From a virus (taxonomy: Duplodnaviria > Heunggongvirae > Uroviricota > Caudoviricetes): DNA of 45,510 nt. Of the stretch, positions 1 to 45,510 are shown one piece after another. The notes under the pieces were generated by a model, which saw only the letters and a list, made by a program, of their open reading frames with translations, searched no databases and was not told where the DNA came from. The position numbers and the translations under genes were made by a program. Positions within the stretch are counted from its first letter, which is position 1; every line of letters starts with the position of its first letter. The stretch lies in the IMG/VR virus record IMGVR_UViG_2778261177_000004, positions 1-45,510 of that record; one strand, given 5' to 3'.

Positions 1-266
1 AACGTTCTCATGATGAACTGGTAGCTGACGCTGAACAGAAAAAACAGTCGCTGATTGATACCGCAATGGCTTCCATTAGTTTTATTCAACTGAAATTACA
101 GGCCGGGCGGAATCTTACGCAGGCTGAAACCACCCGACTTAACACTGTGATGGATTATATCGATGAACTGAATGCTCTTGATTTTACTGGCATTGCAGAC
201 AATATAGACGTTGATGCGATTGTCTGGCCCACAATTCCCGACGAAGACAAAAACGTTGAAATGTGA
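1..266 (+). CDS. tail fiber assembly protein, C-terminal fragment (5'-partial; alternative U'-like copy)
   Basis: ORF is open from the window edge (frame of nt 3) to the stop at 264-266. Its C-terminus (...DVDAIVWPTIP) parallels the C-terminus (...DADISWPEMP) of the convergent Tfa at 485-907. A hairpin plus T-run follows. Confidence 0.5.
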   Translation, partial: RSHDELVADAEQKKQSLIDTAMASISFIQLKLQAGRNLTQAETTRLNTVMDYIDELNALDFTGIADNIDVDAIVWPTIPDEDKNVEM

Positions 267-336
267 GACTTCAAAAGCGTCATTCAGTGAATATAATACC
301 GACTCTCTCAGATACTACTAACTGGGTATTCATTAT

Positions 337-370
337 GCCCGCCGTCATTGACTAGACGGCGGGCTTTTTT
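337..370 (+). terminator. rho-independent terminator (GC stem gcccgccgtc/gacggcgggc followed by TTTTTT)
   Basis: Perfect 10-bp GC-rich inverted repeat with an 8-nt loop and a T6 run, immediately after the partial plus-strand CDS. Confidence 0.55.
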
Positions 371-484
371 GTACCGAAGGACCGCATTGCTCAAAAAATC
401 ACAAAACCGCACGCTAATGAAGCCCTCAACAAAAGAGGGCTTGAAATATCAAAAAAGCAGTGCTGATTGGATTGTTATGATTGT

Positions 485-907
485 TTATGCAGGCATCTCA
501 GGCCATGAGATATCTGCATCAACAGAAGTGTCAACTCTATTAAGAAGAACTCTATACCTCTTTAACTTTGTCAACATTTCTATTTCCTCATCAGTGGCAA
601 TATCCATATCAACAGCATCCTGAAGCGTTGATATTTTTATGCTCACATCATTAATAAGACTACTTTTGGTGTTTTCAGCAATGCTGACTCTATCCTCTAA
701 GCTCATAGGTTGTGGGTCAGATAACATTGGATAACCATCGCCATTTGCAATTATTATTTTCCCATTGCCATACCCTGATAACAATTCATCATATAAGTCA
801 TCAGGTATATGTACAGCATCTGACGGCCATGAACCGTTTTTATCGTAATCTTCTTTTAGTCTATCGTCGTAGAAACCACCAGTATCTTTGCTGTAATACT
901 TTGCCAT
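485..907 (-). CDS. tail fiber assembly protein (Tfa / P1 U-like chaperone)
   Basis: 140-aa ORF directly downstream of the tail fiber gene. N-terminus MAKYYSKDTGGFYDD and C-terminus ...LLNRVDTSVDADISWPEMPA are typical of Tfa-family chaperones, and the position matches. Confidence 0.7.
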   Translation of the reverse strand: MAKYYSKDTGGFYDDRLKEDYDKNGSWPSDAVHIPDDLYDELLSGYGNGKIIIANGDGYPMLSDPQPMSLEDRVSIAENTKSSLINDVSIKISTLQDAVDMDIATDEEIEMLTKLKRYRVLLNRVDTSVDADISWPEMPA

Positions 908-938
908 TTAAAAGCCTTCATTCTAATTAACTATATTT

Positions 939-3900
939 TTAATACCCATAAGCAACATACTGTGCATATACTTTATCAGTGGAGCTACTTTTTACTGTAA
1001 AACCAGTGGCTGAGTTGTTGTATGTATAAAGAATTGCATTAACAGCATTCCCGCTATTAGGTGAAATCACAACTACCGCACACGCCTCAGGAAAAGCAGT
1101 CGGAAATTTAACTACGCTTCCTGGAGTAACAGCCGCTATAATACCCCACTGCATCATCACCTTAGTTGATGTATCCTTATGCCATCCATGAATGTTGGCA
1201 TATGCTGTGTTTTTAGCCTGATATTTCGTGTTGAAATTACTATAGTTACCAGGGGTAATCTGACCAGCGGCAGATAAATTCCCCATAACCCTTACATGGC
1301 CATCAGCACGTCCTAATTCTACGCGACCATCACCGCCATCTATCTTTAATGGAGTGTAAACGACATCACCATTAACATTTTGCCCAGTGGTTGATATCTG
1401 GAAACTATATCCAGTATTAGTTATTAGGAATCCATAGTTATTATTATAAGTTAGGCGTATAGCATTTTGGCTGCTGGATATAATTTCACCGGTAACAGTA
1501 CCACCTGTTGTTGGTAACGCACCAACATGACTTGCCGTTAATGTGATATCTGCAGAACCATCAAAAGCCACGCCACTTATTTTTCTGGCAGTTTTTAACT
1601 TTGTAGCTGTAGCTGCATTGCCACTTGTATTTTGATTCCCGGCAATATTAACGCCCGGAAGATTGATGTTTGCTGAACCATCAAACGAAACCCCGCCTAT
1701 TGTGCGTGCTGTTTGCAGTTTTGTGGCAGTTGCAGCATTGCCGGTAGTGCTCTGATTGCCTGTTTTATTCACGCCCGGCAGGTCGATGTTTGCGGTGCCA
1801 TTAAATGAAACGCCACCAATGGTTCTTGCCGTTTGTAATTTCGTTGCAGACGCCGCGTTTCCAGTTGTGTTCTGGTTGCCTGTTGTATTTACACCAGGGA
1901 TGGAATCCTTCGATGTGTAGACCTGCGCCCACTCAGACCATGCAGCATCTGTTGAATCCCTGCGAGAGCGAATGAAAGCCGGTGCATGAGCACCACTAGT
2001 CCCACTCCAGCCAATGAGCAGCTCACCTTCACCAACGGCAGTAGATCCCTTCAGGTGAAGTAGATTCCCGTAAGTCGTGGGGTAACCATTGTTGTACACC
2101 TCATACATCTGCAATCCAGTGGTAGCACCTTGCGTTGTGCTGGTAAGCGCAGTAACACGCCCTCTGGACGTAATTGTTGGTATCGAAATGTTCGCAGAAC
2201 CATCAAACTTAACACCGTTGATTGTGCGGGCTGTTTGCAGTTTTGTAGCGGTTGCAGCATTACCTGTTGTGTTCTGGTTACCGGCAATGTTCACACCCGG
2301 CAGGTTGATATTGGCGGTGCCATCAAATGCCACCCCGCCGATTGTGCGTGCCGTCTGAAGTTTCGTTGCGGTTGCAGCATTACCGGTTGTGCTCTGATTA
2401 CCTGTTTTATTTACGCCTGGAAGATCGATATTGGCACTACCATCGAATGACACTCCGCCTATTGTGCGTGCTGTTTGCAGTTTTGTGGCAGTTGCAGCAT
2501 TGCCGGTAGTGCTCTGATTGCCTGTTTTATTCACGCCCGGCAGGTCGATGTTTGCGGTGCCATTAAATGAAACGCCACCAATGGTTCTTGCCGTTTGTAA
2601 TTTCGTTGCAGACGCCGCGTTTCCAGTTGTGTTCTGGTTGCCTGTTGTATTTACACCAGGGATGGAATCCTTCGATGTGTAGACCTGCGCCCACTCAGAC
2701 CATGCAGCATCTGTTGAATCCCTGCGAGAGCGAATGAAAGCCGGTGCATGAGCACCACTAGTCCCACTCCAGCCAATGAGCAGCTCACCTTCACCAACGG
2801 CAGTAGATCCCTTCAGGTGAAGTAGATTCCCGTAAGTCGTGGGGTAACCATTGTTGTACACCTCATACATCTGCAATCCAGTGGTAGCACCTTGCGTTGT
2901 GCTGGTAAGCGCAGTAACACGCCCTCTGGACGTAATTGTTGGTATCGAAATGTTCGCAGAACCATCAAACTTAACACCGTTGATTGTGCGGGCTGTTTGC
3001 AGTTTTGTAGCGGTTGCAGCATTACCTGTTGTGTTCTGGTTACCGGCAATGTTCACACCCGGCAGGTTGATATTAGCGGTGCCATCAAACGCCACTCCGC
3101 CAATTGTGCGTGCCGTTTGAAGTTTCGTTGCGGTTGCAGCATTGCCAGTAGTGCTCTGATTACCTGTTTTATTAACGCCCGGCAGGTCGATATTGGCGGT
3201 GCCATCAAATGCCACCCCGCCGATTGTGCGGGCTGTCTGAAGTTTCGTTGCGGTTGCGGCATTGCCGCTTGTGTTCTGGTTACCAGCAACGTTCACGCCT
3301 GGCAGGTTGATATCTGCCGAACCGTCAAATGCCACCCCGCCGATCTTGCGAGACGCCTGAAGTTTCGTTGCGGTTGCAGCATTACCGGTTGTGCTCTGAT
3401 TGCCTGCTTTATTCACGCCCGGCAGGTCGATATTGGCGGTGCCATCAAATGACACTCCGCCGATCGTTCGAGCTGTCTTGAGCTTTGTGGCAGTATCGGC
3501 GTTCCCGGTCAGCGTACCAGTAATCCCACCGCCAACTTTTACGCCGTTACCGATGGACACCAACCCAGTTCTTAAGTTTATAGAAAATGGTCTTAATGGC
3601 CCGATGTCACCATTTTCACCCTCCCCTTCATTTGTCGGGATAAGATGAAGATATTCCTCGGATCTCCTGAAGATAAGGCCAAAGGCCTGGTTAAATATTC
3701 GAAGGGCATTTATTGTGCCAATTTTTAGCTGCCCCCCCATTGTGTCGCCAGAACGCTGAACTGCGTTACCAGCTTGAGAAGCAATATCCGTTAAGCCAAG
3801 ATCTTCAGGGGTAAGAGTAATATCTGCCGAACCGTCAAATGCCACCCCGTTAATCTTTCTGGCTGTTTTTAATTTCGTCGCGGTATCGGCGTTCCCGGTC

Positions 3901-5210
3901 AGCGTACCAGTGATCCCCGCGCTGAAAGTCTGGCGTGCATTCCATGTGTTAGCCGTGCTCAACAGGGGGATTTTTTCACCGCTGGTACCGAGTTCTCTTA
4001 AACCAAGGTATTGGATAACAGCCAGAGTGCTTGTTTTAGCCAGAATATCGCGACCGACTGACGTTAAATCAGTCTGGGCTACAGTGTCTGTTCCGGTAAA
4101 GTACGGTAATTTATTTGCTCCCGTCGCCAGGCCAGCGAGCGCGGTTAAGGTTGCGTCGAGAGGCTGCTTACCTGCCAGGGCATTTGTCATTGTAGTCGCA
4201 AAGTTCGGGTCATTGCCCAGTGCTGCGGCAAGCTCATTCAGGGTATCAAGAGCTTCTGGTGATGAGCCGACCAATGCAGAAATAGCGGCACGAACATAAG
4301 CGGTTGTTGCAATCTGAGTGTTGTTCGTACCTTGTGACGCCGTAGGAGCTGTTGGAACCCCCGTAAATGCCGGGCTTAATAACGGCGCTTTAAGAGCTAA
4401 CGCATCATTAATCGTCTGGCTAAACTGGGGATCATTGTTTATTGCATCTGCAATTTTTTTCAGCGTATCCAACGCTGAAGGAGAACCATCAATAAGGGCG
4501 GTTATTGCGGCCTGAACAAAGGCAGTGTTTGCGATTTGTGTACTGTTTGTACCTTGTTCCGGAGTTGGAGATTTAGGTATACCAATAAACTCCGGGCTAT
4601 CAACCGGAGCTTTTAGTTTGTTTAACGTGCTGATAGCAAGAGGTGTTGCGGCTTTATATTCTTCGTCACTATCCAAAGCACTGGAAAACTCAACACCAAC
4701 AGCACGATTAGCACGATATTCAGTGCTAATCATATCTGCGGTAACGGCTTGAGCATTGTCAGGCACGATCACGCGGCATAGCTCAATCTGGTTAGATGCT
4801 ATTTCCTCATCAACGAGAGCAATAATTCTCGCTGCGCTAATATCCGATGAACTATCTACCTGGCTGGTTTTCACTCCATGTTCGTAATTAGCTTCAAGAA
4901 CGATGATTGTCGTTACACCAGCTTCTACAGGAACAAGAACATCACTGACTTGCTGCACGGATATCTGACATTTACCCACGTCAATTGAAGCCGCCCCTCT
5001 TCCCTCTGTTTTCTCGGATGTAATCCGCACAAACAGACCATCCCCTGGCACCGGTTCAAACCCACAGTACACTCCGGGCAGAACGATATTTTTCATCTTC
5101 CTGTTTAGAGCTTCGGTGCTATACAGCTCAAAGTATTGCATGTCTGCAATTAGTGGAGCGGAAATGTCCGAAGATAAGGTGACAATATTCTTTACTTTAT
5201 CTGCGCACAT
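939..5210 (-). CDS. long tail fiber protein (P1 S-like), 1423 aa, with internal repeats
   Basis: Very long ORF with about 40-aa repeats ([28 protein letters not shown]...) typical of phage tail fibers. It sits between baseplate genes and the Tfa gene. Confidence 0.8.
1693..3074 (-). repeat. tandem direct duplication of a 762-bp unit (copy A about 1693-2312, copy B about 2455-3074), embedded in a roughly 120-bp periodic repeat array spanning about 1560-3500
   Basis: Same sequence found at offset 762 (e.g. ccggtagtgctctgattgcc at 1741 and 2503); identical overlapping ORFs at 2051..2287 and 2813..3049 in the supplied track; a 254-aa block occurs twice in the tail fiber protein. Confidence 0.85.
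3993..4018. other. candidate site-specific invertase crossover site (hix/gix/cix-like 26-bp site) inside the tail fiber gene
   Basis: ttctcttaaaccaaggtattggataa matches hixL (TTCTTGAAAACCAAGGTTTTTGATAA, recalled from memory) at 21 of 26 positions including the AAACCAAGGT core. One half-site, TTATCCAATACC, is close to the Din-family consensus. Confidence 0.4.
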
Positions 5211-5212
5211 AA

Positions 5213-5659
5213 TTATCCCTCGACCTGTTCAATGGTCATGAGCAAGCTGTATCGCTTACCTTTGAATAAGGTGTCCTGTTGAGTGCAAACAACCCCAAAA
5301 GCCTGATCCTCTGCATCTACGAGAACCAGCGTATTGAAATCGTAAGGTGTATCGTCCGGCATCGTTTCTTGTGGAAAAGCGGCATTAATCGTAATGACAC
5401 CATCGAGGCTGGAAAGAATGAGATTGGATTCAGCAAAATGCTGTGCATCACTTAACTTGAAGTCGAGCGGAATATCAGAAATAGTCCAGCCACCAGCACT
5501 ATTTACCGTCACAAGATCTGACTTGCACCAATAAGCCTTTGTCATAACAAAACGCTCACCCCTGCCGATTGCAGACTCTGCACGGCGAGAGTAGTAGTAA
5601 GAAAGGAGTTGCGCCTTGTAAATACTTGAATCGCTTTGAGATTTTAAAGTTTCAGCCAT
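5213..5659 (-). CDS. tail fiber-associated / baseplate protein (position of P1 R), function uncertain
   Basis: 148-aa ORF whose stop abuts the tail fiber start; assignment by synteny only. Confidence 0.4.
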
Positions 5660-5775
5660 AAGAACATAGCCCCTTTAACAAGCAATAAATCGAAGGGCAG
5701 TATGTTCAGTTTGTGATTTCCGGTGGTCTTCTGTTTTAAGAAATGGCCCCACCCAGTTTGGCGGGGCCTGGTTTG

Positions 5776-6618
5776 CTAAGGTGCAAAATTATAATCCAGC
5801 GCCCAGGCGTCGAGCGGGAGTTCATCGAGATGAAGCACTCTTTCCGTCGTCCGGTCTGGCCTTCCTGCGAACTGGATGCCGTCTAATTGAATGATCGTAT
5901 CGCTAATAGATAGTTCATCGACCATCTCTTGCGTCGTGTACACCCCCTCAATAAAGGACACTTCCGCAGATAAGCAATTCAAGATCTCCGCCATTTCCGG
6001 CAATGTTGCGCTCAACTGGAAAGAAACACCATCAAACACGATATGCAATGGCAATAGCGGCGCAATAACCGTATCAAAATCTGCAAGTAGCTTCTGTACA
6101 GCAACGTCTCTGTCCTCACCATCATAAGCTCGATACAGCTTATTTTGGTTGACGACAACCAGCCCTCTGGATGTCAGAAAAAACTCACCATATTGTGCCT
6201 GAGCGGTCGGTATTTCATTTGCAGTCGCGAAGAATGAACCATAGGGATGTTTTTCTGTATCGACAGGCGCATACAAAGGTTCCCATGAGACGGGGATTGT
6301 GCCAAATTCACGCCAGAACGTTTGCTCTATCGGCCTTACTGTTCCTTTGAAGTGCACCTCATCCAGTCGTTGAGCTAATAGCATTGGCCTGCGTGTTTTG
6401 TCCGTTTCTGTGATAACAAAGAAACGACCATATTCAGCAATGCGAGTGTCCATATCCTCGCTTGCCATTGTGAAAAACGATTTACGGTTGCTTATTCGCG
6501 TGAGAATAGGTTCAACCGATTCATTCCACACGTCCTGAATCGTATCAACAAAGGCGGCCCACAATTTAGAATCCTGTTTAAATTGCGTCAGACGCTCTTT
6601 TAGCCAGTTATTCTGCAT
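5776..6618 (-). CDS. baseplate protein (gpI / P1 gene 16-like position)
   Basis: 280-aa ORF between the gpJ-like gene and the tail fiber region; assignment by synteny only. Confidence 0.4.
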   Translation of the reverse strand: MQNNWLKERLTQFKQDSKLWAAFVDTIQDVWNESVEPILTRISNRKSFFTMASEDMDTRIAEYGRFFVITETDKTRRPMLLAQRLDEVHFKGTVRPIEQTFWREFGTIPVSWEPLYAPVDTEKHPYGSFFATANEIPTAQAQYGEFFLTSRGLVVVNQNKLYRAYDGEDRDVAVQKLLADFDTVIAPLLPLHIVFDGVSFQLSATLPEMAEILNCLSAEVSFIEGVYTTQEMVDELSISDTIIQLDGIQFAGRPDRTTERVLHLDELPLDAWALDYNFAP

Positions 6619-6627
6619 TGTGACCTC

Positions 6628-8058
6628 TTACGGATAGGTTATGCTGAACGTTGATGATTCCACGTCCAGATAAACAAAATCATTAAAGTACACAGCTTCT
6701 TTCATGTTCTGCGTAGCCACGTCATAAGACAGGAACATATCCAGCGATTCGATTACTCGCCAGATATCTTTTACTTTGACCTGTGCATAACATTGCTGTG
6801 AGTCGTCATCACTCTGCAATAGCTGGCTAAATGACATGGAGTCTTTACCGAAGTTCTCCTCCAGTGCCGCTTTAATTGCAGTTAGCGCGTCATCCACCAG
6901 CACACTCTTTTTTACGATACCGGTAAATTTGATGTTGAACGGCTGTTCATTGGTGGCGACGTATTCGAACTTCTTATTCAGCTCATTAGGGATACTCTCA
7001 AGGGCTGATAATATCTCTGTTTTCAGAGCTTCCTGTGTTACGCCGGGCTTATGCCCACAAAAGAAAATTTTGTTGATATTACGCACATCAAAGCCCGTTA
7101 TTTTCTCCTGTAGCGCCTCCCCCCACACGTTAAGCCATGACGTGCCACTGACCACGTTCTGAATGAACTGGCGGTAATCACCGCCCCAAACAACCTGCTC
7201 ATCGTAGGCCACATAATACTGCGCCCTGTTTCGGGTTTCCTCGGTAGTTTCCATGCCACCACCGCCAGAAATGATCGAATCGGTTTTTACTTCCAGTGAT
7301 TCGACATACCCGGAGATGTTCCCTGCTGGTTCAAGTTTCTGGCCTTCAGCCAGCGTGTAATCACCGAGGCTTGCCATAATATCAATGCGTACCTGACTCC
7401 CTGCCGCTGGCATCATCCCCATTGATCCATCACCGAAGCGCACGCCGATCTGTTCTGTCGGCTTATAAACCAACACATAATGTTTACTGTTATCCCTGGA
7501 CATGCGGAATAGGGGGTTATGTGTCCATTTTTCCTCGACACCATTAGTTATCACGACAACTTCCAGGCTGGCGACTTCTGCTGTTAACTCACGGGAAAGT
7601 AACAACGTCAGGAATGGTGTTTCTTGCACCACGTCGAACGTTATGCTGACTGCTTCATGCTGTTTTACTTCTATTCCGGATACTGTTTCACCAGCAGGGA
7701 TAACAACACTACTGCTGGTTGCAATTGGTGTCTGGTCACTTGTCAGTAATTCAGCCCCTCCGGGTAGCGTAATATCCCTGTCGGTTTTGTTGGTGATGGA
7801 AACAGTGCCGTATGACGCATCGACCAAACGACCGACATAGCCACGGTCTTCCGCTGCCGCGAGAATACTTGCTCTGCGCGTCGCGGTGGAAATGAATCCT
7901 TCTGTAAGTGCACGGCTTGCAAATGTACGCGCAATATAAACAATCTGCGCGCCCAAAACGGACTGCATTTGAATAAACTGGCTGTTTACAAATCGCGCCC
8001 ACCAGGGGTTTTCGTTCAGCTTGGCATTAAACTTGTCCAGTAATTCGGTAATACTCAC
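6628..8058 (-). CDS. baseplate wedge protein (gpJ / gp6-like; P1 bplA position)
   Basis: 476-aa ORF immediately downstream of, and overlapping, the gp25-like gene, as in P2 W-J and T4 25-6 arrangements. Confidence 0.5.
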   Translation of the reverse strand: MSITELLDKFNAKLNENPWWARFVNSQFIQMQSVLGAQIVYIARTFASRALTEGFISTATRRASILAAAEDRGYVGRLVDASYGTVSITNKTDRDITLPGGAELLTSDQTPIATSSSVVIPAGETVSGIEVKQHEAVSITFDVVQETPFLTLLLSRELTAEVASLEVVVITNGVEEKWTHNPLFRMSRDNSKHYVLVYKPTEQIGVRFGDGSMGMMPAAGSQVRIDIMASLGDYTLAEGQKLEPAGNISGYVESLEVKTDSIISGGGGMETTEETRNRAQYYVAYDEQVVWGGDYRQFIQNVVSGTSWLNVWGEALQEKITGFDVRNINKIFFCGHKPGVTQEALKTEILSALESIPNELNKKFEYVATNEQPFNIKFTGIVKKSVLVDDALTAIKAALEENFGKDSMSFSQLLQSDDDSQQCYAQVKVKDIWRVIESLDMFLSYDVATQNMKEAVYFNDFVYLDVESSTFSITYP

Positions 8059-8429
8059 GCTGTATCTCCGCTATCTTTCTGCATAACAACATTCACGGTG
8101 CCTCCTTTTGCCTGGAAGCTAATTAGTAACTGGTCTTCAGAGACAGTCGCGCAGCGGATCGCCTGGAGTCCAAGCCCTGGTAAGTCCTGCTGTAGCTTCG
8201 TCATCATTCGCGCTTCAATCGCCACTTCAACAATGTGTGACGTATCAGAACCGAAGGGTTCGTGTTTGAACTCCTCCATCGGATTCCCCCATGACGGCAA
8301 TCCGTAAACGCTGCCATTTGGTGTCCGTAGCCATTCATCGAGTCGGGCTATCCAGGCGTTTGTGTCGCCTTCAGCGATCACCACCCCGCTCTCGTTTGTC
8401 TGAAGGCGGGCATCAATCTCATAAAGCAT
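8055..8429 (-). CDS. baseplate wedge subunit, GPW/gp25-like
   Basis: 124-aa protein with the motif WLRTPNGSVYGLPSWGN, which resembles the conserved LRTPxGSR...YGS core of the GPW/gp25 family. Confidence 0.55.
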   Translation of the reverse strand: MLYEIDARLQTNESGVVIAEGDTNAWIARLDEWLRTPNGSVYGLPSWGNPMEEFKHEPFGSDTSHIVEVAIEARMMTKLQQDLPGLGLQAIRCATVSEDQLLISFQAKGGTVNVVMQKDSGDTA

Positions 8430-8434
8430 CGGTC

Positions 8435-11400
8435 TTAATCCTCCAGTAATTTGTCAAGAGATGGGTCATTGATAGTCGTGCTGGCACGCTGACGAGGTTG
8501 TGGTTGTGATGTGTTCACAACTTTGTCCTGATCGCCTTTGCGGTTGTCTTTGCTTACGCCAAGAATCTCTTTGAGAACGGAATAAACGTTCTCCAGTGCT
8601 TTCAACATAGCCGGATCGTTATTTGCGGTATCTGTTGTTAGCATCTGCCTTATTCCGCTTCGTGCGAGGTCTGTGACGGTTGGTAGCTGAGGAGGCATTG
8701 CAAGGAACGGTTCTTTAGCAGCCACGCCCGAAGCAAACAGGCTTTGATTGATTGCGCCAGTCGTGTCCCTGATCGTATCCGCCGTTTTCTGTATGCCACC
8801 ATTCAGCCAGCCGCCAACACTTCTTGTTAACGGACTAATAGCGCGAGCAACATCGGTATTCTGTCCAGAGGACTGCAATACAAAGTCATTTAACATTCCG
8901 GTGCTATCGATACCGCCAACAAGTCGCGAGAGGTTATCTCCAACGGCGGGGAGGACGGCGGAGCCTACCTGTTTAAGCCCTGACACCGTTGAATCAAATA
9001 GCGAGCCAAAGAAGCCCCTGTCCTCACCTTCAACCACCTTGTAGCCGTTGTCGTAAATCTGCACACCCGCCGGTGTCGATGTGGCACGCTTCCCGCTGAT
9101 GGTTGCCGGACTCTCCGGAAGCAGGTCAATGGTTTCTGTATCGCGGTTAACGTTGCGCTTTTGCTGTATAGCCGTAGTGATATCGGCGATCTGTTCCGCC
9201 TTCTGGAAACTAAAGTTTTTGCCCGTTGCTCTGGATATTTTTTCAACAAGGAACTTATCCAATTGCTTGGCTTTTGCTGCTAACGAGGACATCTCTTCCG
9301 GAGAACTGACAGGGCCGAGATTTAGCCCCATATTGGGATCTCCCCCAACTATCCCGGCGATGACGCCCCCAACACCGTCTGCACTCATTAACCGATCCGT
9401 CAATCCGGCTGCGGCGGAAGAGTTGCCACTAGCTTTCGCGTGGCTGATCGCCTGGGCATTTTCCTGTTGAGCCGCCTTCGGTTTTTTAGCTGCCTGTGCG
9501 TGTTGAACCACATCAGTAGGGGTAGGCATTACAGCCTGGGCTACGCTTGACGCAGGAATAGCAGAAGATGAGCCGTTGGCGTATTTGACTTTGCTACCGA
9601 CACTATATTGGGAGTTGCGAGCGATTAGAGGACCGCCCTTTTCCTTCTGGATTTTATTAATGTGTTCCAGCGTTTCATCATTGAATTGCCCTTCCCAACG
9701 CCCAGTTTTAGCGTTGAATGAACCAAGAGCTGTTTTGATGAAATTGTTGTTAACCGCCGGGTTCCCCCCCTCCTTCGTCGCAATAGCGCGAACAAGGTGC
9801 GTCATAACTTCAGGGTTACTAACGTCTATTTTATCGTTGGGGGATACCCCTAGATATTTGCTGACGTTTTCAATGTACTGATTGGTGTTGTTCTCTGTTG
9901 GTGGTGCCCATTTTGAAATGATGCTGGATACTGTTTGCAGCTTCTGATACCCGGCGGCAGCACTTGTACCGTTGTAATAACTCGATACCTGGTTTGCCAA
10001 TGCCCGAATCCCTTCTTCGGGCGTATTAAACCGCGCAAAACGCTGTTCGCCTTTCGCGTTCGGCGCTTCCAGTACCGCCCCCTCCTGATTTGCAAAAACC
10101 AGGTTCCCCAGGTTGTTATTCCGGTAATTCCTGTTCTTGGCGTTGCTTCCGCCTATATTCAGATCAGCCGTTATTGTATTTTTTTCAGGCGCTTTAAATT
10201 CGTCTGGCGATTTGTAGCCGTGTTCACCCACGCCATCCTCACCTCTGCGCCCGCCCTGTAGCTGTCGGGCCAGATCATTAATTGCGGCTACCGTTTGCTT
10301 GGTGCCATCTTCAACGGCTTTCTTAACCTGCGCAGTGCCTTCGCTGCTTGATGAGAACGATTCTTTTAGGCTGCTGAATGCGTTCTTCGACGCGTCGATA
10401 GAACTATTTATGCCGCGAGCGATATTGCTGGTATCAAGACTCTGAAGTTTTTGTCCGACACCTTCAAAGCCTAGCGCGGACATCCCCTCGCCAATGAGGT
10501 TAGCCGCTCCCGTCACCAGACCGCCCATATCCAGGACGTTAGCAGCGGCGTAGGCGCTCTTTTGCTGTGTTGTAACGTCCTGCCCTTCCTTCAGGTTATA
10601 AGTCGCCCTCTGCGCTTCTGTGTCGCTGTAGCCGTCTACGGCATCATAACCAACCATAGCCACCTGGCCGATGACTGGAATCGCCCTGAATCCGGCCCTT
10701 GCGGCAACACCTCCGGCAGCTTTGAGAGCCACTTTTCCAGCTTCTTTTTTCGCGATGTTTTCACCAGTGGCAACGGCAACCTTACCCGCCTCTTTCCTGG
10801 TAAGGCTTTCCCCAGCGGAAGTTGCCGCTTTACCAGCGTCTTTCCCTGCCGCTCCACCAGCCGCCGTTTTGGCTACGCTTTCTTCAGTGACCTTACCTGC
10901 TCTGGTTTTAACTGAAGATTTATCACCCGATGATTTTGGTGAGGTACTACCCTCGTTCCCACCAGCATTTTTTGTCCGATTTTTTTCCTCGCCCGCACTG
11001 TTGTTTTTGCCTGGCTGATTTTTTTTCCCCTCTTTGCCTTCCTGACTCCTGCCCGTCTCAGTAGGTTTGCTGGTGTTTTTTCCCTTCTTGCCCTTGTTTT
11101 CTTTACTGTCTCCAGTGCGGCCCGTGTTGCCACCACGTGCACTGCTACGACCGCGTGTAGGGGATATTTTGGAACGTAATCTGCCACCGCCGAGGAGGTC
11201 GCTCAGTTTTAGCCCACTCTCCTGCGACTTTCGTAGTTTCCGGATCTCTTCGGATACAGTTTCCAGCTCATCAATTATCTGGCTGTCGTTGCGTTGAAGA
11301 ACTTTCGTTTGTTCTTCGATCGCACGTACAGATTTTTCTTTAACGGCTTCAGTAAATGCCTTTGCTGAACCGGGCGCGTTATCTGGAGTCTTCCTTTCAT

Positions 11401-12298
11401 TGTCAGGTGCCGGGTAAGTAATGGCGGGGGCTTTTGCGACCACCGGTGCGCCAGCCGCTTTATCGTTGCCATTATCTATCCATTCTTTCAATGATTTAGC
11501 CTTACCAGTAATCTCGCGGCTGATATCAAATACGCCCCGTGCTGCCATCCATAGTGGACCACCAGCCCCTACCCCGGCAGCATCGGTTACAGCTCCATCG
11601 TCGGCTTTCCCTGAACCATCAACCCCCATAATGGAACCGAGTTTTCGCAGGAACCCAACCTGTAGTTTTGCCTGTGCGCGTAGCTCATTCTGGCGTGCGA
11701 GATCCTCGTTTTTTTTCTGAGAGGCAAATCGTCCGTTGCTATCCCGTAACGGTGCACCAGAGGTGCTCTGGCTTTCTCTAACTGGTTGTTCTTGCCTTGC
11801 AGGCTGAATGTCAGGAGTGAGCAACTGAATGCGCTCTGGCGATGACTTCGTGGCTTTGCCTTCAGCCAGTGGTGCTGTTTTTGATTCCGAATGAGCGGTG
11901 CGGTGATCTGCTGCTGCTTTTTGCGGATTATCTATCTCGCTAGTGTTGTTTATACGTAATCTCTGTTTCCTGGTAGGGAGCCGGTCTTTATACGGCCCCT
12001 GTGTGAAACTGTTGCGTTGCGCCCCTGCTTTCCCTGTTCGGGCCAGGCGACGACTTACGCGTCCTTGTGGTGCGTCGCTGGTATCAGGATTGCGTCCGTA
12101 AGACTCAAGTGCTTTTTTTATTTCTGAAAGCGCAGCTAGCTCTTTCGCGTTTGCCGTTTGTATTGCGTCGATTATCGCTATTCGGTCTTTTTTATCGTTC
12201 AAAATAACCTCACTTACATCGGCGGTGATCACCCTGTTTTTTTGGCGTGGGCTTTGTATTTCTCTTCCAGTGCTTTTTCCATATGGAGTGCCCGCCAC
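8435..12298 (-). CDS. large virion injection / tape-measure-like protein (P1 Sit-like position), 1287 aa with K/G/A-rich low-complexity repeats
   Basis: Giant ORF immediately upstream of baseplate genes with an internal repetitive segment (EAGKVA repeats). No catalytic motif could be confirmed by eye. Confidence 0.5.
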   Translation of the reverse strand: MAGTPYGKSTGREIQSPRQKNRVITADVSEVILNDKKDRIAIIDAIQTANAKELAALSEIKKALESYGRNPDTSDAPQGRVSRRLARTGKAGAQRNSFTQGPYKDRLPTRKQRLRINNTSEIDNPQKAAADHRTAHSESKTAPLAEGKATKSSPERIQLLTPDIQPARQEQPVRESQSTSGAPLRDSNGRFASQKKNEDLARQNELRAQAKLQVGFLRKLGSIMGVDGSGKADDGAVTDAAGVGAGGPLWMAARGVFDISREITGKAKSLKEWIDNGNDKAAGAPVVAKAPAITYPAPDNERKTPDNAPGSAKAFTEAVKEKSVRAIEEQTKVLQRNDSQIIDELETVSEEIRKLRKSQESGLKLSDLLGGGRLRSKISPTRGRSSARGGNTGRTGDSKENKGKKGKNTSKPTETGRSQEGKEGKKNQPGKNNSAGEEKNRTKNAGGNEGSTSPKSSGDKSSVKTRAGKVTEESVAKTAAGGAAGKDAGKAATSAGESLTRKEAGKVAVATGENIAKKEAGKVALKAAGGVAARAGFRAIPVIGQVAMVGYDAVDGYSDTEAQRATYNLKEGQDVTTQQKSAYAAANVLDMGGLVTGAANLIGEGMSALGFEGVGQKLQSLDTSNIARGINSSIDASKNAFSSLKESFSSSSEGTAQVKKAVEDGTKQTVAAINDLARQLQGGRRGEDGVGEHGYKSPDEFKAPEKNTITADLNIGGSNAKNRNYRNNNLGNLVFANQEGAVLEAPNAKGEQRFARFNTPEEGIRALANQVSSYYNGTSAAAGYQKLQTVSSIISKWAPPTENNTNQYIENVSKYLGVSPNDKIDVSNPEVMTHLVRAIATKEGGNPAVNNNFIKTALGSFNAKTGRWEGQFNDETLEHINKIQKEKGGPLIARNSQYSVGSKVKYANGSSSAIPASSVAQAVMPTPTDVVQHAQAAKKPKAAQQENAQAISHAKASGNSSAAAGLTDRLMSADGVGGVIAGIVGGDPNMGLNLGPVSSPEEMSSLAAKAKQLDKFLVEKISRATGKNFSFQKAEQIADITTAIQQKRNVNRDTETIDLLPESPATISGKRATSTPAGVQIYDNGYKVVEGEDRGFFGSLFDSTVSGLKQVGSAVLPAVGDNLSRLVGGIDSTGMLNDFVLQSSGQNTDVARAISPLTRSVGGWLNGGIQKTADTIRDTTGAINQSLFASGVAAKEPFLAMPPQLPTVTDLARSGIRQMLTTDTANNDPAMLKALENVYSVLKEILGVSKDNRKGDQDKVVNTSQPQPRQRASTTINDPSLDKLLED

Positions 12299-12352
12299 TG
12301 CGGTAATTGTTCAACGTCACTAACTGGCTGGTAGCCGTATAACGTCAGGTTA

Positions 12353-13174
12353 TTAATAATGGTTAGCCATCCATTCAGATCTAATTGATGGGATAAACTC
12401 TCTATTGAGAAATGGGGCGTACAGCGTGGTAGTCACGTCTGCACCCTCCTTAGCGTTTTTGCAGCGTTGTGGCGGTAGGATCAGGCGGCTTGTGCCTCGT
12501 TCAATAGCCATTTTTAAGCCGTGGCGAAGGTCTTTCTGCATGAGCTGAATGCGAGCTACCAGAGGGGTAAACTCGGTTTCCAGTGCCATGTTTTCAATGA
12601 TATCGAATCGTCTGTTTGCAGCTTGTGTGAAGTCTTCTGGATCGTCGTTCAGAGATGTACACAAGGCCAACTCAGCTATGCGGAGACGAGCAACCTCAGC
12701 ACTGTACTCTGGAGTTTTCATATCAGGCAAAGTGGCGCGCATACGTTCAAGCAATTCAGCGCCTTTCCCTGTTAGTGGTTTAAGCGTCCACTCGGTTGGT
12801 ACTCCGTTTATAGGGACCATAGTTTTAATAAACGGCGGGACAGTCAGGATTTCTACCGTTTCGGCAAGGTCTGAAAGGTTAATATCTGCGTGATGAACGT
12901 TTCCACAGTGACCACACTCATATGAGTAAGTCATGACGGCATCAGGCCTGGAATTAACAAAGATCCACCAAAGCGCGGTTCTGCGATCCTGAACTGTCCA
13001 GTTTGAGCTGTCGTTAATTTCGCCGTCTTGCATAGCGTTGAGGTATTCTGTTGTGGTTGCCTCGTCTTCTGCCGGATTGATGTCTGAATATTTCAAGGCA
13101 TCTTTCACAGTAGGTGCATGAAACTGAATTTCTATTTCAGGCTGTGAAGGCAATGGGAATTTGGGAATGTTCAA
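12353..13174 (-). CDS. hypothetical virion-associated protein (contains a CGHCG motif)
   Basis: 273-aa ORF at the head of the minus-strand baseplate operon. Confidence 0.4.
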   Translation of the reverse strand: MNIPKFPLPSQPEIEIQFHAPTVKDALKYSDINPAEDEATTTEYLNAMQDGEINDSSNWTVQDRRTALWWIFVNSRPDAVMTYSYECGHCGNVHHADINLSDLAETVEILTVPPFIKTMVPINGVPTEWTLKPLTGKGAELLERMRATLPDMKTPEYSAEVARLRIAELALCTSLNDDPEDFTQAANRRFDIIENMALETEFTPLVARIQLMQKDLRHGLKMAIERGTSRLILPPQRCKNAKEGADVTTTLYAPFLNREFIPSIRSEWMANHY

Positions 13175-13314
13175 GGATTCCTCCGAAAGCTAGGTTCAGT
13201 TAGTTTTTCAGAGGATAGGGAGTGTGTGATTTGTGGGAGTATTGAATAAGGATCTTTGTCGATCGAACAGCAACTATTGAGGGTGATTTTTACACCTTAA
13301 GTGACGCAATTCAC

Positions 13315-13323
13315 ATATCCACA
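13315..13323. promoter_or_regulatory. candidate DnaA box (ATATCCACA) within an AT-rich origin region
   Basis: One mismatch to TTATCCACA. It sits next to an AT-rich tract, GATC sites and an inverted iteron-like element (13279-13296) upstream of the iteron array. Confidence 0.35.
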
Positions 13324-13418
13324 GAGTATTTTTATAAACCTTTTTCTCTTTTTAATCCTTTTTAGATCCTTTTTAGGCATCGTGGAGGCCAGGTGTGGCG
13401 GGGCTTGTAGAGGACCAA

Positions 13419-13536
13419 GGTGTAAGATTTGCCCTCAATTAAGCTATTGAGGTGTAAGATTTGCCCTCAGCAGGTGTAAGATTTGCCCTCAAAAGGTGTA
13501 GTAATTGCCCTCAAAGTGATGTAAAAATTGCCCTCA
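13419..13536 (+). repeat. iteron array upstream of repA (5 direct 19-bp repeats, GGTGTAAGATTTGCCCTCA and variants); origin / autoregulatory site
   Basis: Repeats at 13419-13437, 13451-13469, 13473-13491, 13495-13513 and 13518-13536. Confidence 0.85.
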
Positions 13537-13560
13537 CCATTTGAAGGATCACACAGGGTT

Positions 13561-14316
13561 ATGAACAGAGCGGAATTAACGGCAAAAGCCGTCAGTCTGA
13601 TTGAATCAGCGACACCAATTAGCCGTAGCTTGGCGCAGGCCAATGAGATCACAGAGGCGGCTTATCACCTGACACGCGACCAAAAGCGACTGTTGTTTAT
13701 TGTGGTGGGAAGACTTCGCTATGCTTCTAAGGATGGCGTTCTTGGTTCAGGTGCCTGTGAGTTGACGGTCAACGAATATGCAGAGATGTATAATTTGCCC
13801 TCTGCTGAAGCCAGCAAGGATATTCGTAAAGCTATCTCCGGACTTAGTGAGAAGAAAGTCACGATATATAACCCTGATGAATCAACCGAATCAGAAGACA
13901 GTTATGAGTCTTATCCCTGGATGATTAAGGAGGCTTACTCACCACGCCGGGGGACTTACATTATTCATCTGAATCCATATCTCATGCCGTTTTTTACTCT
14001 GCTTGATAAGAGGTTCACGAGGCTGAATTTTACTGAAGTGTCTCGCCTGACAAACCCTTATTCTATGCGGCTTTATGAGTCCTTATGCCAGTATAGAAAG
14101 GATGATGGGAGCGGCTTCGCTATACTTGGCGTTGAATGGATGCGGGAGCGTTATGGTCTTCCCAAAAGCTATCAACGGTACGCCGAATTTAAGAGAAGCT
14201 TTCTGGCAAAAGCTGTAGCTGAAATCGAAAAAAACACAAAAATGAAAATAGTTTTCTCAGAGGTTACAGAAGGTGGCAGAGTTACAAAAATAAAATTCAC
14301 CTATCAGCAGTCTTAA
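13561..14316 (+). CDS. repA: replication initiator RepA (Rep_3 / RepE-like, iteron-binding)
   Basis: 251-aa protein flanked by iterons. Start chosen at the ATG at 13561 rather than the track start, which lies inside iteron 5. Context matches iteron plasmid replicons. Confidence 0.8.
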   Translation: MNRAELTAKAVSLIESATPISRSLAQANEITEAAYHLTRDQKRLLFIVVGRLRYASKDGVLGSGACELTVNEYAEMYNLPSAEASKDIRKAISGLSEKKVTIYNPDESTESEDSYESYPWMIKEAYSPRRGTYIIHLNPYLMPFFTLLDKRFTRLNFTEVSRLTNPYSMRLYESLCQYRKDDGSGFAILGVEWMRERYGLPKSYQRYAEFKRSFLAKAVAEIEKNTKMKIVFSEVTEGGRVTKIKFTYQQS

Positions 14317-14605
14317 GGGCAATTTCTACACCTCTCTGTAGGTGTAGGATTTGCCCTTAAAGATGGGAGATTGAGGGCAATTCTTACATTATTAGTTAGT
14401 TGGTTGGATCTTTAACGGCTAACATTATTTGTAATTTATTGATTAATAAGGAATGTGTAAAAATCACCCTCAGATGGCATCGTATGCTATAGCTATTCTT
14501 ATCGCACTACTGTTGAATGTTTTATGGTTGTAACGCGTTGATTTTGTTGTGATGTGTAAAAAATGCCATCATTGACGTAAACAGCAGGTGTAGATATTGC
14601 CCTCA
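14316..14605. repeat. downstream iteron cluster (incA-like copy-control locus) with direct and inverted iteron copies
   Basis: Iteron-like elements at about 14316-14332 (inverted), 14341-14359, 14373-14390 (inverted), 14454-14472, 14551-14571 and 14587-14605. Confidence 0.65.
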
Positions 14606-14647
14606 AGTTTGCCCCTTCCCCACCTTCTCGCACTTTAATACTGCATT

Positions 14648-15385
14648 TCAAAACTTGATCACGTTGCTGGCGGCGCTTTTAAGTGCGCTTGTTGCTAAAC
14701 CAGCAGCTCCATTGACTAATGCGGACAGGCCGGAACCAGCAGATGTGTATCGCTGGAACGTGATCGGATAGGACAAGAATTCGGACACCTGATCACGTGA
14801 GCGGCTGATCTCTCCTATCTGAGTCGGAAATACACGCATTTCCTCTTCCAGCTCTTTCCCGCCTTCCTGTGTAACGCGGTATAGCCTGATATTCATGAGA
14901 TAATCTGGCGGCAGGTTTAGCGTACCATCGCTATTGGTTACACGGGCGCGGCGCTCCTTGAACCAATTCATTATTTTGCCGTCTTCTGTGTCTCTGACCG
15001 TCATTGTTACCGGTCCGGCGGTTACGTGCGTTGGCTTATTGAACTCGACGCTACCAATGATTTTGCTTTCTGTTTCAATATTCCCGCTACTGTAAGTGAT
15101 GTCCTTAACGAACATATCAAAGCCGTTTAATCCGTCTACGTCTACCGTCCACTGCCAGCCCTGGGCATAGCGGATACGCATAGCCGTAGCAACTACGTTC
15201 TTTCCGTAAGCGATGTCATTGCCGTAGCTCCCGCTAACGCCACTGCCAGACAACGCTCTATCCAGAATGTCGCTGATAAGGTTGCTGGTGAACGATTTCG
15301 CGTTAAACGATACCGCACTGGCTAGCGTTTGCGTTGTAGCACTAAAAATACTCACGTAGCCCTCCGTGTTAAAAAATGGTAGCAC
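14648..15385 (-). CDS. hypothetical tail/virion protein
   Basis: 245-aa ORF in the minus-strand structural operon. Confidence 0.4.
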   Translation of the reverse strand: MLPFFNTEGYVSIFSATTQTLASAVSFNAKSFTSNLISDILDRALSGSGVSGSYGNDIAYGKNVVATAMRIRYAQGWQWTVDVDGLNGFDMFVKDITYSSGNIETESKIIGSVEFNKPTHVTAGPVTMTVRDTEDGKIMNWFKERRARVTNSDGTLNLPPDYLMNIRLYRVTQEGGKELEEEMRVFPTQIGEISRSRDQVSEFLSYPITFQRYTSAGSGLSALVNGAAGLATSALKSAASNVIKF

Positions 15386-15920
15386 CAGGGATAATGGCCC
15401 GGTTGGCTGCCATTTTTTCTTCTATCTCCTGAACACGCGCGTAGAGCGTCGCCTCATCAGGAAGATCGGAGTAATCAAACTTGCCATCAATCGACGCCCT
15501 TCGCTGCCGGGCAACGTTGCGGACATTGATAAGTGCTTCAAGATATTCCTCAAGCATTCCGATAATAGCAGGTGGCACTTGCCACTCATCCAGGTTGCGA
15601 TCGCGGAGATTTACAAGGTATTGCATCTTGAAAGGCCAGCGTTCAGAACCGGTAAGCTCAAGTTCGACAAAACCGGCAATCTCGTCGGCGTAAACCAGAA
15701 GCCCGTTGTGGTCAGTGACGTGGACCAGAGACAGATAATCATCCGGAACAGGGATCGCCGTGCCGTCTGCTTTCTCCAGCTTTAACGCCTTAACTACTCC
15801 CGCTCTGTCCTGGTAAGTAGTCAACGCTTTGAGCAGGAATGCTTTCAGTGTCTCTTCCTCCCGTACAAGAAGAGGATTGAATCGCGCTTTAACGCTTTCT
15901 AATAGTTCAGAAGGTGTCAT
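15369..15920 (-). CDS. hypothetical tail/virion protein
   Basis: 183-aa ORF overlapping the downstream gene, indicating operon coupling. Confidence 0.4.
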   Translation of the reverse strand: MTPSELLESVKARFNPLLVREEETLKAFLLKALTTYQDRAGVVKALKLEKADGTAIPVPDDYLSLVHVTDHNGLLVYADEIAGFVELELTGSERWPFKMQYLVNLRDRNLDEWQVPPAIIGMLEEYLEALINVRNVARQRRASIDGKFDYSDLPDEATLYARVQEIEEKMAANRAIIPGATIF

Positions 15921-15971
15921 AAATACTCCGGACGGAGGGGGATAATCCCGCTCTTTTGAGCGGGATCGGTA

Positions 15972-16463
15972 TTACTCAACCCAGTTGTACACAATACGCA
16001 GGGTCGGTCTGACAACCGCCGTTACATCTTCTGACGAGAAATCAACGGCATCGGAATACACTTTGCAGTGTGAGTAAGTGCGTGACAGACCTTTGCTGTC
16101 ACCGCTGTTAGATTCAGCGGCAGCCTGGAAAGAGATATCCAGATATTTCTTCTCATAAACCATCTCTTTGACGGCAGCGAGTACAACACCTTCAATCGTC
16201 TCCGCACAGGTAACCTGAAATTCACCTGAGTTACGCAGTGGGCCGTGTTGGTTGAACTTCATACCGCCTGGAGCGTAATCTTCTACGTCTTCACGCGTCA
16301 TTTCCGGTAACTGCGCGGTGCGGATCAGCACTGACAGATTTTCGTATCCCTTAATGGTCATCCAATATTCAGTGCCAATTAATTTTTCGCCTGCTGCCAG
16401 GTTCTTGTTGAATCTGGCTTTCAGGAAGGCGAGATCGGCTTTTGTGTTTGAAAAACCGGCCAT
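15972..16463 (-). CDS. tail tube protein (T4 gp19-like)
   Basis: 163 aa, the same length as T4 gp19, with a C-terminal ...IVYNWVE resembling the gp19 C-terminus. Located in the sheath/tube neighbourhood. Confidence 0.55.
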   Translation of the reverse strand: MAGFSNTKADLAFLKARFNKNLAAGEKLIGTEYWMTIKGYENLSVLIRTAQLPEMTREDVEDYAPGGMKFNQHGPLRNSGEFQVTCAETIEGVVLAAVKEMVYEKKYLDISFQAAAESNSGDSKGLSRTYSHCKVYSDAVDFSSEDVTAVVRPTLRIVYNWVE

Positions 16464-16471
16464 AATTACTC

Positions 16472-17089
16472 CTAAACAAAAACAGATGAGATATTGCTGC
16501 GGTTAATAGATGTGTTACCACTGCATTGCAGAGTGACCGTGTTGTGGGTGAAATAGCCTTCCGATGTGCGCGGGGCGTCAAGCTGATAGCTGACGCTTTT
16601 GATCACAACGTTCGTTAACATCACGTTCCTGCCGATATTTATCGTTACGGCCTCCGGGACTCGACCAAAAGGCGTAATGTCGTTTAGTTCTGGAGATGCC
16701 ATTTTCAGCAACGTCGTGATGGCGTCATTCACCTCAATTTTTGCGCTGGATGTAGCTAAAAAATCCAGGACAAGGGTAAATTCCGGCGGTTGTTGCCCTT
16801 CCCACACGAGGGTGGAGTTGAACCGGCTTTTACTCGTGTACCCTGATGATGTCTGCACGATGCCTGCAAGAGATGATGCCGCCTCGCTAATAGCGCCTAA
16901 CATGCTGCCCATCGCTTTATCTTCAAATGGCGACTGCCACAGAGACGATAGTTCGGCAGAGGAACCTTCGCCGATATATCCGACTACCATATCCTCGCTT
17001 GACTTGATGTAGGCTTTCATTAGCGGGCTTATGCCGTCTGCCATGATCGCGCCGCAAATCACTGCTATTTCTCCCAAACAGGCCACCAT
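16472..17089 (-). CDS. hypothetical tail protein (start uncertain; possibly the MADGIS start at 17044)
   Basis: ORF between the acidic protein gene and the tube gene. Confidence 0.4.
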   Translation of the reverse strand: MVACLGEIAVICGAIMADGISPLMKAYIKSSEDMVVGYIGEGSSAELSSLWQSPFEDKAMGSMLGAISEAASSLAGIVQTSSGYTSKSRFNSTLVWEGQQPPEFTLVLDFLATSSAKIEVNDAITTLLKMASPELNDITPFGRVPEAVTINIGRNVMLTNVVIKSVSYQLDAPRTSEGYFTHNTVTLQCSGNTSINRSNISSVFV

Positions 17090-17107
17090 TACAGGTGGCT
17101 TACATAA

Positions 17108-17854
17108 TTACAGGCCGCGTTTTTTGCGAATGCGGATAGACTTCCGGCGGCGAGTGTTAGCTATCGACGTATGCGCCTTAAGGCGCGCTTTTTTCAGCGC
17201 CTGCTTTTGTAAGGACGTCATGCGACGCGGGCGCGGGCGTTTGCGGATGATAGTAACCTTGCCATCACGGACGACTTTTTTGCTTACAGCTTCGAGCATT
17301 GCTGTATTGCCACCAGCAACGGTGTAAATTGCAATGGCTTCTTCCATCATTTCGCTATCGCTTTCTGACAGTGCGTCAAATACGCGTTCTGCTGCCGCGT
17401 CATCTTCGTCATCGATCATCTCGGTGACGTCGTCCTGATCAGCGCCCAGGGCCACAGCCGCGTTAGCCAACGCCGCGAGTGCGTCGTTATATGCGTCAAC
17501 CTGTTCGTCGGTCAGTTCTGTGTCTTCGTCAATGTCGGCCAGGCCAGCCATTGTGATTGCCAGCGCATCAAATGAATCCGCTTCAGGGTCGCCATCTTCT
17601 ACCCAGCTCGCCAGCATTGAAGCTGCCAGACTGCGGATGTCACTTTGTGCACGGGATTCCACCGCTTCCATCATTGCGGCTTCGATATCCGCGCCATCGG
17701 TTCCATTCTTGGCACTTTCCAGGATGGCGTTATCGCCACTTTCAAAACAACCAGAATCTTTGGCGCTTTCCAGTATGGCTGTATCTGCGTTATCGGCTGT
17801 TTTGCCTGCAAATAGCGCGCGCATGAATGGATCAACAACAGAATAGTTTTTCAT
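17108..17854 (-). CDS. hypothetical virion protein with a highly acidic N-terminal region and an Arg/Lys-rich C-terminal tail
   Basis: 248-aa ORF with a D/E-rich body and an RKRPRPRR...RRRKSIRIRKKRGL tail. Confidence 0.45.
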   Translation of the reverse strand: MKNYSVVDPFMRALFAGKTADNADTAILESAKDSGCFESGDNAILESAKNGTDGADIEAAMMEAVESRAQSDIRSLAASMLASWVEDGDPEADSFDALAITMAGLADIDEDTELTDEQVDAYNDALAALANAAVALGADQDDVTEMIDDEDDAAAERVFDALSESDSEMMEEAIAIYTVAGGNTAMLEAVSKKVVRDGKVTIIRKRPRPRRMTSLQKQALKKARLKAHTSIANTRRRKSIRIRKKRGL

Positions 17855-17897
17855 TAGGAAACCTCATTCATCCCCGCGTTTCAGCGGGGAAGATAAA

Positions 17898-19553
17898 TCA
17901 ACGCATCAGGATTGGTTTGCCGAGGATTCGACGAGCAGTGCCTGTTGGGCACACGGACCATTCCACTTCCCACAAGTCGATGTCTTTTTGAGTTACCTTG
18001 ACCACATAAGGGTCTGAACCTTGAGATTCATCGCGTGGTGTAACCAGCGCACCAGCCGCATAAAAACGGTCCAGAAGATCTGTCAGTGCGTTAGTCAGAC
18101 TTTCCTGCGTTACGCCATCAGGTTCATGCTTGATTGCCTGAGCAACTTCATAGAAATTGCGGGCAATTGCATTCATCAGTGATGAAACGTGCTGGAATCG
18201 CAGATAGTTATTTTTGCTGTATGTCGTCAGGGAGTCGTCGATGTAGACAGAACCATCCGCTGCAACGCTTACAGGGTTAATACGAGCGGTCACATACGCT
18301 TCACGATCGATTGTGCCAATCCCGGAGAGTCTGGTGATGTTCTGGCGATCAATGATTGCGCGAGACAGACCTGCCGGGGCGTAATGCCAGCCGCCTACAT
18401 CAGACACAAGCGCAACGCCTTTAGCTTTTGCCACAAATGCGTCGCAACTGATTCCGTAAACCACATTCATACCGCTGAAAGTGTCACGGCATGAGTACGG
18501 GAAGTGATAACGTGCAGCCTGGTGGGATTTGCCGAAACCATGTGATTTAGCTTCTGCGATAGCGTTTTCACCAGTCTGAGCACATTTCAGGTCGTAGAAC
18601 ATATCCACGCGAACGTCTTCTGCCAGCGAATTGATTTTTGCCAGCACGGATGCGTCGTAGCAGCCCATAGAAAGCAGCGCGGTATAATTAACTTCTGACG
18701 CTTCGAGAACCTCTAACGCTTTCAGATAATCATCAGTGTCAATTGAGGACAGATCGCCATCTGTACCGCCTTCAAACGCTACATCTTCGAAAGTCAGCAA
18801 GTGAGCGGAGTCTTCGGCACCATCAGCCAGTACAGCTCCAAGCCTGGTGGACTGACTTTCTAACAACGCAGGAATCCATGCTGGCTGGCCCATATCGTTC
18901 GTTGCATCCGGATCGAAAGAAACCTGGTAGCTTTCCAGAGTTTCTACAGAACCATCGGTCTGTGTCTCTTTCAGTTCCAGAGTGAACAGGTCATTTTCTT
19001 CGTCCTCACGGGTCAGTGATAACGTGCGGTTGGTCGAAGCATCACCGTCCTTAATGTAGAAAATAGCCAGTTCATCCCCGGAAATTTCAGGTGTTTCGCT
19101 TGCAGCGAAAGTTACCGGAGAAGTGGCACCAGAAACGGCACGAACGGTCAGTGTATCGCCGATGTTTACCGTTGCTTCGGTCGGAGCAATTTGCAGAGTT
19201 TTTGCAGACTTAGTGCTTTTCGACTTGGCCTGAACAGAAACGGCAATGCCCGGTACTTTCATGTCTTTTGCGCATACGCGAACCACATAACCGCTGCCGC
19301 CTTTTACTGCGCGTTCAACGTGGCGATATGGTTCAAATGCGGCCCCGGTGCGCGGGTGAAGAGGTGAACCTAACACGCTCTGATAGTTGGCTGCTGTAAC
19401 CTGCAAAACCTTACCTGGCGCCCCTCTGCGGGAAATGACCAGCCCGGCAAAGACGGAAGCACCGCCAGATGTGTTAGTCAGAGTAGCATCGGCATTAACG
19501 TCCGCTACCGCAACGCCCGCAGCCTGACCAACAGAAAAACCAATTTTATTCAT
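17898..19553 (-). CDS. tail sheath protein (P1 gp22-like)
   Basis: 551 aa; the N-terminal region (GGASVFAGLVISRRGAPGKVLQVTAANYQSVLG...YVVRV) resembles sheath N-terminal domains; located upstream of the tube gene. Confidence 0.6.
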   Translation of the reverse strand: MNKIGFSVGQAAGVAVADVNADATLTNTSGGASVFAGLVISRRGAPGKVLQVTAANYQSVLGSPLHPRTGAAFEPYRHVERAVKGGSGYVVRVCAKDMKVPGIAVSVQAKSKSTKSAKTLQIAPTEATVNIGDTLTVRAVSGATSPVTFAASETPEISGDELAIFYIKDGDASTNRTLSLTREDEENDLFTLELKETQTDGSVETLESYQVSFDPDATNDMGQPAWIPALLESQSTRLGAVLADGAEDSAHLLTFEDVAFEGGTDGDLSSIDTDDYLKALEVLEASEVNYTALLSMGCYDASVLAKINSLAEDVRVDMFYDLKCAQTGENAIAEAKSHGFGKSHQAARYHFPYSCRDTFSGMNVVYGISCDAFVAKAKGVALVSDVGGWHYAPAGLSRAIIDRQNITRLSGIGTIDREAYVTARINPVSVAADGSVYIDDSLTTYSKNNYLRFQHVSSLMNAIARNFYEVAQAIKHEPDGVTQESLTNALTDLLDRFYAAGALVTPRDESQGSDPYVVKVTQKDIDLWEVEWSVCPTGTARRILGKPILMR

Positions 19554-19587
19554 GCTGCTCTTTTCCTCTTTATCGAGCGGATGAGAG

Positions 19588-19618
19588 AAGCCTCCCCATT
19601 TGCATGGGGAGGCTTTTA
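19588..19618 (-). terminator. hairpin (gcctcccca/tggggaggc) between the decoration gene and the sheath gene; probable attenuator or partial terminator
   Basis: 9-bp GC-rich stem with a short loop and a pyrimidine-rich 3' flank on the minus strand. Confidence 0.4.
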
Positions 19619-19897
19619 TCAGGCTTCGCCGACCGTGAAGCTGTCACCTACCGTCACTTCTTTGGTTGACGGATCAACGCTGACAGAGTCGACACTTACT
19701 GCGGCTTCATTAACCGTTACAGTGCACGTTGCGGTTTTATTTCCATCTGTAGTTTTGATGGTTAGTACCGCAGTACCAGCAGATACTGCGGTGCATGTGG
19801 TTCCATCAACTCTCACAATTTCCGGATGATCGGATTCGACAGTGAAAGTTTTATCTGTCGCATTTGGTGGGGTAATAGTTACTTTGATATCAGCCAT
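19619..19897 (-). CDS. Ig-like (Big_2-type) domain protein, probable head decoration protein
   Basis: About 92 aa, T/V-rich beta-strand pattern (MADIKVTITPP...TCTVTVNEAAVSVDSVSV). A strong GGAGG RBS precedes the MADIKV start. Lies between the capsid-like and sheath genes. Confidence 0.55.
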   Translation of the reverse strand: MADIKVTITPPNATDKTFTVESDHPEIVRVDGTTCTAVSAGTAVLTIKTTDGNKTATCTVTVNEAAVSVDSVSVDPSTKEVTVGDSFTVGEA

Positions 19898-20038
19898 TTT
19901 TTCCTCCATATAGCCCCCTATTCAGGGGCTGGTCTTACTTCTTTTTGGGTGTTTTTCGTGTCTTTGAAGTGCTCGCGGCGATAGTTTCACCTTCGTTTAC
20001 TTCAATTGCCGTTGGTGAAACTGACACGTTCGCCACTG

Positions 20039-21736
20039 CTACTTTTTTTCGTTGATTTGCCCGCTCAACATGTCAATCGCACCTTCTTTCGAACGTGTCA
20101 GGCGAAGGCGAGTGAAATAGTTCTCACCGTTGCGCGGATGCACATCGTTGATTGCTGTACCCCAAAGAGTGGTGCGGTTTACCAGGGCTGGATTTGTTTC
20201 GTGGACATACGGAATAGCAGGCACAGCATCACCAGCGACCAGGCCTGCTTTACCAATGCCTTCGCCACGACCATAGAAGTAGATGTCGTCCAGGCCAAAG
20301 TCGTAGCCATGTTCCTGGAATTGTTTGCAGATAGGCTTCGGCACTTCGTAGATACGAATGGAACCAAACAGGGTGCCGATGTATTGAATGTACGGCGACT
20401 GTACATAGCCCGGTGCCAACTGGAAGTGCTGCGGCGGTAAGGAACGCAGGAAGTTAGCAGCATCGCCACCAGCAAAGCCACCACGGATACCGGTAGTCAG
20501 GGTGCGGTCAGCCATGTCCTGTGACAGCGCGTTCACTACATGGCGAATTAAACCAACCCACGATTCGTAGTTCTGCGCTTCTGGCAGTGCCACATCAAAT
20601 TCACGACCGTAAACTGTGTGGAATACCAGAGTGCGCAGGCGCATCATATCGATTTCGTGGGAAATCCAGTTGCGCATTGCGGAGAATTGCAATGCTGCCA
20701 GTTCGAGTCCGTGTTCACGGCTCAGGTCAGATGCTGTCATAACCGTATGTTCGGATGCGATCACGTACTGCGACGGGCGCAGGGCGTAATTGCGCATGGA
20801 CTGGTTTATGACTGGTATCAGGCTCGGATTGCGTTCAATGTTGATTTCAACCTGAACAGCGATTTCTGTGCCTTCTGCTGGTGCTTCAGTAAAGGTGATA
20901 TCGATAACGCCGGTATCGTATTTAACTTTTGCTGTAGCAGAGAAAGAGTTGCCGTTGACGTCTTTGTCGTTGAAATACAGGTTGCCGTCACCATCATCTA
21001 CTTTGGACGGTTTGCGGTTAATCAGCAGTTTGTTGTAGCCCTGGCGCAGCGGGCAGGCCTGGCCTTCGAAGTTCTGGATATCAAACTGGAAGGTGGTTTT
21101 GCTGCCATCGCCTTTTTCGGTCAGGATGTACAGGCGTTTCATCTGCGAATACACGCCAGCAGACTGCATGTTCAGTTCATCGCCCTGCTCGAATGTACCG
21201 AATTTTGTACCAGCAACGTTGGTCAGTTCGTAAATATTGGTTTCATCACGATCACAAGGGATAAACGTACATGCGTCGCTGGTGGCTGCGCCGAGAGAAG
21301 CAGGCAGGATCAGTGCGGCATATTGTGCAACCTTCATTACACCATCGGAGGTGCGCATGTCCTTGGCTACTGATTCAAACATGGCTTTGCCAGCGCCTTC
21401 ATGCGTCTCTTTAGCGGACTCCATCATCAGGCGCTCAAGTGCTACATGGGCGTTGGCTAATACATCGCTTGCCGGATAGTGCCCATGCTGGCGTTTGTAT
21501 TCATGAATAGACATGGCCCAGCTACCAATGATCTGGCGAGCTGCTTCTGGTCCAACGCCTTCAAACATAGGCTCTTTCTGGATAGCTTTTTCCAGGTTAG
21601 CCATCATCACTTCGTTGTCGGCAATCATGTTACCGGCAGCATCAGTGGTTGGATCGACGGTCATAGCCATGACGCTTGCCGCCCGATTCATAATCTCGCG
21701 CTCGCGCTTACGAGCTGGCTCAATGTTCTTGTTCAC
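20039..21736 (-). CDS. putative major head (capsid) protein (P1 gp23-like, 565 aa)
   Basis: Size and position (upstream of decoration and sheath genes, followed by an attenuator hairpin) resemble P1 gene 23. No motif-level confirmation by eye. Confidence 0.45.
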   Translation of the reverse strand: MNKNIEPARKREREIMNRAASVMAMTVDPTTDAAGNMIADNEVMMANLEKAIQKEPMFEGVGPEAARQIIGSWAMSIHEYKRQHGHYPASDVLANAHVALERLMMESAKETHEGAGKAMFESVAKDMRTSDGVMKVAQYAALILPASLGAATSDACTFIPCDRDETNIYELTNVAGTKFGTFEQGDELNMQSAGVYSQMKRLYILTEKGDGSKTTFQFDIQNFEGQACPLRQGYNKLLINRKPSKVDDGDGNLYFNDKDVNGNSFSATAKVKYDTGVIDITFTEAPAEGTEIAVQVEINIERNPSLIPVINQSMRNYALRPSQYVIASEHTVMTASDLSREHGLELAALQFSAMRNWISHEIDMMRLRTLVFHTVYGREFDVALPEAQNYESWVGLIRHVVNALSQDMADRTLTTGIRGGFAGGDAANFLRSLPPQHFQLAPGYVQSPYIQYIGTLFGSIRIYEVPKPICKQFQEHGYDFGLDDIYFYGRGEGIGKAGLVAGDAVPAIPYVHETNPALVNRTTLWGTAINDVHPRNGENYFTRLRLTRSKEGAIDMLSGQINEKK

Positions 21737-21840
21737 GGTTAAACCCTAAATTCGGGCGCGGCGTGAAGATTCTTTTGACGAGGTGACAATACTCACTTTG
21801 TTATTTAGTCAATAGCATTAGCAAAATAATTTTCTTTAAC

Positions 21841-21891
21841 AAAACTGTGTTGCTATGATTTAATCTTAGTTTTCTAACACAATCATTAGAA
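21841..21891. promoter_or_regulatory. divergent promoter region with operator-like inverted repeat (AAAACTGTGTT ... TTCTAACACAATCATTAGAA)
   Basis: Shares the TGTGTTAG / CTAACACA motif with the palindromes at 29930-29979 and 44009-44038. Confidence 0.35.
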
Positions 21892-21894
21892 CAA

Positions 21895-22287
21895 ATGGCG
21901 TACAAGATCTTCGTTTCATACAAAAATGGTGCTAAAAGCCATTCTCTGAACACAAGCAGCAGATGCCTTGTAGAAGCTCAACTGTCATCAATCCTTACTG
22001 AAAGAGACATTCTTTCCCTGGCTGAACGAATCGTGATTCTGCATTCAGGAAAGGCTATTCTTGATGTTCCCGCGCTTACCCCGCCTTCTGACGTTTTGGC
22101 ATCTGTTAAGTGGCCTCAAATGGGCACACCTGTAAGAGTGGAAGATCCTGTAACCACCACTCTTTATATGCCGAAGTCAGTAAGGGATTGGCTTGCTGCG
22201 GTTGGTAATGGGAAGGTCAGCGCGGGGCTTCGGAAGTTAGTGGAAATGGCTGATATTCCGGAGCTGAAAAATGCATGGAGACAGTGA
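21895..22287 (+). CDS. hypothetical protein (possible regulator)
   Basis: 130-aa ORF starting right after the operator-like repeat. Confidence 0.4.
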   Translation: MAYKIFVSYKNGAKSHSLNTSSRCLVEAQLSSILTERDILSLAERIVILHSGKAILDVPALTPPSDVLASVKWPQMGTPVRVEDPVTTTLYMPKSVRDWLAAVGNGKVSAGLRKLVEMADIPELKNAWRQ

Positions 22288-22298
22288 GTAGAGGAAAC

Positions 22299-22757
22299 AT
22301 GAGTCACGCGAACCCATCGAAAACACAATATCGTTTAATGCTGGCTATCGCGTCAGCTATACCAACCAGCCTGAATCCACCCGCTGGCTATCCCGCTATT
22401 GTTGATGATTGTTTTCAGTATTACGGTGAAGACATCCTGAGTCAGTCTAAGGCACTCAAACAGTTATGCAAGGCAGGCATTCTTCACTGCATAGGCGATC
22501 CGGATGATTTTGTAGTCATGCTGGCAGATCGTGACTCTTTTCTGCTGTCCTGGAAAGCCGGGGCGCGCGAAGCGCGTTTGGGTAATGGTATTGGCTACAT
22601 CGACTATAGCGATTGTCCGCTGGCATTTGCTGGTGGATATATGCATTGGCATGAGCGAAATAGAGGCCGTCAGCGCCAGTATCGCTTGAGTGACTTTAAC
22701 GTCTGTCACGGTTTCGAAGAAGCTGACAGCCAGGACATCTGGCTTCAGGAGCCTTGA
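22299..22757 (+). CDS. hypothetical protein
   Basis: ORF with an AGAGGA RBS before the ATG at 22299; the track start at 22275 would overlap the upstream gene. Confidence 0.4.
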   Translation: MSHANPSKTQYRLMLAIASAIPTSLNPPAGYPAIVDDCFQYYGEDILSQSKALKQLCKAGILHCIGDPDDFVVMLADRDSFLLSWKAGAREARLGNGIGYIDYSDCPLAFAGGYMHWHERNRGRQRQYRLSDFNVCHGFEEADSQDIWLQEP

Positions 22758-23077
22758 TCCCCCTTCCCTTCCCAAATCTCCCTGTTTCTTTGGTTATTCA
22801 GTGCGTTTCTTTGGTTGCATTCATCGATAGTGCTGAATAACTGTTCAGTGTATGCCGGATACTTGTTTAACAGCACAGGCGTGTCCTCTGGCACTATGCA
22901 AGGGGTATAATCAATCAGATTTCCCTGCGGTTTGCTGGTGGCTTCTACGGTAATTTGCATTGGCACGCTGATTGATTTCTTTTGCCCGTTCCCGCTGCAT
23001 CCTGATAACGTCATCAGGCACACGCACATCATTAACCCCGGCATTGCGTAACGCAGTTTCAAGACGATTGATTTCAT
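22745..23077 (-). CDS. outer-membrane lipoprotein, o-spanin (Rz1)-like
   Basis: Signal peptide with lipobox LSGC; the ORF overlaps the 3' end of the upstream coiled-coil membrane protein gene in another frame, as in Rz/Rz1 pairs. Confidence 0.4.
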   Translation of the reverse strand: MKSIVLKLRYAMPGLMMCVCLMTLSGCSGNGQKKSISVPMQITVEATSKPQGNLIDYTPCIVPEDTPVLLNKYPAYTEQLFSTIDECNQRNALNNQRNREIWEGKGDQGS

Positions 23078-23369
23078 TCTGGCTTTCCTCCCGTTGTTTG
23101 ATCAGGCTGGTATTCAGTTCTGCTGTTTTGCGCTGGTACTCCTTCTCCAGTGTTTTAATTCTTTCGTTTTCAGCCATCATGGCAGATCGCGATTTTTCAC
23201 TTAACTGCAATGCGGTAGAAAGCGTGTTGTTCTCGCTTTCAAGTTGTGATTTTGAGTCTTCCAGGGAACGGATATACCTGATGTGATCGATAACTGCCGC
23301 CGTAGTACGGTAAATTCCATAAATGGCTAAAAGCGCAACTACTATCAAAATTATCTTTTTCAAAACCAT
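22911..23369 (-). CDS. i-spanin (Rz)-like protein with N-terminal transmembrane helix and coiled coil
   Basis: 152 aa with N-terminal TM helix (ILIVVALLAIYGIY) followed by a charged coiled-coil region. Confidence 0.45.
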   Translation of the reverse strand: MVLKKIILIVVALLAIYGIYRTTAAVIDHIRYIRSLEDSKSQLESENNTLSTALQLSEKSRSAMMAENERIKTLEKEYQRKTAELNTSLIKQREESQNEINRLETALRNAGVNDVRVPDDVIRMQRERAKEINQRANANYRRSHQQTAGKSD

Positions 23370-23439
23370 CCTCTTCAGATTTTTTGTTGGTGTGATATGT
23401 GTACCAATTTGTAACCATTTATGGGCTTAAATGGTGTGG

Positions 23440-24234
23440 TTATGGTTCCTTTTTAGTGTTGCTTTGGAGCGCATCGATTACACCTTGTGGCATGATCAAA
23501 CTGATTGCCGGACTCATTACTTCATCGCCCAGTAGAGAACCGGTTAACGTAATGGCTACAGCATTTTCCAGTCCCTGTTTGGCTTTTCCGGTAGAGTCCT
23601 TAACTTGCTGTGCAAGTGTTGAGAGACTACTGCTCGTGTTGTTTATTGCATTTATTTGTTCTGTTGCTGCTTCCACAGCGTCTTTTAGTGCTTTGATCTC
23701 TTCTTCTGTTAGTGCTGGTTGCTGTGTTGTTCCGGTGGAACTTCCGTTGCCTGAAGCCTCCCCGCTTGACGCCTGAACTTTTGCATTTATAGCGGTCATA
23801 GCTGAAGTGATTGGCACCAGTTCAAATGCTGCCAACGCGTCAATAAGCGATTGCGGATGCAGGGTATCTCCCATAACTGTCACGAGAGCAAATTCTGGCG
23901 CAGGAGATAACTCATTACCTTTGACGTAACATTCCCAGCCAATTTTCATCTGAAGTAATTCAGTTGGCGAAGTATACGGAGACAGCGAGTCGGCTAAATT
24001 GGTTGCTTCTGCACTGACAGTTTTCAGTTGTTCTGAAAAGACAGAAAGCTGATTGACCCATGAAACCACCGACGCCGGGTATGCTTTATCCTTCAGGATA
24101 AGAGCCTGGATATTCTCTTCCAGAGAACTGGCATTGGATGACGCTGTTTTACTTAGCGTGATAGATGCAGGCGTAGTTGTGCCTGATGCATTTAGAATTT
24201 TGAATGCGTTAACTTCAGCGATTGAATCAAGCAT
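23440..24234 (-). CDS. hypothetical protein (Ser/Thr/Ala-rich)
   Basis: 264-aa ORF translationally coupled to the PAAR gene. Confidence 0.4.
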   Translation of the reverse strand: MLDSIAEVNAFKILNASGTTTPASITLSKTASSNASSLEENIQALILKDKAYPASVVSWVNQLSVFSEQLKTVSAEATNLADSLSPYTSPTELLQMKIGWECYVKGNELSPAPEFALVTVMGDTLHPQSLIDALAAFELVPITSAMTAINAKVQASSGEASGNGSSTGTTQQPALTEEEIKALKDAVEAATEQINAINNTSSSLSTLAQQVKDSTGKAKQGLENAVAITLTGSLLGDEVMSPAISLIMPQGVIDALQSNTKKEP

Positions 24235-24518
24235 TATGACACCTGAAAAATTGCCTCACCATTGGCGATGACTGAGCCACAAGAAAGGGGATCTCCCACA
24301 CAAACAACTCCTTTCCCGCCTATTGCAAACCATGAGCGCGTCGATACGGCTGATCCGGGGTGCGCGCTATTTCCGTCTGTATGGCTGGGGAACGCTCCCC
24401 CATCTACAACCACTGGCTTTCCATTTACGGTAAACCAGGAAACTGTTTCTGCTACAGGTCGCGGAGGGAATCCTCCATGACCAGAACAAACTGTGTCACT
24501 GGTCGCTATTGCACTCAT
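24234..24518 (-). CDS. PAAR-domain spike-tip protein
   Basis: 94 aa with Gly/Cys-rich PAAR-like repeats (CSGHGG...VNGKPVVVDGG...GGKGVVCVGDPLSCGSVIANG); strong AAGGAGG RBS. Confidence 0.55.
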   Translation of the reverse strand: MSAIATSDTVCSGHGGFPPRPVAETVSWFTVNGKPVVVDGGAFPSHTDGNSAHPGSAVSTRSWFAIGGKGVVCVGDPLSCGSVIANGEAIFQVS

Positions 24519-24539
24519 CTAACACCTCCTTTTTCTTAA

Positions 24540-24760
24540 ATCTTCTCCACTTTGTGATTTTCACTCTTCAGATTTCTTACTTCTCATATTTGTCTCTGAT
24601 TTGTCTCAAAAGGGTATCATGGGTACATCATGTATCATCTAAGTCTCTTTTGTGTCTCTTTTACGTCTCTAGTTTGATGCTTTTTACGCTATCTAACTTC
24701 TGGTCTTATTTTGTTTTCTCATATAAAATTCAATTCTTTCTCAAATGTGTCTCAGAAGTG
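24540..24760 (+). promoter_or_regulatory. parC-like centromere/promoter region upstream of parM, with repeated TGTCTC and ATCATG motifs
   Basis: CT-rich region with repeated short motifs directly upstream of the ParM gene, analogous to R1 parC. Confidence 0.4.
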
Positions 24761-24767
24761 GAGCAAT

Positions 24768-25727
24768 ATGATGCGCATTTTTATCGACGATGGTTCTACC
24801 AATATCAAAATGCTGTGGGAACAAGACGGGGAAACTCGAACCCATATCTGTCCGAACAGTTTTAAACGTGGATGGTCCGCCACATTTGGCGCAGGAAAGC
24901 CGTTTAACTACATCATTGATGACGAAAAATATTCATATGACTTGATTTCGCCGGATGTGCTGCCGACGAATAATGTGGAATGGCAATACAGCCCGCTTAA
25001 TGTGCTTGCTGTTCATCATGCCCTGCTTACAAGTGGCATTGAGCCTCAAGAAGTGGAAATAGTTGTCACGTTGCCACTGGCAGAGTTTTATGACGACGAC
25101 GCACAATACAACATGAAAAATATTGAGCGGAAAAAGGCCAGCCTGATGCGACCAGTCACCCTTAACAAAGGTCAGGTTTTTACTATCAAAAAAGTGACTG
25201 TGCGCCCGGAGTCAATACCCGCAGGGATCGGTCTGTGCGACAGCCTTGTGCCAGCGCATTCTGTGCTTATTGTTGATCTTGGTGGGACTACTCTGGATGT
25301 GTCGATGGTCGCCGGGCAAATGACCGCCGTTTCTCGCGTATTTGGCGATTCTAATCTCGGCGTTTCGCTGGTAACTAAAGAGGTCAGACAGGCACTTGCA
25401 AAAGCGAATACCGAAACCTCTAATTATAATGTCGATCAATTAATCATTAATCGTGATGATGAGGATTATTTGACCGACAATATTAACGATCCGTCTGCTA
25501 TTGATGATGTTAAGAAAGCCATTTCGTCAAGCATAGAACGACTCCGTACACGCGTACTGGATGTGATCAGTGATTTCAAAGGATACACGCATGTTATGGT
25601 CATTGGTGGCGGCGCGCCGCTTGTTGCTGATGCTATCCGTGAGCAGGTAAACATTCGTGACGATAGGTTTTTCGTTGCTGATGATCCACAACTTGCTCTT
25701 GTCTATGGTCTAAAATCTATCGGTTGA
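24768..25727 (+). CDS. parM: plasmid segregation actin-like ATPase ParM (StbA)
   Basis: Alignable along its whole length with R1 ParM (recalled from memory), e.g. MMRIFIDDGSTNIK, NVLAVHHALLTSG, MPESIPAG, DLGGTTLD, GDSNLGVSLVT, GYTHVMVIGGGA. Confidence 0.85.
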   Translation: MMRIFIDDGSTNIKMLWEQDGETRTHICPNSFKRGWSATFGAGKPFNYIIDDEKYSYDLISPDVLPTNNVEWQYSPLNVLAVHHALLTSGIEPQEVEIVVTLPLAEFYDDDAQYNMKNIERKKASLMRPVTLNKGQVFTIKKVTVRPESIPAGIGLCDSLVPAHSVLIVDLGGTTLDVSMVAGQMTAVSRVFGDSNLGVSLVTKEVRQALAKANTETSNYNVDQLIINRDDEDYLTDNINDPSAIDDVKKAISSSIERLRTRVLDVISDFKGYTHVMVIGGGAPLVADAIREQVNIRDDRFFVADDPQLALVYGLKSIG

Positions 25728-25737
25728 TGAGGTTGCC

Positions 25738-26103
25738 ATGTCTCAGGAACGTCGAAAAGTATTGTTTTATCTTCGTCCTGGTCTTAACGCCAGTGAGCAA
25801 TATGCTGATGCAAAACTTGAGGGCCATCCATTAAGAGATCGCAATGATATGGCGCGCACAGCGATGCTTGCAGGTATCGCTCTTGGCGAGGTTGATAGCA
25901 GATTACCTCCCATGTTGGCATCGCTTTTATCCGGTGATAATAGCCCTGAAGTGATCAGAAAAATGCTGGTTTCATTTCTTGAAATTTCGCCTGAAGTTCG
26001 GGAAAACCCTGAAGGAAACCCCTCTGCTTCAGCGGATGTTAAAAAACCTGGCGTTTCGAAAAGCCGCTCTGCACAGAATTTGGCAAACTCACTCCCTGAT
26101 TAA
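25738..26103 (+). CDS. parR: ParR-like centromere-binding adaptor (StbB)
   Basis: 121-aa ORF immediately after parM, with an RBS and a terminator after its stop. Confidence 0.55.
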   Translation: MSQERRKVLFYLRPGLNASEQYADAKLEGHPLRDRNDMARTAMLAGIALGEVDSRLPPMLASLLSGDNSPEVIRKMLVSFLEISPEVRENPEGNPSASADVKKPGVSKSRSAQNLANSLPD

Positions 26104-26118
26104 CAAATCTACATCTTC

Positions 26119-26146
26119 AAAGGCTGCAATTTGCAGCCTTTTTTAT
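26119..26146 (+). terminator. rho-independent terminator after parR
   Basis: Hairpin ggctgcaa/ttgcagcc followed by a T6 run. Confidence 0.55.
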
Positions 26147-26149
26147 ACT

Positions 26150-26380
26150 GTTATGGTTCTAACTTGGTGTTCTTTTAGTACCAAAACGGTGTTGTTATGG
26201 TGCTGTTTTGTGTCTGGTTCCACTTTGAGGCTGATTTCGTGTTAAACAGGATGCAAGAGAGGGTAAATTTAGAGTGTTTAGTGTTATACTTTTGCAAAGC
26301 ATAGTGACTCCACTATAGAGCCAAAACCGCATCAAGAAGGCTTCTGTTTGGAACCAGTTTGATACCAAAATAACACCGAG
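26150..26380. repeat. centromere-like repeats upstream of parA (GTACCAAAACGGTGTT family), mirrored downstream of parG at about 27325-27400
   Basis: agtaccaaaacggtgtt (26186-26202), gataccaaaataacaccg (about 26352-26370), aacaccgttttggttcc (27329-27345, inverted) and agtaccagaatggtgtt (27381-27397). Confidence 0.4.
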
Positions 26381-26388
26381 GAACGGAT

Positions 26389-27030
26389 ATGATTATATTG
26401 GTAGTCAGCCAAAAAGGTGGCTGTGGAAAATCAACCACAAGCGTAAACATCTGTGCGGAGCTTGCCCGCGAAAATAAGGATGTAGTGTTACTGGATGCAG
26501 ACAAGCAAGGAACAGCTGCCCGCTGGGCAGCTGACCGTAACACGGCAGAGGTTTCTCCTGTAATTCATTGTGTCCAGAAGTTTGGTAATATTCGAGAAAC
26601 ACTTCTCGATCTGGATAAGCGTTATGAATTTGTAGTTGTTGATACAGCCGGGCGCGATAGCAAAGAGATGCGTACAGGCATAACCGCTGCAGATATTGTG
26701 TTGGTCCCATTCAGACCATCTCAACCAGATTTAGACACGCTGGCACACTTTGTTGAAGTGTTTGAAGAGGCTTTGGACCTGATGCCTAATCCTAGCATTA
26801 AGGCGTTCGCAGTCTTAACAATGGCCCCATCCAATCCGGTTGTGAATGAAACCAATGAGGCCAAAGAGTACCTAGCTGAATATCCGCAACTGAAGTTGCT
26901 GAAAACCATCATTCGTGATCGTAAGGTTTACCGCGATTGCATGGCTGAAGGGAAGGGCGTTGTTGAGATGGACAACGGGAAAGCTAAAGGTGAAATCCAG
27001 ATGTTGGTTAAGGAGTTATTAAGTGATTAA
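26389..27030 (+). CDS. parA: partition ATPase ParA (small ParF-like Walker-type)
   Basis: Deviant Walker A motif KGGCGKST; C-terminal KAKGEIQMLVKELL resembles the ParF C-terminus; 213 aa. Confidence 0.8.
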   Translation: MIILVVSQKGGCGKSTTSVNICAELARENKDVVLLDADKQGTAARWAADRNTAEVSPVIHCVQKFGNIRETLLDLDKRYEFVVVDTAGRDSKEMRTGITAADIVLVPFRPSQPDLDTLAHFVEVFEEALDLMPNPSIKAFAVLTMAPSNPVVNETNEAKEYLAEYPQLKLLKTIIRDRKVYRDCMAEGKGVVEMDNGKAKGEIQMLVKELLSD

Positions 27031-27310
27031 GCCTCGTAAATCGGTAAAAGCCCCCGAAGTAAAAGACCCCGATCTTGAACGCCGAATTGAGGATTTTGCC
27101 AGTAAGGCTGATTTGGTGCCGGGTGAGCAACCAGAAGACAACAAAGTGCTCGATAAGGACGCCCCACGTGATTTTAAATCCATTCGTGTTGGCTTCAATG
27201 AATACGAGTACCAGGTACTTGATGCGTTAAGCAAAAAGCATAATCGCAGCAAATTGAATATGATCCGCCATGCTATCCTCATGCTTGCAGAGTCTGAGGA
27301 TACAAAATGA
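27023..27310 (+). CDS. ParG-like ribbon-helix-helix centromere-binding protein
   Basis: 95 aa, GTG start with AAGGAG RBS, overlaps the parA stop; C-terminal RHH-like segment RVGFNEYEYQVLDALSKKHNRSKLNMIRHAI. Confidence 0.5.
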   Translation: MIKPRKSVKAPEVKDPDLERRIEDFASKADLVPGEQPEDNKVLDKDAPRDFKSIRVGFNEYEYQVLDALSKKHNRSKLNMIRHAILMLAESEDTK

Positions 27311-27422
27311 CGCCGGAATAACACCGTTTTGGTTCCATGTGGTATTTTGATACTACTTTGATGCCTTTTTAGTACCAGAATGGTGTTATTAGTGTACCGT
27401 AATGGCGTTTATTTGATGTTAT

Positions 27423-27442
27423 AAAAGCCCCATATGGGGCTT
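27423..27442. terminator. bidirectional terminator hairpin (aaagcccca/tggggcttt) between parG and dam
   Basis: Palindromic GC stem flanked by A/T runs on both sides. Confidence 0.5.
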
Positions 27443-27445
27443 TTC

Positions 27446-28288
27446 TTAATTGAGCGTGGCTATAATGTCGTTAGCTATCATTCGCGTTGATGCTTTACAG
27501 GATACAGAGCGACGGGATGGCATAGGATACACCTTGAAGCCATTGCCAACGTAAAGTTCGCGAATGTTAGGCGCACCACTGTTTGTTATCACAATTTTCG
27601 CTCCGCGTCTGTGGGCATCCACCAGCAGTGACACCAGCCGTTGTTGATCTTCAAACCTAAAGCTATGCCCTGAGTAATTTGTAAATCCGGTAGTGTCGGG
27701 CAATGGTTCATAGGGGGGATCGCAGAAAATCACATCATCATTCCCGGCAGCCTCAATTACACCAGCAAAATCGCCGGACACAAATTCCGAATACTTTGAA
27801 ATATCGTCAGCCAGGAACGCCTCCATTTCCGCGAGAGGGAAGTGGGGTGATTTCTGCTTTCCATATCCGACGTTGAACTCTCCTTTACGGTTATAGCGAG
27901 TGACGCCATTAAAACAATGACGATTGAGATACAGGAACGCCGCTGCATGGTGAAGGGAATCATAAGCACCATTGTTGAATGCATTGCGAACATTCAAAAA
28001 TGCATCAGCAGAGTTGTAATCCTGAAAAAAACGATATGCCAGTGTGATAAGAGAATGCCCTTCACGCTGCAATGTCTGATAGAAGTTAATCAGGTCATTA
28101 TTGATATCGTTCAGCAGGTTGCTTTTAAATCCGGCATTAGTGAAAACAGCGCCACCTCCAACGAAAGGTTCTATCAACCGTTTTCCGTGGGGCAGGTGTT
28201 CGAAGATAATGGGCAGTGCAGAAAATTTGCCGCCGACCCACTTAAAGACGGGGCGATCAAATTCGTCCTCCGAGCGAATACGTCGCAT
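27446..28288 (-). CDS. dam: DNA adenine methyltransferase (Dam, N6A-MTase)
   Basis: Motifs FKWVGGK, EPFVGGGAV and DPPY. Start set at the ATG at 28288; the track ORF extends to 28480. Confidence 0.8.
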   Translation of the reverse strand: MRRIRSEDEFDRPVFKWVGGKFSALPIIFEHLPHGKRLIEPFVGGGAVFTNAGFKSNLLNDINNDLINFYQTLQREGHSLITLAYRFFQDYNSADAFLNVRNAFNNGAYDSLHHAAAFLYLNRHCFNGVTRYNRKGEFNVGYGKQKSPHFPLAEMEAFLADDISKYSEFVSGDFAGVIEAAGNDDVIFCDPPYEPLPDTTGFTNYSGHSFRFEDQQRLVSLLVDAHRRGAKIVITNSGAPNIRELYVGNGFKVYPMPSRRSVSCKASTRMIANDIIATLN

Positions 28289-28355
28289 ATGGCTGATAGT
28301 GGCTTCCGCCGCAGGACGATGATTGTCGCTATAAGAAATAAATTTAGCACCAATA

Positions 28356-29162
28356 TCAGCCACGGATTCCCTCCTTATTTGCTTCAAATACAGCTCTTGC
28401 AAAACCGTAAGGTGTCGCGCTACGAAAATTCGCTCTTTCAGGTCCTGGCGGTGCCTTGTGTATTCGGTTGTCTGGATCACCTAACGACTCGTCGATTCGC
28501 GGAGTTGGCATGATGAATCCTTGTCCGCTCCACAGGCATGTTTTTTTGGTGTAATTGTCTTCCTTGCAATATGCAGTGAAGTGATAAGGATGGAATATGT
28601 GATCAGGTTTACGCCAGAATGTCGATATTTGGCTGACCGGGTTTTCAATCATGTACGGGCAACCAATCATCTTTGCAATGTCGTAACACTGCCAGACAAC
28701 CTGCATTGCTTTGAACTGGAAAACCGGATCTTTTTTCGCTTTATCTGCGAACCAGCGTGCGCCAGATACAGCCAGGTCAGTACATGGAGGGAAACCGGCT
28801 AAAAATACAACTCTGTGCAAATTTTTCCGAAGGAAATTGTAGACCTCATCACTGTCAATAATTGCGCTGATACGTGTGAGTACAGCACCTGACTCCATCA
28901 ATTGGCTGCCGGACTCCTGGTGTTGCGGATCGACAATGACTGCATCAATGCCGTGTTCCAGCCAGGGGGAAACCATATTCCCTGTATAATCACAAAGACT
29001 CACCGCCAGCGGTCGGTTATTAATGCTCTGCTTCACCGCCAATGGCCTCCACCAGCGAGCTAAACATCGCGGATAATTCGCTTGTGAACAGAATGAAGTC
29101 AGCATCAAATCGCTGGGCAACATCTTCACGGTCGATGTCATCGTTCTGGTCATAGAGATCAT
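28356..29162 (-). CDS. DNA (cytosine-5)-methyltransferase-like protein (short; start uncertain)
   Basis: Motif IV-like GFPPCTDLAVSG and motif VI-like ENP; motif I is degenerate. The ORF start overlaps the rdgC 3' end. Confidence 0.45.
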   Translation of the reverse strand: MISMTRTMTSTVKMLPSDLMLTSFCSQANYPRCLARWWRPLAVKQSINNRPLAVSLCDYTGNMVSPWLEHGIDAVIVDPQHQESGSQLMESGAVLTRISAIIDSDEVYNFLRKNLHRVVFLAGFPPCTDLAVSGARWFADKAKKDPVFQFKAMQVVWQCYDIAKMIGCPYMIENPVSQISTFWRKPDHIFHPYHFTAYCKEDNYTKKTCLWSGQGFIMPTPRIDESLGDPDNRIHKAPPGPERANFRSATPYGFARAVFEANKEGIRG

Positions 29163-29925
29163 CGCAAAACGTCAGTGCTTTGATGCTCATGTCATCGTTT
29201 AACCTGAAGGTCGCGCGGTCCTGCCAGTTTATTGCAACTGTTGTTGCAACTTTTCCGGCTTCAATATGAGTCATTATTTCCTCTGACTGTAGGTCTACTT
29301 TCTTGCAACGAACTGCGCCGCCGTCATCGAACAGAGATTTCAATATGGCTTCTTCGCCTGCTTTAAAGCCTTGAGGAAATGTTGACTTGAACCATTCGGT
29401 CATAGTCATTTCGAGCGGTTCTATCGGCGTGAATGGAATCACTGGCAGGCTGCCAAGTGATTTACGTAAGAGCGCCAGCATTTCTTCTGCTTTTCTGGCG
29501 CTGGAAGCTTCAACGAAGACCAGATAGTTGTCGCGATCAATAAGGATTCGCGACAATGATTTGCGAGTGAATGCGCGAGGCAACAAAGAGTGGAGAACTT
29601 CATCCTTCAGGGTGTTTTTTTCCGACTTCTTCAGCTTACGAGATTGCTCATTTTCGAGCTTTTCCACTTTTTTCTGCACTTCCTCCTTAATGACATGAGA
29701 GGGCAGGAGCTTAATTTCTCGCTGTTGCTGGAGAAGTAGAAAACCGTGGTATTCATGGATCAGGTTGTCAGCCAGAACCGGCACCCATCCGACTTTTGCC
29801 ATTTCTTGTGATGCGCATGGAGTGAATGTGAATTGGCTTAAGGCATCACTAACGGTGGTTGAGTCCAGTTTAATTTCGCGGGCAAGGCGATAGACGTATA
29901 TGTTTTTAAAGGCGACTAATCTCAT
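29020..29925 (-). CDS. rdgC: recombination-associated protein RdgC homolog
   Basis: Collinear similarity to E. coli RdgC (recalled from memory): VYRL, FTPC, VLHSLLPRAF, LALLRKSLGSLPV, EDIDRED.AQRFDADFIL. ATG at 29925 chosen over the TTG at 29934. Confidence 0.85.
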   Translation of the reverse strand: MRLVAFKNIYVYRLAREIKLDSTTVSDALSQFTFTPCASQEMAKVGWVPVLADNLIHEYHGFLLLQQQREIKLLPSHVIKEEVQKKVEKLENEQSRKLKKSEKNTLKDEVLHSLLPRAFTRKSLSRILIDRDNYLVFVEASSARKAEEMLALLRKSLGSLPVIPFTPIEPLEMTMTEWFKSTFPQGFKAGEEAILKSLFDDGGAVRCKKVDLQSEEIMTHIEAGKVATTVAINWQDRATFRLNDDMSIKALTFCDDLYDQNDDIDREDVAQRFDADFILFTSELSAMFSSLVEAIGGEAEH

Positions 29926-29929
29926 GTTT

Positions 29930-29979
29930 TGCAAAACTGTGTTAGAAAATAAAACTCAATTATCTAACACAGTTTTGCA
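29930..29979. promoter_or_regulatory. 50-bp palindrome with perfect 17-bp arms (TGCAAAACTGTGTTAGA ... TCTAACACAGTTTTGCA); candidate operator or regulatory hairpin
   Basis: Lies between the spike gene stop and the rdgC start, 5 nt from the rdgC ATG, which has no obvious SD. Shares the TGTGTTAGAAAAT motif with other sites. Confidence 0.5.
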
Positions 29980-29984
29980 TTTTG

Positions 29985-30662
29985 CTATCCCTTCACAAAG
30001 GAGAAATTGCTCGCTGTTGCTTTTAGCGCGCCACCAGCTTTCAGGGCTATATCACCATCAGCGGCGACGGTTACATTGCTGCCTTTTACATTAACGTCTC
30101 CATCAGAGGATACATTGGTTTTGCTGCTTGATTTGACGTTAACCTCACCTCCAGCATTAAGCACTATATTCGCCGGGCCGATTATGTAAATCTGGCCGGA
30201 TTCGTTCATCCCTATCCTTGATCCTGCGGCGGTGTTTGCTATTTCATAGCCACCGCCAGCCGTTCTGACCTCAAGGATATTGTTTCGGTGAATAACAAAA
30301 TCTTCAGTCGCCGAAAACTGGGGGCGGGCAGGAGCACCATCAACTTCTTCTGGCGACCATCCACTTCCTTGTCCGGAGGCTTCTGGAGGCACATTTGGTA
30401 CGCCTCCTGGGGCATCCTGCGCCGCACCAACGATTAAAGGTCGGCGCGTGTCTATCCTGCCTTTAGCATCCAGATAAGGAAATTCGACCCAGACTAAATC
30501 GCCGCTGACTGTAGGTGTAAAGGCGTTACCGATAGGCATTTGATACTCTGCCCATGGGAGGTCTTCATCCGGTACACCGTTCCAGTCAGGCAGTATGCGG
30601 ACCTGCGCTCGCATAAGTCCGGCAGGGTGTTTGGTCCCTACGATTTGCGCTCTGCGTTTCAC
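29985..30662 (-). CDS. baseplate central spike protein (gpV / gp45 / gp5 OB-fold-like)
   Basis: 225 aa; N-terminal OB-like region (RAQVRILPDWNGVPDEDLPWAEY...GDLVWVEF) and C-terminal Gly-rich beta-helix-like repeats. Confidence 0.55.
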   Translation of the reverse strand: MKRRAQIVGTKHPAGLMRAQVRILPDWNGVPDEDLPWAEYQMPIGNAFTPTVSGDLVWVEFPYLDAKGRIDTRRPLIVGAAQDAPGGVPNVPPEASGQGSGWSPEEVDGAPARPQFSATEDFVIHRNNILEVRTAGGGYEIANTAAGSRIGMNESGQIYIIGPANIVLNAGGEVNVKSSSKTNVSSDGDVNVKGSNVTVAADGDIALKAGGALKATASNFSFVKG

Positions 30663-31639
30663 TGGTTGGGTACTCCTAATATCATTCGTGTTGTATAGCC
30701 GATCCGGTCCTCAAAATGGGCTACGTTTTTCACCAACAGCTTACGAGGCAACGATTCGTCCAGCTTATTTTCCTGGTCGTAACGATACACGAGGATCTCA
30801 ATAACCATTCCCGGCGTGATGTCGGGATTACCCGCGACCTCAATATCCATTTTGGGTACGAGCGACAATTGCATATTGCGCAGAGTTTCCATATCCGGAT
30901 CGGATATATAGCGTATTGGAAGTGAGCTATCGCCATATTCGACATAGCCTTCAGTCATTGAATAGCCGGTAAATCGATACTGAGTATTTTCCGTAACGGC
31001 ATACTCTTGCTGTATAAGCCTCATTTTTGAAATCGTGTATTCCGCCCTGGGGTTGTTCCCTTCATAGGTGAATGATGGTTTGGCTTTCATAAGGTCAGCT
31101 AATGTATAAAAGTTAAACTGACCACGGCAGGCCCAGCATAAAGCGCCTTTGTCGCGGGCCATTTCAGATAGCATTTTGGAGGGTTTTTCCCCGGCGGAAA
31201 GATGGTACGTACAGCTTCGTTTCAATGCGCTGGAGGCGATTTTCAGTGTACCGGTATACGTCTTGAAAATGGTATCAGGCGTTTTATTTGTATGCAGGTT
31301 AGCCCGTATAGCGGGGATCTTAAATATCCGAACGTCTTCACTGACTGCAATGACCGTGATGACATCACCAGCCAGCACCGCAGATGTTACGAAAAAAGTT
31401 GTTTTAAACGTGCCTGAATTGCCTTGTGGATCTCCCATCTCTGCAACCAGTGCTGCGCCGTATTTTGTTTTCCAGTCATCAATTATGGTGCCGGTAATGT
31501 CGTGAATTTCCAGTTTCAGCAATGGTGCACGCAGGTTTGCCTTTTCCACATATACGGCAGTGAATATCCACTCCCTGGGTACTTTGTTTCCGTTGATGGT
31601 AACGGACTGTAGAAAGTATTGCTGTAGCTCCTGGGACAT
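30659..31639 (-). CDS. baseplate hub-like protein (gpD/gp44 position), function uncertain
   Basis: 326-aa ORF immediately upstream of the spike gene; assignment by synteny only. Confidence 0.4.
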   Translation of the reverse strand: MSQELQQYFLQSVTINGNKVPREWIFTAVYVEKANLRAPLLKLEIHDITGTIIDDWKTKYGAALVAEMGDPQGNSGTFKTTFFVTSAVLAGDVITVIAVSEDVRIFKIPAIRANLHTNKTPDTIFKTYTGTLKIASSALKRSCTYHLSAGEKPSKMLSEMARDKGALCWACRGQFNFYTLADLMKAKPSFTYEGNNPRAEYTISKMRLIQQEYAVTENTQYRFTGYSMTEGYVEYGDSSLPIRYISDPDMETLRNMQLSLVPKMDIEVAGNPDITPGMVIEILVYRYDQENKLDESLPRKLLVKNVAHFEDRIGYTTRMILGVPNQ

Positions 31640-31642
31640 GGC

Positions 31643-32410
31643 TTACCCCATTCTCAGAGAGGTTTCAGTAATAATTCGTTTCGCGTCCAGCTCCCAGGCG
31701 GTGATCACGTCTGCTATAACACTAATTGCCGTTTGTGCAGCATAAATACGCTCTTCCCCAATTGGGGCTGAAACATCAGTAAAACTGATGTCTTTAGCAT
31801 CCTGAATCGCGCAAATTAGCGGGACGGGTACTCGTACCAGCGGGGTTGTTGCTTCAAACTGCGTTCCTGCCATCAAGCGAAGACGTGCTCCTAGCGAATT
31901 ACACATCAGACTCATGGTCGCCTTATCCGTCGCCATTAATGTAACGTCATACGTCAGATTTGCCTGGGTGTATTCCAGGGCTACTAAAGGCATACCGCTG
32001 CCAGGTTCGCAGAAGTGATCACAGCTTTTGCGGTCTATCTGCTGGTCATTGTTGATATAGCTGATATCCATTGAGCGCGAGATATTAATCAGAGGGAGTG
32101 CATCGCGATTAATGTTCGGATTCTCTGGCTTTCTCCCTTGCCCGGCATTAGCACGGCGAACCGCTTTAAGGAACTCGACCGCGTTATCAAAACGGGCAAC
32201 ATAAACACGCTCCGCTGGTGGGCGACTCAGGAATGATGCAAAGCGCCTTTCTTCTTTTGCTGGTTCCACCAGCGTTACGTCAGAAAAAATGTCACTGATT
32301 AGCGTAGCAAAAGCGTTATCCACTCTTTCCAGACCAGTTGTCTGGAATTTTCCAGTACGCGTTGTCTGCCACTCGCCAATGCGGGACAGGAGAGTTTTGT
32401 TGGGTGTCAT
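31643..32410 (-). CDS. hypothetical tail/baseplate assembly protein
   Basis: 255-aa ORF in the operon. Confidence 0.4.
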   Translation of the reverse strand: MTPNKTLLSRIGEWQTTRTGKFQTTGLERVDNAFATLISDIFSDVTLVEPAKEERRFASFLSRPPAERVYVARFDNAVEFLKAVRRANAGQGRKPENPNINRDALPLINISRSMDISYINNDQQIDRKSCDHFCEPGSGMPLVALEYTQANLTYDVTLMATDKATMSLMCNSLGARLRLMAGTQFEATTPLVRVPVPLICAIQDAKDISFTDVSAPIGEERIYAAQTAISVIADVITAWELDAKRIITETSLRMG

Positions 32411-33276
32411 TCGATCACTCCGTTTTGAGTGGTATCAAAGTTCCTGGCCGGGATGCAGTAATAAAGGGAGCCGACGTGTTGTGTTCCGTAGCTGAAGATT
32501 CGATGCACGTACCACCAGCGGCGGGCGAGGCCATTCGCCATTTCTTCGTTCCATTCCAGGATTGAACCAACAGGTACGTTGTTTGCAGCAATACGTAGGA
32601 TTAGCACTTCATCAGCAAGACCATCCTGTTCTCCATCGGCATCAATGGCATGAAACGAATCCCTTCCGTCCGGGTTATCTAGGACGTATACGATTTCCGG
32701 TTCCAGATAGGTAAGCTCACGCTGGTTGTTGTCCAGTTGCGTGAAAGACTCTTCACCTGTTTCATCGTTTACGACGCCATAGGTGCCATCAGCCGGGCGG
32801 TATAAAAGCGCCTCGAACGCGTCAGGGCTTGATTCAATAATGAGCATCCAATCGGCGCGGATCTGGTCGTTGAACGCTTTATGTCCGTTATATCGGGTTT
32901 TAAGCTGCTGGTTTGGTTCTCTGTTAGCGAGCGATGCCGGTAGGGGAGCGATGTCAGGTTCAATCACTTCCGTAACAGAGTCACCAGCATTATCAGGCCA
33001 ATTATCATGGCTATTAGATTGGGTGGCGGCGTGCTCTTCCAGAATACTGAATGGCCCTGCACTGACATTCCCATTTTCCGTTGTGCTTCCTTCATTCGCT
33101 TCAACCGTCGTTGTCTCTTCTCTCTGCGTGCTGTCATGTTCTGTTCCCTTTCTCATCAGGCTTGCATCATCAGCAAGCCATTCATCAAAACGGCCCATAA
33201 GCGTCCTCAAAGGTCGATTTATCTGGTATCGAGGGGCATTGTCTGGAGATTGTGATTTCAATTCATATCCCAGCAT
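32407..33276 (-). CDS. hypothetical tail protein (acidic)
   Basis: 289-aa ORF, first in this minus-strand cluster. Confidence 0.4.
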   Translation of the reverse strand: MLGYELKSQSPDNAPRYQINRPLRTLMGRFDEWLADDASLMRKGTEHDSTQREETTTVEANEGSTTENGNVSAGPFSILEEHAATQSNSHDNWPDNAGDSVTEVIEPDIAPLPASLANREPNQQLKTRYNGHKAFNDQIRADWMLIIESSPDAFEALLYRPADGTYGVVNDETGEESFTQLDNNQRELTYLEPEIVYVLDNPDGRDSFHAIDADGEQDGLADEVLILRIAANNVPVGSILEWNEEMANGLARRWWYVHRIFSYGTQHVGSLYYCIPARNFDTTQNGVIE

Positions 33277-33342
33277 GGGACTAAAGTGCTTTACATTGTC
33301 CCATATTGGGACTACTATACTTTCAGAGAGAAGGAATCTGTG

Positions 33343-33645
33343 ATGAAAATAATTTCGGTAAAAACACTAAGGGATTTCTGGGCGAAGAATCCCGATGCAG
33401 AACAGCCATTAAAGGCATGGGTTGATGAAGCAACAAAGGCTGACTGGAAAAACCCGGCTGAGATCAAAGAACAGTACCGGACAGCCAGCATCCTTAAAAA
33501 CAGGCGCGTGGTGTTTAATATTAAGGGAAATGATTACAGGTTAATTGTCGCAATTGCTTATCAGCGAGGATGGATGTTCGTTAAGTTTATTGGAACACAT
33601 AAGGAATACGATGCCATTGAAGCGGATACAATAGAACTGGAGTAA
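33343..33645 (+). CDS. higB: type II toxin HigB (RelE/ParE superfamily mRNA interferase)
   Basis: 100 aa from the ATG at 33343 with an AAGGA RBS; ...GNDYRLIVAIAYQRGWMFVKFIGTHKEYD matches the HigB/YgjN pattern; toxin precedes antitoxin as in higBA. Confidence 0.8.
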   Translation: MKIISVKTLRDFWAKNPDAEQPLKAWVDEATKADWKNPAEIKEQYRTASILKNRRVVFNIKGNDYRLIVAIAYQRGWMFVKFIGTHKEYDAIEADTIELE

Positions 33646-33648
33646 ATC

Positions 33649-34008
33649 ATGAACATTAAACCTATCCGTACAGAACAAGATTATGAGGCCGCACTGCGTG
33701 CGGTCGAACCGATGTTCGATAACGAACCGGAAATGAACACACCGGAAGGCGATTTCTTTGAAGTAATGTGCCTGCTCATCGAAGAGTACGAGAAAAAGCA
33801 TTACCCAATTGAGCCACCATCACCTATTGAAGCCATTAAGTTTCGTATGGAACAGCAAGGGCTGACAGTGAAGGATCTGGAACCGGCAATTGGTAAGTCA
33901 AACCGTGTTTACGAAGTGCTTAATGGCACGCGAAATTTGACGTTACCTATGATTCGTCGTTTACATTCCCAGTTTGGCATTCCTCTTGAAAGCCTGGTTG
34001 GTGTTTGA
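33649..34008 (+). CDS. higA: antitoxin HigA (HTH-XRE)
   Basis: 119 aa with a C-terminal HTH (GLTVKDLEPAIGKSNRVYEVLNGTRNLTLPMIRRL) directly after higB. Confidence 0.8.
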   Translation: MNIKPIRTEQDYEAALRAVEPMFDNEPEMNTPEGDFFEVMCLLIEEYEKKHYPIEPPSPIEAIKFRMEQQGLTVKDLEPAIGKSNRVYEVLNGTRNLTLPMIRRLHSQFGIPLESLVGV

Positions 34009-34069
34009 GTCTGGCGGTCTGGAAGACCGCCTTCACCAAAAATAAAGATAAGAAGGTTTGAATTTTTAT

Positions 34070-34807
34070 ATGAGCAAAGATTCATCATTAGAAAATAAAG
34101 ATGAAAATGTCACAGTCAGGAACACAATAGAAGAAGCCATAAGAGACAAGTTATTTAATAAGTTGTTTGCATATGTTGTGGTTTCTTTTTTTGTCGTTAA
34201 CTGGCAGGATATTATTATATTATTTAAATCAAAGTACGATATATATACAACATTGTCTATAGTATGGGTTGGTGAGAAATATCACTTTCCTTATGTTGGC
34301 CCCATCATTGTATCTCCGTTTGTGGCTCATTTTGTTATGCCATTTATATATGGAACCACTGCGTCAGTGGTAATGCCTTATATAACAATGTATATATCAA
34401 AAGCAACAGGCAGGAACTATGCAAGAATTAGATACATTGACTATGAGTTTGATTTAGAAGAGAGGGCAAGAATAAAAGAGTTGCAGATCAACTTGAAGCA
34501 AAAAGAGAGCAAGCTTTTAAGTCTAGAAAAGCAAACAGAAGATCAATATAAATTATTGTCTGCAATTGAAGAGAAGAAGAGAGAGACTGAGAGTGCCAGA
34601 GTGGCTCTGTATCACGGCATAAAAGTAATTGTCGATGTATATAAAGCAAAAAAGAAAAGAATTTCCACCCAAGAAGATTTTGCCGATTTATTAAAAGCAA
34701 TTGAAGAAAGCGATTTTTATAAAGACACTGGATTGTGGGGTATTAATAAACTAATAGATGACGTAGAGACAATATATGAGTCTCAATCGACATCAAAGGA
34801 CAAGTAA
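34070..34807 (+). CDS. AT-rich integral membrane protein with C-terminal coiled coil (unknown function; candidate exclusion/abortive-infection factor)
   Basis: About 245 aa from the ATG at 34070 (AGAAGG RBS); about 4 predicted TM segments then a charged coiled-coil tail; sampled GC about 30-35 percent versus about 50 percent nearby; flanked by hairpins. Confidence 0.55.
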   Translation: MSKDSSLENKDENVTVRNTIEEAIRDKLFNKLFAYVVVSFFVVNWQDIIILFKSKYDIYTTLSIVWVGEKYHFPYVGPIIVSPFVAHFVMPFIYGTTASVVMPYITMYISKATGRNYARIRYIDYEFDLEERARIKELQINLKQKESKLLSLEKQTEDQYKLLSAIEEKKRETESARVALYHGIKVIVDVYKAKKKRISTQEDFADLLKAIEESDFYKDTGLWGINKLIDDVETIYESQSTSKDK

Positions 34808-34812
34808 TATAA

Positions 34813-34832
34813 AAGGCGGGATAACCGCCTTT
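34813..34832. terminator. bidirectional terminator hairpin (aaaggcgg/ccgccttt)
   Basis: Inverted repeat between convergent genes with T/A-rich flanks. Confidence 0.5.
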
Positions 34833-34840
34833 GTTGTAAA

Positions 34841-36037
34841 TTAAGAACCTTTCTTCACATACTCCATAAACATTTTTTCAGCTTGCTCAGGTGACGTTCC
34901 TGTCATGACCAGCGCATCAATGAACGCTTGCTTCTTCAGTGCGAATTGATCGGCAAGGCGTTGCTGAAGCTCCTTGTTTTTCTGTTTCTCACGTTGCAAG
35001 GCTGCTTCTTTTGCTGCTGCCCGTTTTTTCTGTGCATCGGACAACTTTCTGGCCCTGGTCAGCTGATCACGTAGCTTGTCAATCTTGCCGTTGTCCTTTG
35101 CCAGTTTTGTGCTTAAAGCGGCCTGGCGTTTCTGATAGAGCTTCCATTCACGTTTAGCTGCCTCAACATTCGTTTTGCTGCTACGATTTCGATTGAACGC
35201 CTTCTCGTCTTCTTTTGTGAAGTGTTTTGTCGTGCGGCGGCGATCGTCACCAAAGGCAACTTGCGTTGCAGCTTTTTGCAGGGCGCGAGCAATACTCATC
35301 TGCCAACTGGCAGACTGTAGTCGTGTCATTGAGTGGATCACATGTTTACAGGCGACGCCTTGCAGCTTAGGGTTGCGAACTTTTGGATAGGCGTATTCTT
35401 TTGGCGGGGCCAGGGCAAAGTTACCCGCAGTGGCGATGTAGCGATACCAGTATTGATGGCGACCGCAGTCACAATCGAAAGACACTCGCCCGGCACACAG
35501 TGATTTTGTGACTTTCAGGGCTGATTTATCGTCTTCTGCGATGTCATCGACCATCTGATCCCATTCTTCAAAACGTACCCGGACAATGTGGTGCTGGTGA
35601 ACGGATATATCGGACGCTTCCACGCGGATATTAATCACATTGTGACGAAGAGATACGGGCGTAGCTCTTTTGATACCAGAACCGTCGTCTACGGCGTTAT
35701 TTGCTCGCTTAATATCGATAGCCTGGCTGGACGCTACCAGTTGTGCGTATGTAATGCCAGCCGTCTTGCTGTCGTATTTTTCGCGTGCTTTGCTTCGCAG
35801 CTTTTCGAAGCCTTTCAGATCGTCACGCGTAAAGAACGTGCCGCCTTTCTTTTTCCCCAGCTTAAGAATGTCTTCGGCTGATTTATTCCTAAGCCTGCCC
35901 GGCGTGAGTGTCCTGTGCGCCTGGCGGCGTTTGCGGTTTTGCTCTTTCCTGATGAGTTCAAATACGCGTGTGAAATCCTTAGAGGACAGGCCGTCAGTGA
36001 TATATCGCCCGTCCTGATTTTTCAGGAAGTCAGGCAT
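34841..36037 (-). CDS. SWIM-type zinc-finger protein with basic coiled-coil C-terminus
   Basis: 398 aa; CxC...CxH signature (FDCDCGRHQYW...GVACKHVIH); K/R/Q-rich C-terminal coiled coil. Confidence 0.5.
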   Translation of the reverse strand: MPDFLKNQDGRYITDGLSSKDFTRVFELIRKEQNRKRRQAHRTLTPGRLRNKSAEDILKLGKKKGGTFFTRDDLKGFEKLRSKAREKYDSKTAGITYAQLVASSQAIDIKRANNAVDDGSGIKRATPVSLRHNVINIRVEASDISVHQHHIVRVRFEEWDQMVDDIAEDDKSALKVTKSLCAGRVSFDCDCGRHQYWYRYIATAGNFALAPPKEYAYPKVRNPKLQGVACKHVIHSMTRLQSASWQMSIARALQKAATQVAFGDDRRRTTKHFTKEDEKAFNRNRSSKTNVEAAKREWKLYQKRQAALSTKLAKDNGKIDKLRDQLTRARKLSDAQKKRAAAKEAALQREKQKNKELQQRLADQFALKKQAFIDALVMTGTSPEQAEKMFMEYVKKGS

Positions 36038-36359
36038 TTTCTATCTCCGGTGCCGAGCCAGCGTAATCGCGAATCTTGTTTCTTAGCCATGCTGCGTCAG
36101 GAAGAGTTAACGTTGTCCCTACCGGCATTTCTTCCATTTCTGACTCATGGCCCACCAGCACGCGAAATACCCAGCGCAAATCAGCGTTGCCATAGGCGCG
36201 ATAGGCCGCCAGGTCTGAGCGATAAACCTCATCAATTTTTATCGTGTACTGGAAATTATCGGAGTGATACTCCGATACCCGCTTGATCATCTCCTGATGG
36301 AATAGTGCGCGCAGCACATCGTCTTCAATGCATCGATCGTCGAGCCTGCTGTAACTCAT
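36030..36359 (-). CDS. hypothetical protein (operon partner of the SWIM protein)
   Basis: 109-aa ORF overlapping the downstream gene by 8 nt. Confidence 0.45.
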   Translation of the reverse strand: MSYSRLDDRCIEDDVLRALFHQEMIKRVSEYHSDNFQYTIKIDEVYRSDLAAYRAYGNADLRWVFRVLVGHESEMEEMPVGTTLTLPDAAWLRNKIRDYAGSAPEIENA

Positions 36360-36552
36360 AACAGTTCCTCACAGTCATAACCTGGGGGAAACTGTATACA
36401 GGGTGTGAAATGCGAGAAACAGACAGGCCACCAGTTCAGGGGGATGTGGTTCATAAATCCCCTCATTGGTGACAAGTGACTTTCATTAATCTTTATGCGG
36501 GGGCCAGCTTCATTTGCTGGCATTAGATTAAAAATTAAACGGAGTGAATGAC

Positions 36553-36687
36553 ATGGATGTTATTCTAGAATTGTTAAAGCTTATTGATCTGTTTATGAAC
36601 GCCTCATTGACCACGCAAATACTGGCGTCAGTATTTTTGTTACTCTTCTACCTAGTATTGAGGGAGTTAACAAAGCTACTAATGTGA
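36553..36687 (+). CDS. small hydrophobic peptide (44 aa; candidate membrane peptide / type I toxin-like)
   Basis: GGAG RBS upstream of the ATG; sequence MDVILELLKLIDLFMNASLTTQILASVFLLLFYLVLRELTKLLM; stop abuts the convergent gene. Below the ORF-track size cutoff. Confidence 0.35.
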   Translation: MDVILELLKLIDLFMNASLTTQILASVFLLLFYLVLRELTKLLM

Positions 36688-37341
36688 TCAAAGTATCACG
36701 GTATCTTCATCAACTTCTTTCCCAGCCAGTGACTTTGGCTGGGAGGTGCCTGCTTTAACTTTTTCATGCCCAATAATGGAAAGGAACGAAGCGAGTATGC
36801 CTGTTTTTTGCTCTTTCTCGACTGTCCCGGTCATCTGCTCTACGTAATCCGCACTGGCAACGTTGTGGTATACGGTCGCGTAGCAACACAGGATCATCAG
36901 AATATGCTCCGGCCTGATATCCTGCCAGTTCACCCTGTAGACTTCTTCTCCGTTACCGTTGTATTCGGTATCAACGATAGAGTCGGGGATTTCGAAAGCA
37001 CCTTTGTTATTTTGCGGCAGGGATAATAGCTTCTGGAGTTTTAACTCTCTGTATCTTTCCATCCCGACGATGATTGCTGCTCTGCCATCGGCATGACGTG
37101 TCTTGAGAGTCACTTGGCTTGCTCCGGTGCCAGCGGAGATCGTTGGCGTAATTTCGTCTACCAGTACCTTAAATTTGCTTTTCCGCAGGGCTGCTATAGC
37201 TGGAGGAATTTTTTGCTTTTGCTCCAATGCTGACGCGGGAAGGGGTTTTACTTCGTTAATAATGAGAGCACCGTCTTTCAGTATTGCAGTGAGCATTTGA
37301 GGCTTGCTGGTGGTCAGGCTGAATATTGCGATCTTTTCCAT
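36688..37341 (-). CDS. hypothetical protein
   Basis: 217 aa from the ATG at 37341 with a strong GGAGGAAGG RBS; the track start at 37383 would run into the upstream terminator hairpin. Confidence 0.5.
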   Translation of the reverse strand: MEKIAIFSLTTSKPQMLTAILKDGALIINEVKPLPASALEQKQKIPPAIAALRKSKFKVLVDEITPTISAGTGASQVTLKTRHADGRAAIIVGMERYRELKLQKLLSLPQNNKGAFEIPDSIVDTEYNGNGEEVYRVNWQDIRPEHILMILCCYATVYHNVASADYVEQMTGTVEKEQKTGILASFLSIIGHEKVKAGTSQPKSLAGKEVDEDTVIL

Positions 37342-37368
37342 TGTCCTTCCTCCACGGATGACGGATAC

Positions 37369-37392
37369 AAAAAAAGGCCGCACATGGCGGCC
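37369..37392 (-). terminator. strong rho-independent terminator-like hairpin (ggccgccatgtgcggcc + U7) on the minus strand, directly upstream of the 36688-37341 gene
   Basis: GC-rich 6-bp stem with a 5-nt loop followed by a T7 run on the minus strand. Confidence 0.5.
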
Positions 37393-37624
37393 TGCTTTGG
37401 CGTTATGACTCCCTACCGCGCTTCGGCTGAAAGTTAATCGTCAAAAGAACCTTCAACGGGAGCCGTTAGCGCGATGGATTATGTGTAGTTTGTGATTTCC
37501 AAAATAGTGTCAACCACTTTTTGTGGATTTTATTTTTTGACCGAAATTTGGCCTAAATCATGTTGATGTAGTTAATTGTTTTTATAACATAAAACTTCAT
37601 TTTGTTTACATGAAGGATGGTGTA

Positions 37625-38233
37625 GTGAAGTTAAGGGTTTTAGGGGCCGCGCTCGCGGCTATGTTGGGATGCGTATCTGTTAATACTGCCAATGCAACTG
37701 CGTTACCTGCACAATTCAGGGCAGGACAGCAGGTTATGAATAACGCTGGTGGGGATCATTCACAAGCGGCAATTATGGACTTTTGCAAGAGGGAGGGCAT
37801 TCTATTACGGCCTGTTGGAACTCAGTTTATTGGTAAAACTGACTTTTGCGTTTTTGCATATACAGCATATCTGACGGACAAAGCTATAACAAAAACAGGT
37901 TATTCAACCAAAGATACTCTTTCCAGATTAAGTCAGGGATGGCAGCAATTCGAAGTGTATCGCCAGCAAGGATTAGGTGAGTTATTGCAACCTCTTTTTA
38001 TGCTTGCGTTGGTGCCAGAGGGGCAGCAATTTTTGGTTAAAAAGGGAATGCTTCGCCAAAGTGATATTGCCGGGTTCGATAGCATGATGGCTTATGAGCG
38101 CAAACTAACCGAGCAGCGAAATAAAAAACCATCTGCTTCATGTGTGCAAAGTAAAACAGCAGAATACAGTGCAGTAGCCGGGCCTTTAGCCAAACAAATG
38201 GCAGAGCAATGGTGTAAAAAATACGGGCAATAA
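37625..38233 (+). CDS. secreted/periplasmic protein of unknown function (signal peptide)
   Basis: GTG start at 37625 with an AAGGA RBS; N-terminal MKLRVLGAALAAMLGCVSVNTANA signal peptide with an AXA cleavage site. Confidence 0.5.
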   Translation: MKLRVLGAALAAMLGCVSVNTANATALPAQFRAGQQVMNNAGGDHSQAAIMDFCKREGILLRPVGTQFIGKTDFCVFAYTAYLTDKAITKTGYSTKDTLSRLSQGWQQFEVYRQQGLGELLQPLFMLALVPEGQQFLVKKGMLRQSDIAGFDSMMAYERKLTEQRNKKPSASCVQSKTAEYSAVAGPLAKQMAEQWCKKYGQ

Positions 38234-38253
38234 GTTACGCAGCGGAGGCAGAA

Positions 38254-38646
38254 TTGAAAAGATTTGCTATTGCTTTACTGGCGTCTTTCCCTTTGATCGC
38301 GAGCGCCGGAAATTTACAAGTTAAGTGCGGTCGGTTTGATATAAAAATCTATCCAGATGCCATATTTCTGAATGGGAATAAGGTTGATAACGCACACCGA
38401 AAAACTGAATCTGACGTAATGAGCTATGTGTTCCAGTAGTATGCGGAGATGGGGGGAACTTACACGCTGTACTCGCTGGATGTTCCTTCTCGCGGTGATA
38501 TGACATTATCCCATCAATGGCAGAACGCCGATGGCGAAGCTCTGCGCGAGGTTAAAACAGAAAAATGTGGCACTTTCCATTCTTTTAAAGGGAAAGCGCC
38601 AAATGTTAAATCTGTGCTTGAAAAACAGCGCGCAGGTGATTTTTAA
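38254..38646 (+). pseudogene. secreted small protein gene interrupted by an in-frame amber (TAG at 38437-38439)
   Basis: ORFs 38254..38439 and 38449..38646 are in the same frame; GGAGG RBS and TTG start; signal peptide MKRFAIALLASFPLIASA; both halves contain a KCG.F motif. Confidence 0.35.
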
Positions 38647-38734
38647 ACTGCGTTAGAACTTTGAACATGGCGACAACACATCTTGGTGGCTGCGTTGTCG
38701 CTGTATGCTTTTATAATATAAAGCATTAAAGTTT

Positions 38735-39352
38735 TCATTTTTGTCGGATCTTTTCCAGCATATTTAATTCATTATCACTTTCTGCTGCTGAGACGGTTGG
38801 CCTCACATTTCCGAAATATTTCCTGTGAGACTCATGACTTATGTATTCACCGACAGTTTCATTCTTGAATATACGAATTTGACATATGCGAGATCCAACA
38901 ATAAGTTCCACAGGGCTATTCCCATGATTAAATAACTCTAAAGATATACAGCCTCTGTACCCTGGTTGTATCATGGTATTTAATGAAAGACCAAGCCTTG
39001 TATAGCTGCTTCTGGACAATACATCAGCGTAGCAATCTGGTGGCAAACAAACATATTCTAATGTTGTTGCCAGTACCACTTGATTCGGGTAAACAATGAA
39101 TCTATCCCCAAGATCTCTCCTTGTTTCCTGGAAAAATGTTCTGATTGGTTGATGAGTATCATTGTTTTTAGAGGGAATTAACTCTATTGACGGCTTCCTT
39201 GTCATAATAGACACTAAAAAATCGTAACCAAGTCTAAGGTCTATGGTGAAGTTCCCAATTTGGTTTTTATTTAGAAGAGGTTCAATGAACAACGATTCAG
39301 GTTCTTCTGATTCATAATATTGCAGTAATTCAGCTTTGCTTAGGAGATTCAT
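38735..39352 (-). CDS. dCTP deaminase (Dcd/dUTPase-fold) family protein
   Basis: Collinear similarity to E. coli Dcd (recalled from memory): IDLRLGYDF; SRSSYTRLGL versus GRSSLARLGL; IQPGYRGCISLELFNHGNSPVELIVGSRICQIRIF versus [34 protein letters not shown]. ATGA start/stop overlap with the upstream gene. AT-rich. Confidence 0.7.
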   Translation of the reverse strand: MNLLSKAELLQYYESEEPESLFIEPLLNKNQIGNFTIDLRLGYDFLVSIMTRKPSIELIPSKNNDTHQPIRTFFQETRRDLGDRFIVYPNQVVLATTLEYVCLPPDCYADVLSRSSYTRLGLSLNTMIQPGYRGCISLELFNHGNSPVELIVGSRICQIRIFKNETVGEYISHESHRKYFGNVRPTVSAAESDNELNMLEKIRQK

Positions 39353-40434
39353 TGTGCATTCCATTTTTCAAGAATCATTACGTTTCGAATCGATTTTTCA
39401 ACCAAATCATTTATAGTTTTTTCTATGGCTTCTTTTGACAACCCAGACCATATACCCGTAGGTTTTTCCCATTCAGAGCATAAGTACTGCCAGCTGCTGT
39501 TAATAAAAGCATGCATTTCATTGTGGTCGCGAATAACAAAAGGACGCACATTATCAAAAGCTGATTTCACATCAAGCAAAGGTGTCGGCAATGTCAAACA
39601 AGGAGAAATAATTTGCCCACCCTTATGTAAGGCTGATATCACAGCATTGAACATGCCAATAACTGGATTTTCCACTTTGTTCAAAAAGTCGCTTACAACT
39701 TTAACCCTGTTTTCTGTTGATGGGTGAGTTTCGCTTGCAGGATGAGAACCAGCTAATTTGTATAAGAAATCCACACCGCTTTCCCCTACAAATTGCGCAC
39801 TGAAAAGATCTGCAAAATACTCCCTACAGTGATTCAGCCAAATAACATCAGGTAATTTAGACCACTCAATACCTTTATGTGGCACAGGAAGCGTACCTTG
39901 ATTAATAGAACGAAAGTTTAGATTGGCAAGCTCAGAAATACCTTTGCTAATATCAACAAAGTGGCCCAACTCGTGATATAAAGGTGTTGAGCACAATGGT
40001 CGTCTTCGGTACATTTCAGGTAATGAAATCTGAATTAATTCGATATCGCATTTAACATGTAAAATTTCATTAAGTAAAGTGTAGAAATTCTTACTTACAG
40101 ACTTAAAATAAAACCCATTCATATCTGGCGATAGAGCCGTTGTAATAAGTGTTTTTTCACTTATCCATTTTTTACAGGCATCATTTAAGCAATAAACAAT
40201 CTCGTAGGGAATTTTCTTTGTAGTACTGCCAGTGAAAAAATTAACTGCATCGGTGATAAAAAAAGTACAATCAGCAATTATTTCATCGGCAACCTTCTCA
40301 TGGTTTTCATATAGCTTATCTGCTGCTTCTTGTAGAACAGCGAGATATTCATGCATGTCTTTAGAAAAATAGGGAGATTCTGAAATCTCCCTTAGCTTAT
40401 TTCGAACTAATGTAAGTTGTGTAAATGCAAGCAT
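39349..40434 (-). CDS. HExxH zinc metallopeptidase-like protein (ImmA/IrrE-like signature)
   Basis: 361 aa with LYHELGHFVD followed about 45 aa later by EYFADLFSAQF, resembling the ImmA/IrrE HExxH...E..AN.FA pattern; TAATG overlap with the upstream gene; AT-rich. Confidence 0.5.
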   Translation of the reverse strand: MLAFTQLTLVRNKLREISESPYFSKDMHEYLAVLQEAADKLYENHEKVADEIIADCTFFITDAVNFFTGSTTKKIPYEIVYCLNDACKKWISEKTLITTALSPDMNGFYFKSVSKNFYTLLNEILHVKCDIELIQISLPEMYRRRPLCSTPLYHELGHFVDISKGISELANLNFRSINQGTLPVPHKGIEWSKLPDVIWLNHCREYFADLFSAQFVGESGVDFLYKLAGSHPASETHPSTENRVKVVSDFLNKVENPVIGMFNAVISALHKGGQIISPCLTLPTPLLDVKSAFDNVRPFVIRDHNEMHAFINSSWQYLCSEWEKPTGIWSGLSKEAIEKTINDLVEKSIRNVMILEKWNAQ

Positions 40435-40739
40435 TAAATGTACTCTAATACATTCCGGGCCATTACGGGTTCTAACATATCTTCGCTAGTTACTTTGGTT
40501 AGCACCTTGGCTAGCGCCTTAGTATGGCGTATTTCTACCGCGAGCGAGATGGACTCTCTGTGAGAGGGAATCTGTAGTTGATCACCTTTATCTACACTTA
40601 AGTTTGAGGCTTCTCTGATCACCTCATAAACCCGTAACTTTAACTGCTGTGACACTTCTTGTTGAGATGCTATAAGCTGAAGTACAGTCTTGATCAACTT
40701 CAAAGAATCAGAAGCTTGCTGAGGAACCGCATAGAGCAT
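40434..40739 (-). CDS. small helical protein, first gene of the three-gene operon
   Basis: 101-aa ORF translationally coupled to the metallopeptidase-like gene. Confidence 0.45.
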   Translation of the reverse strand: MLYAVPQQASDSLKLIKTVLQLIASQQEVSQQLKLRVYEVIREASNLSVDKGDQLQIPSHRESISLAVEIRHTKALAKVLTKVTSEDMLEPVMARNVLEYI

Positions 40740-40877
40740 AACCCCTCCTTTCCCTTATCTATAACCGCTTTCTTTTTTTCTGTGTATGTTAAAAGTAGAA
40801 GCGGTTTTTACCTTTTGTAATATATATAGTGTCTAAAACTAACTTTGGCACTATATATGGCATGATATCTATGTTTT

Positions 40878-40920
40878 AAAGACACAAAAGCTCTGTTTTA
40901 ACAGAGCTTTTGTGTCTTTA
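40878..40920. repeat. perfect 43-bp palindrome (19-bp arms, aaagacacaaaagctctgtt / aacagagcttttgtgtcttta) in a highly structured intergenic region
   Basis: Perfect inverted repeat; additional inverted repeats nearby at about 40763-40807, 40822-40858 and 40949-40997. Confidence 0.6.
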
Positions 40921-41065
40921 ACTTGATCATTTTCTCGCTGAAGTGTATGTCAGGCTTAGCTCATAATCAAGTTGCTTCCAAGCTAAAAATGAGCTGGCTC
41001 CCTGAAACACTAAGAGCGGGGTGTTTCATTTATTAGCGTTGGGCCTGACGGTGTGTAGGTGAGTT

Positions 41066-41380
41066 TTAGCTCATTACTCGATAACGACGGGGAACGGAAT
41101 TATCCATCAGGTCACGAATTACTCCCGCTTCACGCAGTTCCTCTGTCTCCCAGTATCTGTTTGTCACCAGGTCAAGGCTGGCAATGACTTTATGCCGGTC
41201 ATTCGGCATTGCTTCTTTTTCAGCCATTATCATCAGTGAGAACTCTTCATCCAGTAGAATTTGATACCAGACTTTTGACAGTTCCAACTCTCTAATGAGG
41301 GTGAAGCGCCGCTCAATTGTGGCGGAAGAATAAGTGAAATCAATTTTTTTCGTGGCATACATTTTGCTGTGTCCGGTCAC
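41066..41380 (-). CDS. hypothetical protein downstream of the antirepressor
   Basis: 104-aa ORF. Confidence 0.45.
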   Translation of the reverse strand: MTGHSKMYATKKIDFTYSSATIERRFTLIRELELSKVWYQILLDEEFSLMIMAEKEAMPNDRHKVIASLDLVTNRYWETEELREAGVIRDLMDNSVPRRYRVMS

Positions 41381-41418
41381 TTAGTAGTTAAAGCCCCGGC
41401 ATGACCGGGGCAAATCTA

Positions 41419-42360
41419 TTAACTAACAATCCAGTCGGTCGCTGCTACATCTTCTGGCTGTAAATCAATCGCACAGATTTTGCCGTCGCGAATGGTGCGC
41501 CAGTTTTTCCGTGAGCCTCTTTCGGGCCATACCCAGACACTTTCAGGCCAGGATGCTCGACGGCATACGGTTGCATACCCTGTTTTAATCTTCTCTCTGG
41601 CGGTATGCAACGACAGGTTTGCCTTTGGACTTTCAGGCACAGGATGGTGAATGGCCTGAAATAGCCCCATCCTGGGATGATACCAGCGTTTGTTACGTGG
41701 TTCTGCCTCCGACATAACCTGCTTAAAGGCTTTCCGGAAGGGGGCCAGGGCCACAATGGAGCGTCTCGCGAGCAAACCATCGGGAGTTAAAAACTCATGT
41801 GTATCGGTGGGAATCCGATACGCATTGACCAGGTTACGGCATTTGGCTTCAGTCAGGCCGCATTTTGCCGCTAACTGGCGGTAGCTAATGTAGCCTTCCG
41901 GAATATTGCCTTTCTTTATTTGCTCGACGGTTTCAGCGACTTTGGACACTTGTGCCGATACTTCGGCTACCTGGGCATTAACGGCGTTGATCCGGCGTTC
42001 ATGCTCAAGATGCATTTGCGCCATTTCGGCCAAGATTTCGGCTTTTGATTTTAACGGTCCCCTGGCATTCTCCAGTTCGCGCCAGCGGTCCACCAGCCGG
42101 GCGGTGAATTCGGGAGAGAGCTGCGCGACGACAATGATGCTATCGCGCTTGCCTTGTTCGCCTTCAAAGATGTAAGCCTTGGAAAATCGACGAGGGCCAA
42201 CTGATTGTTTATTTTCAATTTCCTCAATTTGAGGAAATTGAATGACACCACCTTTAGTTAATACTTCAATGGTACGCTTCACATTATCATGACGCTTACC
42301 TACCAGTTCCGCGATCTCAATACTGGTCATTGTCGCTTTTTGAGAGATGGACAGATTCAT
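41419..42360 (-). CDS. ant: antirepressor (Rha/Ant-like N-terminal domain)
   Basis: 313 aa; N-terminal MTSIEIAELVGKRHDNVKRTIE is typical of the Rha/antirepressor family; translationally coupled (TGATG) to the upstream small ORF, as in P1 icd-ant. Confidence 0.65.
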   Translation of the reverse strand: MNLSISQKATMTSIEIAELVGKRHDNVKRTIEVLTKGGVIQFPQIEEIENKQSVGPRRFSKAYIFEGEQGKRDSIIVVAQLSPEFTARLVDRWRELENARGPLKSKAEILAEMAQMHLEHERRINAVNAQVAEVSAQVSKVAETVEQIKKGNIPEGYISYRQLAAKCGLTEAKCRNLVNAYRIPTDTHEFLTPDGLLARRSIVALAPFRKAFKQVMSEAEPRNKRWYHPRMGLFQAIHHPVPESPKANLSLHTAREKIKTGYATVCRRASWPESVWVWPERGSRKNWRTIRDGKICAIDLQPEDVAATDWIVS

Positions 42361-42575
42361 CAGTGCACCTCCACGCAGTTCATTGGCAGATTCCAGTAAT
42401 TGAGGATCTCCATCGCATCAAGAGTGAAGCGAGCAGCAAAAATGCAGGGTTCTTCGGGAAGGTATGAGCGCGCCTCTGCTTCGGTAGCAGCCATTACGCA
42501 GATATAGAGGTGTTTTTGGCAGGAATAGAAACGCCAGATAAATTCAGAATGAGTTGGGGTAGGGATAGTAGCCAT
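42360..42575 (-). CDS. small protein coupled to ant (Icd-like position)
   Basis: 71 aa, AAGGAGG RBS, stop overlaps the ant start codon; the architecture parallels P1 immI (c4-icd-ant). Confidence 0.4.
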   Translation of the reverse strand: MATIPTPTHSEFIWRFYSCQKHLYICVMAATEAEARSYLPEEPCIFAARFTLDAMEILNYWNLPMNCVEVH

Positions 42576-42589
42576 ATTGGCAGCCTCCT

Positions 42590-42700
42590 TTGACTAAGTT
42601 AAGGAGCTACCGCGTGAGGTTCCAATCTCAATGGCGGTAGCACTGACTGGGTTGGAACTACCGGCGTCAAAGGGAACCGGCCTGCCTTTCGGCAGCCCAG
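42590..42700 (-). ncRNA. candidate c4-like antisense/regulatory RNA leader upstream of the icd-like ORF
   Basis: Hairpin gctaccgc...gcggtagc with a 20-nt loop plus complementary GTTCCAA/TTGGAAC segments, directly upstream of the icd-like RBS. Purely structural inference. Confidence 0.25.
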
Positions 42701-42888
42701 CCAGCACTACCATTGATCTCTGAGCTAAACGCTAAGTATGGCTGTGCGATGGCATGACACAAAAAAAGACGCGTTCGGCGTCTGTGTCGCCTTTGACATT
42801 ATCCGGGGTTCCAATCCCGGCACCCGTTTTTCTAAGGTGCCGTAGAAATATACCCCACGATAATGCCAGGGCGCAACTGTGTGTTTTC

Positions 42889-43056
42889 TTATGCTTTTCT
42901 TTTCTTCTTTTGGGCTTGCTTGCAGGCGTAGGCCATTGCTTTAGCTTTCACTTCATCCAGCTTCCCGGTGAACACTTCTTTTCCGAGAGTGACAAACCAG
43001 TCATAGCAACCGCCAGTGATGTTCTGGATTTGAAAGTTGAGGTAGCGAACGGTCAT
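42889..43056 (-). CDS. small basic protein (55 aa), hypothetical
   Basis: Minus-strand ORF MTVRYLNFQIQNITGGCYDWFVTLGKEVFTGKLDEVKAKAMAYACKQAQKKKRKA with a G-rich RBS-like sequence 8 nt upstream; judged more plausible than the antisense 126-aa track ORF. Confidence 0.3.
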   Translation of the reverse strand: MTVRYLNFQIQNITGGCYDWFVTLGKEVFTGKLDEVKAKAMAYACKQAQKKKRKA

Positions 43057-43387
43057 TTTGACACCCCCAGCGCGAGTAAAGAATGCAGATTATCGCGTGA
43101 GTGGCGGACAACGAGTGATGGGAAAAGACAGTAGCTGTTCATAGTGTAGTGACTCCTTGCTTTCGGAGCCGCCATCGACTGTTCCACGGTCTGGTGGCGG
43201 CGCAATAAAGGTTGGAACACCGTGAGTCAACGGGGGCTTTTCAGCCACCTATATTGCACCGCCATTGGTATGGCGGCGGCAATCATACGAAAAACCAAAC
43301 GGTTTGTCTCAAAAAGTTGACCGGTGTACCAATCGGTTGTGAATGTACAACGGCGAATCTCACAATTCAACTTAAAATGTTAGAAAA

Positions 43388-43963
43388 TTAATTTATTAAT
43401 TCAGTCACCATCTGATACAACGTCATTTCATCAGCATTGTGCCGCCTGAAATCTGCTTTGCCGCCTATTTTTCCATCAGCATGAACAGGAACCAACCAGG
43501 GGTATTGCTCGCGGATCTCTGCTGGCGCTGCGTGTTGATGGTGCCATTTACACAAAGGGAGGACGTATTTATGCGCGTTCTCTGCTGTTCTTCCGAAGAT
43601 GTGGTGCAGGGATACCACAGGGCTATGCTGTCCGTGCATATGGCAGGCAATGCAGGGGAGAGCACCGATGGCAGTTTGTATCCGGCGCTCATCTGCTGTG
43701 AGTGTTCTGCCTTTCAGGCCGCGTGACGCGCGAGTTTTTTTGACAGGAGCAGAAGCGGCCTTCTCTTTTCTTCGCTGTTCATATTGCTTCGCTTTTTCAA
43801 TTTTCTTTTGCCGATATTCAGGCGATGCGGCTTTTTCTCGCGCACGCTGCTGCTGGCGTTGAGCTTGCTGAAGACGCTTTGCCCTTTGTTCCTCCCGCCA
43901 TTTCGGATCAGCCAGTTTTTGCAGGGCTTTTTGTGTCTGTTTCTCCCAATAGCTTTGCTTCAT
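43388..43963 (-). CDS. ref: Ref-like HNH endonuclease (P1 recombination enhancement function homolog)
   Basis: Strong similarity to P1 Ref (recalled from memory): KLADPKWREEQ, GALPCIACHMHG, VSLHHI.GRTA, LPLCKWHHQHAAPAEIREQYPWLVPVHADG. Start at the ATG at 43963 by alignment. Confidence 0.85.
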   Translation of the reverse strand: MKQSYWEKQTQKALQKLADPKWREEQRAKRLQQAQRQQQRAREKAASPEYRQKKIEKAKQYEQRRKEKAASAPVKKTRASRGLKGRTLTADERRIQTAIGALPCIACHMHGQHSPVVSLHHIFGRTAENAHKYVLPLCKWHHQHAAPAEIREQYPWLVPVHADGKIGGKADFRRHNADEMTLYQMVTELIN

Positions 43964-44008
43964 AGAAATACCCGGTTTGTCTACATCGCCGCTATGGTTG
44001 ATCAAATA

Positions 44009-44038
44009 TGTTAGAAAATCAAAATTGATTTTCTAACA
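44009..44038. promoter_or_regulatory. 30-bp near-perfect palindrome (TGTTAGAAAATCAAAATTGATTTTCTAACA); candidate repressor operator between ref and a divergent operon
   Basis: Centred about 60 bp upstream of the ref ATG and about 55 bp upstream of the divergent small ORF; motif also at 43378-43390, 29930-29979 and 21841-21891. Confidence 0.5.
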
Positions 44039-44079
44039 CAAAATGAAGATACTTTTTTCAGACGCTATATCAGGAGGTC

Positions 44080-44235
44080 ATGATGCTTGTCGCAATAAGT
44101 GCAATCCACCAGCAATCCGGTACAGAAATTGGGTTGCTATATGCCCTGTTTTTCACTGTCCTGGCGTTGTTTGAGCTGGGCATTGAACTCTTTGCTCTCA
44201 TCAACTTTTGCGTAACGTTCCTGGGGAAACTTTGA
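44080..44235 (+). CDS. small hydrophobic membrane peptide (51 aa), translationally coupled to the downstream gene
   Basis: Strong AGGAGG RBS 5 nt upstream of ATGATG; MMLVAISAIHQQSGTEIGLLYALFFTVLALFELGIELFALINFCVTFLGKL; TGATG overlap with the next start. Confidence 0.4.
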   Translation: MMLVAISAIHQQSGTEIGLLYALFFTVLALFELGIELFALINFCVTFLGKL

Positions 44236-44846
44236 TGTCAAAACGCATTATGAAAATTTACATCGCGGGTCCGATGACTGGTTATCCCGACTACAACCGC
44301 ACAGCGTTTTTTTCGAAAGCAAAAGAGCTGATGGAGGTAGGGCATATTGTTCTGAATCCGGCGCTGTTACCTGCTGGCCTCTGCGAGAGCGAATACATGG
44401 ATATTTGCCTTGCAATGGTGCGTTCGGCTAATGCGGTCTATTTGCTCAAGGGGTGGGAGGAATCAGTTGGCGCTCGTGCAGAGCACGAGCTGGCTCAAAA
44501 GCTGGGGCTGAATGTAATTTATGAGTCACCAACCAACATTGAATGCCAGGTTGCTCCGCATATTTACCGGGAACTGGTCAATGCACTACGTGATATCGCT
44601 GCTGTATATCACGGCACAGAACAGCTTCGTGAGCGTTTAGCCCATACCATTTCCTATTACCTGTCTGCATCTCATGAGCACAAGCTCCGTCAGAAGGTAA
44701 TGATCAAATTTATCATGAGGTTATCGAAATCCCTGGCAAGCGCCGATCCAAAGAATCCATTACCGAAAGAGGCAATGAATTACCTGAAGTCCTGCAACGT
44801 TGTTTCTGAAGATGGCGTTCTTTTGGTTAGAAGGAGTTCTGCGTGA
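44235..44846 (+). CDS. hypothetical protein with an N-terminal nucleoside 2-deoxyribosyltransferase-like (DUF4406-like) motif
   Basis: MKIYIAGPMTGYPDYNRTAFF...HIVLNPA resembles the IYIAGPMTG signature of DUF4406-type proteins; GGGGAA RBS. Confidence 0.45.
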   Translation: MSKRIMKIYIAGPMTGYPDYNRTAFFSKAKELMEVGHIVLNPALLPAGLCESEYMDICLAMVRSANAVYLLKGWEESVGARAEHELAQKLGLNVIYESPTNIECQVAPHIYRELVNALRDIAAVYHGTEQLRERLAHTISYYLSASHEHKLRQKVMIKFIMRLSKSLASADPKNPLPKEAMNYLKSCNVVSEDGVLLVRRSSA

Positions 44847-45160
44847 GCTGGCGGGGATGGGGAAGGGCAGAAATCATGATACTCCGCCAGTGCGCCGGGA
44901 CTATGACAGTCGAGGGTATTGGGAGACTGATCGGGCGTACCGGTGGTGCTGTCAGGACTAAAGCGCGGCAATTGCGGATCAGCATGATTCTGAAAGGTGA
45001 CTTTCACCAGTCAGCCAAATACCGGCAGAGCGATATAGAGCTGGCGCGGCAGCTTCATCAGTGTGGCGTTCCCCGCCGTGAGATCGCAGAAAAACTCGAA
45101 ATGCCCCTGGGCATGATTAATCAGTACGTTTATTTCGAAAGGAGAGTGCATGAAGTCTGA
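44843..45160 (+). CDS. putative HTH DNA-binding protein
   Basis: GTG start with AAGGAG RBS overlapping the upstream stop; helix-turn-helix-like segments (VEGIGRLIGRTGGAVRTKARQL; VPRREIAEKLEMPLG). Confidence 0.4.
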   Translation: MSWRGWGRAEIMILRQCAGTMTVEGIGRLIGRTGGAVRTKARQLRISMILKGDFHQSAKYRQSDIELARQLHQCGVPRREIAEKLEMPLGMINQYVYFERRVHEV

Positions 45161-45510
45161 AGGTTTAACGCCCGCACAACTGGCAGAGCGTAACGCTGAG
45201 TATGTAACGGAAATTTCCCGACTTGAGAAAGAGCGCGCGGCGCTGGCGGCGGAGAATGCTCTTGCTCGTAAAGCTGTTCAGGCATTCTGTGAGGTTGTTG
45301 GCGACAACACTGAGATTATCTCCGAGTTGGTTGGGCAAGATGGCGTTCTGGTTATTTTGAAGGCCATGAAGGCAACAGGAAATATGTCAGCCACCGACGC
45401 TTTCCTGGCTGAAATACGTGCGGAGGCACGCAACGAGGGGATTAACTACACCGCAAGCCGTCTTGCTGCTGCGTTCAATCACGGATTTATCAATAAGTCT
45501 TTGCGTGAAG
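45150..45510 (+). CDS. hypothetical protein (3'-partial, runs off the window end)
   Basis: ATG at 45150 with an AAGGAGAG RBS; open frame to the window edge; overlaps the upstream stop by 11 nt. Confidence 0.4.
   Translation, partial: MKSEGLTPAQLAERNAEYVTEISRLEKERAALAAENALARKAVQAFCEVVGDNTEIISELVGQDGVLVILKAMKATGNMSATDAFLAEIRAEARNEGINYTASRLAAAFNHGFINKSLRE

Follow-up and report, generated by a model that had tools for sequence, protein, structure and literature searches.

The tail-fibre region at the beginning of this DNA is best read, with a probability that we place at about 75%, as the visible half of a Cin/cix-type invertible tail-fibre segment in a D6-like E. coli plasmid prophage. Its central element, at 3993-4018, is cixR itself, which sits where the constant part of the fibre gene S meets the variable part, and it is accompanied by the chaperone gene U and by the 3' end of a convergent second chaperone gene, U'. 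The window (the whole stretch analysed, 45.5 kb) is the complete draft contig NLOX01000033.1 and ends within U'; because of this, the partner site and invertase of this genome are out of view. The C-segment-like arrangement proposed in an earlier note on this DNA is borne out by what the site is and by its placement in frame, by U and the remaining 3' end of U', and by the synteny with D6 and P7. Homology of the region to the C-segment is close to certain; that the switch is complete and active in the source strain is a separate claim, which we regard as likely.

Organization of the fibre locus

The features discussed below are the following:

1..266, plus strand: 3' part of U', comprising its last 87 codons with the stop at 264-266, truncated where the contig ends; Pfam PF02413, E=1.3e-14
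337..364, plus strand: GC-rich hairpin with a T run, terminator-like, between the convergent U' and U
485..907, minus strand: U, tail-fibre assembly chaperone for Sv, 140 aa; Pfam PF02413, E=3e-34
939-5210, minus strand: S, tail-fibre gene, a single uninterrupted ORF of 1423 aa
939..4005, minus strand: Sv, variable C-terminal part of S in its currently expressed form, with shaft repeats, knob blocks and a Gp53-like_C tip
1676..3199, minus strand: in-frame tandem duplication of 762 bp within Sv, two copies, 620 bp perfectly identical
3993..4018, no strand assigned: cixR crossover site, TTCTCTTAAACC-AA-GGTATTGGATAA, central crossover dinucleotide at 4005-4006
4006..5210, minus strand: Sc, constant N-terminal part of S, about 401 codons, ORF from the ATG at 5210
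5213..5659, minus strand: R, tail-fibre gene directly upstream of S; precomputed Pfam hit PF26881 Phage_P1_tail_fiber_R

Both chaperone genes anticipated by the earlier note, one at 485-907 on the minus strand and a convergent one running to 266 on the plus strand, are matched by PF02413 with the E-values listed above. U holds the same position in D6 and P7. The partial frame at 3-266 (plus strand) matches profile positions 61-130 of 131, which is the C-terminal half of a second chaperone, and this fragment is 100% identical to the C-terminus of a 148-aa protein (P0001) that follows Sv' in contigs L015-L019. U' is the chaperone that belongs to the alternative, silent tip of the fibre; unlike the D6 allele, it is a mosaic with a P1-plasmid-like part. 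The hairpin between U' and U is conserved in L003 and L005. As for the abrupt end of the contig, the first 165 bp are 97.6% identical to chaperone genes elsewhere in E. coli, and because this stretch recurs, a repeat-induced break within U' offers itself as an explanation; a second assembly (L010) breaks at the same base.

Over 3844-4556 the DNA of the constant part of S agrees with P1 Sc at 84-85% identity, the constant part also being 97-98% identical to D6-like plasmids, and at the other end of the protein Pfam PF21882 matches residues 1351-1423. The 762-bp duplication is seen in this contig only and is missing from the near-identical contigs L010 and L015; its mismatch patterns fit both a real duplication and reads from Sv' mis-threaded into Sv. 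R occupies the same position in the D6 and P7 records, and in a separate scan at E<=0.001 it had no Pfam match. The P1 late-promoter motif is absent upstream of R, where D6-like plasmids share a different conserved stretch.

Beyond the fibre genes, the order sit-pmgA-bplA-16-R-S-U-U' is identical in the window and in the annotated D6 and P7 records. When window positions 5300-30000 were compared with a phage collection, D6 was the sole match (81% identity, 52% of the query covered). The closest records are E. coli plasmids of 89-95 kb, the nearest of which, NZ_CP085065.1, has an annotated gene for a RepB-family initiator. A tRNA scan found no tRNA genes in the window. Gene order and DNA similarity thus mark the window as belonging to a D6-like E. 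coli plasmid prophage.

The crossover site is cixR

The plus-strand sequence of 3993-4018, TTCTCTTAAACCAAGGTATTGGATAA, had been recognized in the earlier note as a 21-of-26 match to the hixL invertase site. Alignment to hixL (TTCTTGAAAACCAAGGTTTTTGATAA; Table 3, PMC3241671) gives exactly this figure, as does alignment to gixL (21/26), and a still closer relationship emerged with cixR: all 26 positions are identical to the published P1 cixR (Table 3, PMC3241671), to the P7 record (L002, 7534-7559, centred on the annotated cixR crossover) and to the D6 record (L020, 7528-7553, overlapping the annotated cixR feature). The 26-mer occurs once in the window when up to 3 mismatches are allowed, and shuffled sequences lead one to expect 0 copies. 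Its location at about residue 400 of the fibre, also proposed earlier, is correct: the site lies in frame within codons 398-406 (VIQYLGLRE) of the 1423-aa S.

One reading of such a match, raised already in the earlier note, is that it is simply a conserved coding motif with no role in recombination, as might be found in non-invertible fibre genes. The 26-mer is indeed intact in several relatives that lack cin, Sv' and U', and the protein sequence around VIQYLGLRE is likewise highly conserved; the 26-mer alone is therefore no proof of a working switch. Because the window still has U', this objection does not apply to it directly. Several observations speak against a purely coding role, which we consider extremely improbable. 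The base-for-base identity with the annotated and published P1, P7 and D6 crossovers goes beyond similarity at the protein level. The flanking codons show synonymous variation but those within the site show none: the 15 cixR positions outside the search core are invariant in 10 haplotypes, with 24 of 90 and 34 of 90 columns varying on the two flanks. In relatives, moreover, the inverted partner coincides precisely with the point where Sv' begins and cin has its 3' end, and natural segments (L021 and L022) are inverted at this very point.

Partner site, invertase and silent fibre tip

The earlier note had placed the partner site and the invertase just beyond the window start. Within the 45.5-kb window no second or inverted cix-like site was detected with the 26-mer (<=3 mismatches), a 10-nt core or a core regular expression, the contig ending inside the segment. 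A tblastn search with the 134 proteins of the P0121 set (120 invertase homologues and 14 LydB homologues) likewise gave no match to a resolvase homologue in the window, the expected position of which lies beyond the contig end. Exact-pattern scans of IMG/VR returned no match to the mosaic U' sequence or to the cix flank/Sv start; the contexts of the LydB homologue P0241 contained only D6-type alleles, from other samples, and those of the invertase representatives P0121 and P0192 were D6-type only.

Neither element is thus found in this contig, but the sequences that continue past its end agree with the proposal. Two contigs, L016 and L019, are 100% identical to window positions 1-1390 and 1-1722, respectively, and both extend into a full 148-aa U'. 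In L016 the Sv' frame can be read from contig base 3 onwards and lacks a start, base 1 being the base that adjoins the cix flank. Joining Sc to this Sv' in silico yields an uninterrupted fibre of 1096 aa with a Gly_rich_2 tip and no internal stop; the start-less Sv' and its in-frame joining were assessed on L016 rather than on the source genome. The partner in L005, translated by hand, is also a start-less Sv' that joins Sc in frame.

Further relatives supply the missing half of the segment. L005, L008 and L011 carry a 140-aa U identical to that of the window, together with U', Sv' and a Resolvase+HTH_7 gene, the 3' end of which is overlapped by an inverted partner site (L005 in detail). The inverted partner site is also present in L003, D6 and P7, and the serine invertase gene also in D6 and P7; a Fis-dependent recombinational enhancer within cin is annotated in P7. 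L014, which has this U as well, ends inside Sv', and contigs with the U'/Sv' allele of the window all stop short of cin. Sv', cixL, cin and both orientations are seen in relatives only; by analogy with these, we infer that Sv', cixL and cin are probably present and intact in this genome and that the segment would be about 6.3 kb long.

Compared with phage D6, L021 and L022 carry the segment flipped, and the breakpoints fall at cix, so that both orientations occur among D6-like plasmids. The flipped state was found in none of the roughly 15 contigs of the window's allele group. When an in-silico flipped Sc-Sv' junction (207-aa type) was compared with all complete E. coli genomes, the D6-like plasmids among the matches listed covered the Sc half only, and only 2 chromosomal prophage fibres (H108 and H124) matched across the junction, which gives no indication of flipping for this allele. 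The contig reads straight through cixR, which indicates that one orientation was dominant in the sequenced culture.

Proposed mechanism and alternatives

In the captured orientation, the late operon R-S-U would express Sc (5210-4006) fused at cixR to Sv (4005-939), along with U (907-485). On the opposite strand, the end of U' at 1-266 would be preceded, past the contig end, by an Sv' lacking promoter and start, which in the identical contigs encodes a glycine-rich tip, and beyond Sv' the 3' end of the serine invertase gene cin would be expected to overlap with a cixL in inverted orientation. With the help of Fis and of an enhancer located in its gene, Cin would cleave the two cix sites at their central AA/TT, rotate them and rejoin them. 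Such a flip, of about 6.3 kb, would bring Sc into frame with Sv', lead to co-expression of U' and change the receptor specificity. With a textbook cixR in its fibre gene, the prophage probably switches back and forth between two receptor specificities, one conferred by the Gp53-like tip and the other by the glycine-rich tip.

The alternative that deserves most weight, albeit one we consider unlikely, is that the region is a frozen descendant of a C-segment in which the invertase, cixL or Sv' has been deleted, interrupted or mutated, so that the fibre is locked as Sc-Sv with U and cixR persists as coding sequence only. Such locked forms occur often in the nearest relatives: in NZ_CP085065.1 and about 15 similar complete plasmids, and likewise in L006, L007, L012 and L013, U is followed directly by lydA, and in L004 and L023 the recombinase and chaperone genes exist only as fragments. 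Every derivative in which the site region is covered (NZ_CP085065.1, L004, L012 and L023) retains cixR at 26/26. The break inside U' could also mark the insertion of an IS element, and an IS26-family transposase does adjoin the segment in L021. On the other hand, the deletion variants without cin that share the window's U also lack U', of which the window keeps at least 264 bp with its stop intact, and L016 and L019, identical over the overlap, go on into intact U' and Sv'. The break itself can be explained by the repeat at bp 1-165 and recurs in L010. In any case, locked derivatives that kept the site after loss of the invertase are numerous among the D6-like and P1-like plasmids of E. coli, and a cix match alone should not be taken as an active host-range switch.

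A different kind of alternative concerns the route of inversion, which might be mainly RecA-dependent, proceeding through long Sv/Sv' inverted repeats instead of Cin and cix and swapping only the distal tips and chaperones. Such repeats exist: positions 75-1415 of L016 repeat window positions 2187-3527 in inverted orientation (98.8%, about 840 bp identical), L003 has a 438-nt inverted repeat (92%), and short-read assemblies (L017-L019) break the segment at the Sv/Sv' inverted repeats. We nevertheless consider this route very unlikely to be the main one, as relatives have kept the invertase along with both cix sites, the alignments of D6 with L022 switch at cix (if blurred by a repeat beside it) and Cin-mediated inversion is the established route in P1. 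The two routes are compatible rather than mutually exclusive. A more speculative extension, doubtful on present evidence, is that the segment of this lineage has grown to about 6.3 kb with more than 1.3 kb of near-identical inverted shaft/knob repeats common to Sv and Sv' and now works as a two-level switch, with Cin acting at cix and homologous exchange taking place in the repeats, perhaps with variable shaft length, as the 762-bp duplication might exemplify. If true, this would combine tip switching with shuffling of fibre length and domains.

Comparison with known systems

The inversion region of P1 has been described, as has a tail-fibre inversion region in D6-like plasmids, where it is the most variable region among them (PMC6799933). 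The Cin/cix mechanism is already known, and what the window shows in part is an unexceptional example of it. The importance of this example lies mostly in annotation, the draft contig being a D6-like phage-plasmid with a textbook cixR in its fibre gene, and it accounts for the breaks at the fibre locus in short-read assemblies of such plasmids.

The C-segments of P1 and P7 resemble the window in having an identical cixR 26-mer at the Sc/Sv junction, in the same frame and with the same motif, in the convergence of U and U', in the position of R upstream of S, and in Sc DNA that is 83-85% identical near the site. However, the backbone of the window is D6-like rather than P1-like, its Sv has shaft repeats, knob blocks and a Gp53-like tip, and cin, cixL and Sv' are off its contig. 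Relative to P7 in particular, Sv is about 1020 aa long in the window as opposed to about 520 aa, a single 140-aa U replaces the pair Ua/Ub, and the segment is predicted to be about 6.3 kb, compared to about 4.0 kb as annotated in P7.

D6 (GenBank MF356679) shares the order lydA-cin-cixL-S'-U'-U-S(cixR)-R-16-bplA-pmgA-sit as far as the window reaches, and of the 24.7 kb of backbone compared, half aligns, at 81% identity. The two differ in their alleles of S, U and U', with 29% of window positions 1-5300 aligning, at about 81%.

More distant parallels are provided by the Mu G-segment (Gin/gix), which also has the constant fibre part outside and alternative variable parts and chaperones inside the invertible segment, and a related site (gixL, 21/26), although Mu is another type of phage with a central GA instead of AA, a 3-kb segment and non-syntenic neighbouring genes. 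The Salmonella Hin/hix flagellar switch likewise relies on a recombinase of the Din family and a related 26-bp site (hixL, 21/26), but Hin flips a promoter whereas here the 3' end of a coding sequence would be exchanged, and hin lies inside its own segment whereas the invertase lies outside the segment in the relatives of the window.

A P1-type crossover site in the tail-fibre gene

The tail-fibre end of the window contains the following features, where S denotes the fibre gene, and U and U' denote the assembly chaperones of its expressed and its silent alternative end (Sv and Sv', respectively):

3993-4018, within S: cixR crossover site, TTCTCTTAAACCAAGGTATTGGATAA, 26/26 identical to cixR of P1
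939-5210, minus strand: S, an uninterrupted fibre ORF of 1423 aa whose C-terminus matches Gp53-like_C
485-907, minus strand: U, tail-fibre assembly gene, 140 aa (PF02413, E=3e-34)
1-266, plus strand: U', the C-terminal 87 residues of another tail-fibre assembly protein (PF02413, E=1.3e-14)
337-364: hairpin with a T run, between the converging U and U'

An earlier note had described a hixL-like site inside a tail fibre gene, with a Tfa gene next to it and a second, convergent Tfa-like ORF at the window start, and had proposed a C-segment-like invertible segment. This observation is confirmed in full: the site occupies codons 398-406 (VIQYLGLRE) of S, both Tfa genes are recognized by PF02413, and the reported count of 21/26 matches to hixL is reproduced when the reference string is taken as printed in Table 3 of PMC3241671. 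When the alignment is extended to the known cix sites, as the note had proposed, P1 cixR (TTCTCTTAAACC-AA-GGTATTGGATAA; Table 3, PMC3241671) matches at every position. In phage P7 the same 26-mer (7534-7559) has the annotated cixR crossover (7546/7547) at its centre, and in phage D6 (7528-7553) it overlaps the annotated cixR feature. It is present as a single copy in the window with up to three mismatches permitted, where none would be expected by chance. Among 10 haplotypes retrieved via an 11-nt core, 0/15 of the remaining site positions vary, compared with 24/90 and 34/90 columns of the two flanks, where the changes are mostly synonymous; this suggests constraint on cixR at the DNA level, although the count is rough and, the haplotypes being interrelated, indicative only.

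Within the window itself, cixR lies in frame at the junction between the constant (Sc) and variable (Sv) parts of the fibre, Sv and U lie behind R, oriented for expression, and U' runs towards them. The complete cixR match, the in-frame junction, the converging chaperone genes and the gene order of P7 and D6 all support the C-segment interpretation, and we regard homology to the C-segment as nearly certain (probability about 0.97).

The window is the complete draft contig NLOX01000033.1 (assembly GCA_002230545.1), a 45,510-bp record that encodes the identical U and whose genes are placed exactly as in the window; the contig end interrupts U'. Upstream of S are R, gp16, bplA, pmgA and sit, in the order annotated in P7 and D6, and, of the phages in the collection, only D6 is similar in DNA to positions 5300-30000 (81% identity, 52% of the query). 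E. coli plasmids of 89-95 kb are the nearest relatives on record; the annotation of the most similar one, NZ_CP085065.1, includes a RepB-family initiator gene. Based on this gene order, the phage similarity confined to D6 and these plasmid relatives, the element is assigned as a D6-like plasmid prophage. Upstream of R (5660-5775), the P1/P7 late-promoter -22 motif (AAGTTACTT) is absent; a conserved stretch in common with phage D6, ACGGAAATCACAAACTGA.CATACT, is a candidate late promoter for the D6 group.

The remainder of the segment in matching contigs and relatives

As neither a second cix-like site nor a resolvase homologue was found in the window, relatives were examined for the rest of the segment (L-numbers denote the contigs and records compared). 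Five contigs encode a 148-aa protein, P0001, whose C-terminus matches the 87-residue U' fragment at 100% identity. L016 and L019 are 100% identical to window positions 1-1390 and 1-1722, respectively, and L017 and L018 differ from the window by one base each. L016 reaches 2252 bp past the window start and contains all of U'; directly upstream of U' is a frame that is open from contig base 3, with a stop 689 codons on, and that encodes shaft repeats as in Sv but a glycine-rich terminal domain (PF21722). This frame looks like a silent, start-less Sv'. L016 starts at the equivalent of window base 3991 (minus strand), one base outside the 26-mer, and in-silico fusion of the window's Sc to L016 gives an uninterrupted fibre of 1096 aa. 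If the source genome is L016-like, the invertible segment would measure ~6.3 kb (4005 bp in the window and ~2265 bp outside).

Relatives alone show the serine invertase, Sv', a cixL in inverted orientation at the 3' end of cin, and both orientations of the segment. Three contigs with an identical 140-aa U (L005, L008 and L011) differ from the window in their U' (153 aa) and carry a short Sv' (a 207-aa called gene with a Gp53-like tip) and a Resolvase+HTH_7 gene of 190-216 aa that adjoins lydA; a fourth, L014, stops within Sv'. The Sv' frame of L005 opens with the partner site, TTCCTCTAAACCAAGGTTTGGGATTG, which is inverted relative to cixR and overlaps the invertase gene at its 3' end; the same site is equally placed relative to the invertase gene in L008 and L011. 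The complete plasmid NZ_CP159120.1 has a further version of this region (4560-5700), with:

4610-4750: original cin, cut to its first 47 codons
4963-5544, strand opposite to the original cin: a different recombinase gene
5609-5634, after the different recombinase gene: partner site TTCGCAAAAACCTTGGTTTAAGAGAA

The partner site is followed by an Sv' of 752 aa, and Sv' and Sv share an inverted repeat of 438 nt (92%). In L021, a transposase gene (1565-2269; product matching rve and DDE_Tnp_IS240) directly adjoins the alternative fibre cassette, and a Salmonella D6-like plasmid has been reported with IS26 in place of the tail-fibre inversion region (PMC6799933).

Orientation of the segment

With the invertase as anchor, we compared the orientation of phage D6 with that of two draft D6-like plasmids, L021 and L022. 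In both plasmids the whole S'-U'-U-Sv segment is opposite to that of D6 relative to cin: the alignment direction changes at the cix sites, and U' shares a strand with cin in D6 but not in L022. Judged from these alignments, both switch states exist in nature among D6-like plasmids. No flipped state of the window's own alleles was found among the contigs and genomes searched.

Many draft contigs of D6-like plasmids (L024-L029, position 1-40; L031, 9555-9591) start or stop no more than ~40 bases from the place of cixL at the 3' end of the invertase gene; L024-L027 start exactly at this gene end, and some such contigs are ~90 kb. The breaks are systematic, as expected of an assembler at a switch.

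A switchable segment or a locked relic

The main rival reading is that the source strain carries a locked relic. Many of the closest relatives are, by their gene content, locked derivatives: in NZ_CP085065.1 (L001; 8780-9700) and ~15 similar complete plasmids, U is followed directly by lydA, and U', Sv' and cin are gone, as they are in L006, L007, L012 and L013, while L004 and L023 have chaperone and recombinase genes only as fragments. Since cixR is kept 26/26 in every locked relative whose sequence spans the site region (L001, L004, L012 and L023), the site alone is no proof of an active switch. Unlike the deletion variants that share its U, however, the window retains U'. The contig break inside U' has a simple explanation in the first part of this mosaic gene: over bases 1-165, chaperone genes from P1-like plasmids (e.g. 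NZ_CP060935.1) and from at least one chromosomal locus match it at 97.6% identity. The remainder, bases 166-266, is similar to U' of the D6-like plasmid NZ_CP159120.1. A second assembly, L010, breaks at the identical base, and an IS insertion at this point is conceivable. Overall, we consider it probable that the segment is complete and switchable in the source strain, and unlikely that it is a locked relic.

In L023, two cix-like sites in direct orientation (384-409 and 1611-1636), cixR and a pix-like TTCTCCCAAACCAAGGTATGCGAGAA, lie within a single fibre gene. Behind this gene, a 100-aa ORF (2663-2965) matches both Resolvase and Caudo_TAP and looks like the result of a deletion fusing U' to cin.

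Repeats within the variable fibre ends

The fibre encoded in the window is of unusual length and rich in repeats. Sv contains an in-frame tandem duplication of 762 bp (1676-3199; copies 1676-2437 and 2438-3199), of which 620 bp are perfectly identical (1693-2312 = 2455-3074). The duplication adds 254 aa comprising a knob block and shaft repeats, and is not present in L010 and L015, two contigs that are otherwise nearly identical to the window. As window positions 2389-3230 also match the inverted Sv' of L016 at 100%, the duplication may be real or may be a short-read assembly path across the Sv/Sv' inverted repeat. This repeat of shaft and knob units is 1.34 kb long at 98.8% identity (L016 75-1415 vs window 2187-3527). 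Such long inverted repeats inside the invertible segment of the window's allele group could allow Cin-independent recombination, and would fragment short-read assemblies. L017-L019 are 2.6-2.8-kb contigs that hold only the segment centre, comprising U', U and the terminal parts of Sv' and Sv.

Comparison with known inversion systems

In the P1 Cin, Mu Gin and Salmonella Hin systems, inversion is brought about by invertase dimers on both sites together with Fis on an enhancer. By analogy, invertase dimers would bind the two cix sites and Fis the enhancer within cin, and cleavage at the central AA/TT, 180-degree rotation and religation would fuse Sc to Sv' and place U' under the late promoter; expression of Sc-Sv' and U' would then change the host range. 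A "tail fiber gene inversion region" with cin, gpS, gpU, gpU' and gpS' has already been reported as the most variable portion of D6-like plasmids (PMC6799933), and a summary of the P1 mechanism is given in bioRxiv 10.1101/2022.07.24.501295. The window's alleles differ from those of phage D6, whose annotated region aligns with just 29% of window positions 1-5300, at ~81% identity. Only half visible because the contig ends, the feature is a further example of a thoroughly known system.

Follow-up and report, generated by a model that had tools for sequence, protein, structure and literature searches.

The window (the whole stretch of 45,510 nucleotides analysed here) is the entire draft contig NLOX01000033.1, and it ends 940 nt past a tail fibre gene, inside an invertible segment. 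The fibre gene and its surroundings are organized as follows:

1–266, plus strand: 3' fragment of a U'-like chaperone gene (PF02413), in the opposite orientation and ending at the contig edge
485–907, minus strand: U-like tail fibre assembly chaperone gene (Caudo_TAP)
939–5210, minus strand: tail fibre gene, orthologue of P1/D6 gene S; uninterrupted ORF of 1423 aa, assigned by PHROG tail-fibre families and by synteny with gp16, R and U
942–1160, minus strand: C-terminal Gp53-like_C domain (aa 1351–1423; Pfam PF21882, E = 1.7e-9), the presumed distal tip
3996–4015, plus strand: cixR-type inversion site at codons 399–405 (IQYLGLR), found with the cixR sites annotated in D6 and P1 as search patterns (20/20 match)
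5213–5659, minus strand: R-like tail fibre assembly protein gene, upstream of S

The neighbours of the fibre gene match PF26903 (Phage_P1_Gp16), PF26881 (Phage_P1_tail_fiber_R) and PF02413 (Caudo_TAP), with PHROG in agreement, and the order around it, 16-R-S-U, is identical in the D6 annotation. Judged by its sequence, the gene encodes the S-type tail fibre of a D6/P1-like E. coli phage-plasmid. An earlier examination of this DNA without database searches (the sequence-only reading) had placed a duplication in a tail fibre gene, an assignment now backed by the PHROG families, the gp16-R-S-U order and the cixR site; the perfect cixR and the gene order further place the duplication within the variable, invertible part of the gene (Sv). 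Among related loci, L008–L010 contain U', Sv' and a resolvase/invertase, of which the window holds only the U' fragment before the contig ends, whereas L001-type relatives lack U', Sv' and cin yet retain cixR. Window positions 1–249 are missing from loci L001 and L003.

The S genes of P1, P7 and D6 share 81–85% nucleotide identity with the window gene around and downstream of cixR, over 13–49% of its length, and the P1 and D6 genes carry the identical 20-nt cixR at the same IQYLGLR position. Two 74-aa N-terminal repeats of the window fibre (aa 200–347) correspond in size and place to the annotated b1 and b2 repeats of P1. The P1 reference S protein is 988 aa long, and the internal repeats annotated in it (a0, a1, b1, b2) belong to the constant part rather than to Sv; the variable part of the window protein is unlike it, comprising a 13-unit array of 40-aa repeats with two knobs. 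The remainder of the window shares ~81% identity with D6 across half of its length, and gives no match to P1 at megablast level.

Thirteen 40-aa units (R) fit in register within the fibre protein, which has the layout R0-X-R1..R5-G-R6..R9-G-R10..R12-tip, where G is a knob domain; in relatives it is R..R-G-RRR-tip. The units and the duplicated segments, from the upstream to the downstream end of the gene, are:

3810–3929, minus strand: R0, an isolated first 40-aa unit, placed by unit register and the architecture string
3540–3809: non-repeat insert of 90 aa after R0
2940–3539, minus strand: R1–R5, five 120-nt (40-aa) units upstream of the first knob
2658–2939, minus strand: G1, first knob domain, 94 aa, from the translation
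2178–2657, minus strand: R6–R9, four units separating the two knobs, with R7 (2418–2537) a hybrid junction unit
1896–2177, minus strand: G2, second knob, 100% identical in DNA to G1
1536–1895, minus strand: R10–R12, three units past the second knob
2455–3074, minus strand: exact copy B, upstream in the gene (last 15 nt of R4, R5, G1, R6 and first 83 nt of R7)
2313–2454, minus strand: junction segment between the copies (last 37 nt of R7 and first 105 nt of R8)
1693–2312, minus strand: exact copy A, downstream in the gene (last 15 nt of R8, R9, G2, R10 and first 83 nt of R11)

The knob is modelled by AlphaFold with pLDDT > 90 and the flanking R units at low confidence (pLDDT 44–70). By fold, the knob comes closest to the T4 gp34 fibre, a match with weak Foldseek support (E ~6e-3) and made with a monomeric model of what is presumably a trimeric fibre. 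Pfam, NCBIfam and PDB sequence searches returned no model for either R or G; an NCBIfam NAD(P)-binding match (22 bits against a cut-off of 204) was dismissed as noise, and a single match to Pfam Phage_fiber_2 (PF03406) at aa 174–198 falls below threshold (19.5 bits, cut-off 22) and outside the R array, with none in the R-G block. The proximal long tail fibre protein of T4, gp34 (PDB 5nxh, 4uxg), is a trimeric shaft of repeated small domains, but G and R do not match it at the sequence level: PF21446 (Gp34_trimer) has no match in this fibre protein, and phmmer against PDB sequences gave no gp34. Relatives of the gene do carry true Gp34_trimer inserts between R units. The same phmmer search gave a weak match of the Gp53-like_C tip, which lies outside the duplicated region, to the R1 pyocin fibre 6cxb. 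The R-G-R module is 79% identical to part of a fibre protein of jumbo phage Goslar, occurs also in gp37 of Acinetobacter T4-like phages, and is present in 651 representative protein clusters; a literature search found no paper on this particular repeat-and-knob module.

The two copies lie head-to-tail and in frame within the single intact ORF, at an offset of 762 nt, or 254 codons. The longest exact run at this offset is 620 nt (1693–2312 = 2455–3074), a length for which a chance origin within 45.5 kb is impossible, and at an offset of 254 the protein repeats itself exactly over 257 residues (aa 672–928 = aa 926–1182). The sequence-only reading had given 1693–3074 as the outer limits, which prove to be the exact bounds of the two 620-nt copies; where it saw about 610 bp as virtually identical (1699–2312 and 2461–3074), all 614 of 614 positions agree, and the exactly duplicated 254-aa block it described is borne out by the 257-residue protein repeat. 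Its description of the block as a globular non-repeat segment plus four 40-aa repeats corresponds to the 94-aa G (2658–2939 and 1896–2177) plus four R units, and the nesting within a 120-bp periodic array agrees with TRF arrays of period 120 at 1646–1889, 2220–2651 and 2982–3478. The claim of a near-identical 762-bp tandem duplication needs qualification: the 762-nt offset and 620 exact nucleotides stand, but the remaining 142 nt of the period (2313–2454 against 3075–3216) are just 87% identical. All 18 mismatches between the copies are confined to these 142 of 762 nt (P = 7e-14 under uniform divergence), and with identity ending after 620 of the 762 nt, the DNA does not carry a perfect copy of the full period.

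The exact run begins and ends within 120-nt R units, and these pre-existing repeats are 82–92% alike. R7 joins the first 83 nt of R11 to 37 nt from another unit, and this 37-nt end has no close source among the loci examined (at least 6/37 mismatches). The next junction unit, R8, is 96.7% identical to the third repeat of L008 (L008.R3) and just 92% identical to the window's own R4, from which it differs at 9–10 synonymous sites. Elsewhere in the gene, the first 720 nt are 100% identical to L011, as are R2, R4, R5, R11 and R12 at 98–100%, while G and R6 are 96.7–97.2% identical to L008. These comparisons indicate that the window allele is a mosaic in which the ancestry of the junction differs from that of the upstream flank. 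That the resident allele was simply duplicated in one step is ruled out as the full account by the R8/R4 synonymous differences and the 620-nt run, and because the run is 620 rather than 762 nt and the junction is of other ancestry, at least one further event is needed beyond the duplication.

Comparison with related genomes, as the sequence-only reading had proposed, does reveal single-copy versions. In five complete E. coli plasmids the whole gene is matched, at 92.3–92.6% identity, by a span of 3510 nt, exactly 762 nt less than the 4272 nt of the window gene, and L008 and L010 carry the window's knob allele once (97.2% identical in G). Single-copy alleles of E. coli phage-plasmids (e.g. pPEC1013-2, WP_223370791.1, 1169 aa; and the metagenome allele P0024, 1130 aa) are colinear with the window over the whole gene at 92–97% identity, with R and G modules, tip and chaperone all as in the window, and lack exactly one 762-nt G+4R module relative to it. 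Homologues have 2–6 R units ahead of G and 2–5 behind, and their lengths step by 40 aa (835, 875, 915, 995, 1049, 1089, 1129, 1169 [L001] and 1209 aa), a ladder which implies that the copy number of the R array changes routinely.

Other alleles are duplicated too. Locus L003 (protein P0001, 1383 aa, E. coli draft JAFCYE010000009) is likewise duplicated with a 762-nt period but differs from the window in its knob class, in having one upstream repeat fewer, and in its clean exact run of 797 nt. As this run covers at least one full period, it is the clean trace that unequal crossing-over within 35 nt of identical sequence would leave. The L003 knob is 80.1% identical to that of the window and 97.5% identical to that of the single-copy L001, and within each of the two duplicated alleles the knob copies are 100% identical. 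The 20% separation of the knob classes, together with the identity of the copies inside each allele, indicates that the window and L003 duplications are independent and recent. Two further proteins have two knobs spaced by one G+2R period, identical in P0121 and slightly diverged in P0112. The double-knob alleles of traceable source (window, L003 and P0112) are all from draft assemblies.

We consider it probable that the window allele arose by a genuine, evolutionarily recent, in-frame duplication of a 762-nt G+4R block through unequal homologous recombination, followed by mosaicism. Misaligned 120-nt R repeats flanking the knob would recombine unequally, the third unit upstream of G with the second unit downstream, between sister or concatemeric copies of the genome. 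The product would be a chain 254 residues longer in the shaft and bearing two knobs, with the baseplate-proximal constant part, the tip and the chaperone unaltered. At least one later recombination with a different allele would then have replaced the upstream repeats or the junction, which would explain why DNA identity stops at 620 nt. Slippage and recombination had both been offered as origins in the sequence-only reading; recombination is the better fit, because the ends of the run sit in pre-existing repeats and L003 bears the crossing-over signature. The length ladder and the L003 duplication also point to recurrent unequal recombination between the 120-nt repeats. Targeted variation of the diversity-generating retroelement (DGR) type was also considered and rejected, as the copies are identical over 620 nt and the 18 mismatches beside them include both transitions and transversions rather than being specific to adenines.

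An assembly artefact, already raised in the sequence-only reading, is an unlikely explanation. The genome would then hold one copy, or two related fibre alleles would be mixed in the sample, and a short-read assembler would have looped through the repeat twice or built a chimeric path. The position of the gene invites such an error, given that the draft contig terminates inside the invertible segment shortly beyond it and that the region is rich in 120-nt repeats sharing exact runs of up to 45 nt; the patchwork of L011-like and L008-like segments is also the look expected of a chimera of two co-resident alleles. Moreover, a G-4R-G query (window 2078–2757, from the end of one G to the start of the next) was colinear in 0 of 5426 complete E. 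coli genomes. Against this, the 142-nt junction has the repeat on both sides and 18 differences from its counterpart, and its longest exact run in common with any other window sequence is 45 nt; an assembler needs reads that contain such a unique junction, and a single-copy genome would not yield them. The reading frame is kept exactly, and the remainder of the 45.5-kb contig is continuous, which is unexpected if two fibre-bearing elements 92–97% identical were present. The alternative Sv' of relatives is about 202–207 aa, by length too short for much of a repeat array, which also speaks against confusion with an inverted Sv' copy. Finally, the independent assembly of L003 cleanly shows the same kind of duplication.

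An old duplication whose R5-G-R6 core was recently homogenised by a gene conversion tract of at least 620 nt is, in our estimation, very unlikely. The 13% divergence of the junction from its counterpart would suggest such an age, the absence of differences in 620 nt beside 18 in 142 nt is the pattern of a conversion tract, and L003 shares with the window both the 762-nt period and the right-hand boundary, 83 nt into the repeat unit, which could mean a single ancestral event. But each knob class includes single-copy alleles within 97% identity, and the two classes are 20% apart, so that this history needs repeated losses and separate homogenisation in each lineage. The differing flanks, moreover, match separate present-day alleles at 96.7–99% (R4 to L011, R8 to L008), which favours allele exchange over gradual divergence at the site. 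From the sequence comparisons, one ancestral duplication common to the window and L003 thus appears less likely. Least probable is that a ready-made block, comprising the second knob and the repeats around it, was imported through a double exchange with the fibre gene of another phage. The distinct ancestry of R8 and of the 3' end of R7 at the junction, and the spread of the R-G-R module through unrelated phages, would suit such an import, but the donor core must equal the resident over 620 nt yet differ by 8–13% right beside it. No such donor came to light: the closest junction sequence among complete E. coli genomes is 93% identical, and an exact 60-nt junction is absent from IMG/VR.

If the window allele arose by recent unequal recombination, as we favour, its perfect 620-nt direct repeats should be unstable, collapsing to one copy or expanding by the same route. 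The T4 gp34 protein has about 1289 aa for about 70 nm, and scaling from it the fibre is inferred to be longer by very roughly 10–15 nm, a change that may in turn alter reach and adsorption. Duplications of this general kind have been seen elsewhere: in the Enterococcus phage EfV12-phi1, the long tail fibre gene repeatedly acquired in-frame tandem duplications of 1.8 kb during experimental coevolution; these varied in copy number, arose under selection by resistant hosts, and were confirmed by long reads and PCR (PMC6365445). The two cases are alike in that an in-frame segment of the fibre shaft is repeated in tandem ahead of the distal binding region; in contrast, EfV12-phi1 is a different phage with unrelated sequence, and the window duplication is known from a draft assembly.

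This kind of change is ordinary for phage fibre genes and the mechanism is not new. A more ambitious view, which we regard as doubtful, is that the G+nR module acts as a fast and reversible 'dial' of length and avidity, in which unequal recombination in a preferred register adds or removes blocks inside Sv and copy number is selected rather than neutral. Were this true, two-knob lineages would be favoured on hosts with thicker O-antigen or capsule, or through G acting as a weak glycan-binding site, and the duplications with identical copies, found independently on at least three allelic backgrounds, would each capture a moment in a copy-number polymorphism that is still in progress and under selection, rather than being neutral chance events. 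Both the R repeat and the knob G are widely distributed, yet neither has a Pfam or NCBIfam model, and it would be worthwhile to define them as families. The duplication, if real, is a natural example of a cassette-built fibre in which 40-aa repeats and interchangeable knobs alter length while the receptor-binding tip stays constant, and the comparison set (the 40-aa ladder, two or more independent duplications that share a period, and the mosaic alleles) would be useful for engineering P1-type fibres for DNA delivery and for understanding host-range evolution.

The tail fibre gene of the window, one uninterrupted reading frame of 1423 aa on the minus strand (939-5210), contains an in-frame tandem duplication with a period of 762 nt, or 254 codons. 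The longest exact run at this offset is 620 nt (1693-2312 = 2455-3074), and the other 142 nt per period (2313-2454 and 3075-3216) are 87% identical, with 18 mismatches; any that fall within the exact protein repeat are necessarily synonymous. The sequence-only reading had reported virtually identical copies at 1699-2312 and 2461-3074, an exactly duplicated 254-aa block of a non-repeat segment plus four 40-aa repeats, and a 120-bp periodicity, and this description is correct in all details, the sole refinement being the remaining 142 nt per period. The two ranges match at 614 of 614 nt, the protein is self-identical over 257 residues at this offset (aa 672-928 = 926-1182), and Tandem Repeats Finder places period-120 arrays at 1646-1889, 2220-2651, and 2982-3478. 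With the unit register anchored on the motif TGNAxTATKL, there are thirteen 40-aa units (R0-R12) with two 94-aa insertions between them, the knob domains G1 and G2, such that the period is one knob plus four repeats (G+4R). The features, in the order of the protein, are:

Minus strand, from the start of the gene: constant N-terminal part, with two 74-aa repeats like P1 elements b1 and b2
3996-4015: the inversion site cixR
After cixR: R0, a 90-aa insert, and R1-R5
First knob: G1, followed by R6-R9
Second knob: G2, followed by R10-R12
To the end of the gene: C-terminal region, with a Gp53-like_C domain (aa 1351-1423) at its end
2455-3074 / 1693-2312, minus strand: exact DNA copies, each comprising the last 15 nt of R4/R8, all of R5/R9, the knob, R6/R10, and 83 nt from the start of R7/R11

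The two 74-aa repeats lie in the constant part at aa 200-347 (approximately 4170-4610) with the pattern KAPxxSPxFxGxP...DPxFxxTxxxALA, and agree in size and position with the annotated b1/b2 elements of P1; for the second there is a match to a tail collar fibre of solved structure (9d93, E = 3e-10).

The window is the entire draft contig NLOX01000033.1 of assembly GCA_002230545.1. Upstream of the fibre gene are a P1 gp16-type tube/baseplate protein and a P1 R-type fibre protein, and downstream is a Caudo_TAP chaperone, the same order as the 16-R-S-U annotated in P1 and D6. The 20-nt cixR of P1/D6 is present without mismatch at the IQYLGLR codons, nucleotides 1-266 encode the end of a second chaperone (U') on the opposite strand, and three closely related loci (L008-L010) have the full S-U-U'-Sv'-invertase arrangement. 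These features identify the gene as the S-type fibre gene of a D6/P1-like phage-plasmid. For the backbone (5211-30000), identity to D6 is only about 81%, across 51% of the ~25-kb query, and at the megablast level no further phage record was matched; the element is a member of a D6-like phage-plasmid group with poor representation among the named phages. Almost all of the E. coli sequences matching the fibre gene are plasmids of ~90-95 kb.

The repeat array and the duplication are located in Sv, the variable, invertible part of the gene. Given the perfect cixR and the opposite U' fragment at position 1, the contig breaks inside a Cin-type invertible segment, and the partner site, the alternative Sv', and the invertase must be on another contig. 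Some relatives keep cixR in S (plasmid pPEC1013-2, locus 5084-5546 and 8296-8315; and L003). In neither L003 nor the pPEC1013-2-type relatives is a U', Sv', or invertase annotated in the interval from U to the lysis genes, and window 1-249 is without a counterpart there, which suggests that their fibre is frozen in a single orientation.

Single-copy versions are present in five complete E. coli plasmids, where the whole gene matches at 92.3-92.6% identity within 3510 nt, a span exactly 762 nt below that of the window, and encodes an 1169-aa protein with one knob. Among the best 120 homologues the lengths form a ladder of 40-aa steps from 835 to 1209 aa, with 2-6 R units ahead of the knob and 2-5 behind it; some lack the knob, and others have different inserts of 214-237 aa holding a T4 Gp34_trimer domain. 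Within this set two knobs are found only in the window, in P0001 of locus L003 (G+4R), and in P0112 (1467 aa), whose slightly diverged knobs are spaced by one G+2R period (173-174 aa). The same spacing separates two identical knobs in P0121 (675 aa), from the distant representatives, and these two alleles show other registers of the same duplication process.

At the DNA level there are two classes of knob allele, with a mutual identity of 80.1%. The knobs of the window are 97.2% identical to those of the single-copy loci L008 and L010, and those of L003 are 97.5% identical to the single-copy knob of pPEC1013-2, and the pair inside each duplicated allele is 100% identical. This is most simply read as one kind of duplication having arisen separately and recently in two lineages. 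In L003 (6001-10152, the 1383-aa P0001) the exact run at offset 762 is 797 nt, one period plus 35 nt, the signature expected if unequal crossing-over took place where two R units are identical over 35 nt. The register used would be the one that places the most similar R units on either side of the knob.

The allele of the window did not arise in one step: a fresh unequal crossover yields at least 762 identical bases, and here there are 620. All 18 differences between the periods are confined to 142 nt (probability under uniform divergence 7e-14). The junction unit R7 is a hybrid: its initial 83 nt are those of R11, and its last 37 nt are matched by no sampled unit at better than 31/37. R8 shares 96.7% identity with its positional equivalent in L008 and only 92% with R4 of the window; R4 in turn is 99% identical to a unit of the related locus L011. 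Identity to L011 is 100% over the first 720 nt of the gene and 98-100% in R2, R4, R5, R11, and R12, and the knob and R6 follow L008. The allele is thus mosaic, with contributions from two or more lineages: either the duplication came first and the upstream repeats were exchanged later, or the duplication was itself the outcome of recombination between two different alleles.

A chimeric assembly path would likewise give a two-allele patchwork, and every double-knob allele with a traceable source is from a draft assembly, with G-4R-G in none of 5426 complete E. coli genomes. We nevertheless consider an assembly error improbable. The junction (2313-2454) is unique, its longest exact run in common with the rest of the window being 45 nt, and a 60-mer across it has a single match even with three mismatches allowed; since the repeat borders it at either end, there must be reads that contain it. 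The reading frame is preserved, the other 45 kb assembled unbroken, and the Sv' of relatives (about 202-207 aa) is too short for much repeat array. The duplication is thus most likely genuine, with the proviso that short-read assembly does not distinguish two copies from three.

Neither R nor G matches a Pfam or NCBIfam model. R5-G-R6 was modelled with AlphaFold from an input that included 28 diverse homologous segments; the knob is predicted with good confidence (pLDDT 85-94 over residues 41-130), the R flanks with poor confidence. Among predicted viral structures, the R-G-R module (1896-3059) is 79% identical to part of the 'tail fiber repeat protein' of jumbo phage vB_EcoM_Goslar (BFVD A0A482GGW0) and is found at 33-36% identity in gp37 of the Acinetobacter T4-like phages Acj9 and 133; the knob alone matched 651 representative clusters. 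The knob thus looks like a shaft bead in a beads-on-a-string fibre. The duplication would then most likely lengthen the shaft by one bead and four repeats, leaving the tip and its chaperone untouched; scaled from T4 gp34, the extension would be roughly 10-15 nm and may affect adsorption.

Internal repeats are annotated in gene S of the P1 reference genome, and it has long been established that phages exchange fibre segments with one another at conserved motifs (Tétart et al. 1998, as cited in PMC10879196). In-frame tandem duplications of the same kind arose repeatedly under selection in the fibre gene of phage EfV12-phi1 (PMC6365445), and the window adds another natural case, this time in a fibre of the P1/D6 type. 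The duplication is best explained by unequal recombination among the array's repeats together with allele mosaicism, and is ordinary for phage tail fibre genes; what is modestly new is that one 762-nt period recurs in two allele classes and that the duplication lies within the invertible segment.

Follow-up and report, generated by a model that had tools for sequence, protein, structure and literature searches.

What is a plasmid replicon doing among the tail genes of a phage? The question arises from the stretch of DNA analysed here, the window, which is 45.5 kb long, belongs to a D6-like (P1-g2) phage-plasmid and covers about half of the whole element. In it, an array of virion genes occupies 21 kb of the minus strand, and the replicon is the only plus-strand unit within this array. 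Its gene repA is transcribed from the plus strand, its two neighbours from the minus strand. They lie outside the replicon: on the left a homologue of pmgB (12353-13174; 41% identity to P1 PmgB by blastx, the D6 equivalent being annotated as PmgB-like), on the right a homologue of the tail tube gene tub (14648-15355; 44% identity to P1 Tub by blastx, annotated in D6 and CP104667). A preliminary description of this DNA had placed a replicon on the opposite strand inside the virion operons and had called the surrounding genes, e.g., ref, P1-like. Both statements hold: ref, S, R, 16, bplA, pmgA, pmgB, tub, pmgC and others share 40-57% of their amino acids with the P1 proteins.

Very likely, the unit is the low-copy plasmid-prophage maintenance replicon (oriR type) of a D6-like phage-plasmid, theta-type and iteron-controlled, a member of the Rep_3 family and homologous to ori2/repE/incC of mini-F. 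It is real and almost certainly functional. The replicon is already known from the GenBank annotation of D6, from Pfeifer 2021 and from the paper on pYU39_89 (PMC6799933), and nothing reported here is unexpected to a specialist. D6 (NC_050154) is a plaque-forming phage that is kept as a circular plasmid. The D6 counterpart of RepA is orf42, “replication initiation protein” (45841-46596), and the gene is annotated there as a putative plasmid replication initiator. In the D6-like pYU39_89, a repB with iterons has been noted (PMC6799933).

The repA gene (13561-14316) encodes a Rep_3 initiator of 251 amino acids with the domains WH1 and WH2. Its ATG is at 13561, in agreement with how the homologous gene is annotated by NCBI and in D6. 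With the family defined by Pfam PF01051 and PF21205 and the gathering thresholds as cutoffs, WH1 is recognised as Rep3_N (2.3e-29; 103 bits vs. a cutoff of 22.4) and WH2 as Rep3_C (2.7e-15; 56.8 vs. 21.1 bits). RepA is 50% identical to mini-F RepE over 228 residues and finds the RepE chains in PDB, including RepE-iteron structures, with an E value of about 1e-73. It misses, however, the equivalog cutoff of NCBIfam NF010305 (RepE) with 281.4 vs. 342 bits, which implies that details of RepE regulation, e.g., repression by dimers at an operator, are not simply transferable. The initiators of pSC101, pPS10 and R6K (pi) belong to the same WH1+WH2 fold family, but are much more distant in sequence; pi and pPS10 RepA are weak PDB matches (3.6e-6 and 4.6e-4, respectively). 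To P1 RepA there is no significant BLASTP similarity (best E value 0.056 over 32 residues), as the preliminary description had suspected. P1 RepA, too, belongs to Rep_3, if only distantly (Rep3_N, 25.7 bits).

A repeat search also detected an iteron-like site of uncertain function within repA (GATGTATAATTTGCCCTCT; 13785-13803, plus strand; codons M-Y-N-L-P-S). Its codons are identical in the window, D6 and the related loci L008, L010 and L022. The idea of a universally conserved site had to be dismissed: it is missing from L006, a relative with 78% identity.

Reading towards repA from upstream, one meets tandem DnaA boxes, then an AT-rich tract, then five direct iterons of 19 bp; a DnaA-box-like site, the tract and the five iterons had been listed before. 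Two DnaA-box-like 9-mers, CAATTCACA and ATATCCACA, abut at 13307-13323 (plus strand) and resemble the tandem boxes of F ori2 in their arrangement. The box at 13315-13323 matches in eight of nine positions, the adjoining one at 13307-13315 is weaker. The core ATCCAC is invariant in an alignment of five diverged replicons, i.e., those of the window, L006, L008, L010 and F ori2. The AT-rich tract (13324-13375), a candidate DNA-unwinding element, contains T-runs and one GATC (13365); the GC content falls to 0.27 at 13310-13369. The tract is conserved across D6-like elements, and its blocks can be aligned one by one with those of the AT-rich region in F ori2. A clustering of GATC as in P1 oriR is absent, with one GATC vs. 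five in the P1 origin. The iteron array (13419-13536, plus strand) has copies at 13419-13437, 13451-13469, 13473-13491, 13495-13513 and 13518-13536, spaced by 32, 22, 22 and 23 bp, and ends 24 nt before the ATG of repA. Its 19-mer GGTGTAAGATTTGCCCTCA is matched seven times with at most three mismatches, vs. 0.02 matches expected from shuffles. The same layout recurs in L006, L008, L010 and L022, and phased iterons beside the rep gene, flanked by a DnaA box and an AT-rich region, are what characterises Rep_3 replicons. Beyond the DnaA boxes and the AT-rich tract, a solitary inverted iteron (13278-13296; GGTGTAAAAATCACCCTCA on the minus strand) emerged from the repeat search. It is invariant among the clean aligned D6-like sequences; only the low-quality record MK356557 deviates, lacking one nucleotide. 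A conserved 23-mer lies at 13209-13231.

The placement of the repA promoter is a matter of conjecture, since a sigma-70 scan of 13100-14750 revealed no consensus plus-strand promoter upstream of the gene. The promoter is presumed to lie inside the origin iteron array; in P1 it is annotated inside the iterons. The only promoter-like match in the scanned region is on the minus strand (14461-14433) and overlaps an iteron. On neither strand did a terminator scan of the same region find a convincing intrinsic terminator.

Downstream, repA is followed by six further iterons, some direct and some inverted, which bears out the second cluster of direct and inverted copies seen earlier. The first one (14314-14332, minus strand) overlaps the stop codon of repA and stands head to head with the second (14341-14359, plus strand). 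The pair (14313-14360) is an inverted repeat with arms of 21 nt that are 90% complementary; folded as RNA, it gives a hairpin of -37.6 kcal/mol (z = -5.1). All relatives, F repE included, have kept an inverted iteron abutting the rep stop codon. The third copy (14372-14390, minus strand) is conserved in D6. The other three are on the plus strand: TGTGTAAAAATCACCCTCA at 14454-14472, a conservation island within a diverged spacer, the degenerate TGTGTAAAAAATGCCATCA at 14553-14571, and GGTGTAGATATTGCCCTCA at 14587-14605, the latter two identified by repeat search and comparison with D6. Two IHF consensus sites on the minus strand, AATCAATAAATTA at 14432-14444 and AATCAACGCGTTA at 14531-14543, lie 9 bp from the iterons at 14454 and 14553, respectively. 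They are the only two WATCAANNNNTTR matches in the window, and both are still consensus matches in D6, even though the spacer around the first one has diverged. Across the window, neither the IHF sites nor the DnaA boxes (9 found vs. 10.4 expected) exceed chance in number, so that it is position and conservation that speak for both. With the Pfam domains and both iteron clusters in place, the preliminary diagnosis of an iteron-type Rep_3 replicon with origin and copy-control layout is supported.

The nearest characterised replicon, not named in the preliminary description, is RepFIA of mini-F (ori2, repE, incC; NC_002483, 48.1-49.5 kb; RepE structures 1REP and 2Z9O). Its elements follow one another in the same order as in the window, beginning with the tandem DnaA boxes and the AT-rich tract with GATC; direct iterons phased at about 22 bp come next, then the rep gene, the inverted iteron abutting its stop codon and a control cluster. 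Moreover, ori2 can be aligned block by block, comprising the DnaA boxes, TATTTTTAT, the T-runs, a GC spacer and iterons that share the TTGCCCTCA half-site. The two replicons nevertheless differ. The window has five origin iterons, F has four. The F-type iteron TGTGACAAATTGCCCTCA was not recovered, its 5' half being different and shifted by 1 nt, with the TGT half-site of the window one base nearer to TTGCCCTCA. The inverted TGTGACAA operator of the repE promoter is absent between the iterons and repA of the window. The last iteron is 24 nt from the rep gene, in F about 100 nt. The downstream cluster of the window is of mixed orientation, and sopABC is not adjacent.

With oriR of P1 (incC, repA, incA; IncY) the replicon shares the DnaA box, the AT-rich tract, five origin iterons that extend as far as the rep gene, and another iteron cluster downstream for copy control; both elements are phage-plasmids of the P1 family. 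The iteron sequence is different, however, and so is the location. In P1, oriR and repA lie between gene 23/parBA and upfA, beside the par genes, and only 14 bp separate pmgB from tub within a single late operon. Neither significant pairwise similarity to P1 RepA, nor P1-type iterons, nor the 23/parBA-upfA slot was found in the window; in IncY plasmids RepA is about 72-73% identical to P1 RepA (PMC10999674). The closer kin of this replicon, though diverged, is F RepFIA and not P1 IncY.

Relative to P1, the replicon unit of 1.47 kb is an insertion between pmgB and tub. It might therefore be thought that this particular element has recently acquired a foreign replicon in the midst of its tail operon, which would make the arrangement unusual within its own family. 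The replicon core is indeed closer to D6 (91-98% identity) than the flanking virion genes (71-85%), a difference that might stem from recombination having homogenised the module later on. Yet the order pmgB, rep, tub is also that of D6 and of six PLSDB plasmids looked at in detail (L002, L012-L016), and it is kept in all 17 further loci from genomes and IMG/VR with RepA at least 98% identical. No D6-like element sharing the virion genes at more than 70% nucleotide identity was seen among them in which pmgB directly adjoins tub and the replicon lies elsewhere. Pfeifer 2021 had already described that 14 persistent genes separate replication from partition in P1-g2. The window complies: the replicon is in the pmgB/tub slot on the opposite strand, and the partition genes are about 14 genes away. 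A recent mosaic event is, therefore, highly improbable. The comparison of synteny that the preliminary description had proposed has, as far as P1 and D6 are concerned, a clear outcome, the slot being shared with D6 and absent in P1. The placement is a fixed arrangement of the D6-like (P1-g2) clade, not a peculiarity of the window, and its occurrence across D6-like elements implies that it is ancestral to the whole clade.

The likeness to D6 extends to the DNA, with 90.7% identity over 13204-14389. The iterons have identical or nearly identical counterparts in the same places, the gene order pmgB, rep, tub is shared, and in D6, too, the ParM partition module stands apart from the replicon. On the downstream side the two differ: identity drops to about 63-66% in the spacers of the control cluster (14390-14650), and a D6 segment of about 60 bp beside tub is missing from the window. 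The divergence of these spacers and of the virion genes marks the window as a minor sub-lineage; a match of at least 95% to the replicon region is reached by only 6 of the 112 PLSDB hits. The 112 hits, all of which carry the replicon, are circular plasmids of Escherichia, Salmonella and Shigella with a size of roughly 90 kb, and 109 of them are non-mobilizable. As to the replicon typing that had also been suggested, MOB-suite calls this replicon rep_cluster_1704. The PlasmidFinder type p0111 was considered for the D6 replicon and rejected, because p0111 and IncY have been assigned to P1-g1 elements (Pfeifer 2021; Salmonella survey).

A replicon of this kind could also be a decaying or silent remnant, the element being maintained by another origin. 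About half of the element is outside the window and might harbour a second rep gene, and one relative, CP091837, is additionally typed as IncFIA by MOB-suite. The pattern of conservation argues against decay. RepA is 98.4% identical to D6 orf42; the reading frame is intact, and 55 synonymous codon differences from D6 stand against 4 nonsynonymous ones, which indicates strong purifying selection. While the spacers drift, the iterons are conserved: among seven D6-like elements, 94% of the upstream iteron columns are invariant vs. 65% of the spacer columns, and downstream 55% vs. 25% (Fisher p = 6e-8). In five of the six PLSDB records opened, CP091837 being the sixth, rep_cluster_1704 is the sole replicon type; no other plasmid initiator is annotated in the D6 stretch examined, and pYU39_89 has only repB plus a separate lytic repL (PMC6799933). 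We thus give hardly any credence to a remnant. Just as improbable is a lytic (vegetative) origin, which the embedding in late virion operons, with late transcription possibly crossing the unit, might suggest, since iteron-bearing Rep_3 replicons that possess a second control cluster serve maintenance at limited copy number (F, P1 oriR) and P1-type elements use repL/oriL lytically, as the separate repL of pYU39_89 illustrates.

How would the maintenance replicon work? By analogy with F and P1, RepA monomers are expected to bind the five phased iterons (13419-13536) and, together with host DnaA at the tandem boxes (13307-13323), to open the AT-rich tract (13324-13375) for the loading of DnaB. 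RepA on the proximal iterons would probably also repress the repA promoter, as in P1, because only 24 nt separate the array from the start codon and an F-type operator is missing. Copy control and incompatibility may reside in the six iterons downstream of repA together with the solitary inverted one upstream, a locus comparable to incC of F and incA of P1 that would act by titration of RepA and handcuffing of origins; two IHF-induced bends may help. Segregation would be handled separately. The partner maintenance function of the replicon is a ParM/ParR-type pair about 10.5 kb away (24771-26103, plus strand), consisting of parM (24771-25727) and a stbB/parR-like gene (25738-26103); it is recognised by Pfam StbA_N (2e-69), the ParM C-terminal domain (9e-56) and Plasmid_stab_B (3e-14) and annotated as partition proteins in D6. 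A ParA-like P-loop ATPase (26389-27030, plus strand; Pfam matches to AAA_31, CbiA, MipZ and ParA) possibly provides a second partition function.

The replicon determines in which hosts, and beside which co-resident plasmids, a prophage of a D6-type phage-plasmid can persist. Such elements are found widely in E. coli, Salmonella and Shigella, and resistance genes occur on some phage-plasmids. From the kinship to F RepFIA rather than P1 IncY, compatibility with P1/P7-type prophages is predicted; the same kinship raises the question of cross-talk with F-type plasmids. These consequences for incompatibility and host range are what we infer.

Relatives of RepA with 57-78% identity and the same iterons occupy two further positions in P1-like elements and are also found on ordinary plasmids, which backs the modular exchange of replicons postulated at the outset. 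The same initiator clade is found on Pantoea/Erwinia plasmids. It thereby offers a concrete case of the published conclusion that plasmids and phage-plasmids exchange replication modules. Two further candidates, P0056 and P0062, were discarded as phage-plasmid contexts; they are F-like plasmids with ccdAB-resD-repE-sop. One may go further and see in the stretch 13309-14330, comprising DnaA boxes, AT tract, iterons, repA and the first inverted iteron, a portable basic replicon of about 1.0 kb that landed at no fewer than three loci of the P1 family, moves to and from ordinary plasmids, and whose antisense placement in the D6 clade could be functional. If so, head-on late transcription through the origin would switch off plasmid-mode replication upon lytic induction, and during lysogeny RepA-bound iterons plus the 21-bp iteron palindrome could roadblock read-through and insulate pmgB-sit. 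Taken as a whole, this extended reading is rather unlikely, though less so than the rival explanations discussed above.

Late transcription was addressed with a position weight matrix built from 10 annotated P1 late promoters. Scanning the window with it detected nothing near the replicon, and low-threshold matches were no commoner than in shuffles. One strong match in the window is located at 36474-36492.

The virion genes of the window (485-21736, U to gene 23) form one co-directional block on the minus strand, with repA as the sole plus-strand gene therein. The homologues of P1 genes, at 40-57% identity by blastx against P1 proteins, follow each other as U, S, R, 16, bplA, pmgA, (sit), pmgB, [repA], tub, pmgC, bplB, pmgG, 21, 22, 23, upfB and upfC, and then ref. 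In P1, a gap of 14 bp separates pmgB (44492-45373) from tub (45388-45999) within a late operon driven by LPsit, and oriR, repA and incA reside at another slot, between gene 23/parBA and upfA. Compared with P1, therefore, the 1,473 bp that lie between tub and pmgB in the window are inserted, and they carry a complete replicon. The preliminary description, which had proposed a Rep_3-type replicon on the opposite strand amid tail and other virion genes, with P1-like neighbours such as ref, is thus borne out. The sim/c4/ant/repL block, found between pmgC and bplB in P1, is missing in the window, and the replicon is the only interruption of 485-21736. The homologue of the tail-fibre gene S (939-5210, minus strand) encodes 1423 aa versus 987 aa in P1; its internal repeats, between 1544 and 3922, show 120-nt and 642/762-nt periodicity.

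The repA gene starts with an ATG at 13561, stops at 14314-14316 and encodes 251 amino acids with the Pfam domains Rep3_N (2.3e-29) and Rep3_C (2.7e-15). Its closest characterised relative is RepE of mini-F, with 50% identity across 228 residues; PDB chains of RepE (1REP, 2Z9O and others) are hit with E of about 1e-73. With 281 bits, RepA stays below the NCBIfam cutoff for RepE equivalogs (342 bits), which is why the RefSeq label 'RepB family' is generic. As had been suspected, RepA does not resemble P1 RepA: BLASTP between the two yielded nothing significant (E 0.056 over 32 residues). P1 RepA weakly matches Rep3_N (25.7 bits), and the two proteins are therefore members of one superfamily.

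Over 13204-14389, the replicon region shares 90.7% identity with Escherichia phage D6; with three E. coli plasmids of ~90 kb, its identity reaches 99.7%. The flanking virion genes share just 71-85% identity with D6, and PLSDB contains no identical record, the best match being 97.7% over 89% of a 25-kb probe. Within the D6-like (P1-g2) group, the window thus falls into a minor sub-lineage. In PLSDB the replicon has 112 carriers (89 Escherichia, 16 Salmonella, 6 Shigella and 1 Pantoea), 109 of them non-mobilizable; the replicon type was rep_cluster_1704 in all six records inspected. A 76-kb D6-like plasmid (NZ_CP091837.1) is typed by MOB-suite as 'IncFIA, rep_cluster_1704'; the IncFIA label may stem from the D6-type replicon itself or from a second replicon.

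The iteron is a 19-mer, GGTGTAAGATTTGCCCTCA, with 7 matches at ≤3 mismatches versus 0.02 expected; the full set was obtained with a repeat finder and a looser motif. Five direct iterons on the plus strand, spaced by 32, 22, 22 and 23 bp, make up the origin array (13419-13536), which ends 24 nt before the repA ATG. One inverted copy lies upstream (13278-13296, minus strand). Between it and the array are two abutting DnaA-box-like 9-mers (13307-13323) and an AT-rich tract (13310-13369, 27% GC). The window as a whole has no excess of such 9-mers (9 versus 10.4 expected); the putative DnaA-box element is supported by its position and conservation, and the counts contribute nothing. Six more iterons follow downstream, at 14314 (-), 14341 (+), 14372 (-), 14454 (+), 14553 (+) and 14587 (+). 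The predicted layout of five upstream iterons with AT-rich tract and DnaA-box-like site, plus a second cluster in both orientations, is accordingly present in full. The head-to-head pair at the repA stop (14313-14360) is predicted to fold into an RNA hairpin of -37.6 kcal/mol (z = -5.1); no T-run follows on either strand, and it is therefore no canonical terminator. A repA promoter could not be placed with confidence. The IHF consensus WATCAANNNNTTR has just two matches in the 45.5-kb window (14432-14444 and 14531-14543, both minus strand). Both fall within the downstream cluster, each 9 bp from an iteron, and both still match the consensus in D6. They are 99 bp apart, each inside a longer repeat of ~45 bp that contains an iteron.

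Alignment with F ori2 and three diverged relatives shows that the origin itself is, on sequence grounds, homologous to F ori2. In this order, both have tandem DnaA boxes, TATTTTTAT, T-runs that include a GATC, a GC-rich spacer, iterons with a common TTGCCCTCA half-site, the rep gene and, directly at the stop codon of that gene, an inverted iteron. The window has five origin iterons, F has four, and the TGT half-site is one base nearer to TTGCCCTCA than in F. Unlike F, this replicon lacks the inverted half-iteron operator between iterons and rep gene, its downstream cluster is of mixed orientation, and no sop locus is adjacent. Partition is instead represented, about 10.5 kb off, by ParM/ParR (24771-26103, plus strand; the ParR-like protein is Plasmid_stab_B) and a separate ParA-like P-loop ATPase (26389-27030, plus strand), two partition-type functions that adjoin each other at 24771-27030.

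Anatomy, homology and conservation are observed here; how the replicon works we infer by homology with F and P1. The AT-rich tract would be opened jointly by DnaA at its boxes and RepA monomers on the phased array of five iterons, and the helicase would be loaded there for theta replication. Occupation of the promoter-proximal iterons by RepA would repress repA. The downstream iterons, possibly also the upstream inverted one, would limit copy number by titration and handcuffing, a control that IHF bends may assist.

A protein search yielded a graded series of RepA relatives, whose contexts were inspected. In a P1-like element (L006, L007; RepA 78% identical), the replicon lies between the ddrB side and ulx-darB. 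In L008 (72%), an element whose proteins share 62-77% identity with P1, it occupies the canonical P1 oriR slot, mlp/upf to gene 23, and in a P1-like element of Erwinia aeris (L022, NZ_JBGFFX010000017, 6148-7169; 61%) it likewise uses the oriR slot, here between upfC and gene 23. Relatives at 57-64% reside on ordinary plasmids: a 73-kb Nissabacter plasmid (L010), a 399-kb Pantoea megaplasmid (L021, pAPP145_3) and a ParAB/KorB contig (L017). The iteron consensus is identical across these relatives, and five or six iterons abut the rep gene. Nucleotide homology among the diverged replicons is limited to a segment of ~1.0 kb bounded by the DnaA boxes and the first inverted iteron (13309-14330 in the window). 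Neighbour joining places RepA of the Erwinia phage-plasmid with those of Pantoea plasmids (93-94% amino-acid identity) and unites the window/D6, L006 and L008 proteins in a separate clade. At the DNA level, L022 repA is ~80% identical to its L021 and L017 counterparts; this exemplifies how plasmids and phage-plasmids share replicons. In the P1 family at large the module has moved, as the suggestion of modular exchange implied. Within the D6 clade its placement is ancient and fixed, since all 17 further loci with RepA of at least 98% identity (GTDB and IMG/VR) keep the order pmgB, rep, tub.

An alignment of seven D6-like replicons took in, besides those of the window and D6, five plasmid replicons of E. 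coli, E. marmotae and Salmonella. Invariant columns make up 55% of the iterons versus 25% of the spacers downstream of repA (Fisher p = 6e-8), and 94% versus 65% upstream of it. Pairwise with D6, the downstream spacers are ~63-66% identical, with every iteron still in place, and repA differs by 55 synonymous and 4 nonsynonymous codons. We present this conservation pattern and the codon differences as comparative evidence arguing for a functional replicon. An iteron-like 19-mer also occurs within repA (13785-13803, plus strand; codons M-Y-N-L-P-S). These codons, synonymous positions included, are the same in window, D6, L008, L010 (57%) and L022; as background, identity throughout the four-lineage set of window, L006, L008 and L010 is limited to 11 of 112 conserved degenerate codons. 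The site was looked for in L006 and is absent.

That the replicon is there is correct, yet already known: D6 GenBank annotates the homologous gene, likewise between pmgB and tub, as 'replication initiation protein; similar to P1 gene repA?; pfam01051; putative plasmid replication initiation'. Replication and partition are co-localised in P1-g1 and 14 persistent genes apart in P1-g2, and IncY and p0111 were assigned to P1-g1 (Pfeifer et al. 2021, PMC7969092). Replication and partition genes are often transferred between plasmids and phage-plasmids (Pfeifer and Rocha 2024, PMC10879196). Our additions are incremental: we make the homology with F ori2 explicit, delimit the cassette that the replicons share and give examples of this Rep clade in other genomic positions.

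A unique 23-mer, AATCACACACTCCCTATCCTCTG, at 13209-13231 (minus strand), 35-58 nt upstream of pmgB (12353-13174, minus strand), is invariant in six of seven D6-like elements, with variable neighbouring positions. It may be a promoter or regulatory site for pmgB-sit, now split from tub (14648-15355, minus strand) by the replicon; the P1 late-promoter PWM has no match near the replicon, this 23-mer included. Between the last iteron and the stop codon of tub, D6 and most relatives have a palindromic segment of ~60 bp (…GGGTGCTGACGGG…CCCTCCAGCACACA…), which is absent from the window's sub-lineage (14606-14650 versus about 13410-13495 in the D6 locus L001); in L006, the downstream iterons come with related CTGGAGGGAA/TTCCCTCCAG palindromes. 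Elsewhere, Rfam matches to C4 antisense RNA (42630-42717, 77 bits) and the isrK sRNA family (42762-42840, 61 bits), both on the minus strand, adjoin an icd homologue (42378-42554); this stretch is a P1 immI-type immunity region. The part of the window that is not P1-like includes, on the minus strand, a dCTP deaminase-like gene (38735-39364) and a Rha-family regulator with an HTH domain (41419-42360).

Follow-up and report, generated by a model that had tools for sequence, protein, structure and literature searches.

Adjacent type II and type Ib partition modules with distinct cis repeats in a putative phage D6-like phage-plasmid

Type II and type Ib partition systems have been described next to each other on one low-copy replicon. 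In the classic double par locus of plasmid pB171, parC1 and parC2 flank parAB (PMC4270457), and pairs of a type I ribbon-helix-helix (RHH) system and a type II system have been counted in 971 PLSDB plasmids (PMC13245405). The parC of R1 has 11-bp iterons in two groups of five, one on either side of a 39-bp promoter core (PMC2241845), and in TP228 the parH site of the ParG system carries ACTC boxes every 8 bp (PMC3130281). Phage D6 (NC_050154) has four genes, orf58 to orf61, that are annotated as StbA-type and StbB-type partition proteins, a ParA-like protein, and a hypothetical protein (orf61). For comparison with pB171, we used the copy of its locus on pMAR7 (NC_010862). The pMAR7 locus was taken as pB171 type because every aligned residue of its ParR agrees with PDB entry 2jd3, a chain deposited as an StbB protein that we take to be pB171 ParR.

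Here, we analyzed a 45,510-nucleotide stretch of viral DNA (the window), which is 99% identical to non-mobilizable plasmids of 90 kb from E. coli and in which positions 24540 to 27445 are 88% identical to D6 orf58 to orf61. We consider it probable (roughly 0.85) that the window belongs to a D6-like phage-plasmid (a relative of P1 whose prophage is maintained as a low-copy plasmid of ~90 kb) and that 24540 to 27445 is its partition region with two complete operons. The order across the region is parC-parM-parR, a terminator, a repeat array, parA-parB, another repeat array, and a probable second terminator (Table 1). Both operons are complete and co-directional, and each has its own terminator. 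The four open reading frames lie where the original prediction had placed them, and its central claim, that ParM/ParR of type II and a type Ib ParA with a small partner sit side by side, each with repeats, held up.

Table 1. Features of the partition region, in positions of the window
Feature	Position	Strand	Description
Candidate parC for ParR	24575..24669	+	Two clusters of 11-bp units around a core; ParR binding predicted
Promoter-proximal (T/G)TCTC units	24710..24753	+	TTTGTTTTCTC, AATTCTTTCTC, AAATGTGTCTC; 11-bp register; just upstream of the parM Shine-Dalgarno
parM	24771-25727	+	Actin-like segregation ATPase, 318 aa; alternative ATG at 24768
parR	25738-26103	+	StbB family, type II centromere-binding adaptor, 121 aa
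Intrinsic terminator after parR	26119..26146	+	Perfect inverted repeat; 10-bp stem with 5 GC pairs, then a T run
Upstream array	26146..26290	+	~12 degenerate 11-bp direct units, wwwTGGTGyy; best five at 26151-26205
Three extra 11-bp units	26346..26378	+	GTTTGGAACCA, GTTTGATACCA, AAATAACACCG; adjoin the parA ribosome-binding site; role putative
parA	26389-27030	+	Type Ib Walker-type partition ATPase, 213 aa
parB	27023-27310	+	Putative small centromere-binding protein, 95 aa; GTG start; overlaps the parA stop
Downstream array	27316..27421	+	~10 units of the wwwTGGTGyy 11-bp family; second centromere candidate
Perfect 11+11 hairpin	27423..27444	.	AAAAGCCCCAT/ATGGGGCTTTT; inverted repeat

The parM-parR operon and its iterons

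A full-length actin-like ParM and a ParR encoded directly downstream, which a type II system requires, are both present. ParM matches the Pfam families StbA_N (2e-69) and ParM_N (9e-56), and its residues 1 to 318 align to residues 1 to 319 of R1 ParM in the R1 ParM structures (E = 1.7e-110); its nearest relatives outside the D6 group are the R1/IncF ParM proteins. The start of parR lies 10 bp beyond the parM stop, and the parR product matches Plasmid_stab_B (3e-14) and 2jd3 (3.9e-7). Compared with D6, the N-terminal half of ParR has diverged and the C-terminal tail NLA(N/D)SLPD has been kept.

The TGTCTC and ATCATG repeats that had been predicted upstream of parM were located, the former at 24591, 24602, 24653, and 24748 and the latter at 24616 and 24627, with further GTCTC copies at 24643 and 24665. 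The left cluster of the candidate parC comprises three 11-bp units that end in (T/G)TCTC (24575 to 24607), and the right cluster also comprises three 11-bp units (24637 to 24669); between them lies a core of ~29 bp (24608 to 24636) that carries the ATCATG/ATCATC repeats. Periodicity upstream of parM is seen at 11 and 22 bp (z = 3.3 and 3.4, respectively). These (G/T)TCTC iterons, in a layout like that of R1 parC, are putative ParR sites. The iterons upstream of parM number 3+3, possibly with three more, which is fewer than the 5+5 of R1. The promoter-proximal units could be an extra ParR operator or a leader element, and the segment TTCTCAAATGTGTCTCAGAAGTGGAGCAA is kept in D6, L003 (CP042620.1, a diverged relative), and L010, though the distal repeats differ. 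Iteron type co-varies with ParR type: GTCTC is found in the window, and in D6, L003, and L010 the iterons are TCTCA and the N-terminal half of ParR is different.

The parA-parB operon and its flanking arrays

ParA has a deviant Walker A motif, KGGCGKST, at residues 9 to 16 of the translation and is without an N-terminal helix-turn-helix domain. In Pfam it matches AAA_31, CbiA, MipZ, and VirC1. Among NCBIfam profiles, ParA_partition scores 163 bits over the full length of its 203 positions, which is below the 180-bit equivalog cut-off, compared with 53 bits for VirC1 and 36 bits for MinD. The 214-aa par2 ParA of the pB171-type locus on pMAR7 is 43% identical over the full length (E = 5e-59, 172 bits), and the 206-aa ParF in the PDB matches at 1.5e-18 and 70 bits. 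By these alignments, the closest characterized relative of ParA is pB171 par2 ParA, nearer than ParF. The label "ParF-like" was imprecise as to the relative. A MinD or Soj identity, which the original prediction had named as grounds for refutation, was rejected on the MinD score and on the 31 to 40 bits obtained with Soj-type structures, against 163 and 172 bits for ParA_partition and the pB171-type protein; moreover, all 102 occurrences in E. coli are plasmid-borne, which is not the setting of a MinD/Soj factor. The ParA protein is 100% identical in D6, and outside the D6 group the nearest are the ParA proteins of a Kacie_13 plasmid (67%) and of Burkholderia (49%). The proposed homology check thus gave different nearest relatives outside the D6 group for ParM and ParA.

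The 95-aa partner was harder to place. Searched directly, ParB yielded no Pfam family at E ≤ 10, no PDB sequence match with phmmer, and nothing useful in NCBIfam, where the best hit was a RelB-like antitoxin (E = 0.049). A word-indexed search for homologues yielded close relatives only, and an exhaustive representative search gave an alignment of 82 sequences. These distant homologues match the Pfam families NikA-like (27 sequences), RHH_1 (18), DUF6290 (14), RHH_7 (6), and TraY (5). The AF2 model built from this alignment has a pLDDT of 89 and shows an extended segment followed by two helices at residues 50 to 92, whereas the structure from the shallow alignment had a pLDDT of 57 and no significant fold matches. 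Nearly all of the top Foldseek matches to the deeper model are RHH proteins, ParG included, with probabilities of up to 0.98 and an rmsd of 1 to 2 Å across 40 to 45 residues, 1.2 to 1.8 Å for the RHH proteins at the top; the E values (at least 0.2) are non-significant because the domain is tiny. Against PDB sequences, the 82-sequence profile found sub-threshold CopG-type matches only (E = 0.2 to 0.6). A C-terminal RHH fold of ParB is shown both by the confident model and by the distant homologues. The predicted architecture is a basic N terminus, a helix at residues 16 to 29, and the RHH domain at ~50 to 92. In the alignments the basic N terminus (MxKxR) is conserved and R20, R21, and F25 are invariant or nearly so, and the homologues are always downstream of a small ParA.

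The original name for this protein, ParG, did not survive. ParG is absent from the 24 Pfam families listed for the 82 homologues, and ParG itself (1p94) gives a fold match only, at a non-significant E value of 0.73. Membership of the ParG family was therefore rejected, the likeness being limited to the RHH fold and a ParG-like architecture. Homology to the pB171-type ParB was likewise rejected (E = 0.13), and no characterized centromere-binding protein has a significant sequence match to ParB. With the 11-bp TGGTG arrays on both flanks, the protein may represent an uncharacterized family of type Ib centromere-binding proteins.

The arrays were scored with a weight matrix trained solely on L003, with the expectation taken from the remainder of the window. 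In the 372 bp of parA-parB flanks there are 17 forward matches, mostly spaced by 11 bp, versus 0.97 expected (P ~7e-16) and 1.4 ± 1.2 in composition-matched shuffles. The flanks are periodic at lags of 11, 22, and 33 (z = 3 to 5). The upstream array is a candidate centromere and operator for the RHH ParB, and TGTTATACT is kept here in the window, D6, L003, and L010. The final unit of the array shares bases with TGtTATACT (26282 to 26290), a conserved sequence resembling an extended -10 element, which may be the promoter and was uncalled by the promoter scanner; a sigma-70 consensus scan found no convincing promoter for either operon. The three extra units near parA correspond to one forward and two reverse matches. 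The downstream array has nine forward matches spaced by 8 to 13 bp, mostly 11 (periodicity z = 3.1). The motif is also seen on the flanks of the homologous parAB cassettes of D6, L003, L010, Kacie_13, and Arsenophonus, and in all five, arrays of it lie 3' of parB in surrounding sequence that is unalignable. The repeats predicted on both flanks of the pair are thus real, and the 16-mer given for them, GTACCAAAACGGTGTT, consists of parts of two adjacent 11-bp units.

The terminator after parR divides the two operons and is kept in D6, L003, and L010. The hairpin beyond the downstream array was uncalled by the terminator scanner; it likely terminates transcription in both directions, from parB and from the Dam methylase gene that converges on it. 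The two sets of repeats also keep apart: ParB-type matrix matches near parM are few, weak, unphased, and not clustered upstream of the gene, and GTCTC iterons were not found in the parAB arrays. Two partition modules of different type are apparently functional in the window, each with its own cis repeats.

Distribution, module exchange, and rival explanations

The locus occurs in 102 of 5,426 complete E. coli genomes, every time on a plasmid, and in at least 122 PLSDB plasmids. The pairing had been called unusual for a single low-copy replicon, a view not borne out by these counts, by the annotation of the same locus in D6, or by the precedent of pB171 and the 971 PLSDB plasmids (PMC13245405). 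It is real but already annotated, standard equipment of D6-like plasmid prophages, in a combination known from pB171. Loci that pair the two types are well documented, so the picture of how plasmids segregate does not change. The result is mainly one of annotation, in which the "hypothetical" orf61-type protein of D6-like elements becomes an RHH-type ParB. Candidate centromeres are also defined for both systems and could guide incompatibility typing, stable vectors, and curing strategies directed at these prophage-plasmids, which are common in E. coli and Salmonella and present in ~2% of complete E. coli genomes.

The window and D6 have in common the four genes, their order and genomic position (PAAR/upfC to dam/rdgC), the terminator, and the TGGTG arrays; ParA is the same and ParB differs at 2 residues. 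In contrast, ParR is ~57% identical with a 9-residue indel, and the region upstream of parM is only ~40% alignable, with TCTCA iterons in D6 versus GTCTC in the window, although the 11-bp layout is alike. The glnS gene that D6 carries 3' of its second array is absent from the window. The identity profile is a mosaic, in which parAB is 99 to 100% identical to D6 (pS of the cassette, 0.021, versus ~0.7 for neighboring genes) and parR and its repeats are strongly diverged. This supports module exchange, and allelic exchange between related phage-plasmids explains the mosaic better than recent cointegration does. The module capture that had been suggested thus stands as independent allelic exchange.

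If the two modules work as their relatives suggest, ParR dimers would coat the (G/T)TCTC iterons and repress the parM operon, and ParR would cap ParM actin-like filaments that drive sister plasmids apart. Dimers of the RHH ParB would coat the wwwTGGTGyy arrays on either side of parA-parB, of which the upstream array would also be an operator. The N-terminal part of ParB, basic or helical, would act on ParA bound to the nucleoid and stimulate its ATPase, and a ParA gradient would position the plasmids (diffusion ratchet). Because both the proteins and the repeats of the two systems are unrelated, the systems could act independently and redundantly, each presumably contributing to plasmid stability. 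A further and rather improbable idea is that the cassettes are independently swappable specificity modules, through which co-circulating D6-like phage-plasmids could evade partition incompatibility or impose it; this would fit the recent parAB exchange, the diversification of ParR and its iterons into distinct specificities, and the uncharacterized RHH family. A stronger version, with one system serving prophage maintenance and the other a different stage of the life cycle, is unsupported.

Among alternatives, it is unlikely that a single system partitions the prophage while the other rides along, redundant or in decay, through linkage or after recent acquisition. Only one of the two par systems of SCP1 matters under laboratory conditions (PMC13245405), the near identity of the parAB cassette to that of D6 points to a recent arrival in one of the two lineages, and in L003 parM is broken by several frameshifts with parR, parA, and parB intact. 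However, the L003 frameshifts may be assembly errors, and the order parM-parR-parA-parB is retained in every D6-like lineage examined. In the window all four genes are full length and free of frameshifts, where the original prediction had raised the possibility of a pseudogenized remnant. With synonymous sites near saturation across lineages, pN is well below pS for parM (0.037/0.73 versus D6), parR (0.24/0.86), parA (0.081/0.79), and parB (0.136/0.67), a pattern which indicates that all four genes are under strong purifying selection, and pseudogenization was therefore rejected.

It is very improbable that the ParA/RHH pair is a non-partition module, such as a repressor with an ATPase partner, a MinD/Soj-like factor, or a lytic-growth function. 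ParB is without an annotated family and has the RelB-like hint, many RHH proteins are simple repressors or antitoxins, and ParA also matches the MipZ and VirC1 profiles. Yet partition ATPases are the best matches of ParA, by profile score and by its full-length identity to the pB171-type protein, no toxin gene follows parB, and multicopy phased arrays on both flanks are more than a simple operator requires. Homologous pairs of ParA and a small protein also adjoin replication initiator genes on small plasmids, namely those of Acinetobacter (18.8 kb), Arsenophonus (34.9 kb), and Kacie_13. Least probable of all is a scar of recent cointegration between two replicons, each with its own par system, a reading which the different nearest relatives of ParM and ParA and the mosaic profile might suggest but which is opposed by conserved phage-gene neighbors (PAAR/upfC and dam/rdgC) in every lineage, by an arrangement older than the divergence of lineages with saturated synonymous sites, and by the lack, next to the locus, of a second replicon, an IS element, or a scar of recombination.

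Comparison with pB171, R1, and TP228

The preferred reading, two complete and apparently functional partition operons in a D6-like phage-plasmid, has its counterpart in pB171, where type II and type Ib systems are likewise adjacent on one low-copy replicon. Identities to the pB171-type proteins are 43% for ParA, 42% for ParM, and 33% for ParR, all of them significant, in contrast to ParB. In both loci, repeat arrays lie 5' and 3' of parAB; these bind ParB in pB171 and are predicted to do so in the window. However, the pB171 operons are divergent, with a common parC1 and regulatory cross-talk, whereas those of the window are in tandem, separated by a terminator, and have no repeats in common, and for these reasons a shared centromere or cross-talk of the pB171 kind was rejected. 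The arrays differ as well, with a periodicity of ~7 bp and ATCACA/TTCATA-like units in the pB171-type locus and 11-bp TGGTG units in the window.

The type II module resembles that of R1 in its ParM, which aligns from end to end, its StbB-family ParR, the order parC-parM-parR, and two clusters of 11-bp iterons around a core. It differs in having fewer iterons (3+3, with ~3 promoter-proximal), a core of ~29 bp, and another iteron sequence. Like TP228 ParF/ParG/parH, the type Ib module has a small ParA gene followed by an overlapping gene, whose small product has a C-terminal RHH domain behind a flexible N-terminal part. It also shares many degenerate short boxes with AT-rich spacers, which are centromere and operator in TP228 and candidates for both in the window. 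In contrast to TP228, the boxes of the window are TGGTG every 11 bp rather than ACTC every 8 bp, and the arrays stand on both flanks of the operon; ParB has no ParG Pfam match, and ParF is more distant from ParA than the pB171 protein is (70 versus 172 bits).

Tandem type II and type Ib modules

The par locus (window 24540-27445) holds four open reading frames, all in one direction. The terminator after parR and the hairpin that closes the locus imply two separate tandem transcription units and no single operon. None of the par proteins is truncated compared with solved or characterised homologues. Against phage D6 (NC_050154), pN and pS are 0.037 and 0.73 for parM and 0.24 and 0.86 for parR; against p702_18_3, another D6-like lineage, they are 0.081 and 0.79 for parA and 0.136 and 0.67 for parB. 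With four full-length genes and pN far below pS, the original prediction of two distinct partition modules side by side was borne out, and both systems appear to be alive as far as sequence can tell. Only parR, parA, and parB are intact in CP042620.1, a diverged D6-like relative, where parM (1767-2726) carries several frameshifts that reflect either decay of the type II system or assembly errors.

Features of the par locus and of other elements in the window
Feature	Position	Strand	Remarks
PAAR-motif protein gene	24234-24518	-	94 aa; P1 upfC homologue; directly upstream of parM control region, divergent
Candidate parM-upstream units, first cluster	24575-24607	+	three 11-bp rows
Core between clusters	between 24607 and 24637	+	~29 bp; ATCATG repeats inside
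Candidate parM-upstream units, second cluster	24637-24669	+	three 11-bp rows
Promoter-proximal units	24710-24753	+	~3 more; adjoin ribosome-binding site
parM	24771-25727	+	ORF; alternative ATG at 24768
parR	25738-26103	+	ORF
Intrinsic terminator	26119-26146	+	strong; after parR
Upstream array	26146-26290	+	~12 units
TGtTATACT	26282-26290		candidate extended -10
Units abutting parA ribosome-binding site	26346-26378	+	three units
parA	26389-27030	+	ORF
parB (95-aa ORF)	27023-27310	+	GTG start after AAGGAG ribosome-binding site; overlaps parA stop
Downstream array	27316-27421	+	~10 units
Hairpin	27423-27444		perfect 11+11; faces convergent Dam-type methylase gene
Dam methylase ORF	27446-28480	-	D12 class; Pfam 2e-53
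268-aa ORF	28356-29162	-	no Pfam match; upstream of Dam ORF, ~125 bp overlap
C4 antisense RNA	42630-42717	-	Rfam 77 bits
isrK	42762-42840	-	Rfam 61 bits

ParM matches Pfam StbA_N and ParM_N, gives an end-to-end alignment to R1 ParM structures (E 1.7e-110), and is 42% identical to pB171-type ParM. ParR matches Pfam Plasmid_stab_B (3e-14) and structure 2jd3, deposited as StbB protein (3.9e-7). Upstream of parM, GTCTC occurs at 24592, 24603, 24643, 24654, and 24665, spaced by 11 bp inside clusters, and once more at 24749; TTCTC variants share this register. The periodicity is significant (z of 3.3 at lag 11 and 3.4 at lag 22), and the ATCATG repeats that had been predicted here are present in the core. 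The parC site of R1 has a 39-bp promoter core with five 11-bp iterons on either side, each bound by one ParR dimer (PMC2241845); the window shows the same plan on a smaller scale. D6, CP042620.1, and p702_18_3 have the same architecture but with TCTCA-type units, and the N-terminal (DNA-binding) half of their ParR differs from that of the window, including a 9-residue indel, whereas the ParR C-terminal tail and ParM are conserved. Because ParR type and repeat type covary between lineages, we read the iterons as a candidate ParR site, and this covariation is the best indirect support at hand.

The type Ib ATPase and its partner

ParA (213 aa) carries KGGCGKST, a deviant Walker A motif, and lacks an N-terminal DNA-binding domain. 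Its full length matches the NCBIfam profile ParA_partition at 163 bits, slightly below the 180-bit equivalog cutoff; the next-best NCBIfam profiles are VirC1 (53 bits) and MinD (36 bits). Its best match among solved structures is ParF of TP228 (1.5e-18). At 43% identity (172 bits, E 5e-59), the pB171-type par2 ParA, compared via its copy on pMAR7, is a much closer relative than ParF.

The 95-aa product of the next gene has no sequence match in Pfam, NCBIfam, or PDB, and homology to the pB171-type ParB was rejected (E 0.13). Exhaustive searching with HMMER recovered 101 relatives. Pfam matches among 82 aligned homologues were to NikA-like (27), RHH_1 (18), DUF6290 (14), RHH_7 (6), and TraY (5), which by profile are mostly recognised ribbon-helix-helix (RHH) families. 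An AlphaFold model from the 82-homologue alignment (pLDDT 89; >92 at residues 50 to 90) has an N-terminal helix at 16 to 29, an extended segment at 50 to 59, and helices at 60 to 72 and 77 to 92. With Foldseek against PDB, nearly all of the top 50 matches were RHH proteins (CopA_SO, CopG, Arc, TacA1, ParG, NikA, AmrZ, and ParD), at a root mean square deviation of 1 to 2 Å over 40 to 45 residues and a probability of up to 0.98; because the domain is so small, E values were no better than 0.2. We concluded that this protein, ParB hereafter, is a predicted RHH centromere-binding protein whose architecture, a flexible N-terminal part and a C-terminal RHH domain, resembles that of ParG, but that it does not belong to the ParG family. 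The name ParG in the original prediction therefore fits its predicted architecture and not its family membership.

A small ParA always precedes the genes of ParB homologues. In the 18.8-kb Acinetobacter, 34.9-kb Arsenophonus, and Kacie_13 plasmids, the pair adjoins a replication initiator gene, which is the classic rep-par backbone.

Repeat arrays flanking parA-parB

Both flanks are degenerate direct-repeat arrays of 11 bp with the consensus wwwTGGTGyy. The GTACCAAAACGGTGTT-type repeats described previously are thus real but are not the unit, since GTACCAAAACGGTGTT covers parts of two adjacent 11-bp units. Autocorrelation peaked at lags 11, 22, and 33 (z of 3 to 5) in the window, D6, CP042620.1, and p702_18_3 and had no such peaks in a coding control. 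A weight matrix trained on CP042620.1 alone, whose ParB is 76% identical to that of the window, gave 17 forward matches across 372 bp of flanking sequence, against 0.97 expected (Poisson P of ~7e-16); the density is 45.7 per kb there and 2.6 per kb in the rest of the window. A set of 2,000 composition-matched shuffles gave 1.4 ± 1.2 matches, with a maximum of 7. Most matches were spaced by exactly 11 bp. Downstream of parB, a TGGTG-type motif is kept in D6, p702_18_3, Kacie_13, and Arsenophonus despite sequence that cannot be aligned to the window, in agreement with the near invariance of the ParB RHH segment between relatives.

These arrays recall parC1 and parC2 on both sides of parAB in pB171 par2 (PMC4270457) and the TP228 parH/OF site, which combines centromere and operator in many weak boxes with AT-rich spacers (PMC3130281). 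TGtTATACT, overlapped by an array unit and conserved in four lineages, is a plausible extended -10 promoter that the promoter consensus scanner did not call; ParB bound to the upstream array would repress it. We infer binding, autoregulation, ATPase stimulation, and stabilisation alike from homology and architecture. Short 11-bp-spaced units resembling wwwT(A/G)(G/A)(T/A)ACC adjoin the operon in Acinetobacter pEH_mcr4.3 (4303-4340) and in the Arsenophonus plasmid (4310-4345 and 5247-5310). Because such distant pairs on unrelated small plasmids show similar units, the repeat type may be a trait of the whole RHH-ParB family.

Mosaic history and known double par loci

Nucleotide identity between the window and D6 is 75 to 81% in the PAAR gene, 73 to 92% in parM, ~40% in parC(MR), 50 to 66% in parR, 74 to 78% in the upstream array, 99 to 100% in parA-parB (window 26330-27280 versus D6 5600-6560), and ~50% in the downstream array; the genes flanking parAB are 75 to 90% identical. 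Synonymous divergence is 0.021 in parA and 0.62 to 0.73 in neighbouring genes, which indicates that the parAB cassette was exchanged recently between phage-plasmid lineages. For ParR and its iterons, the pattern indicates replacement or diversification. p702_18_3 has a different parAB allele in the same slot (ParA 84%, ParB 73%). Of the two origins originally proposed, cointegration or module capture, the mosaic identity and swapped alleles favour module exchange. Recent cointegration is not supported: no second replicon, insertion sequence element, or junction was found at the par site, and the four-gene order is older than the split of the lineages compared.

The 3.1-kb region is 96 to 99% identical to ~90-kb nonmobilizable plasmids of E. 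coli and E. marmotae; over the coding part of the region, identity to Escherichia phage D6 is ~88%. Among 5,426 complete E. coli genomes, 102 carry the locus, in every case on a plasmid of ~90 to 96 kb. C4 and isrK form a P1-type immunity region, consistent with a P1/D6-like prophage. In D6 (6843-8504) and p702_18_3 (6838-8499), but not in the window (junction 27445/27446) or its closest relatives, glnS (glutaminyl-tRNA synthetase) separates the downstream array from the methylase gene. At the Dam position, two methyltransferase genes are annotated in D6, and the gene table of a 99%-identical plasmid has no Dam gene. The Dam gene of the window probably starts inside the ORF given here.

The pairing had been considered unusual, yet it is ordinary in kind, given its precedents. 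pB171 has a described double locus of types II and Ib (PMC4270457), Shigella pINV likewise has two functional systems (PMC6519299), and a 2026 survey found type I-RHH plus type II in 971 PLSDB plasmids and multiple systems in ~19% of plasmids having any (PMC13245405). D6 orf58-61 are the same four genes, annotated in outline as StbA-type and StbB-type partition proteins, a "ParA-like partition protein," and a hypothetical protein, and in both elements they lie between homologues of P1 upfB/upfC (PAAR) and dmt/hrdC(rdgC). For partition, Salmonella D6-like prophages are credited with "cop, parA, stbB and parM" (PMC6799933). Three things are new here: the orf61-type protein is given a predicted identity as RHH ParB, the phased repeat arrays are defined for both systems, and there is evidence that par modules exchange alleles independently. 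The pB171 operons are divergent and share a centromere region, whereas those of the window are tandem and do not; the pB171 ParB is unrelated in sequence, and its boxes have a shorter period than the 11-bp units of the window.

Follow-up and report, generated by a model that had tools for sequence, protein, structure and literature searches.

Between the last gene of a tail operon and the first gene of an operon encoding an RdgC homologue and DNA methyltransferases, the window, that is the whole stretch of 45,510 nucleotides analysed here, carries a 50-bp palindrome. The features of the locus are the following.

29930..29979: palindrome, with a putative bivalent operator core at 29938-29971 and 8-bp outer arms
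29938..29956 (+): half-site proximal to rdgC, TGTGTTAGAAAATAAAACT (ATTTTCTAACACA on the rdgC strand); matrix score 25.5 bits
29953..29971 (-): half-site distal to rdgC, TGTGTTAGATAATTGAGTT; matrix score 22.3 bits
29959..29964 (-): GATAAT, putative -10 hexamer of the rdgC promoter, proposed from its invariance in relatives
29930..29937: left outer arm, TGCAAAAC, which pairs with 29972-29979
29972..29979: right outer arm, GTTTTGCA, followed on the plus strand by TTTTG
29020..29925 (-): rdgC, homologue of P1 hrdC and first gene of its operon (Pfam RdgC, E 1e-100)
27446..28976 (-): cytosine-methylase-like and Dam-like methyltransferase genes, downstream of rdgC (open reading frames; exact start codons uncertain)
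29985..30662 (-): baseplate gene, homologue of P1 gene 5 and last gene of the upstream late tail operon (list of open reading frames, D6 annotation)

As described in the initial annotation, the palindrome has perfect 17-nt arms, TGCAAAACTGTGTTAGA (29930-29946) and TCTAACACAGTTTTGCA (29963-29979), with 16 bp between them; the complete sequence is TGCAAAACTGTGTTAGAAAAT-AAAACTCA-ATTATCTAACACAGTTTTGCA. Using a repeat finder, the arms could be extended to 21 nt with one mismatch (95% complementarity) around an 8-nt centre, the 17-nt arms and their 16-bp gap being the inner part of this same feature. It ranks second in length among the close inverted repeats of the window. The ATG of rdgC, on the minus strand, is at 29925-29923, and the palindrome therefore ends 4 nt from the start codon, not 5 nt as given initially; the stop codon of the baseplate gene lies 5 nt from the palindrome. 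The earlier remark that rdgC lacks a recognisable Shine-Dalgarno sequence was borne out, as none is visible in GTTTTGCAAAACATG in the window. In phage D6, the counterpart of rdgC is annotated as 'similar to P1 gene hrdC', and the genes D6_64 and D6_63 (cytosine methylase and adenine methylase, after rdgC) as 'similar to P1 dmt'.

The region covered by the window shares 99.5% identity with non-mobilizable E. coli plasmids of ~90 kb, of which NZ_CP104667.1 is an example, and 75% with phage D6, a P1-related plasmid prophage. Judged by sequence comparison, the window represents a phage-plasmid that resembles D6 and is related to P1. Phage-plasmids of the D6-like group are frequent in both E. coli and Salmonella, and some of them carry resistance genes. 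To our knowledge, their immunity circuit has no experimental map.

The core of the palindrome consists of two inverted copies of a 19-bp asymmetric site with consensus TGTGTTAGAAAATTAAnnT, which was built from 31 sites. Throughout the window, the 13-mer TGTGTTAGAAAAT is matched eight times with at most two mismatches, against 1.5 matches expected, and none of 100 shuffles reached eight; two of these matches (15365 and 16443) are probably due to chance. With a 19-bp weight matrix, six half-sites scored 22-28 bits, compared to a maximum of 20.4 in 100 shuffled windows. These six strong half-sites make up four loci, all of them intergenic in the window. Recurrence of the motif at 21841-21891, 43378-43390 and 44009-44038, as noted initially, was thus confirmed by the matrix, every locus lying between genes. 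Besides the palindrome itself, the loci and the gene that two of them flank are as follows.

21863..21881 (-): putative single operator in the spacer between the capsid gene and an orf52-like gene; 27.6 bits
43376..43394 (+): putative single operator at the 3' end of ref, position of P1 Omat; 27.4 bits
44007..44040: putative 34-bp bivalent operator, position of P1 Oref; 27.0 and 28.4 bits
43388..43963 (-): ref, RecA-dependent nuclease, with putative operators on both flanks (Pfam RecA_dep_nuc, E 6e-36)

A decayed partner half-site is found at 21846-21858, beside the site at 21863-21881. The bivalent site near ref is composed of half-sites 44007-44025 (+) and 44022-44040 (-) and is located upstream of both ref and the divergent orf88/DUF4406 operon.

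For analysis at the level of complete genomes, NZ_CP104667.1 and D6 were assembled from pieces and then scanned for the motif, yielding about 18 copies in the former and 15 in the latter. The motif is clearly enriched between genes in the relative D6: 12 of the 15 matches are intergenic in a genome that is 89.8% coding (binomial P = 4e-10), and shuffled intergenic DNA gave 0.4 matches. Such enrichment in a complete genome is what the initial annotation had set as its test, and the result favours its reading. Most loci consist of a single site, and inverted pairs spanning 34 bp occur at rdgC, ref, lpa, the ppp/pdcB spacer and downstream of pmgS. In NZ_CP104667.1, the motif is present 17 nt upstream of the ATG of a c1 homologue, as well as upstream of lpa, repL, an icd-antirepressor cassette, ref, pmgS and rdgC and at the 3' end of ref. 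Phage D6 carries it at matching places, including the spacer between gene 5 and rdgC. The GenBank record of D6 annotates no operators, and full-text literature searches for the motif and for D6-like operators returned nothing relevant.

Several other features of the window were recorded along the way. An icd-plus-Rha-type antirepressor cassette is located at 41419-42360 (-; Pfam Phage_pRha). D6-type elements have a second such cassette beside repL, and a strong motif copy lies upstream of the repL-side cassette only (NZ_CP104667.1 78426-80025). At 40876-40921 there is a perfect 46-bp palindrome with 22-nt arms and a 2-nt centre, TTAAAGACACAAAAGCTCTGTT/AACAGAGCTTTTGTGTCTTTAA, and a second inverted repeat (40822-40858) is situated 20 bp upstream of it, both between two minus-strand genes; this palindrome does not have the C1-type motif and possibly serves a different regulator as its operator. 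Of the Chi sequence GCTGGTGG, the window contains 21 copies (for example at 5490, 10854, 30031 and 44106), against 1.3 expected, with 15 of them on the minus strand; it is likewise enriched in the relatives L042 and L043.

P1 itself contains 22 dispersed 17-bp asymmetric operators with consensus ATTGCTCTAATAAATTT (PMC8546580), and its ref and dmt are lytic genes under C1 control (PMC4713147). The following operators, taken from the P1 RefSeq annotation, were used for comparison.

Oref: upstream of ref
Omat: 3' end of ref
Odmt (Op68): upstream of uhr-hrdC-dmt
Olpa: upstream of lpa
OrepL: upstream of kilA-repL
Oc4: upstream of c4-icd-ant
OpmgRa/b: upstream of pmgR-pmgS
Obanab (Op72ab): bivalent, upstream of ban

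The motif of the D6-like elements is found at the corresponding places, and the rdgC palindrome therefore corresponds in position to P1 Odmt, as do the sites on either side of ref in the window to Oref and Omat. Beyond the TTAGA core, the window motif does not match the P1 consensus. With only TTAGA in common, the two sets probably differ in specificity within the same kind of system.

In both systems, the sites are asymmetric and mostly single, sometimes forming overlapping inverted pairs as incomplete palindromes, and number about 15-22 per genome, at the promoters of c1, lpa, repL, c4-icd-ant, ref, mat and dmt (PMC8546580). A bivalent pair spans 28 bp in P1, as in Obanab, and 34 bp in the window type. 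Like Odmt, the rdgC site would be a C1-type operator, directly in front of an operon that encodes an RdgC homologue and then one or more DNA methyltransferases, and is part of a dispersed genome-wide set. However, Odmt consists of one 17-bp site, ATTGCTCTAATAAATAT, which abuts the -35 hexamer, whereas the window has two inverted 19-bp sites of different sequence, with a putative -10 hexamer inside one half-site and an additional covarying outer stem. The upstream neighbour also differs, being the tail operon in the window and upfC in P1. Phage D6 shares gene order and motif places with the window, but the outer arms and the spacer of its rdgC palindrome are wholly different in sequence, and a GGTGA Shine-Dalgarno sequence, lacking in the window, precedes its rdgC. 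On the basis of these analogies, the rdgC site would work like P1 Odmt and Obanab, using a different recognition sequence.

The c1 gene lies outside the window, and a C1-family repressor is encoded both by the near-identical plasmids and by contigs that share the same rdgC. The C1 homologue of NZ_CP104667.1 is located beside a cre-like recombinase and a pacB-pacA-lpa block, as in P1. It is 345 aa long, compared to 283 aa for P1 C1, to which the D6-type repressor is 21% identical (tblastn E 1.6e-5); both proteins match phrog_1678 over their full length. D6 annotates its own copy, which is 80% identical, as 'prophage repressor, similar to P1 C1', and IMG/VR contigs with a 100%-identical RdgC also encode a D6-type C1 at 99% identity. 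A search of viral contigs with C1 returned near-identical copies only, and a search of genome contigs with RdgC only an unrelated Methylococcales homologue.

Among plasmids, tblastn revealed C1 lineages at 80%, 66-69% and about 30% identity, and the motif changes with them. Elements with a C1 at 69-100% identity retain the core TGTTAGAAA; in the 69% lineage, represented by E. fergusonii pEF-4, it is kept at syntenic places and is among the most over-represented 9-mers. The window-type motif is absent from Citrobacter freundii pCfr13-1 (L043/L044), with a C1 that is 29.5% identical. Instead, GCCTTAGAATTA occurs nine times in 35 kb of this plasmid at syntenic intergenic positions, including copies in front of c1, on the 3' side of cre, in the divergent spacer beside ref, close to pmgS and in the gene 5-rdgC spacer, where it is directly followed by CATAAT. 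Operators of the P1, D6 and pCfr13 types thus share the TTAGA core and have lineage-specific flanks. At the level of lineages, this is how the determinant of specificity in a family of heteroimmune repressors would be expected to behave. Plasmid pK91 is a mosaic remnant with two sites only: in this conjugative IncFIB multiresistance plasmid of Salmonella Typhi (L041), a D6-type cre-c1 fragment with the operator upstream of c1 lies beside IS26.

Sequences upstream of rdgC were compared across 26 IMG/VR loci, D6 and the plasmid, together representing 15-16 distinct sequences. Invariant in all of these are the proximal half-site, TTTTCTAACA, and GATAAT in the distal half-site, while the 8-nt spacer and the flanks are variable. 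The T of GATAAT is present in one of 18 half-sites, at the rdgC site only, the family otherwise having GAAAAT, and GATAAT is retained in L028 as well, in which the distal half-site has otherwise decayed. This conservation suggests that GATAAT acts as the -10 hexamer in the promoter of rdgC. The hexamer proposed as -35 element (TAGCAA/TAGAAA, at 17-18 bp) is poor, and a scan for consensus sigma-70 promoters found none at any of the four loci, so that the promoter at rdgC is one that we infer. As no enrichment of -35 hexamers was seen 16-18 nt upstream of the half-sites, a -10 role was no longer assumed for half-sites in general and was retained at rdgC alone. Relatives of the D6 and L010 types (the L010 to L034 loci, at about 1480-1500) carry GGTGA 4-5 nt upstream of the rdgC ATG.

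Taken together, the sequence comparisons and the analogy with P1 make it probable that the palindrome serves a D6-like plasmid prophage as a bivalent C1-type operator, placed over the promoter that drives its early rdgC-dcm-dam operon. From the motif family, its statistics and positions, the C1 homologue in the relatives and the motif change with C1 lineage, we infer C1 as the binding protein, the position of the promoter and repression itself. The proposal in the initial annotation of a regulon controlled by one DNA-binding protein, a C1-like repressor, is supported in that the motif is dispersed, almost exclusively intergenic in the complete genomes, located at P1 C1 operator positions and variable with C1 lineage. 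According to this model, two inverted 19-bp recognition sites of the C1-type immunity repressor would lie over the rdgC(hrdC)-dcm-dam promoter, one half-site holding the putative -10 GATAAT and the other covering the likely transcription start, which would fall within or close to the proximal half-site. While the element persists as a plasmid prophage, repressor on both halves would block RNA polymerase and the operon would be off; repressor bound to either half-site would occlude polymerase. Upon inactivation of the repressor, the operon would be switched on together with ref, lpa, repL, icd-ant and c1 itself.

Outside the half-sites, an unexpected feature emerged from the comparison of relatives: over 5-8 bp the sequence differs between lineages and complementarity stays. 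The outer arms, left and right, are the following.

Window lineage: GCAAAAC / GTTTTGC
D6 type: CCATT / AATGG
L010 type: CCAAT / ATTGG
L032: TTCAA / TTGGA

A gap was misplaced in the outer arm by the MAFFT alignment, and pairs were therefore counted on a gap-free 44-nt extract. All five outer pairs are changed on both sides, 95% of cells are paired, none of 500 shuffles reached the covariation score, and pairing collapses to 34-49% in slid registers. The inner stem is conserved as sequence rather than structure, its lone internal mismatch being kept in every lineage. When the palindrome is folded as RNA, a 50-nt hairpin of -26.2 kcal/mol (z = -6.1) is obtained; the long hairpin folds in each lineage except L028, with bulges and single mismatches tolerated in several lineages. 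In the window, the rdgC AUG is 4 nt outside the stem, and in D6-type relatives GGTGA is inside its right outer arm. By inspection, the other bivalent operators (ref, lpa, pdcB, pmgS) have no outer-arm extension. An Rfam search of the region matched no family, giving only sub-threshold eukaryotic miRNA-like hairpin matches.

Different identities of the element as a whole were weighed against a C1-type operator. A late activator had been put forward in the initial annotation as the other candidate for the binding protein; the motif would then be a late promoter element and target of the late-gene activator Lpa, in line with the copy between the capsid gene and a divergent gene and with the presence of an Lpa homologue in relatives. 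However, the extracted P1 late-promoter sequences consist of a -22 box, AAGTGACTT, then 4 nt, then a -10 hexamer, and separate promoters of this type, distinct from the motif, are present in the window: one at 36473-36491 (+; ACAAGTGACTTTCATTAATCT), near the gene 26 homologue, and a weaker one at about 21785-21803 (-; AAAGTGAGTATTGTCACCT), upstream of the capsid gene. The late-activator reading therefore fails and was rejected; the P1-type late promoter element is absent at 29930-29979, the motif precedes the early or immunity genes lpa, c1, repL and ref, and we attach next to no likelihood to this role. It is very unlikely, too, that the site is an intrinsic terminator on the plus strand, which would keep transcripts antisense to rdgC-dcm-dam from running into the tail operon. 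A T-run does follow the stem on the plus strand in all lineages (TTTTG, TTTTCT or TTTTTTCT), corresponding on the opposite strand to a conserved run of A that follows the stop codon of gene 5, but no plus-strand gene or predicted promoter feeds the site, the nearest plus-strand genes ending about 2.6 kb upstream, and the minus (gene) strand continues with AAACAUGAGA, which has no U-run. Moreover, the stem is A+U-rich, a terminator scan made no call here or at the sites of the other three loci, and the dispersed single half-sites would be left unexplained. As for an operator bound by a regulator other than C1, for instance a small helix-turn-helix protein of the element, the link to C1 relies on positional analogy and lineage-level co-variation, neither of which is protein-specific; motif change with lineage is compatible with any other lineage-specific regulator and does not by itself single out C1. 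Nevertheless, P1 C1 operators defined by experiment are matched at seven positions or more, among them a site immediately upstream of c1, and we know of no other regulator with such a dispersed operator set in P1-like phages, which makes this alternative highly improbable.

Binding of the repressor does not explain the covariation of the outer arms. Besides the plus-strand terminator, two readings of it can be considered, the first being an added role of the site as an RNA hairpin. The initial annotation had suggested a hairpin gating rdgC translation as the alternative to a regulon. Most family members are single half-sites, so a hairpin cannot account for the family, but as an extra property of the rdgC site, where the outer arms covary, the suggestion keeps some merit. 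The site would then combine an operator with a full 50-nt hairpin formed in minus-strand read-through from the gene 5 tail operon, which could, for instance, stabilise 3' ends, serve as an RNase III site or prevent rdgC from being translated off these late transcripts, and transcripts from the internal promoter, carrying one arm only, would be translated. Covariation of the outer 5 bp in four lineages, the lack of an extension at the other bivalent operators, the stability of the hairpin and the position of GGTGA in the D6-type arm all speak for such a role. On the other hand, the inner stem behaves as a conserved sequence with a persistent mismatch, the window lineage has no Shine-Dalgarno sequence to sequester and its AUG is outside the stem, L028 lost the hairpin and kept GATAAT and the proximal half-site, and no Rfam family is matched; on balance, we find this role rather doubtful. 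Template-switch mutation can keep palindromes perfect without selection, which also counts against it. In the second reading, the outer arms could be functionless by-products of hairpin-templated (quasi-palindrome) mutation on a pre-existing inverted operator pair. Such a process yields covariation without conserved sequence, as seen here, and the tolerated bulges and single mismatches fit as well. Yet the other bivalent operators of the same elements are not extended, and the T/A mismatch (GATAAT versus GAAAAT) is uncorrected in every lineage; this origin is somewhat unlikely.

A more specific proposal is that of a two-level site, being at the DNA level a bivalent repressor operator with an embedded promoter, and forming at the RNA level a hairpin only in late tail-operon read-through, which would insulate or gate expression of rdgC and the methylases. 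Although we judge this to be unlikely, it would imply, if true, that the operon is translated when transcribed from its own early promoter, but not as part of late read-through. The covarying outer stem offers a small, concrete case of an operator that is possibly also constrained as a hairpin.

Returning to the C1-type operator, the consensus TGTGTTAGAAAATTAAnnT provides a testable map of the repressor regulon as well as parts for engineering D6-type elements. With a shared TTAGA core and lineage-specific flanks, immunity groups should therefore be predictable among P1/D6-type plasmids. Finally, the sequence comparisons suggest that repressor control of an RdgC-methyltransferase early operon would be conserved from P1 to its distant relatives.

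Follow-up and report, generated by a model that had tools for sequence, protein, structure and literature searches.

What is an AT-rich gene for a membrane protein doing among the tail genes of a phage-plasmid, on the opposite strand and directly behind a toxin-antitoxin (TA) pair? The stretch of DNA analysed here (45,510 nucleotides, hereafter the window) is a P1-type phage-plasmid similar to D6. In P1 itself, tail gene 7 abuts gene 25, whereas in the window an island of three genes, higB, a higA-like gene and the gene of interest, here called TMCC, lies between them on the opposite strand. A sequence-only reading had proposed that TMCC may be prophage cargo of the superinfection-exclusion or abortive-infection (Abi) type.

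TMCC occupies positions 34070 to 34807 of the + strand. Its open reading frame can be opened at 34058 or 34070, and the ATG at 34070 gives the single gene of 245 aa that had been proposed; all homologues in our alignment share the N-terminal start MS.DSS. Ratios of dN/dS between TMCC alleles range from 0.15 to 0.4, as under purifying selection, compared with 0.01 to 0.04 for the neighbouring genes, and the N-terminal half of the protein is strongly conserved across alleles. Judged by this substitution pattern, TMCC is a genuine coding gene under purifying selection. A spurious open reading frame is ruled out by the same ratios and conservation.

The low GC content noted earlier is evident: TMCC has a GC of 0.332, the window as a whole averages 0.469 (z = -3.3), only 0.16% of 738-nt windows reach so low a value, and the GC minimum of the whole window falls here. 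The gene sits in a low-GC cassette of 798 bp (34032 to 34829, + strand) that is present in some D6-like plasmids and absent from others, with limits defined by comparison with the higBA-only plasmid NZ_LT906557 and by an identity profile. A 6-bp direct repeat, ACCGCC, marks both cassette edges (34026-34031 and 34824-34829). In NZ_LT906557 and other TMCC-less D6-like plasmids, higBA is present and the empty site carries a single hairpin, whereas D6 itself has orf73 (ASR76396; 34% identity to TMCC) in the same slot between its homologues of genes 7 and 25. TMCC is accessory cargo and not a core phage gene, as the sequence-only reading had it; the adjacency of the two tail genes in P1, the TMCC-less plasmids with higBA, the low-GC indel and the occurrence of homologues in cargo slots elsewhere all bear this out.

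The tail genes on either side also bear on what TMCC might be. To the left lies the homologue of P1 gene 7 (32407 to 33276, - strand; PHROG 1906 tail protein, 2e-110, and D6 annotation) and to the right that of gene 25 (34841 to 36037, - strand; PHROG 1722, 1e-195, and the D6 and P1 annotations). TMCC runs antisense to the late operon of these tail genes and converges on gene 25, an orientation better suited to expression in the lysogen than in lytic growth. A position between two tail genes could also point to a phage lysis or morphogenesis protein, whether holin, antiholin, spanin or tail/baseplate accessory, and a membrane anchor followed by a helical domain is superficially like i-spanins and holins. 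TMCC, however, is read against the late operon, is missing in P1 and in a number of D6-like plasmids that otherwise keep the sequence of their tail genes, is present on non-phage plasmids and chromosomes, and has no holin, spanin or structural match in Pfam or PHROG. We consider this role highly improbable, and reject it because of the strand, the lack of the gene in P1 and its settings outside phages.

Upstream of TMCC, the earlier claim of an adjacent HigBA pair was confirmed. The first gene, higB (33343 to 33645, + strand, 100 aa), encodes a RelE-fold toxin (Pfam HigB_toxin PF09907, 3.3e-34; PADLOC PD-Lambda-2_A, 1e-41), in agreement with the RefSeq annotation of a plasmid 99.7% identical to the window. 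It is followed by a higA-like gene for a helix-turn-helix antitoxin or regulator of 119 aa, HTH119 (33649 to 34008, + strand; Pfam HTH_3, 3.5e-5; PHROG 1373), and TMCC comes directly downstream of the two. With a RelE-fold HigB ahead of an HTH antitoxin and palindromes in the promoter, the pair can be classed as a putative type II TA system. The putative higBA promoter (TTTACA-17-TACTAT, 33290 to 33318, + strand) forms part of a promoter/operator region spanning 33268 to 33318, which holds two TCCCA-N3-TGGGA palindromes (33268-33280 and 33299-33311, the second between -35 and -10) against 0.02 expected. These palindromes are restricted to loci with a HigB of the window type and are probably the operator of HigA. 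On the + strand, the putative higBA promoter is the only promoter-like site upstream of TMCC.

Hairpins bracket the gene, as had been described. Between higA and TMCC, the sequence GGCGGTCT gga AGACCGCC (34013 to 34031, + strand) is predicted to fold with a dG of -15.2 kcal/mol (z -3.2) and ends only 38 nt before the TMCC ATG. Since no U-tract goes with it in the window allele, it probably acts as a leaky terminator or else as an element for processing or stability. Every higA-TMCC junction examined has a hairpin at the equivalent position, with a different sequence each time, and the empty-site variant has the same hairpin as the window, followed by TTTGTTG. In some alleles, such as that of locus L008, a T-run follows the hairpin, which would favour a separate, unseen promoter for TMCC. 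The second hairpin, AAAGGCGG gataa CCGCCTTT (34812 to 34832, dG -15.4 kcal/mol), lies between TMCC and gene 25 and is terminator-like on either strand (z -4.9 on the + strand and -4.3 on the - strand). No known RNA was matched by Rfam over positions 32000 to 37000.

The protein itself departs in part from what had been read from its sequence. In place of about four transmembrane segments, it has two hydrophobic segments, at residues 32-52 and about 84-110 (Kyte-Doolittle, with the second peak at 75-110), and the same holds across 44 family members, in which the two segments measure 21 and 27 aa and the loop between them about 19 aa. Members of the D6-type clade carry an extra 12 aa in this loop, modelled as a beta-hairpin. 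A first AlphaFold2 (AF2) model built on 14 close sequences was poor (pLDDT 66); the model used here reached a pLDDT of 88.7 and consists of a helix at 31-53 with a kink at N44-W45, the hairpin at 70-80, and helices at 83-193, 201-213 and 215-244. Residues 83-193 are confidently predicted to form one continuous helix of about 110 residues (pLDDT above 90), 40% of them charged, and the two short helices behind it make up a small C-terminal head. The long charged helix thus stands, while its description as a coiled coil is less secure: relatives of TMCC match coiled-coil Pfam families and one is named "coiled-coil domain-containing" by NCBI, but a crude test of the a/d heptad register did no better than shuffles, so that it is safer to speak of a long charged helix that is probably a coiled coil. 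Counts of lysine plus arginine are 4.1 in the N-terminal tail, 2.3 in the loop and 4.5 after the second segment; by this positive-inside count, we infer a two-pass inner-membrane protein, predicted N-in/C-in, with a long cytoplasmic helical stalk. The membrane core is conserved, with N44, W45, S54, P91 and P103 invariant in the family, and the predicted cytoplasmic stalk and head vary most.

Searches for relatives of known function gave a family without a role. TMCC matches PHROG 8191 over its full length (E 3.3e-115; its residues 1-245 align to positions 1-241 of the 242-position profile), which names the protein without explaining it, since this group is listed as "unknown function". Sequence searches of Pfam, NCBIfam, PADLOC and the PDB found no relative, and the earlier statement that no family can be recognised thus holds for these four collections but not for PHROG. 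Relaxing the threshold to an E value of 1 in Pfam brought up only DUF6947 (0.004, below the cut-off) and SAC9, and PADLOC gave no match to the TMCC protein at E values up to 10. A profile of the N-terminal domain found nothing in the PDB. The structure search that had been proposed yielded no informative fold match: fold searches returned generic helices only, and Foldseek against the PDB with the pLDDT-66 model was uninformative. Scanning the 44 relatives against Pfam and PADLOC produced coiled-coil noise such as LmuB, JetC and ZapB, and no fused domains were found in the longer relatives (306-379 aa), which therefore offer no Rosetta-stone clue to function. Profile searches with full-length and N-terminal alignments added only fragments, all "hypothetical", as were all the annotated family members that we looked up, and a literature search found the family accessions in no paper. 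Neither sequence nor fold revealed homology to a transporter or to a morphogenetic or lysis protein, any of which would have spoken against the proposed role. The superinfection-exclusion or Abi reading is therefore not refuted, and we infer from context that it is plausible; no similarity of TMCC to known exclusion or Abi families or to defence models was detected with Pfam and PADLOC.

Homologues elsewhere place TMCC among the cargo of mobile elements. Like TMCC, they are AT-rich (GC 0.35-0.36, with flanks at 0.53-0.61). Homologues stand alone in the gpV/gpS slot, a variable site in P2-like prophages of Klebsiella, next to ogr, with AAA_15/AAA_21 and DUF4435 genes 2.5 kb away, and in an island that also holds genes for a Dcm methylase, H-NS and HNH; others follow directly on a DUF4145 gene beside resolvases or are found downstream of umuC-like genes. 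Such cargo- and defence-type settings speak for an anti-phage role, but guilt by association is weak here, because cargo slots hold non-defence genes too. An Enterobacter homologue stands alone in an ordinary chromosomal context, between the acid-shock gene asr and a carboxypeptidase gene. The gene appears readily dispensable, since IS903B interrupts it in many Klebsiella plasmids and it is frameshifted in one phage-plasmid. The solitary Enterobacter copy and the losses by insertion sequence and frameshift count against an anti-phage reading.

The link to higBA proved stronger than the mere adjacency noted at first. The order higB-higA-TMCC recurs in four settings: it is found in D6-like phage-plasmids with two unrelated HigBA types, in another phage-plasmid family (54, 53 and 25% identity for the three proteins), on Klebsiella IncFIB plasmids with a distant TMCC homologue (25% identity), and in a cassette that has been swapped as a unit, with 95% nucleotide identity over 1715 bp. 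Even where RelE/HigA or TacAT has taken the place of HigB, TMCC still comes after a higA gene or what is left of one. By gene order and identity, the three genes are a recurrent mobile unit, and the adjacency to HigBA is not incidental. The membrane gene travels among phage-plasmids, prophages and Klebsiella plasmids, mostly as the last of these three genes. This would suit a tripartite module in which TMCC is the third component, a membrane-bound sensor, scaffold or effector through which HigBA is modulated or which HigBA deploys, and not an independent gene that happens to share the transcript. There are HigB-type systems whose defence depends on a third gene, such as PD-lambda-2 (PMC9519451). 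Against such interdependence, the same TMCC allele (98-99% aa identity) occurs both with and without HigB, an intact TMCC persists next to a frameshifted HTH119 or a truncated one (truncation affects 9 of 21 viral loci), higBA is kept where TMCC is absent or disrupted by an insertion sequence, and many homologues are solitary. There is also no co-variation between TMCC and HTH119, because allele classes at 34-100% identity all pair with one near-invariant HTH119. We consider a tripartite module unlikely. HTH119 as a dedicated antitoxin of TMCC is rejected on the loci where it is truncated or frameshifted beside an intact TMCC.

Two known three-gene systems invite comparison. PD-lambda-2 is an Abi system whose first gene is HigB-like and whose second begins with an Xre HTH, HigA-like domain (Vassallo et al. 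2022, PMC9519451), and it illustrates that HigB- and HigA-like components can serve anti-phage Abi. The HigB of the window corresponds to its component A over the full length (PDLC03979, 1e-41). HTH119, however, matches component B (7e-43) only over positions 1-119 of 402, so that the ImmA/IrrE peptidase domain is missing from the window HigA, and component C is P4-antitoxin-like, whereas the third gene of the window encodes a two-TM helical protein with no PADLOC match. With components B and C failing, the locus is not a PD-lambda-2 system. In TAC modules, a HigB-HigA pair is joined by a third co-oriented gene for a SecB-like chaperone. The layout is alike, but the third gene of the window encodes a membrane protein and not a SecB-like chaperone, the window HigA lacks the chaperone-addiction extension, and higBA can be kept without its third gene.

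TMCC evolves quickly beside neighbours that hardly change. Across D6-type loci, its alleles share 100, 97, 79, 70, 66, 39 or 34% identity, with gp25 and HTH119 at 96-100%; identity profiles show recombination breakpoints within the gene, and TA type and TMCC allele class occur in freely shuffled combinations. This diversification suggests an arms race and, together with the genomic context, a role in conflict with other phages.

One form of such a role would be classical superinfection exclusion, in which TMCC, constitutively present in the lysogen's inner membrane, would block genome entry of incoming, related phages without killing the cell. T4 Imm, P22 SieA and HK97 gp15 are small inner-membrane exclusion proteins, and T4 Imm, P22 SieA, SieB of lambda and P22, and lambda RexB are small prophage or moron membrane proteins that guard the lysogen and are often fast-evolving and AT-rich. 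TMCC is similar to Imm, SieA, SieB and RexB by analogy, with no sequence or fold similarity detected, and differs from them in its helical cytoplasmic extension of about 135 residues and its occurrence on non-phage plasmids. Exclusion would agree with a membrane gene that is oriented for expression in the lysogen and sits in prophage cargo slots, with the strong allelic diversification and with the lineage-specific insertion of the D6-type clade in the predicted periplasmic loop. Variation is nonetheless concentrated in the predicted cytoplasmic stalk and head, with the short periplasmic loop and TM helices, the parts at which entry would be stopped, varying much less; TMCC is also present outside phages, on Klebsiella plasmids, in islands and at a plain chromosomal site, and resembles no Sie family in Pfam. 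Classical exclusion seems quite unlikely to us.

Alternatively, TMCC may be cargo unrelated to phage conflict, such as an envelope-stress, fitness or plasmid-maintenance factor, for example a membrane toxin. This would accord with the lack of defence homology for TMCC and its 44 relatives in PADLOC, the acid-shock gene beside the solitary Enterobacter copy, the linkage to the plasmid-stabilising TA modules HigBA, RelE/HigA and TacAT, and the distribution in E. coli, where 74 of 5426 complete genomes carry the family, always on plasmids and never on the chromosome. A strong toxin is argued against by the tolerance of TMCC where no cognate antitoxin-like partner is present. Mosaic, rapid change of the cytoplasmic part next to near-frozen neighbours would also be unusual for a housekeeping-type stress factor, and recurrence in prophage cargo hot spots does not favour one. 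We judge a role outside phage conflict to be fairly unlikely.

The explanation that we tentatively prefer, as possible rather than probable, is that TMCC is a horizontally acquired moron of the D6-type phage-plasmid, expressed in the lysogen together with higBA and acting as a membrane anti-phage effector. Transcription would start at the HigA-controlled promoter (33290-33318), with TMCC as the distal gene of a higB-higA operon, read through the U-tract-less hairpin at 34013-34031 and stop at the hairpin at 34812-34832. In the inner membrane, the protein would form a hairpin of two helices with both ends inside (N-in/C-in), of which the conserved polar and proline residues N44, W45, S54, P91 and P103 would be the active, conserved part, and the cytoplasmic stalk and head may be a fast-evolving determinant of specificity. 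Its role would be to shield the host of the mobile element from other phages, in the lysogen and not during lytic growth. As to mode, an Abi-type membrane effector triggered from the cytoplasmic side appears likelier than a block to DNA entry. Known defence proteins offer partial parallels for this preferred role. The DUF4041 nuclease defence protein, a single-protein element, joins a membrane anchor at its N-terminus to a coiled coil in its centre (PMC9519451); anchor and helix are alike in TMCC, which has no DUF4041 or nuclease domain. The 2TM effectors of CBASS- and retron-type systems share a two-TM module with TMCC, which matches no PADLOC 2TM effector, and the single match of one distant family member to such a model (4e-4) is most likely noise.

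A bolder and distinctly doubtful version would make higB-higA-2TM a novel, tripartite, two-pronged Abi cassette that moves between the tail slots of phage-plasmids and the IncFIB plasmids of Klebsiella. Shut-off of the host by an infecting phage would lead to loss of the labile HigA, which would free the HigB RNase and at the same time raise the membrane effector; the two-helix hairpin would collapse the membrane, with the variable head setting specificity, and the effector would represent a new family that also acts solo in P2-like hot spots.

If the anti-phage role that we prefer is correct, the defence repertoire would gain a new single-gene membrane family that is missing from PADLOC, and the tolerance of a cargo island between late tail genes would be partly explained. 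If TMCC has no phage phenotype, it would be one more uncharacterised moron. Given its recurrent linkage to higBA, the locus also lends itself to the question of whether TA promoters give stress-inducible expression to genes carried along with them. Phage-plasmids of the D6/P1 type are common in E. coli and Salmonella from clinical and livestock sources, and an anti-phage TMCC would bear on the host range of phage therapy in E. coli and Klebsiella. Members of the family are carried by 156 PLSDB plasmids, 55 of them from Klebsiella.

The plus-strand ORF ending at 34807 may start at a TTG (34058) or an ATG (34070). We favor the ATG because the homologues all begin with MS.DSS; it gives a 245-aa protein, predicted to be membrane-bound, with a Shine-Dalgarno-like AAGAAGG 13 nt upstream of the start. 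This is a real gene under purifying selection, with pairwise Nei-Gojobori dN/dS values of 0.15-0.4 between its alleles, a constraint about 10 times more relaxed than that on its neighbors HTH119, which encodes a putative 119-aa HigA-like antitoxin, and the P1 tail gene homologue gene 25 (0.01-0.04). The sequence-only reading had described a low-GC gene bracketed by hairpins beside a toxin-antitoxin (TA) pair, and all three features were found. GC content is 0.332 versus 0.469 for the window, whose minimum falls here (z = -3.3, 0.16th percentile among all 738-nt windows). The hairpins are GGCGGTCT-gga-AGACCGCC at 34013-34031 (dG -15.2 kcal/mol, z -3.2) and AAAGGCGG-gataa-CCGCCTTT at 34812-34832 (dG -15.4 kcal/mol, z -4.9), the second with a terminator-like score on both strands alike; no Rfam family matched in the region around the gene. 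Two co-oriented genes precede the membrane gene, higB (33343-33645; Pfam HigB_toxin, 3e-34) and HTH119 (33649-34008; Pfam HTH_3).

The window is a D6-like, P1-type phage-plasmid; D6 is the nearest phage, and the E. coli plasmid NZ_LR890273 (92.8 kb) is 99.7% identical across the membrane-gene region. On either side, the minus-strand genes are P1 tail gene homologues, of 24 and 7 at one end and of 25 and 26 at the other. Since P1 genes 7 and 25 are only 3 bp apart, within one late operon, the higB-higA-membrane gene island that lies between their homologues on the opposite strand is an insertion peculiar to the D6 lineage. This slot comes in three layouts: HigB-HTH119-membrane gene, as in the window; HigB-HTH119 with the membrane gene absent; and RelE-HigA (112 aa)-HTH119-membrane gene, as in D6. 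Where the membrane gene is absent, a single hairpin is followed by TTTGTTG. Where it is present, an additional 798-bp segment (34032-34829) has the direct repeat ACCGCC on either side and carries its own terminal hairpin placed before the same TTTGTTG. In the D6-like contig L009 a further ORF (159 aa, 6832-7311) separates the membrane gene from gene 25, so the slot keeps gaining cargo. For the tail genes, the 1.6-kb island splits a late operon that is undivided in P1 (26-25-7-24-6-5), and gene 25 is followed, on the minus strand, by a hairpin (34812-34832) that scores as an intrinsic terminator. Genes 7-24-6-5 of D6-like phages may use a new late promoter in the divergent region between gene 7 and higB (33277-33342), or antitermination.

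The only plus-strand promoter-like site upstream of the membrane gene is TTTACA-17-TACTAT (33290-33318), just before higB. Two TCCCA-N3-TGGGA palindromes were found (33268-33280 and 33299-33311; 0.02 expected), one of them between the -35 and -10, and they are confined to loci with the window's HigB type. Taken together, this is the arrangement classically seen at autoregulated TA promoters and marks a putative PhigBA. Because just 38 nt separate the 34013-34031 hairpin from the ATG, and that hairpin has no U-tract in the window's allele, we infer that the membrane gene would be transcribed by read-through from PhigBA and stop at 34812-34832. It runs antisense to late transcription and would therefore be expressed during lysogeny. 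A part in lysis or morphogenesis is highly improbable for this gene, seated between two tail genes.

The order higB-higA-membrane gene recurs beyond the D6 lineage. In the D6 relative L012 the membrane gene is a 39% identical allele and stands behind another type of HigB (103 aa) and HigA (139 aa). Klebsiella IncFIB plasmids carry a cassette that matches these three genes at 95% identity over 1715 bp (HigB and HigA 99%, membrane protein 89%) and adjoins IS66 with no phage genes close by (L047, K. pneumoniae NZ_CP137420, 3501-5466; L048, NZ_CP069846). Another phage-plasmid-like element (Gp23-type capsid, ParA, SLT) encodes HigB, HigA, and the membrane protein at 54, 53, and 25% identity, and in its relatives TacA-TacT and a 129-bp higA remnant precede the membrane gene. 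Each lineage has a hairpin between higA and the membrane gene, with unrelated sequences. What is new here is that the membrane gene belongs to a wider uncharacterized family and usually moves in third position within a higBA cassette.

Such recurrence could mean that the membrane protein is a true tripartite partner of HigBA, which we consider unlikely. One membrane-gene allele occurs both with and without HigB; HTH119 is cut to 66 aa in 9 of 21 viral loci with the membrane gene intact, as it also is where HTH119 is frameshifted; and higBA is kept in loci lacking the membrane gene. In L047, the one plasmid examined in detail, IS903B lies inside the membrane gene after codon ~134 and higBA is intact; for most of the Klebsiella hits sampled, the match is likewise truncated and in two pieces. 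Obligatory coupling to higBA is thus argued against. Among described three-gene systems that have HigB/HigA-like parts, PD-lambda-2 (PMC9519451) comes closest, but the window's set lacks two of the three components that define it. HTH119 is orphaned in D6-type layouts, with neither HigB nor TCCCA-N3-TGGGA operators in the locus (phage D6, L001, 4579-4938), and is still 97-98% conserved (dN/dS 0.02-0.04); other loci have a copy shortened to 66 aa or frameshifted (L013, 5758-5958; L009, 5558-5939).

Solitary homologues are also found. P2-like Klebsiella prophages carry one between gpV and gpS on the opposite strand, a slot with other cargo in related phages. In the P2-like element L057 (regions 1-1529 and 2894-4696) the homologue follows gpD-ogr, 2.5 kb from AAA_15/AAA_21 and DUF4435 genes, which we take to be the domain pair described for the PARIS system. 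Others lie directly after a DUF4145 gene with adjoining resolvases, in an island with Dcm methylase, H-NS, and HNH genes, downstream of umuC-like genes, and, in an Enterobacter chromosome, between asr and an M32 carboxypeptidase gene. Family GC stays at 0.35-0.36 even with flanks at 0.53-0.61. The gene is present in 74 of 5426 complete E. coli genomes, always plasmid-borne, and on 156 PLSDB plasmids versus 115 with D6-type gp25. A fitness or maintenance function unrelated to phage is rather unlikely.

Across the 21 viral contigs and several plasmids, gp25 is ~96% and HTH119 97-100% identical, whereas membrane-gene alleles stand at 100, 97, 79, 70, 66, 39, and 34%. Sliding identity falls sharply at the gene's borders and reveals mosaics within it: the L008 allele is 93-98% identical at its 3' end and ~79% over the remainder, and that of L009 is 91-94% at its 5' end and 55-77% in its 3' part. 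TA types and allele classes combine freely, and one copy of the membrane gene is frameshifted.

The protein had been thought to span the membrane about four times, which gives way to two segments. Kyte-Doolittle analysis finds hydrophobic stretches at residues 32-52 and about 75-110, and an alignment of 44 relatives has only two, of 21 and 27 residues, joined by a ~19-residue loop with a 12-residue insertion in the D6-type clade. Searching 1.84 billion representative proteins with a profile returned 73 relatives (26 below 1e-10), almost all of 200-290 aa and sharing one layout. Nearly all invariant columns fall within the N-terminal 125 residues; N44, W45, S54, P91, and P103 are (near-)invariant across the 44 relatives at 17% mean identity. 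Their mean K+R counts (N-tail 4.1, loop 2.3, past the second segment 4.5) weakly favor an N-in/C-in hairpin with a long cytoplasmic C-terminal part. AlphaFold2 reached pLDDT 66 from the 14 closest sequences and 88.7 from 44 diverse ones; the latter model has helices at 10-28 and 58-65, a TM helix at 31-53 kinked at N44-W45, a beta-hairpin at 70-80, a single continuous helix at 83-193, and C-terminal helices at 201-213 and 215-244. The proposed coiled-coil tail survives in part: the long helix is there, with 40% charged residues over 113-193, but its heptad periodicity was no better than shuffles in a crude test, so a coiled coil is graded only as likely. Similarly, the lack of a recognizable family holds at threshold for Pfam (best DUF6947, at 17.7 bits where 27 are needed), NCBIfam, PADLOC, and PDB sequences (single sequence or N-terminal profile), but not for PHROG 8191, functionally unannotated, to which the protein belongs over its full length (E 3e-115).

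Accessory status, low GC, cargo slots in several kinds of mobile element, the conserved membrane core, the fast-evolving mosaic part predicted to be cytoplasmic, and the linkage to TA cassettes fit a conflict-related function best. Our tentative reading, held with somewhat less than even confidence, is that the protein is an abortive-infection-type membrane effector directed against phages, in which the conserved two-helix hairpin would act as effector and the variable stalk and head as sensor. Classical entry exclusion by this membrane protein is quite unlikely. Apart from the number of TM segments, the sequence-only description largely stands; its suggestion of an exclusion or Abi factor is, taken as a whole, plausible and was not refuted.

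Elsewhere in the window, a second low-GC (<0.38) island at 38535-40997 holds three abutting minus-strand genes (40434-40739, 39349-40434, and 38735-39364). Their products are 101, 361, and 209 aa long. The first has no family; the second shows a HELGH zinc-peptidase-like motif and matches nothing in Pfam or PADLOC; the third resembles dCTP deaminases (Pfam DCD, 1.3e-30). The island has the look of a further accessory cassette, possibly of defense type. The 1423-aa tail-fiber-like ORF at 939-5210 (minus) contains a long internal duplication, with one block present twice, and many GNAA(T/S)ATKL repeats.
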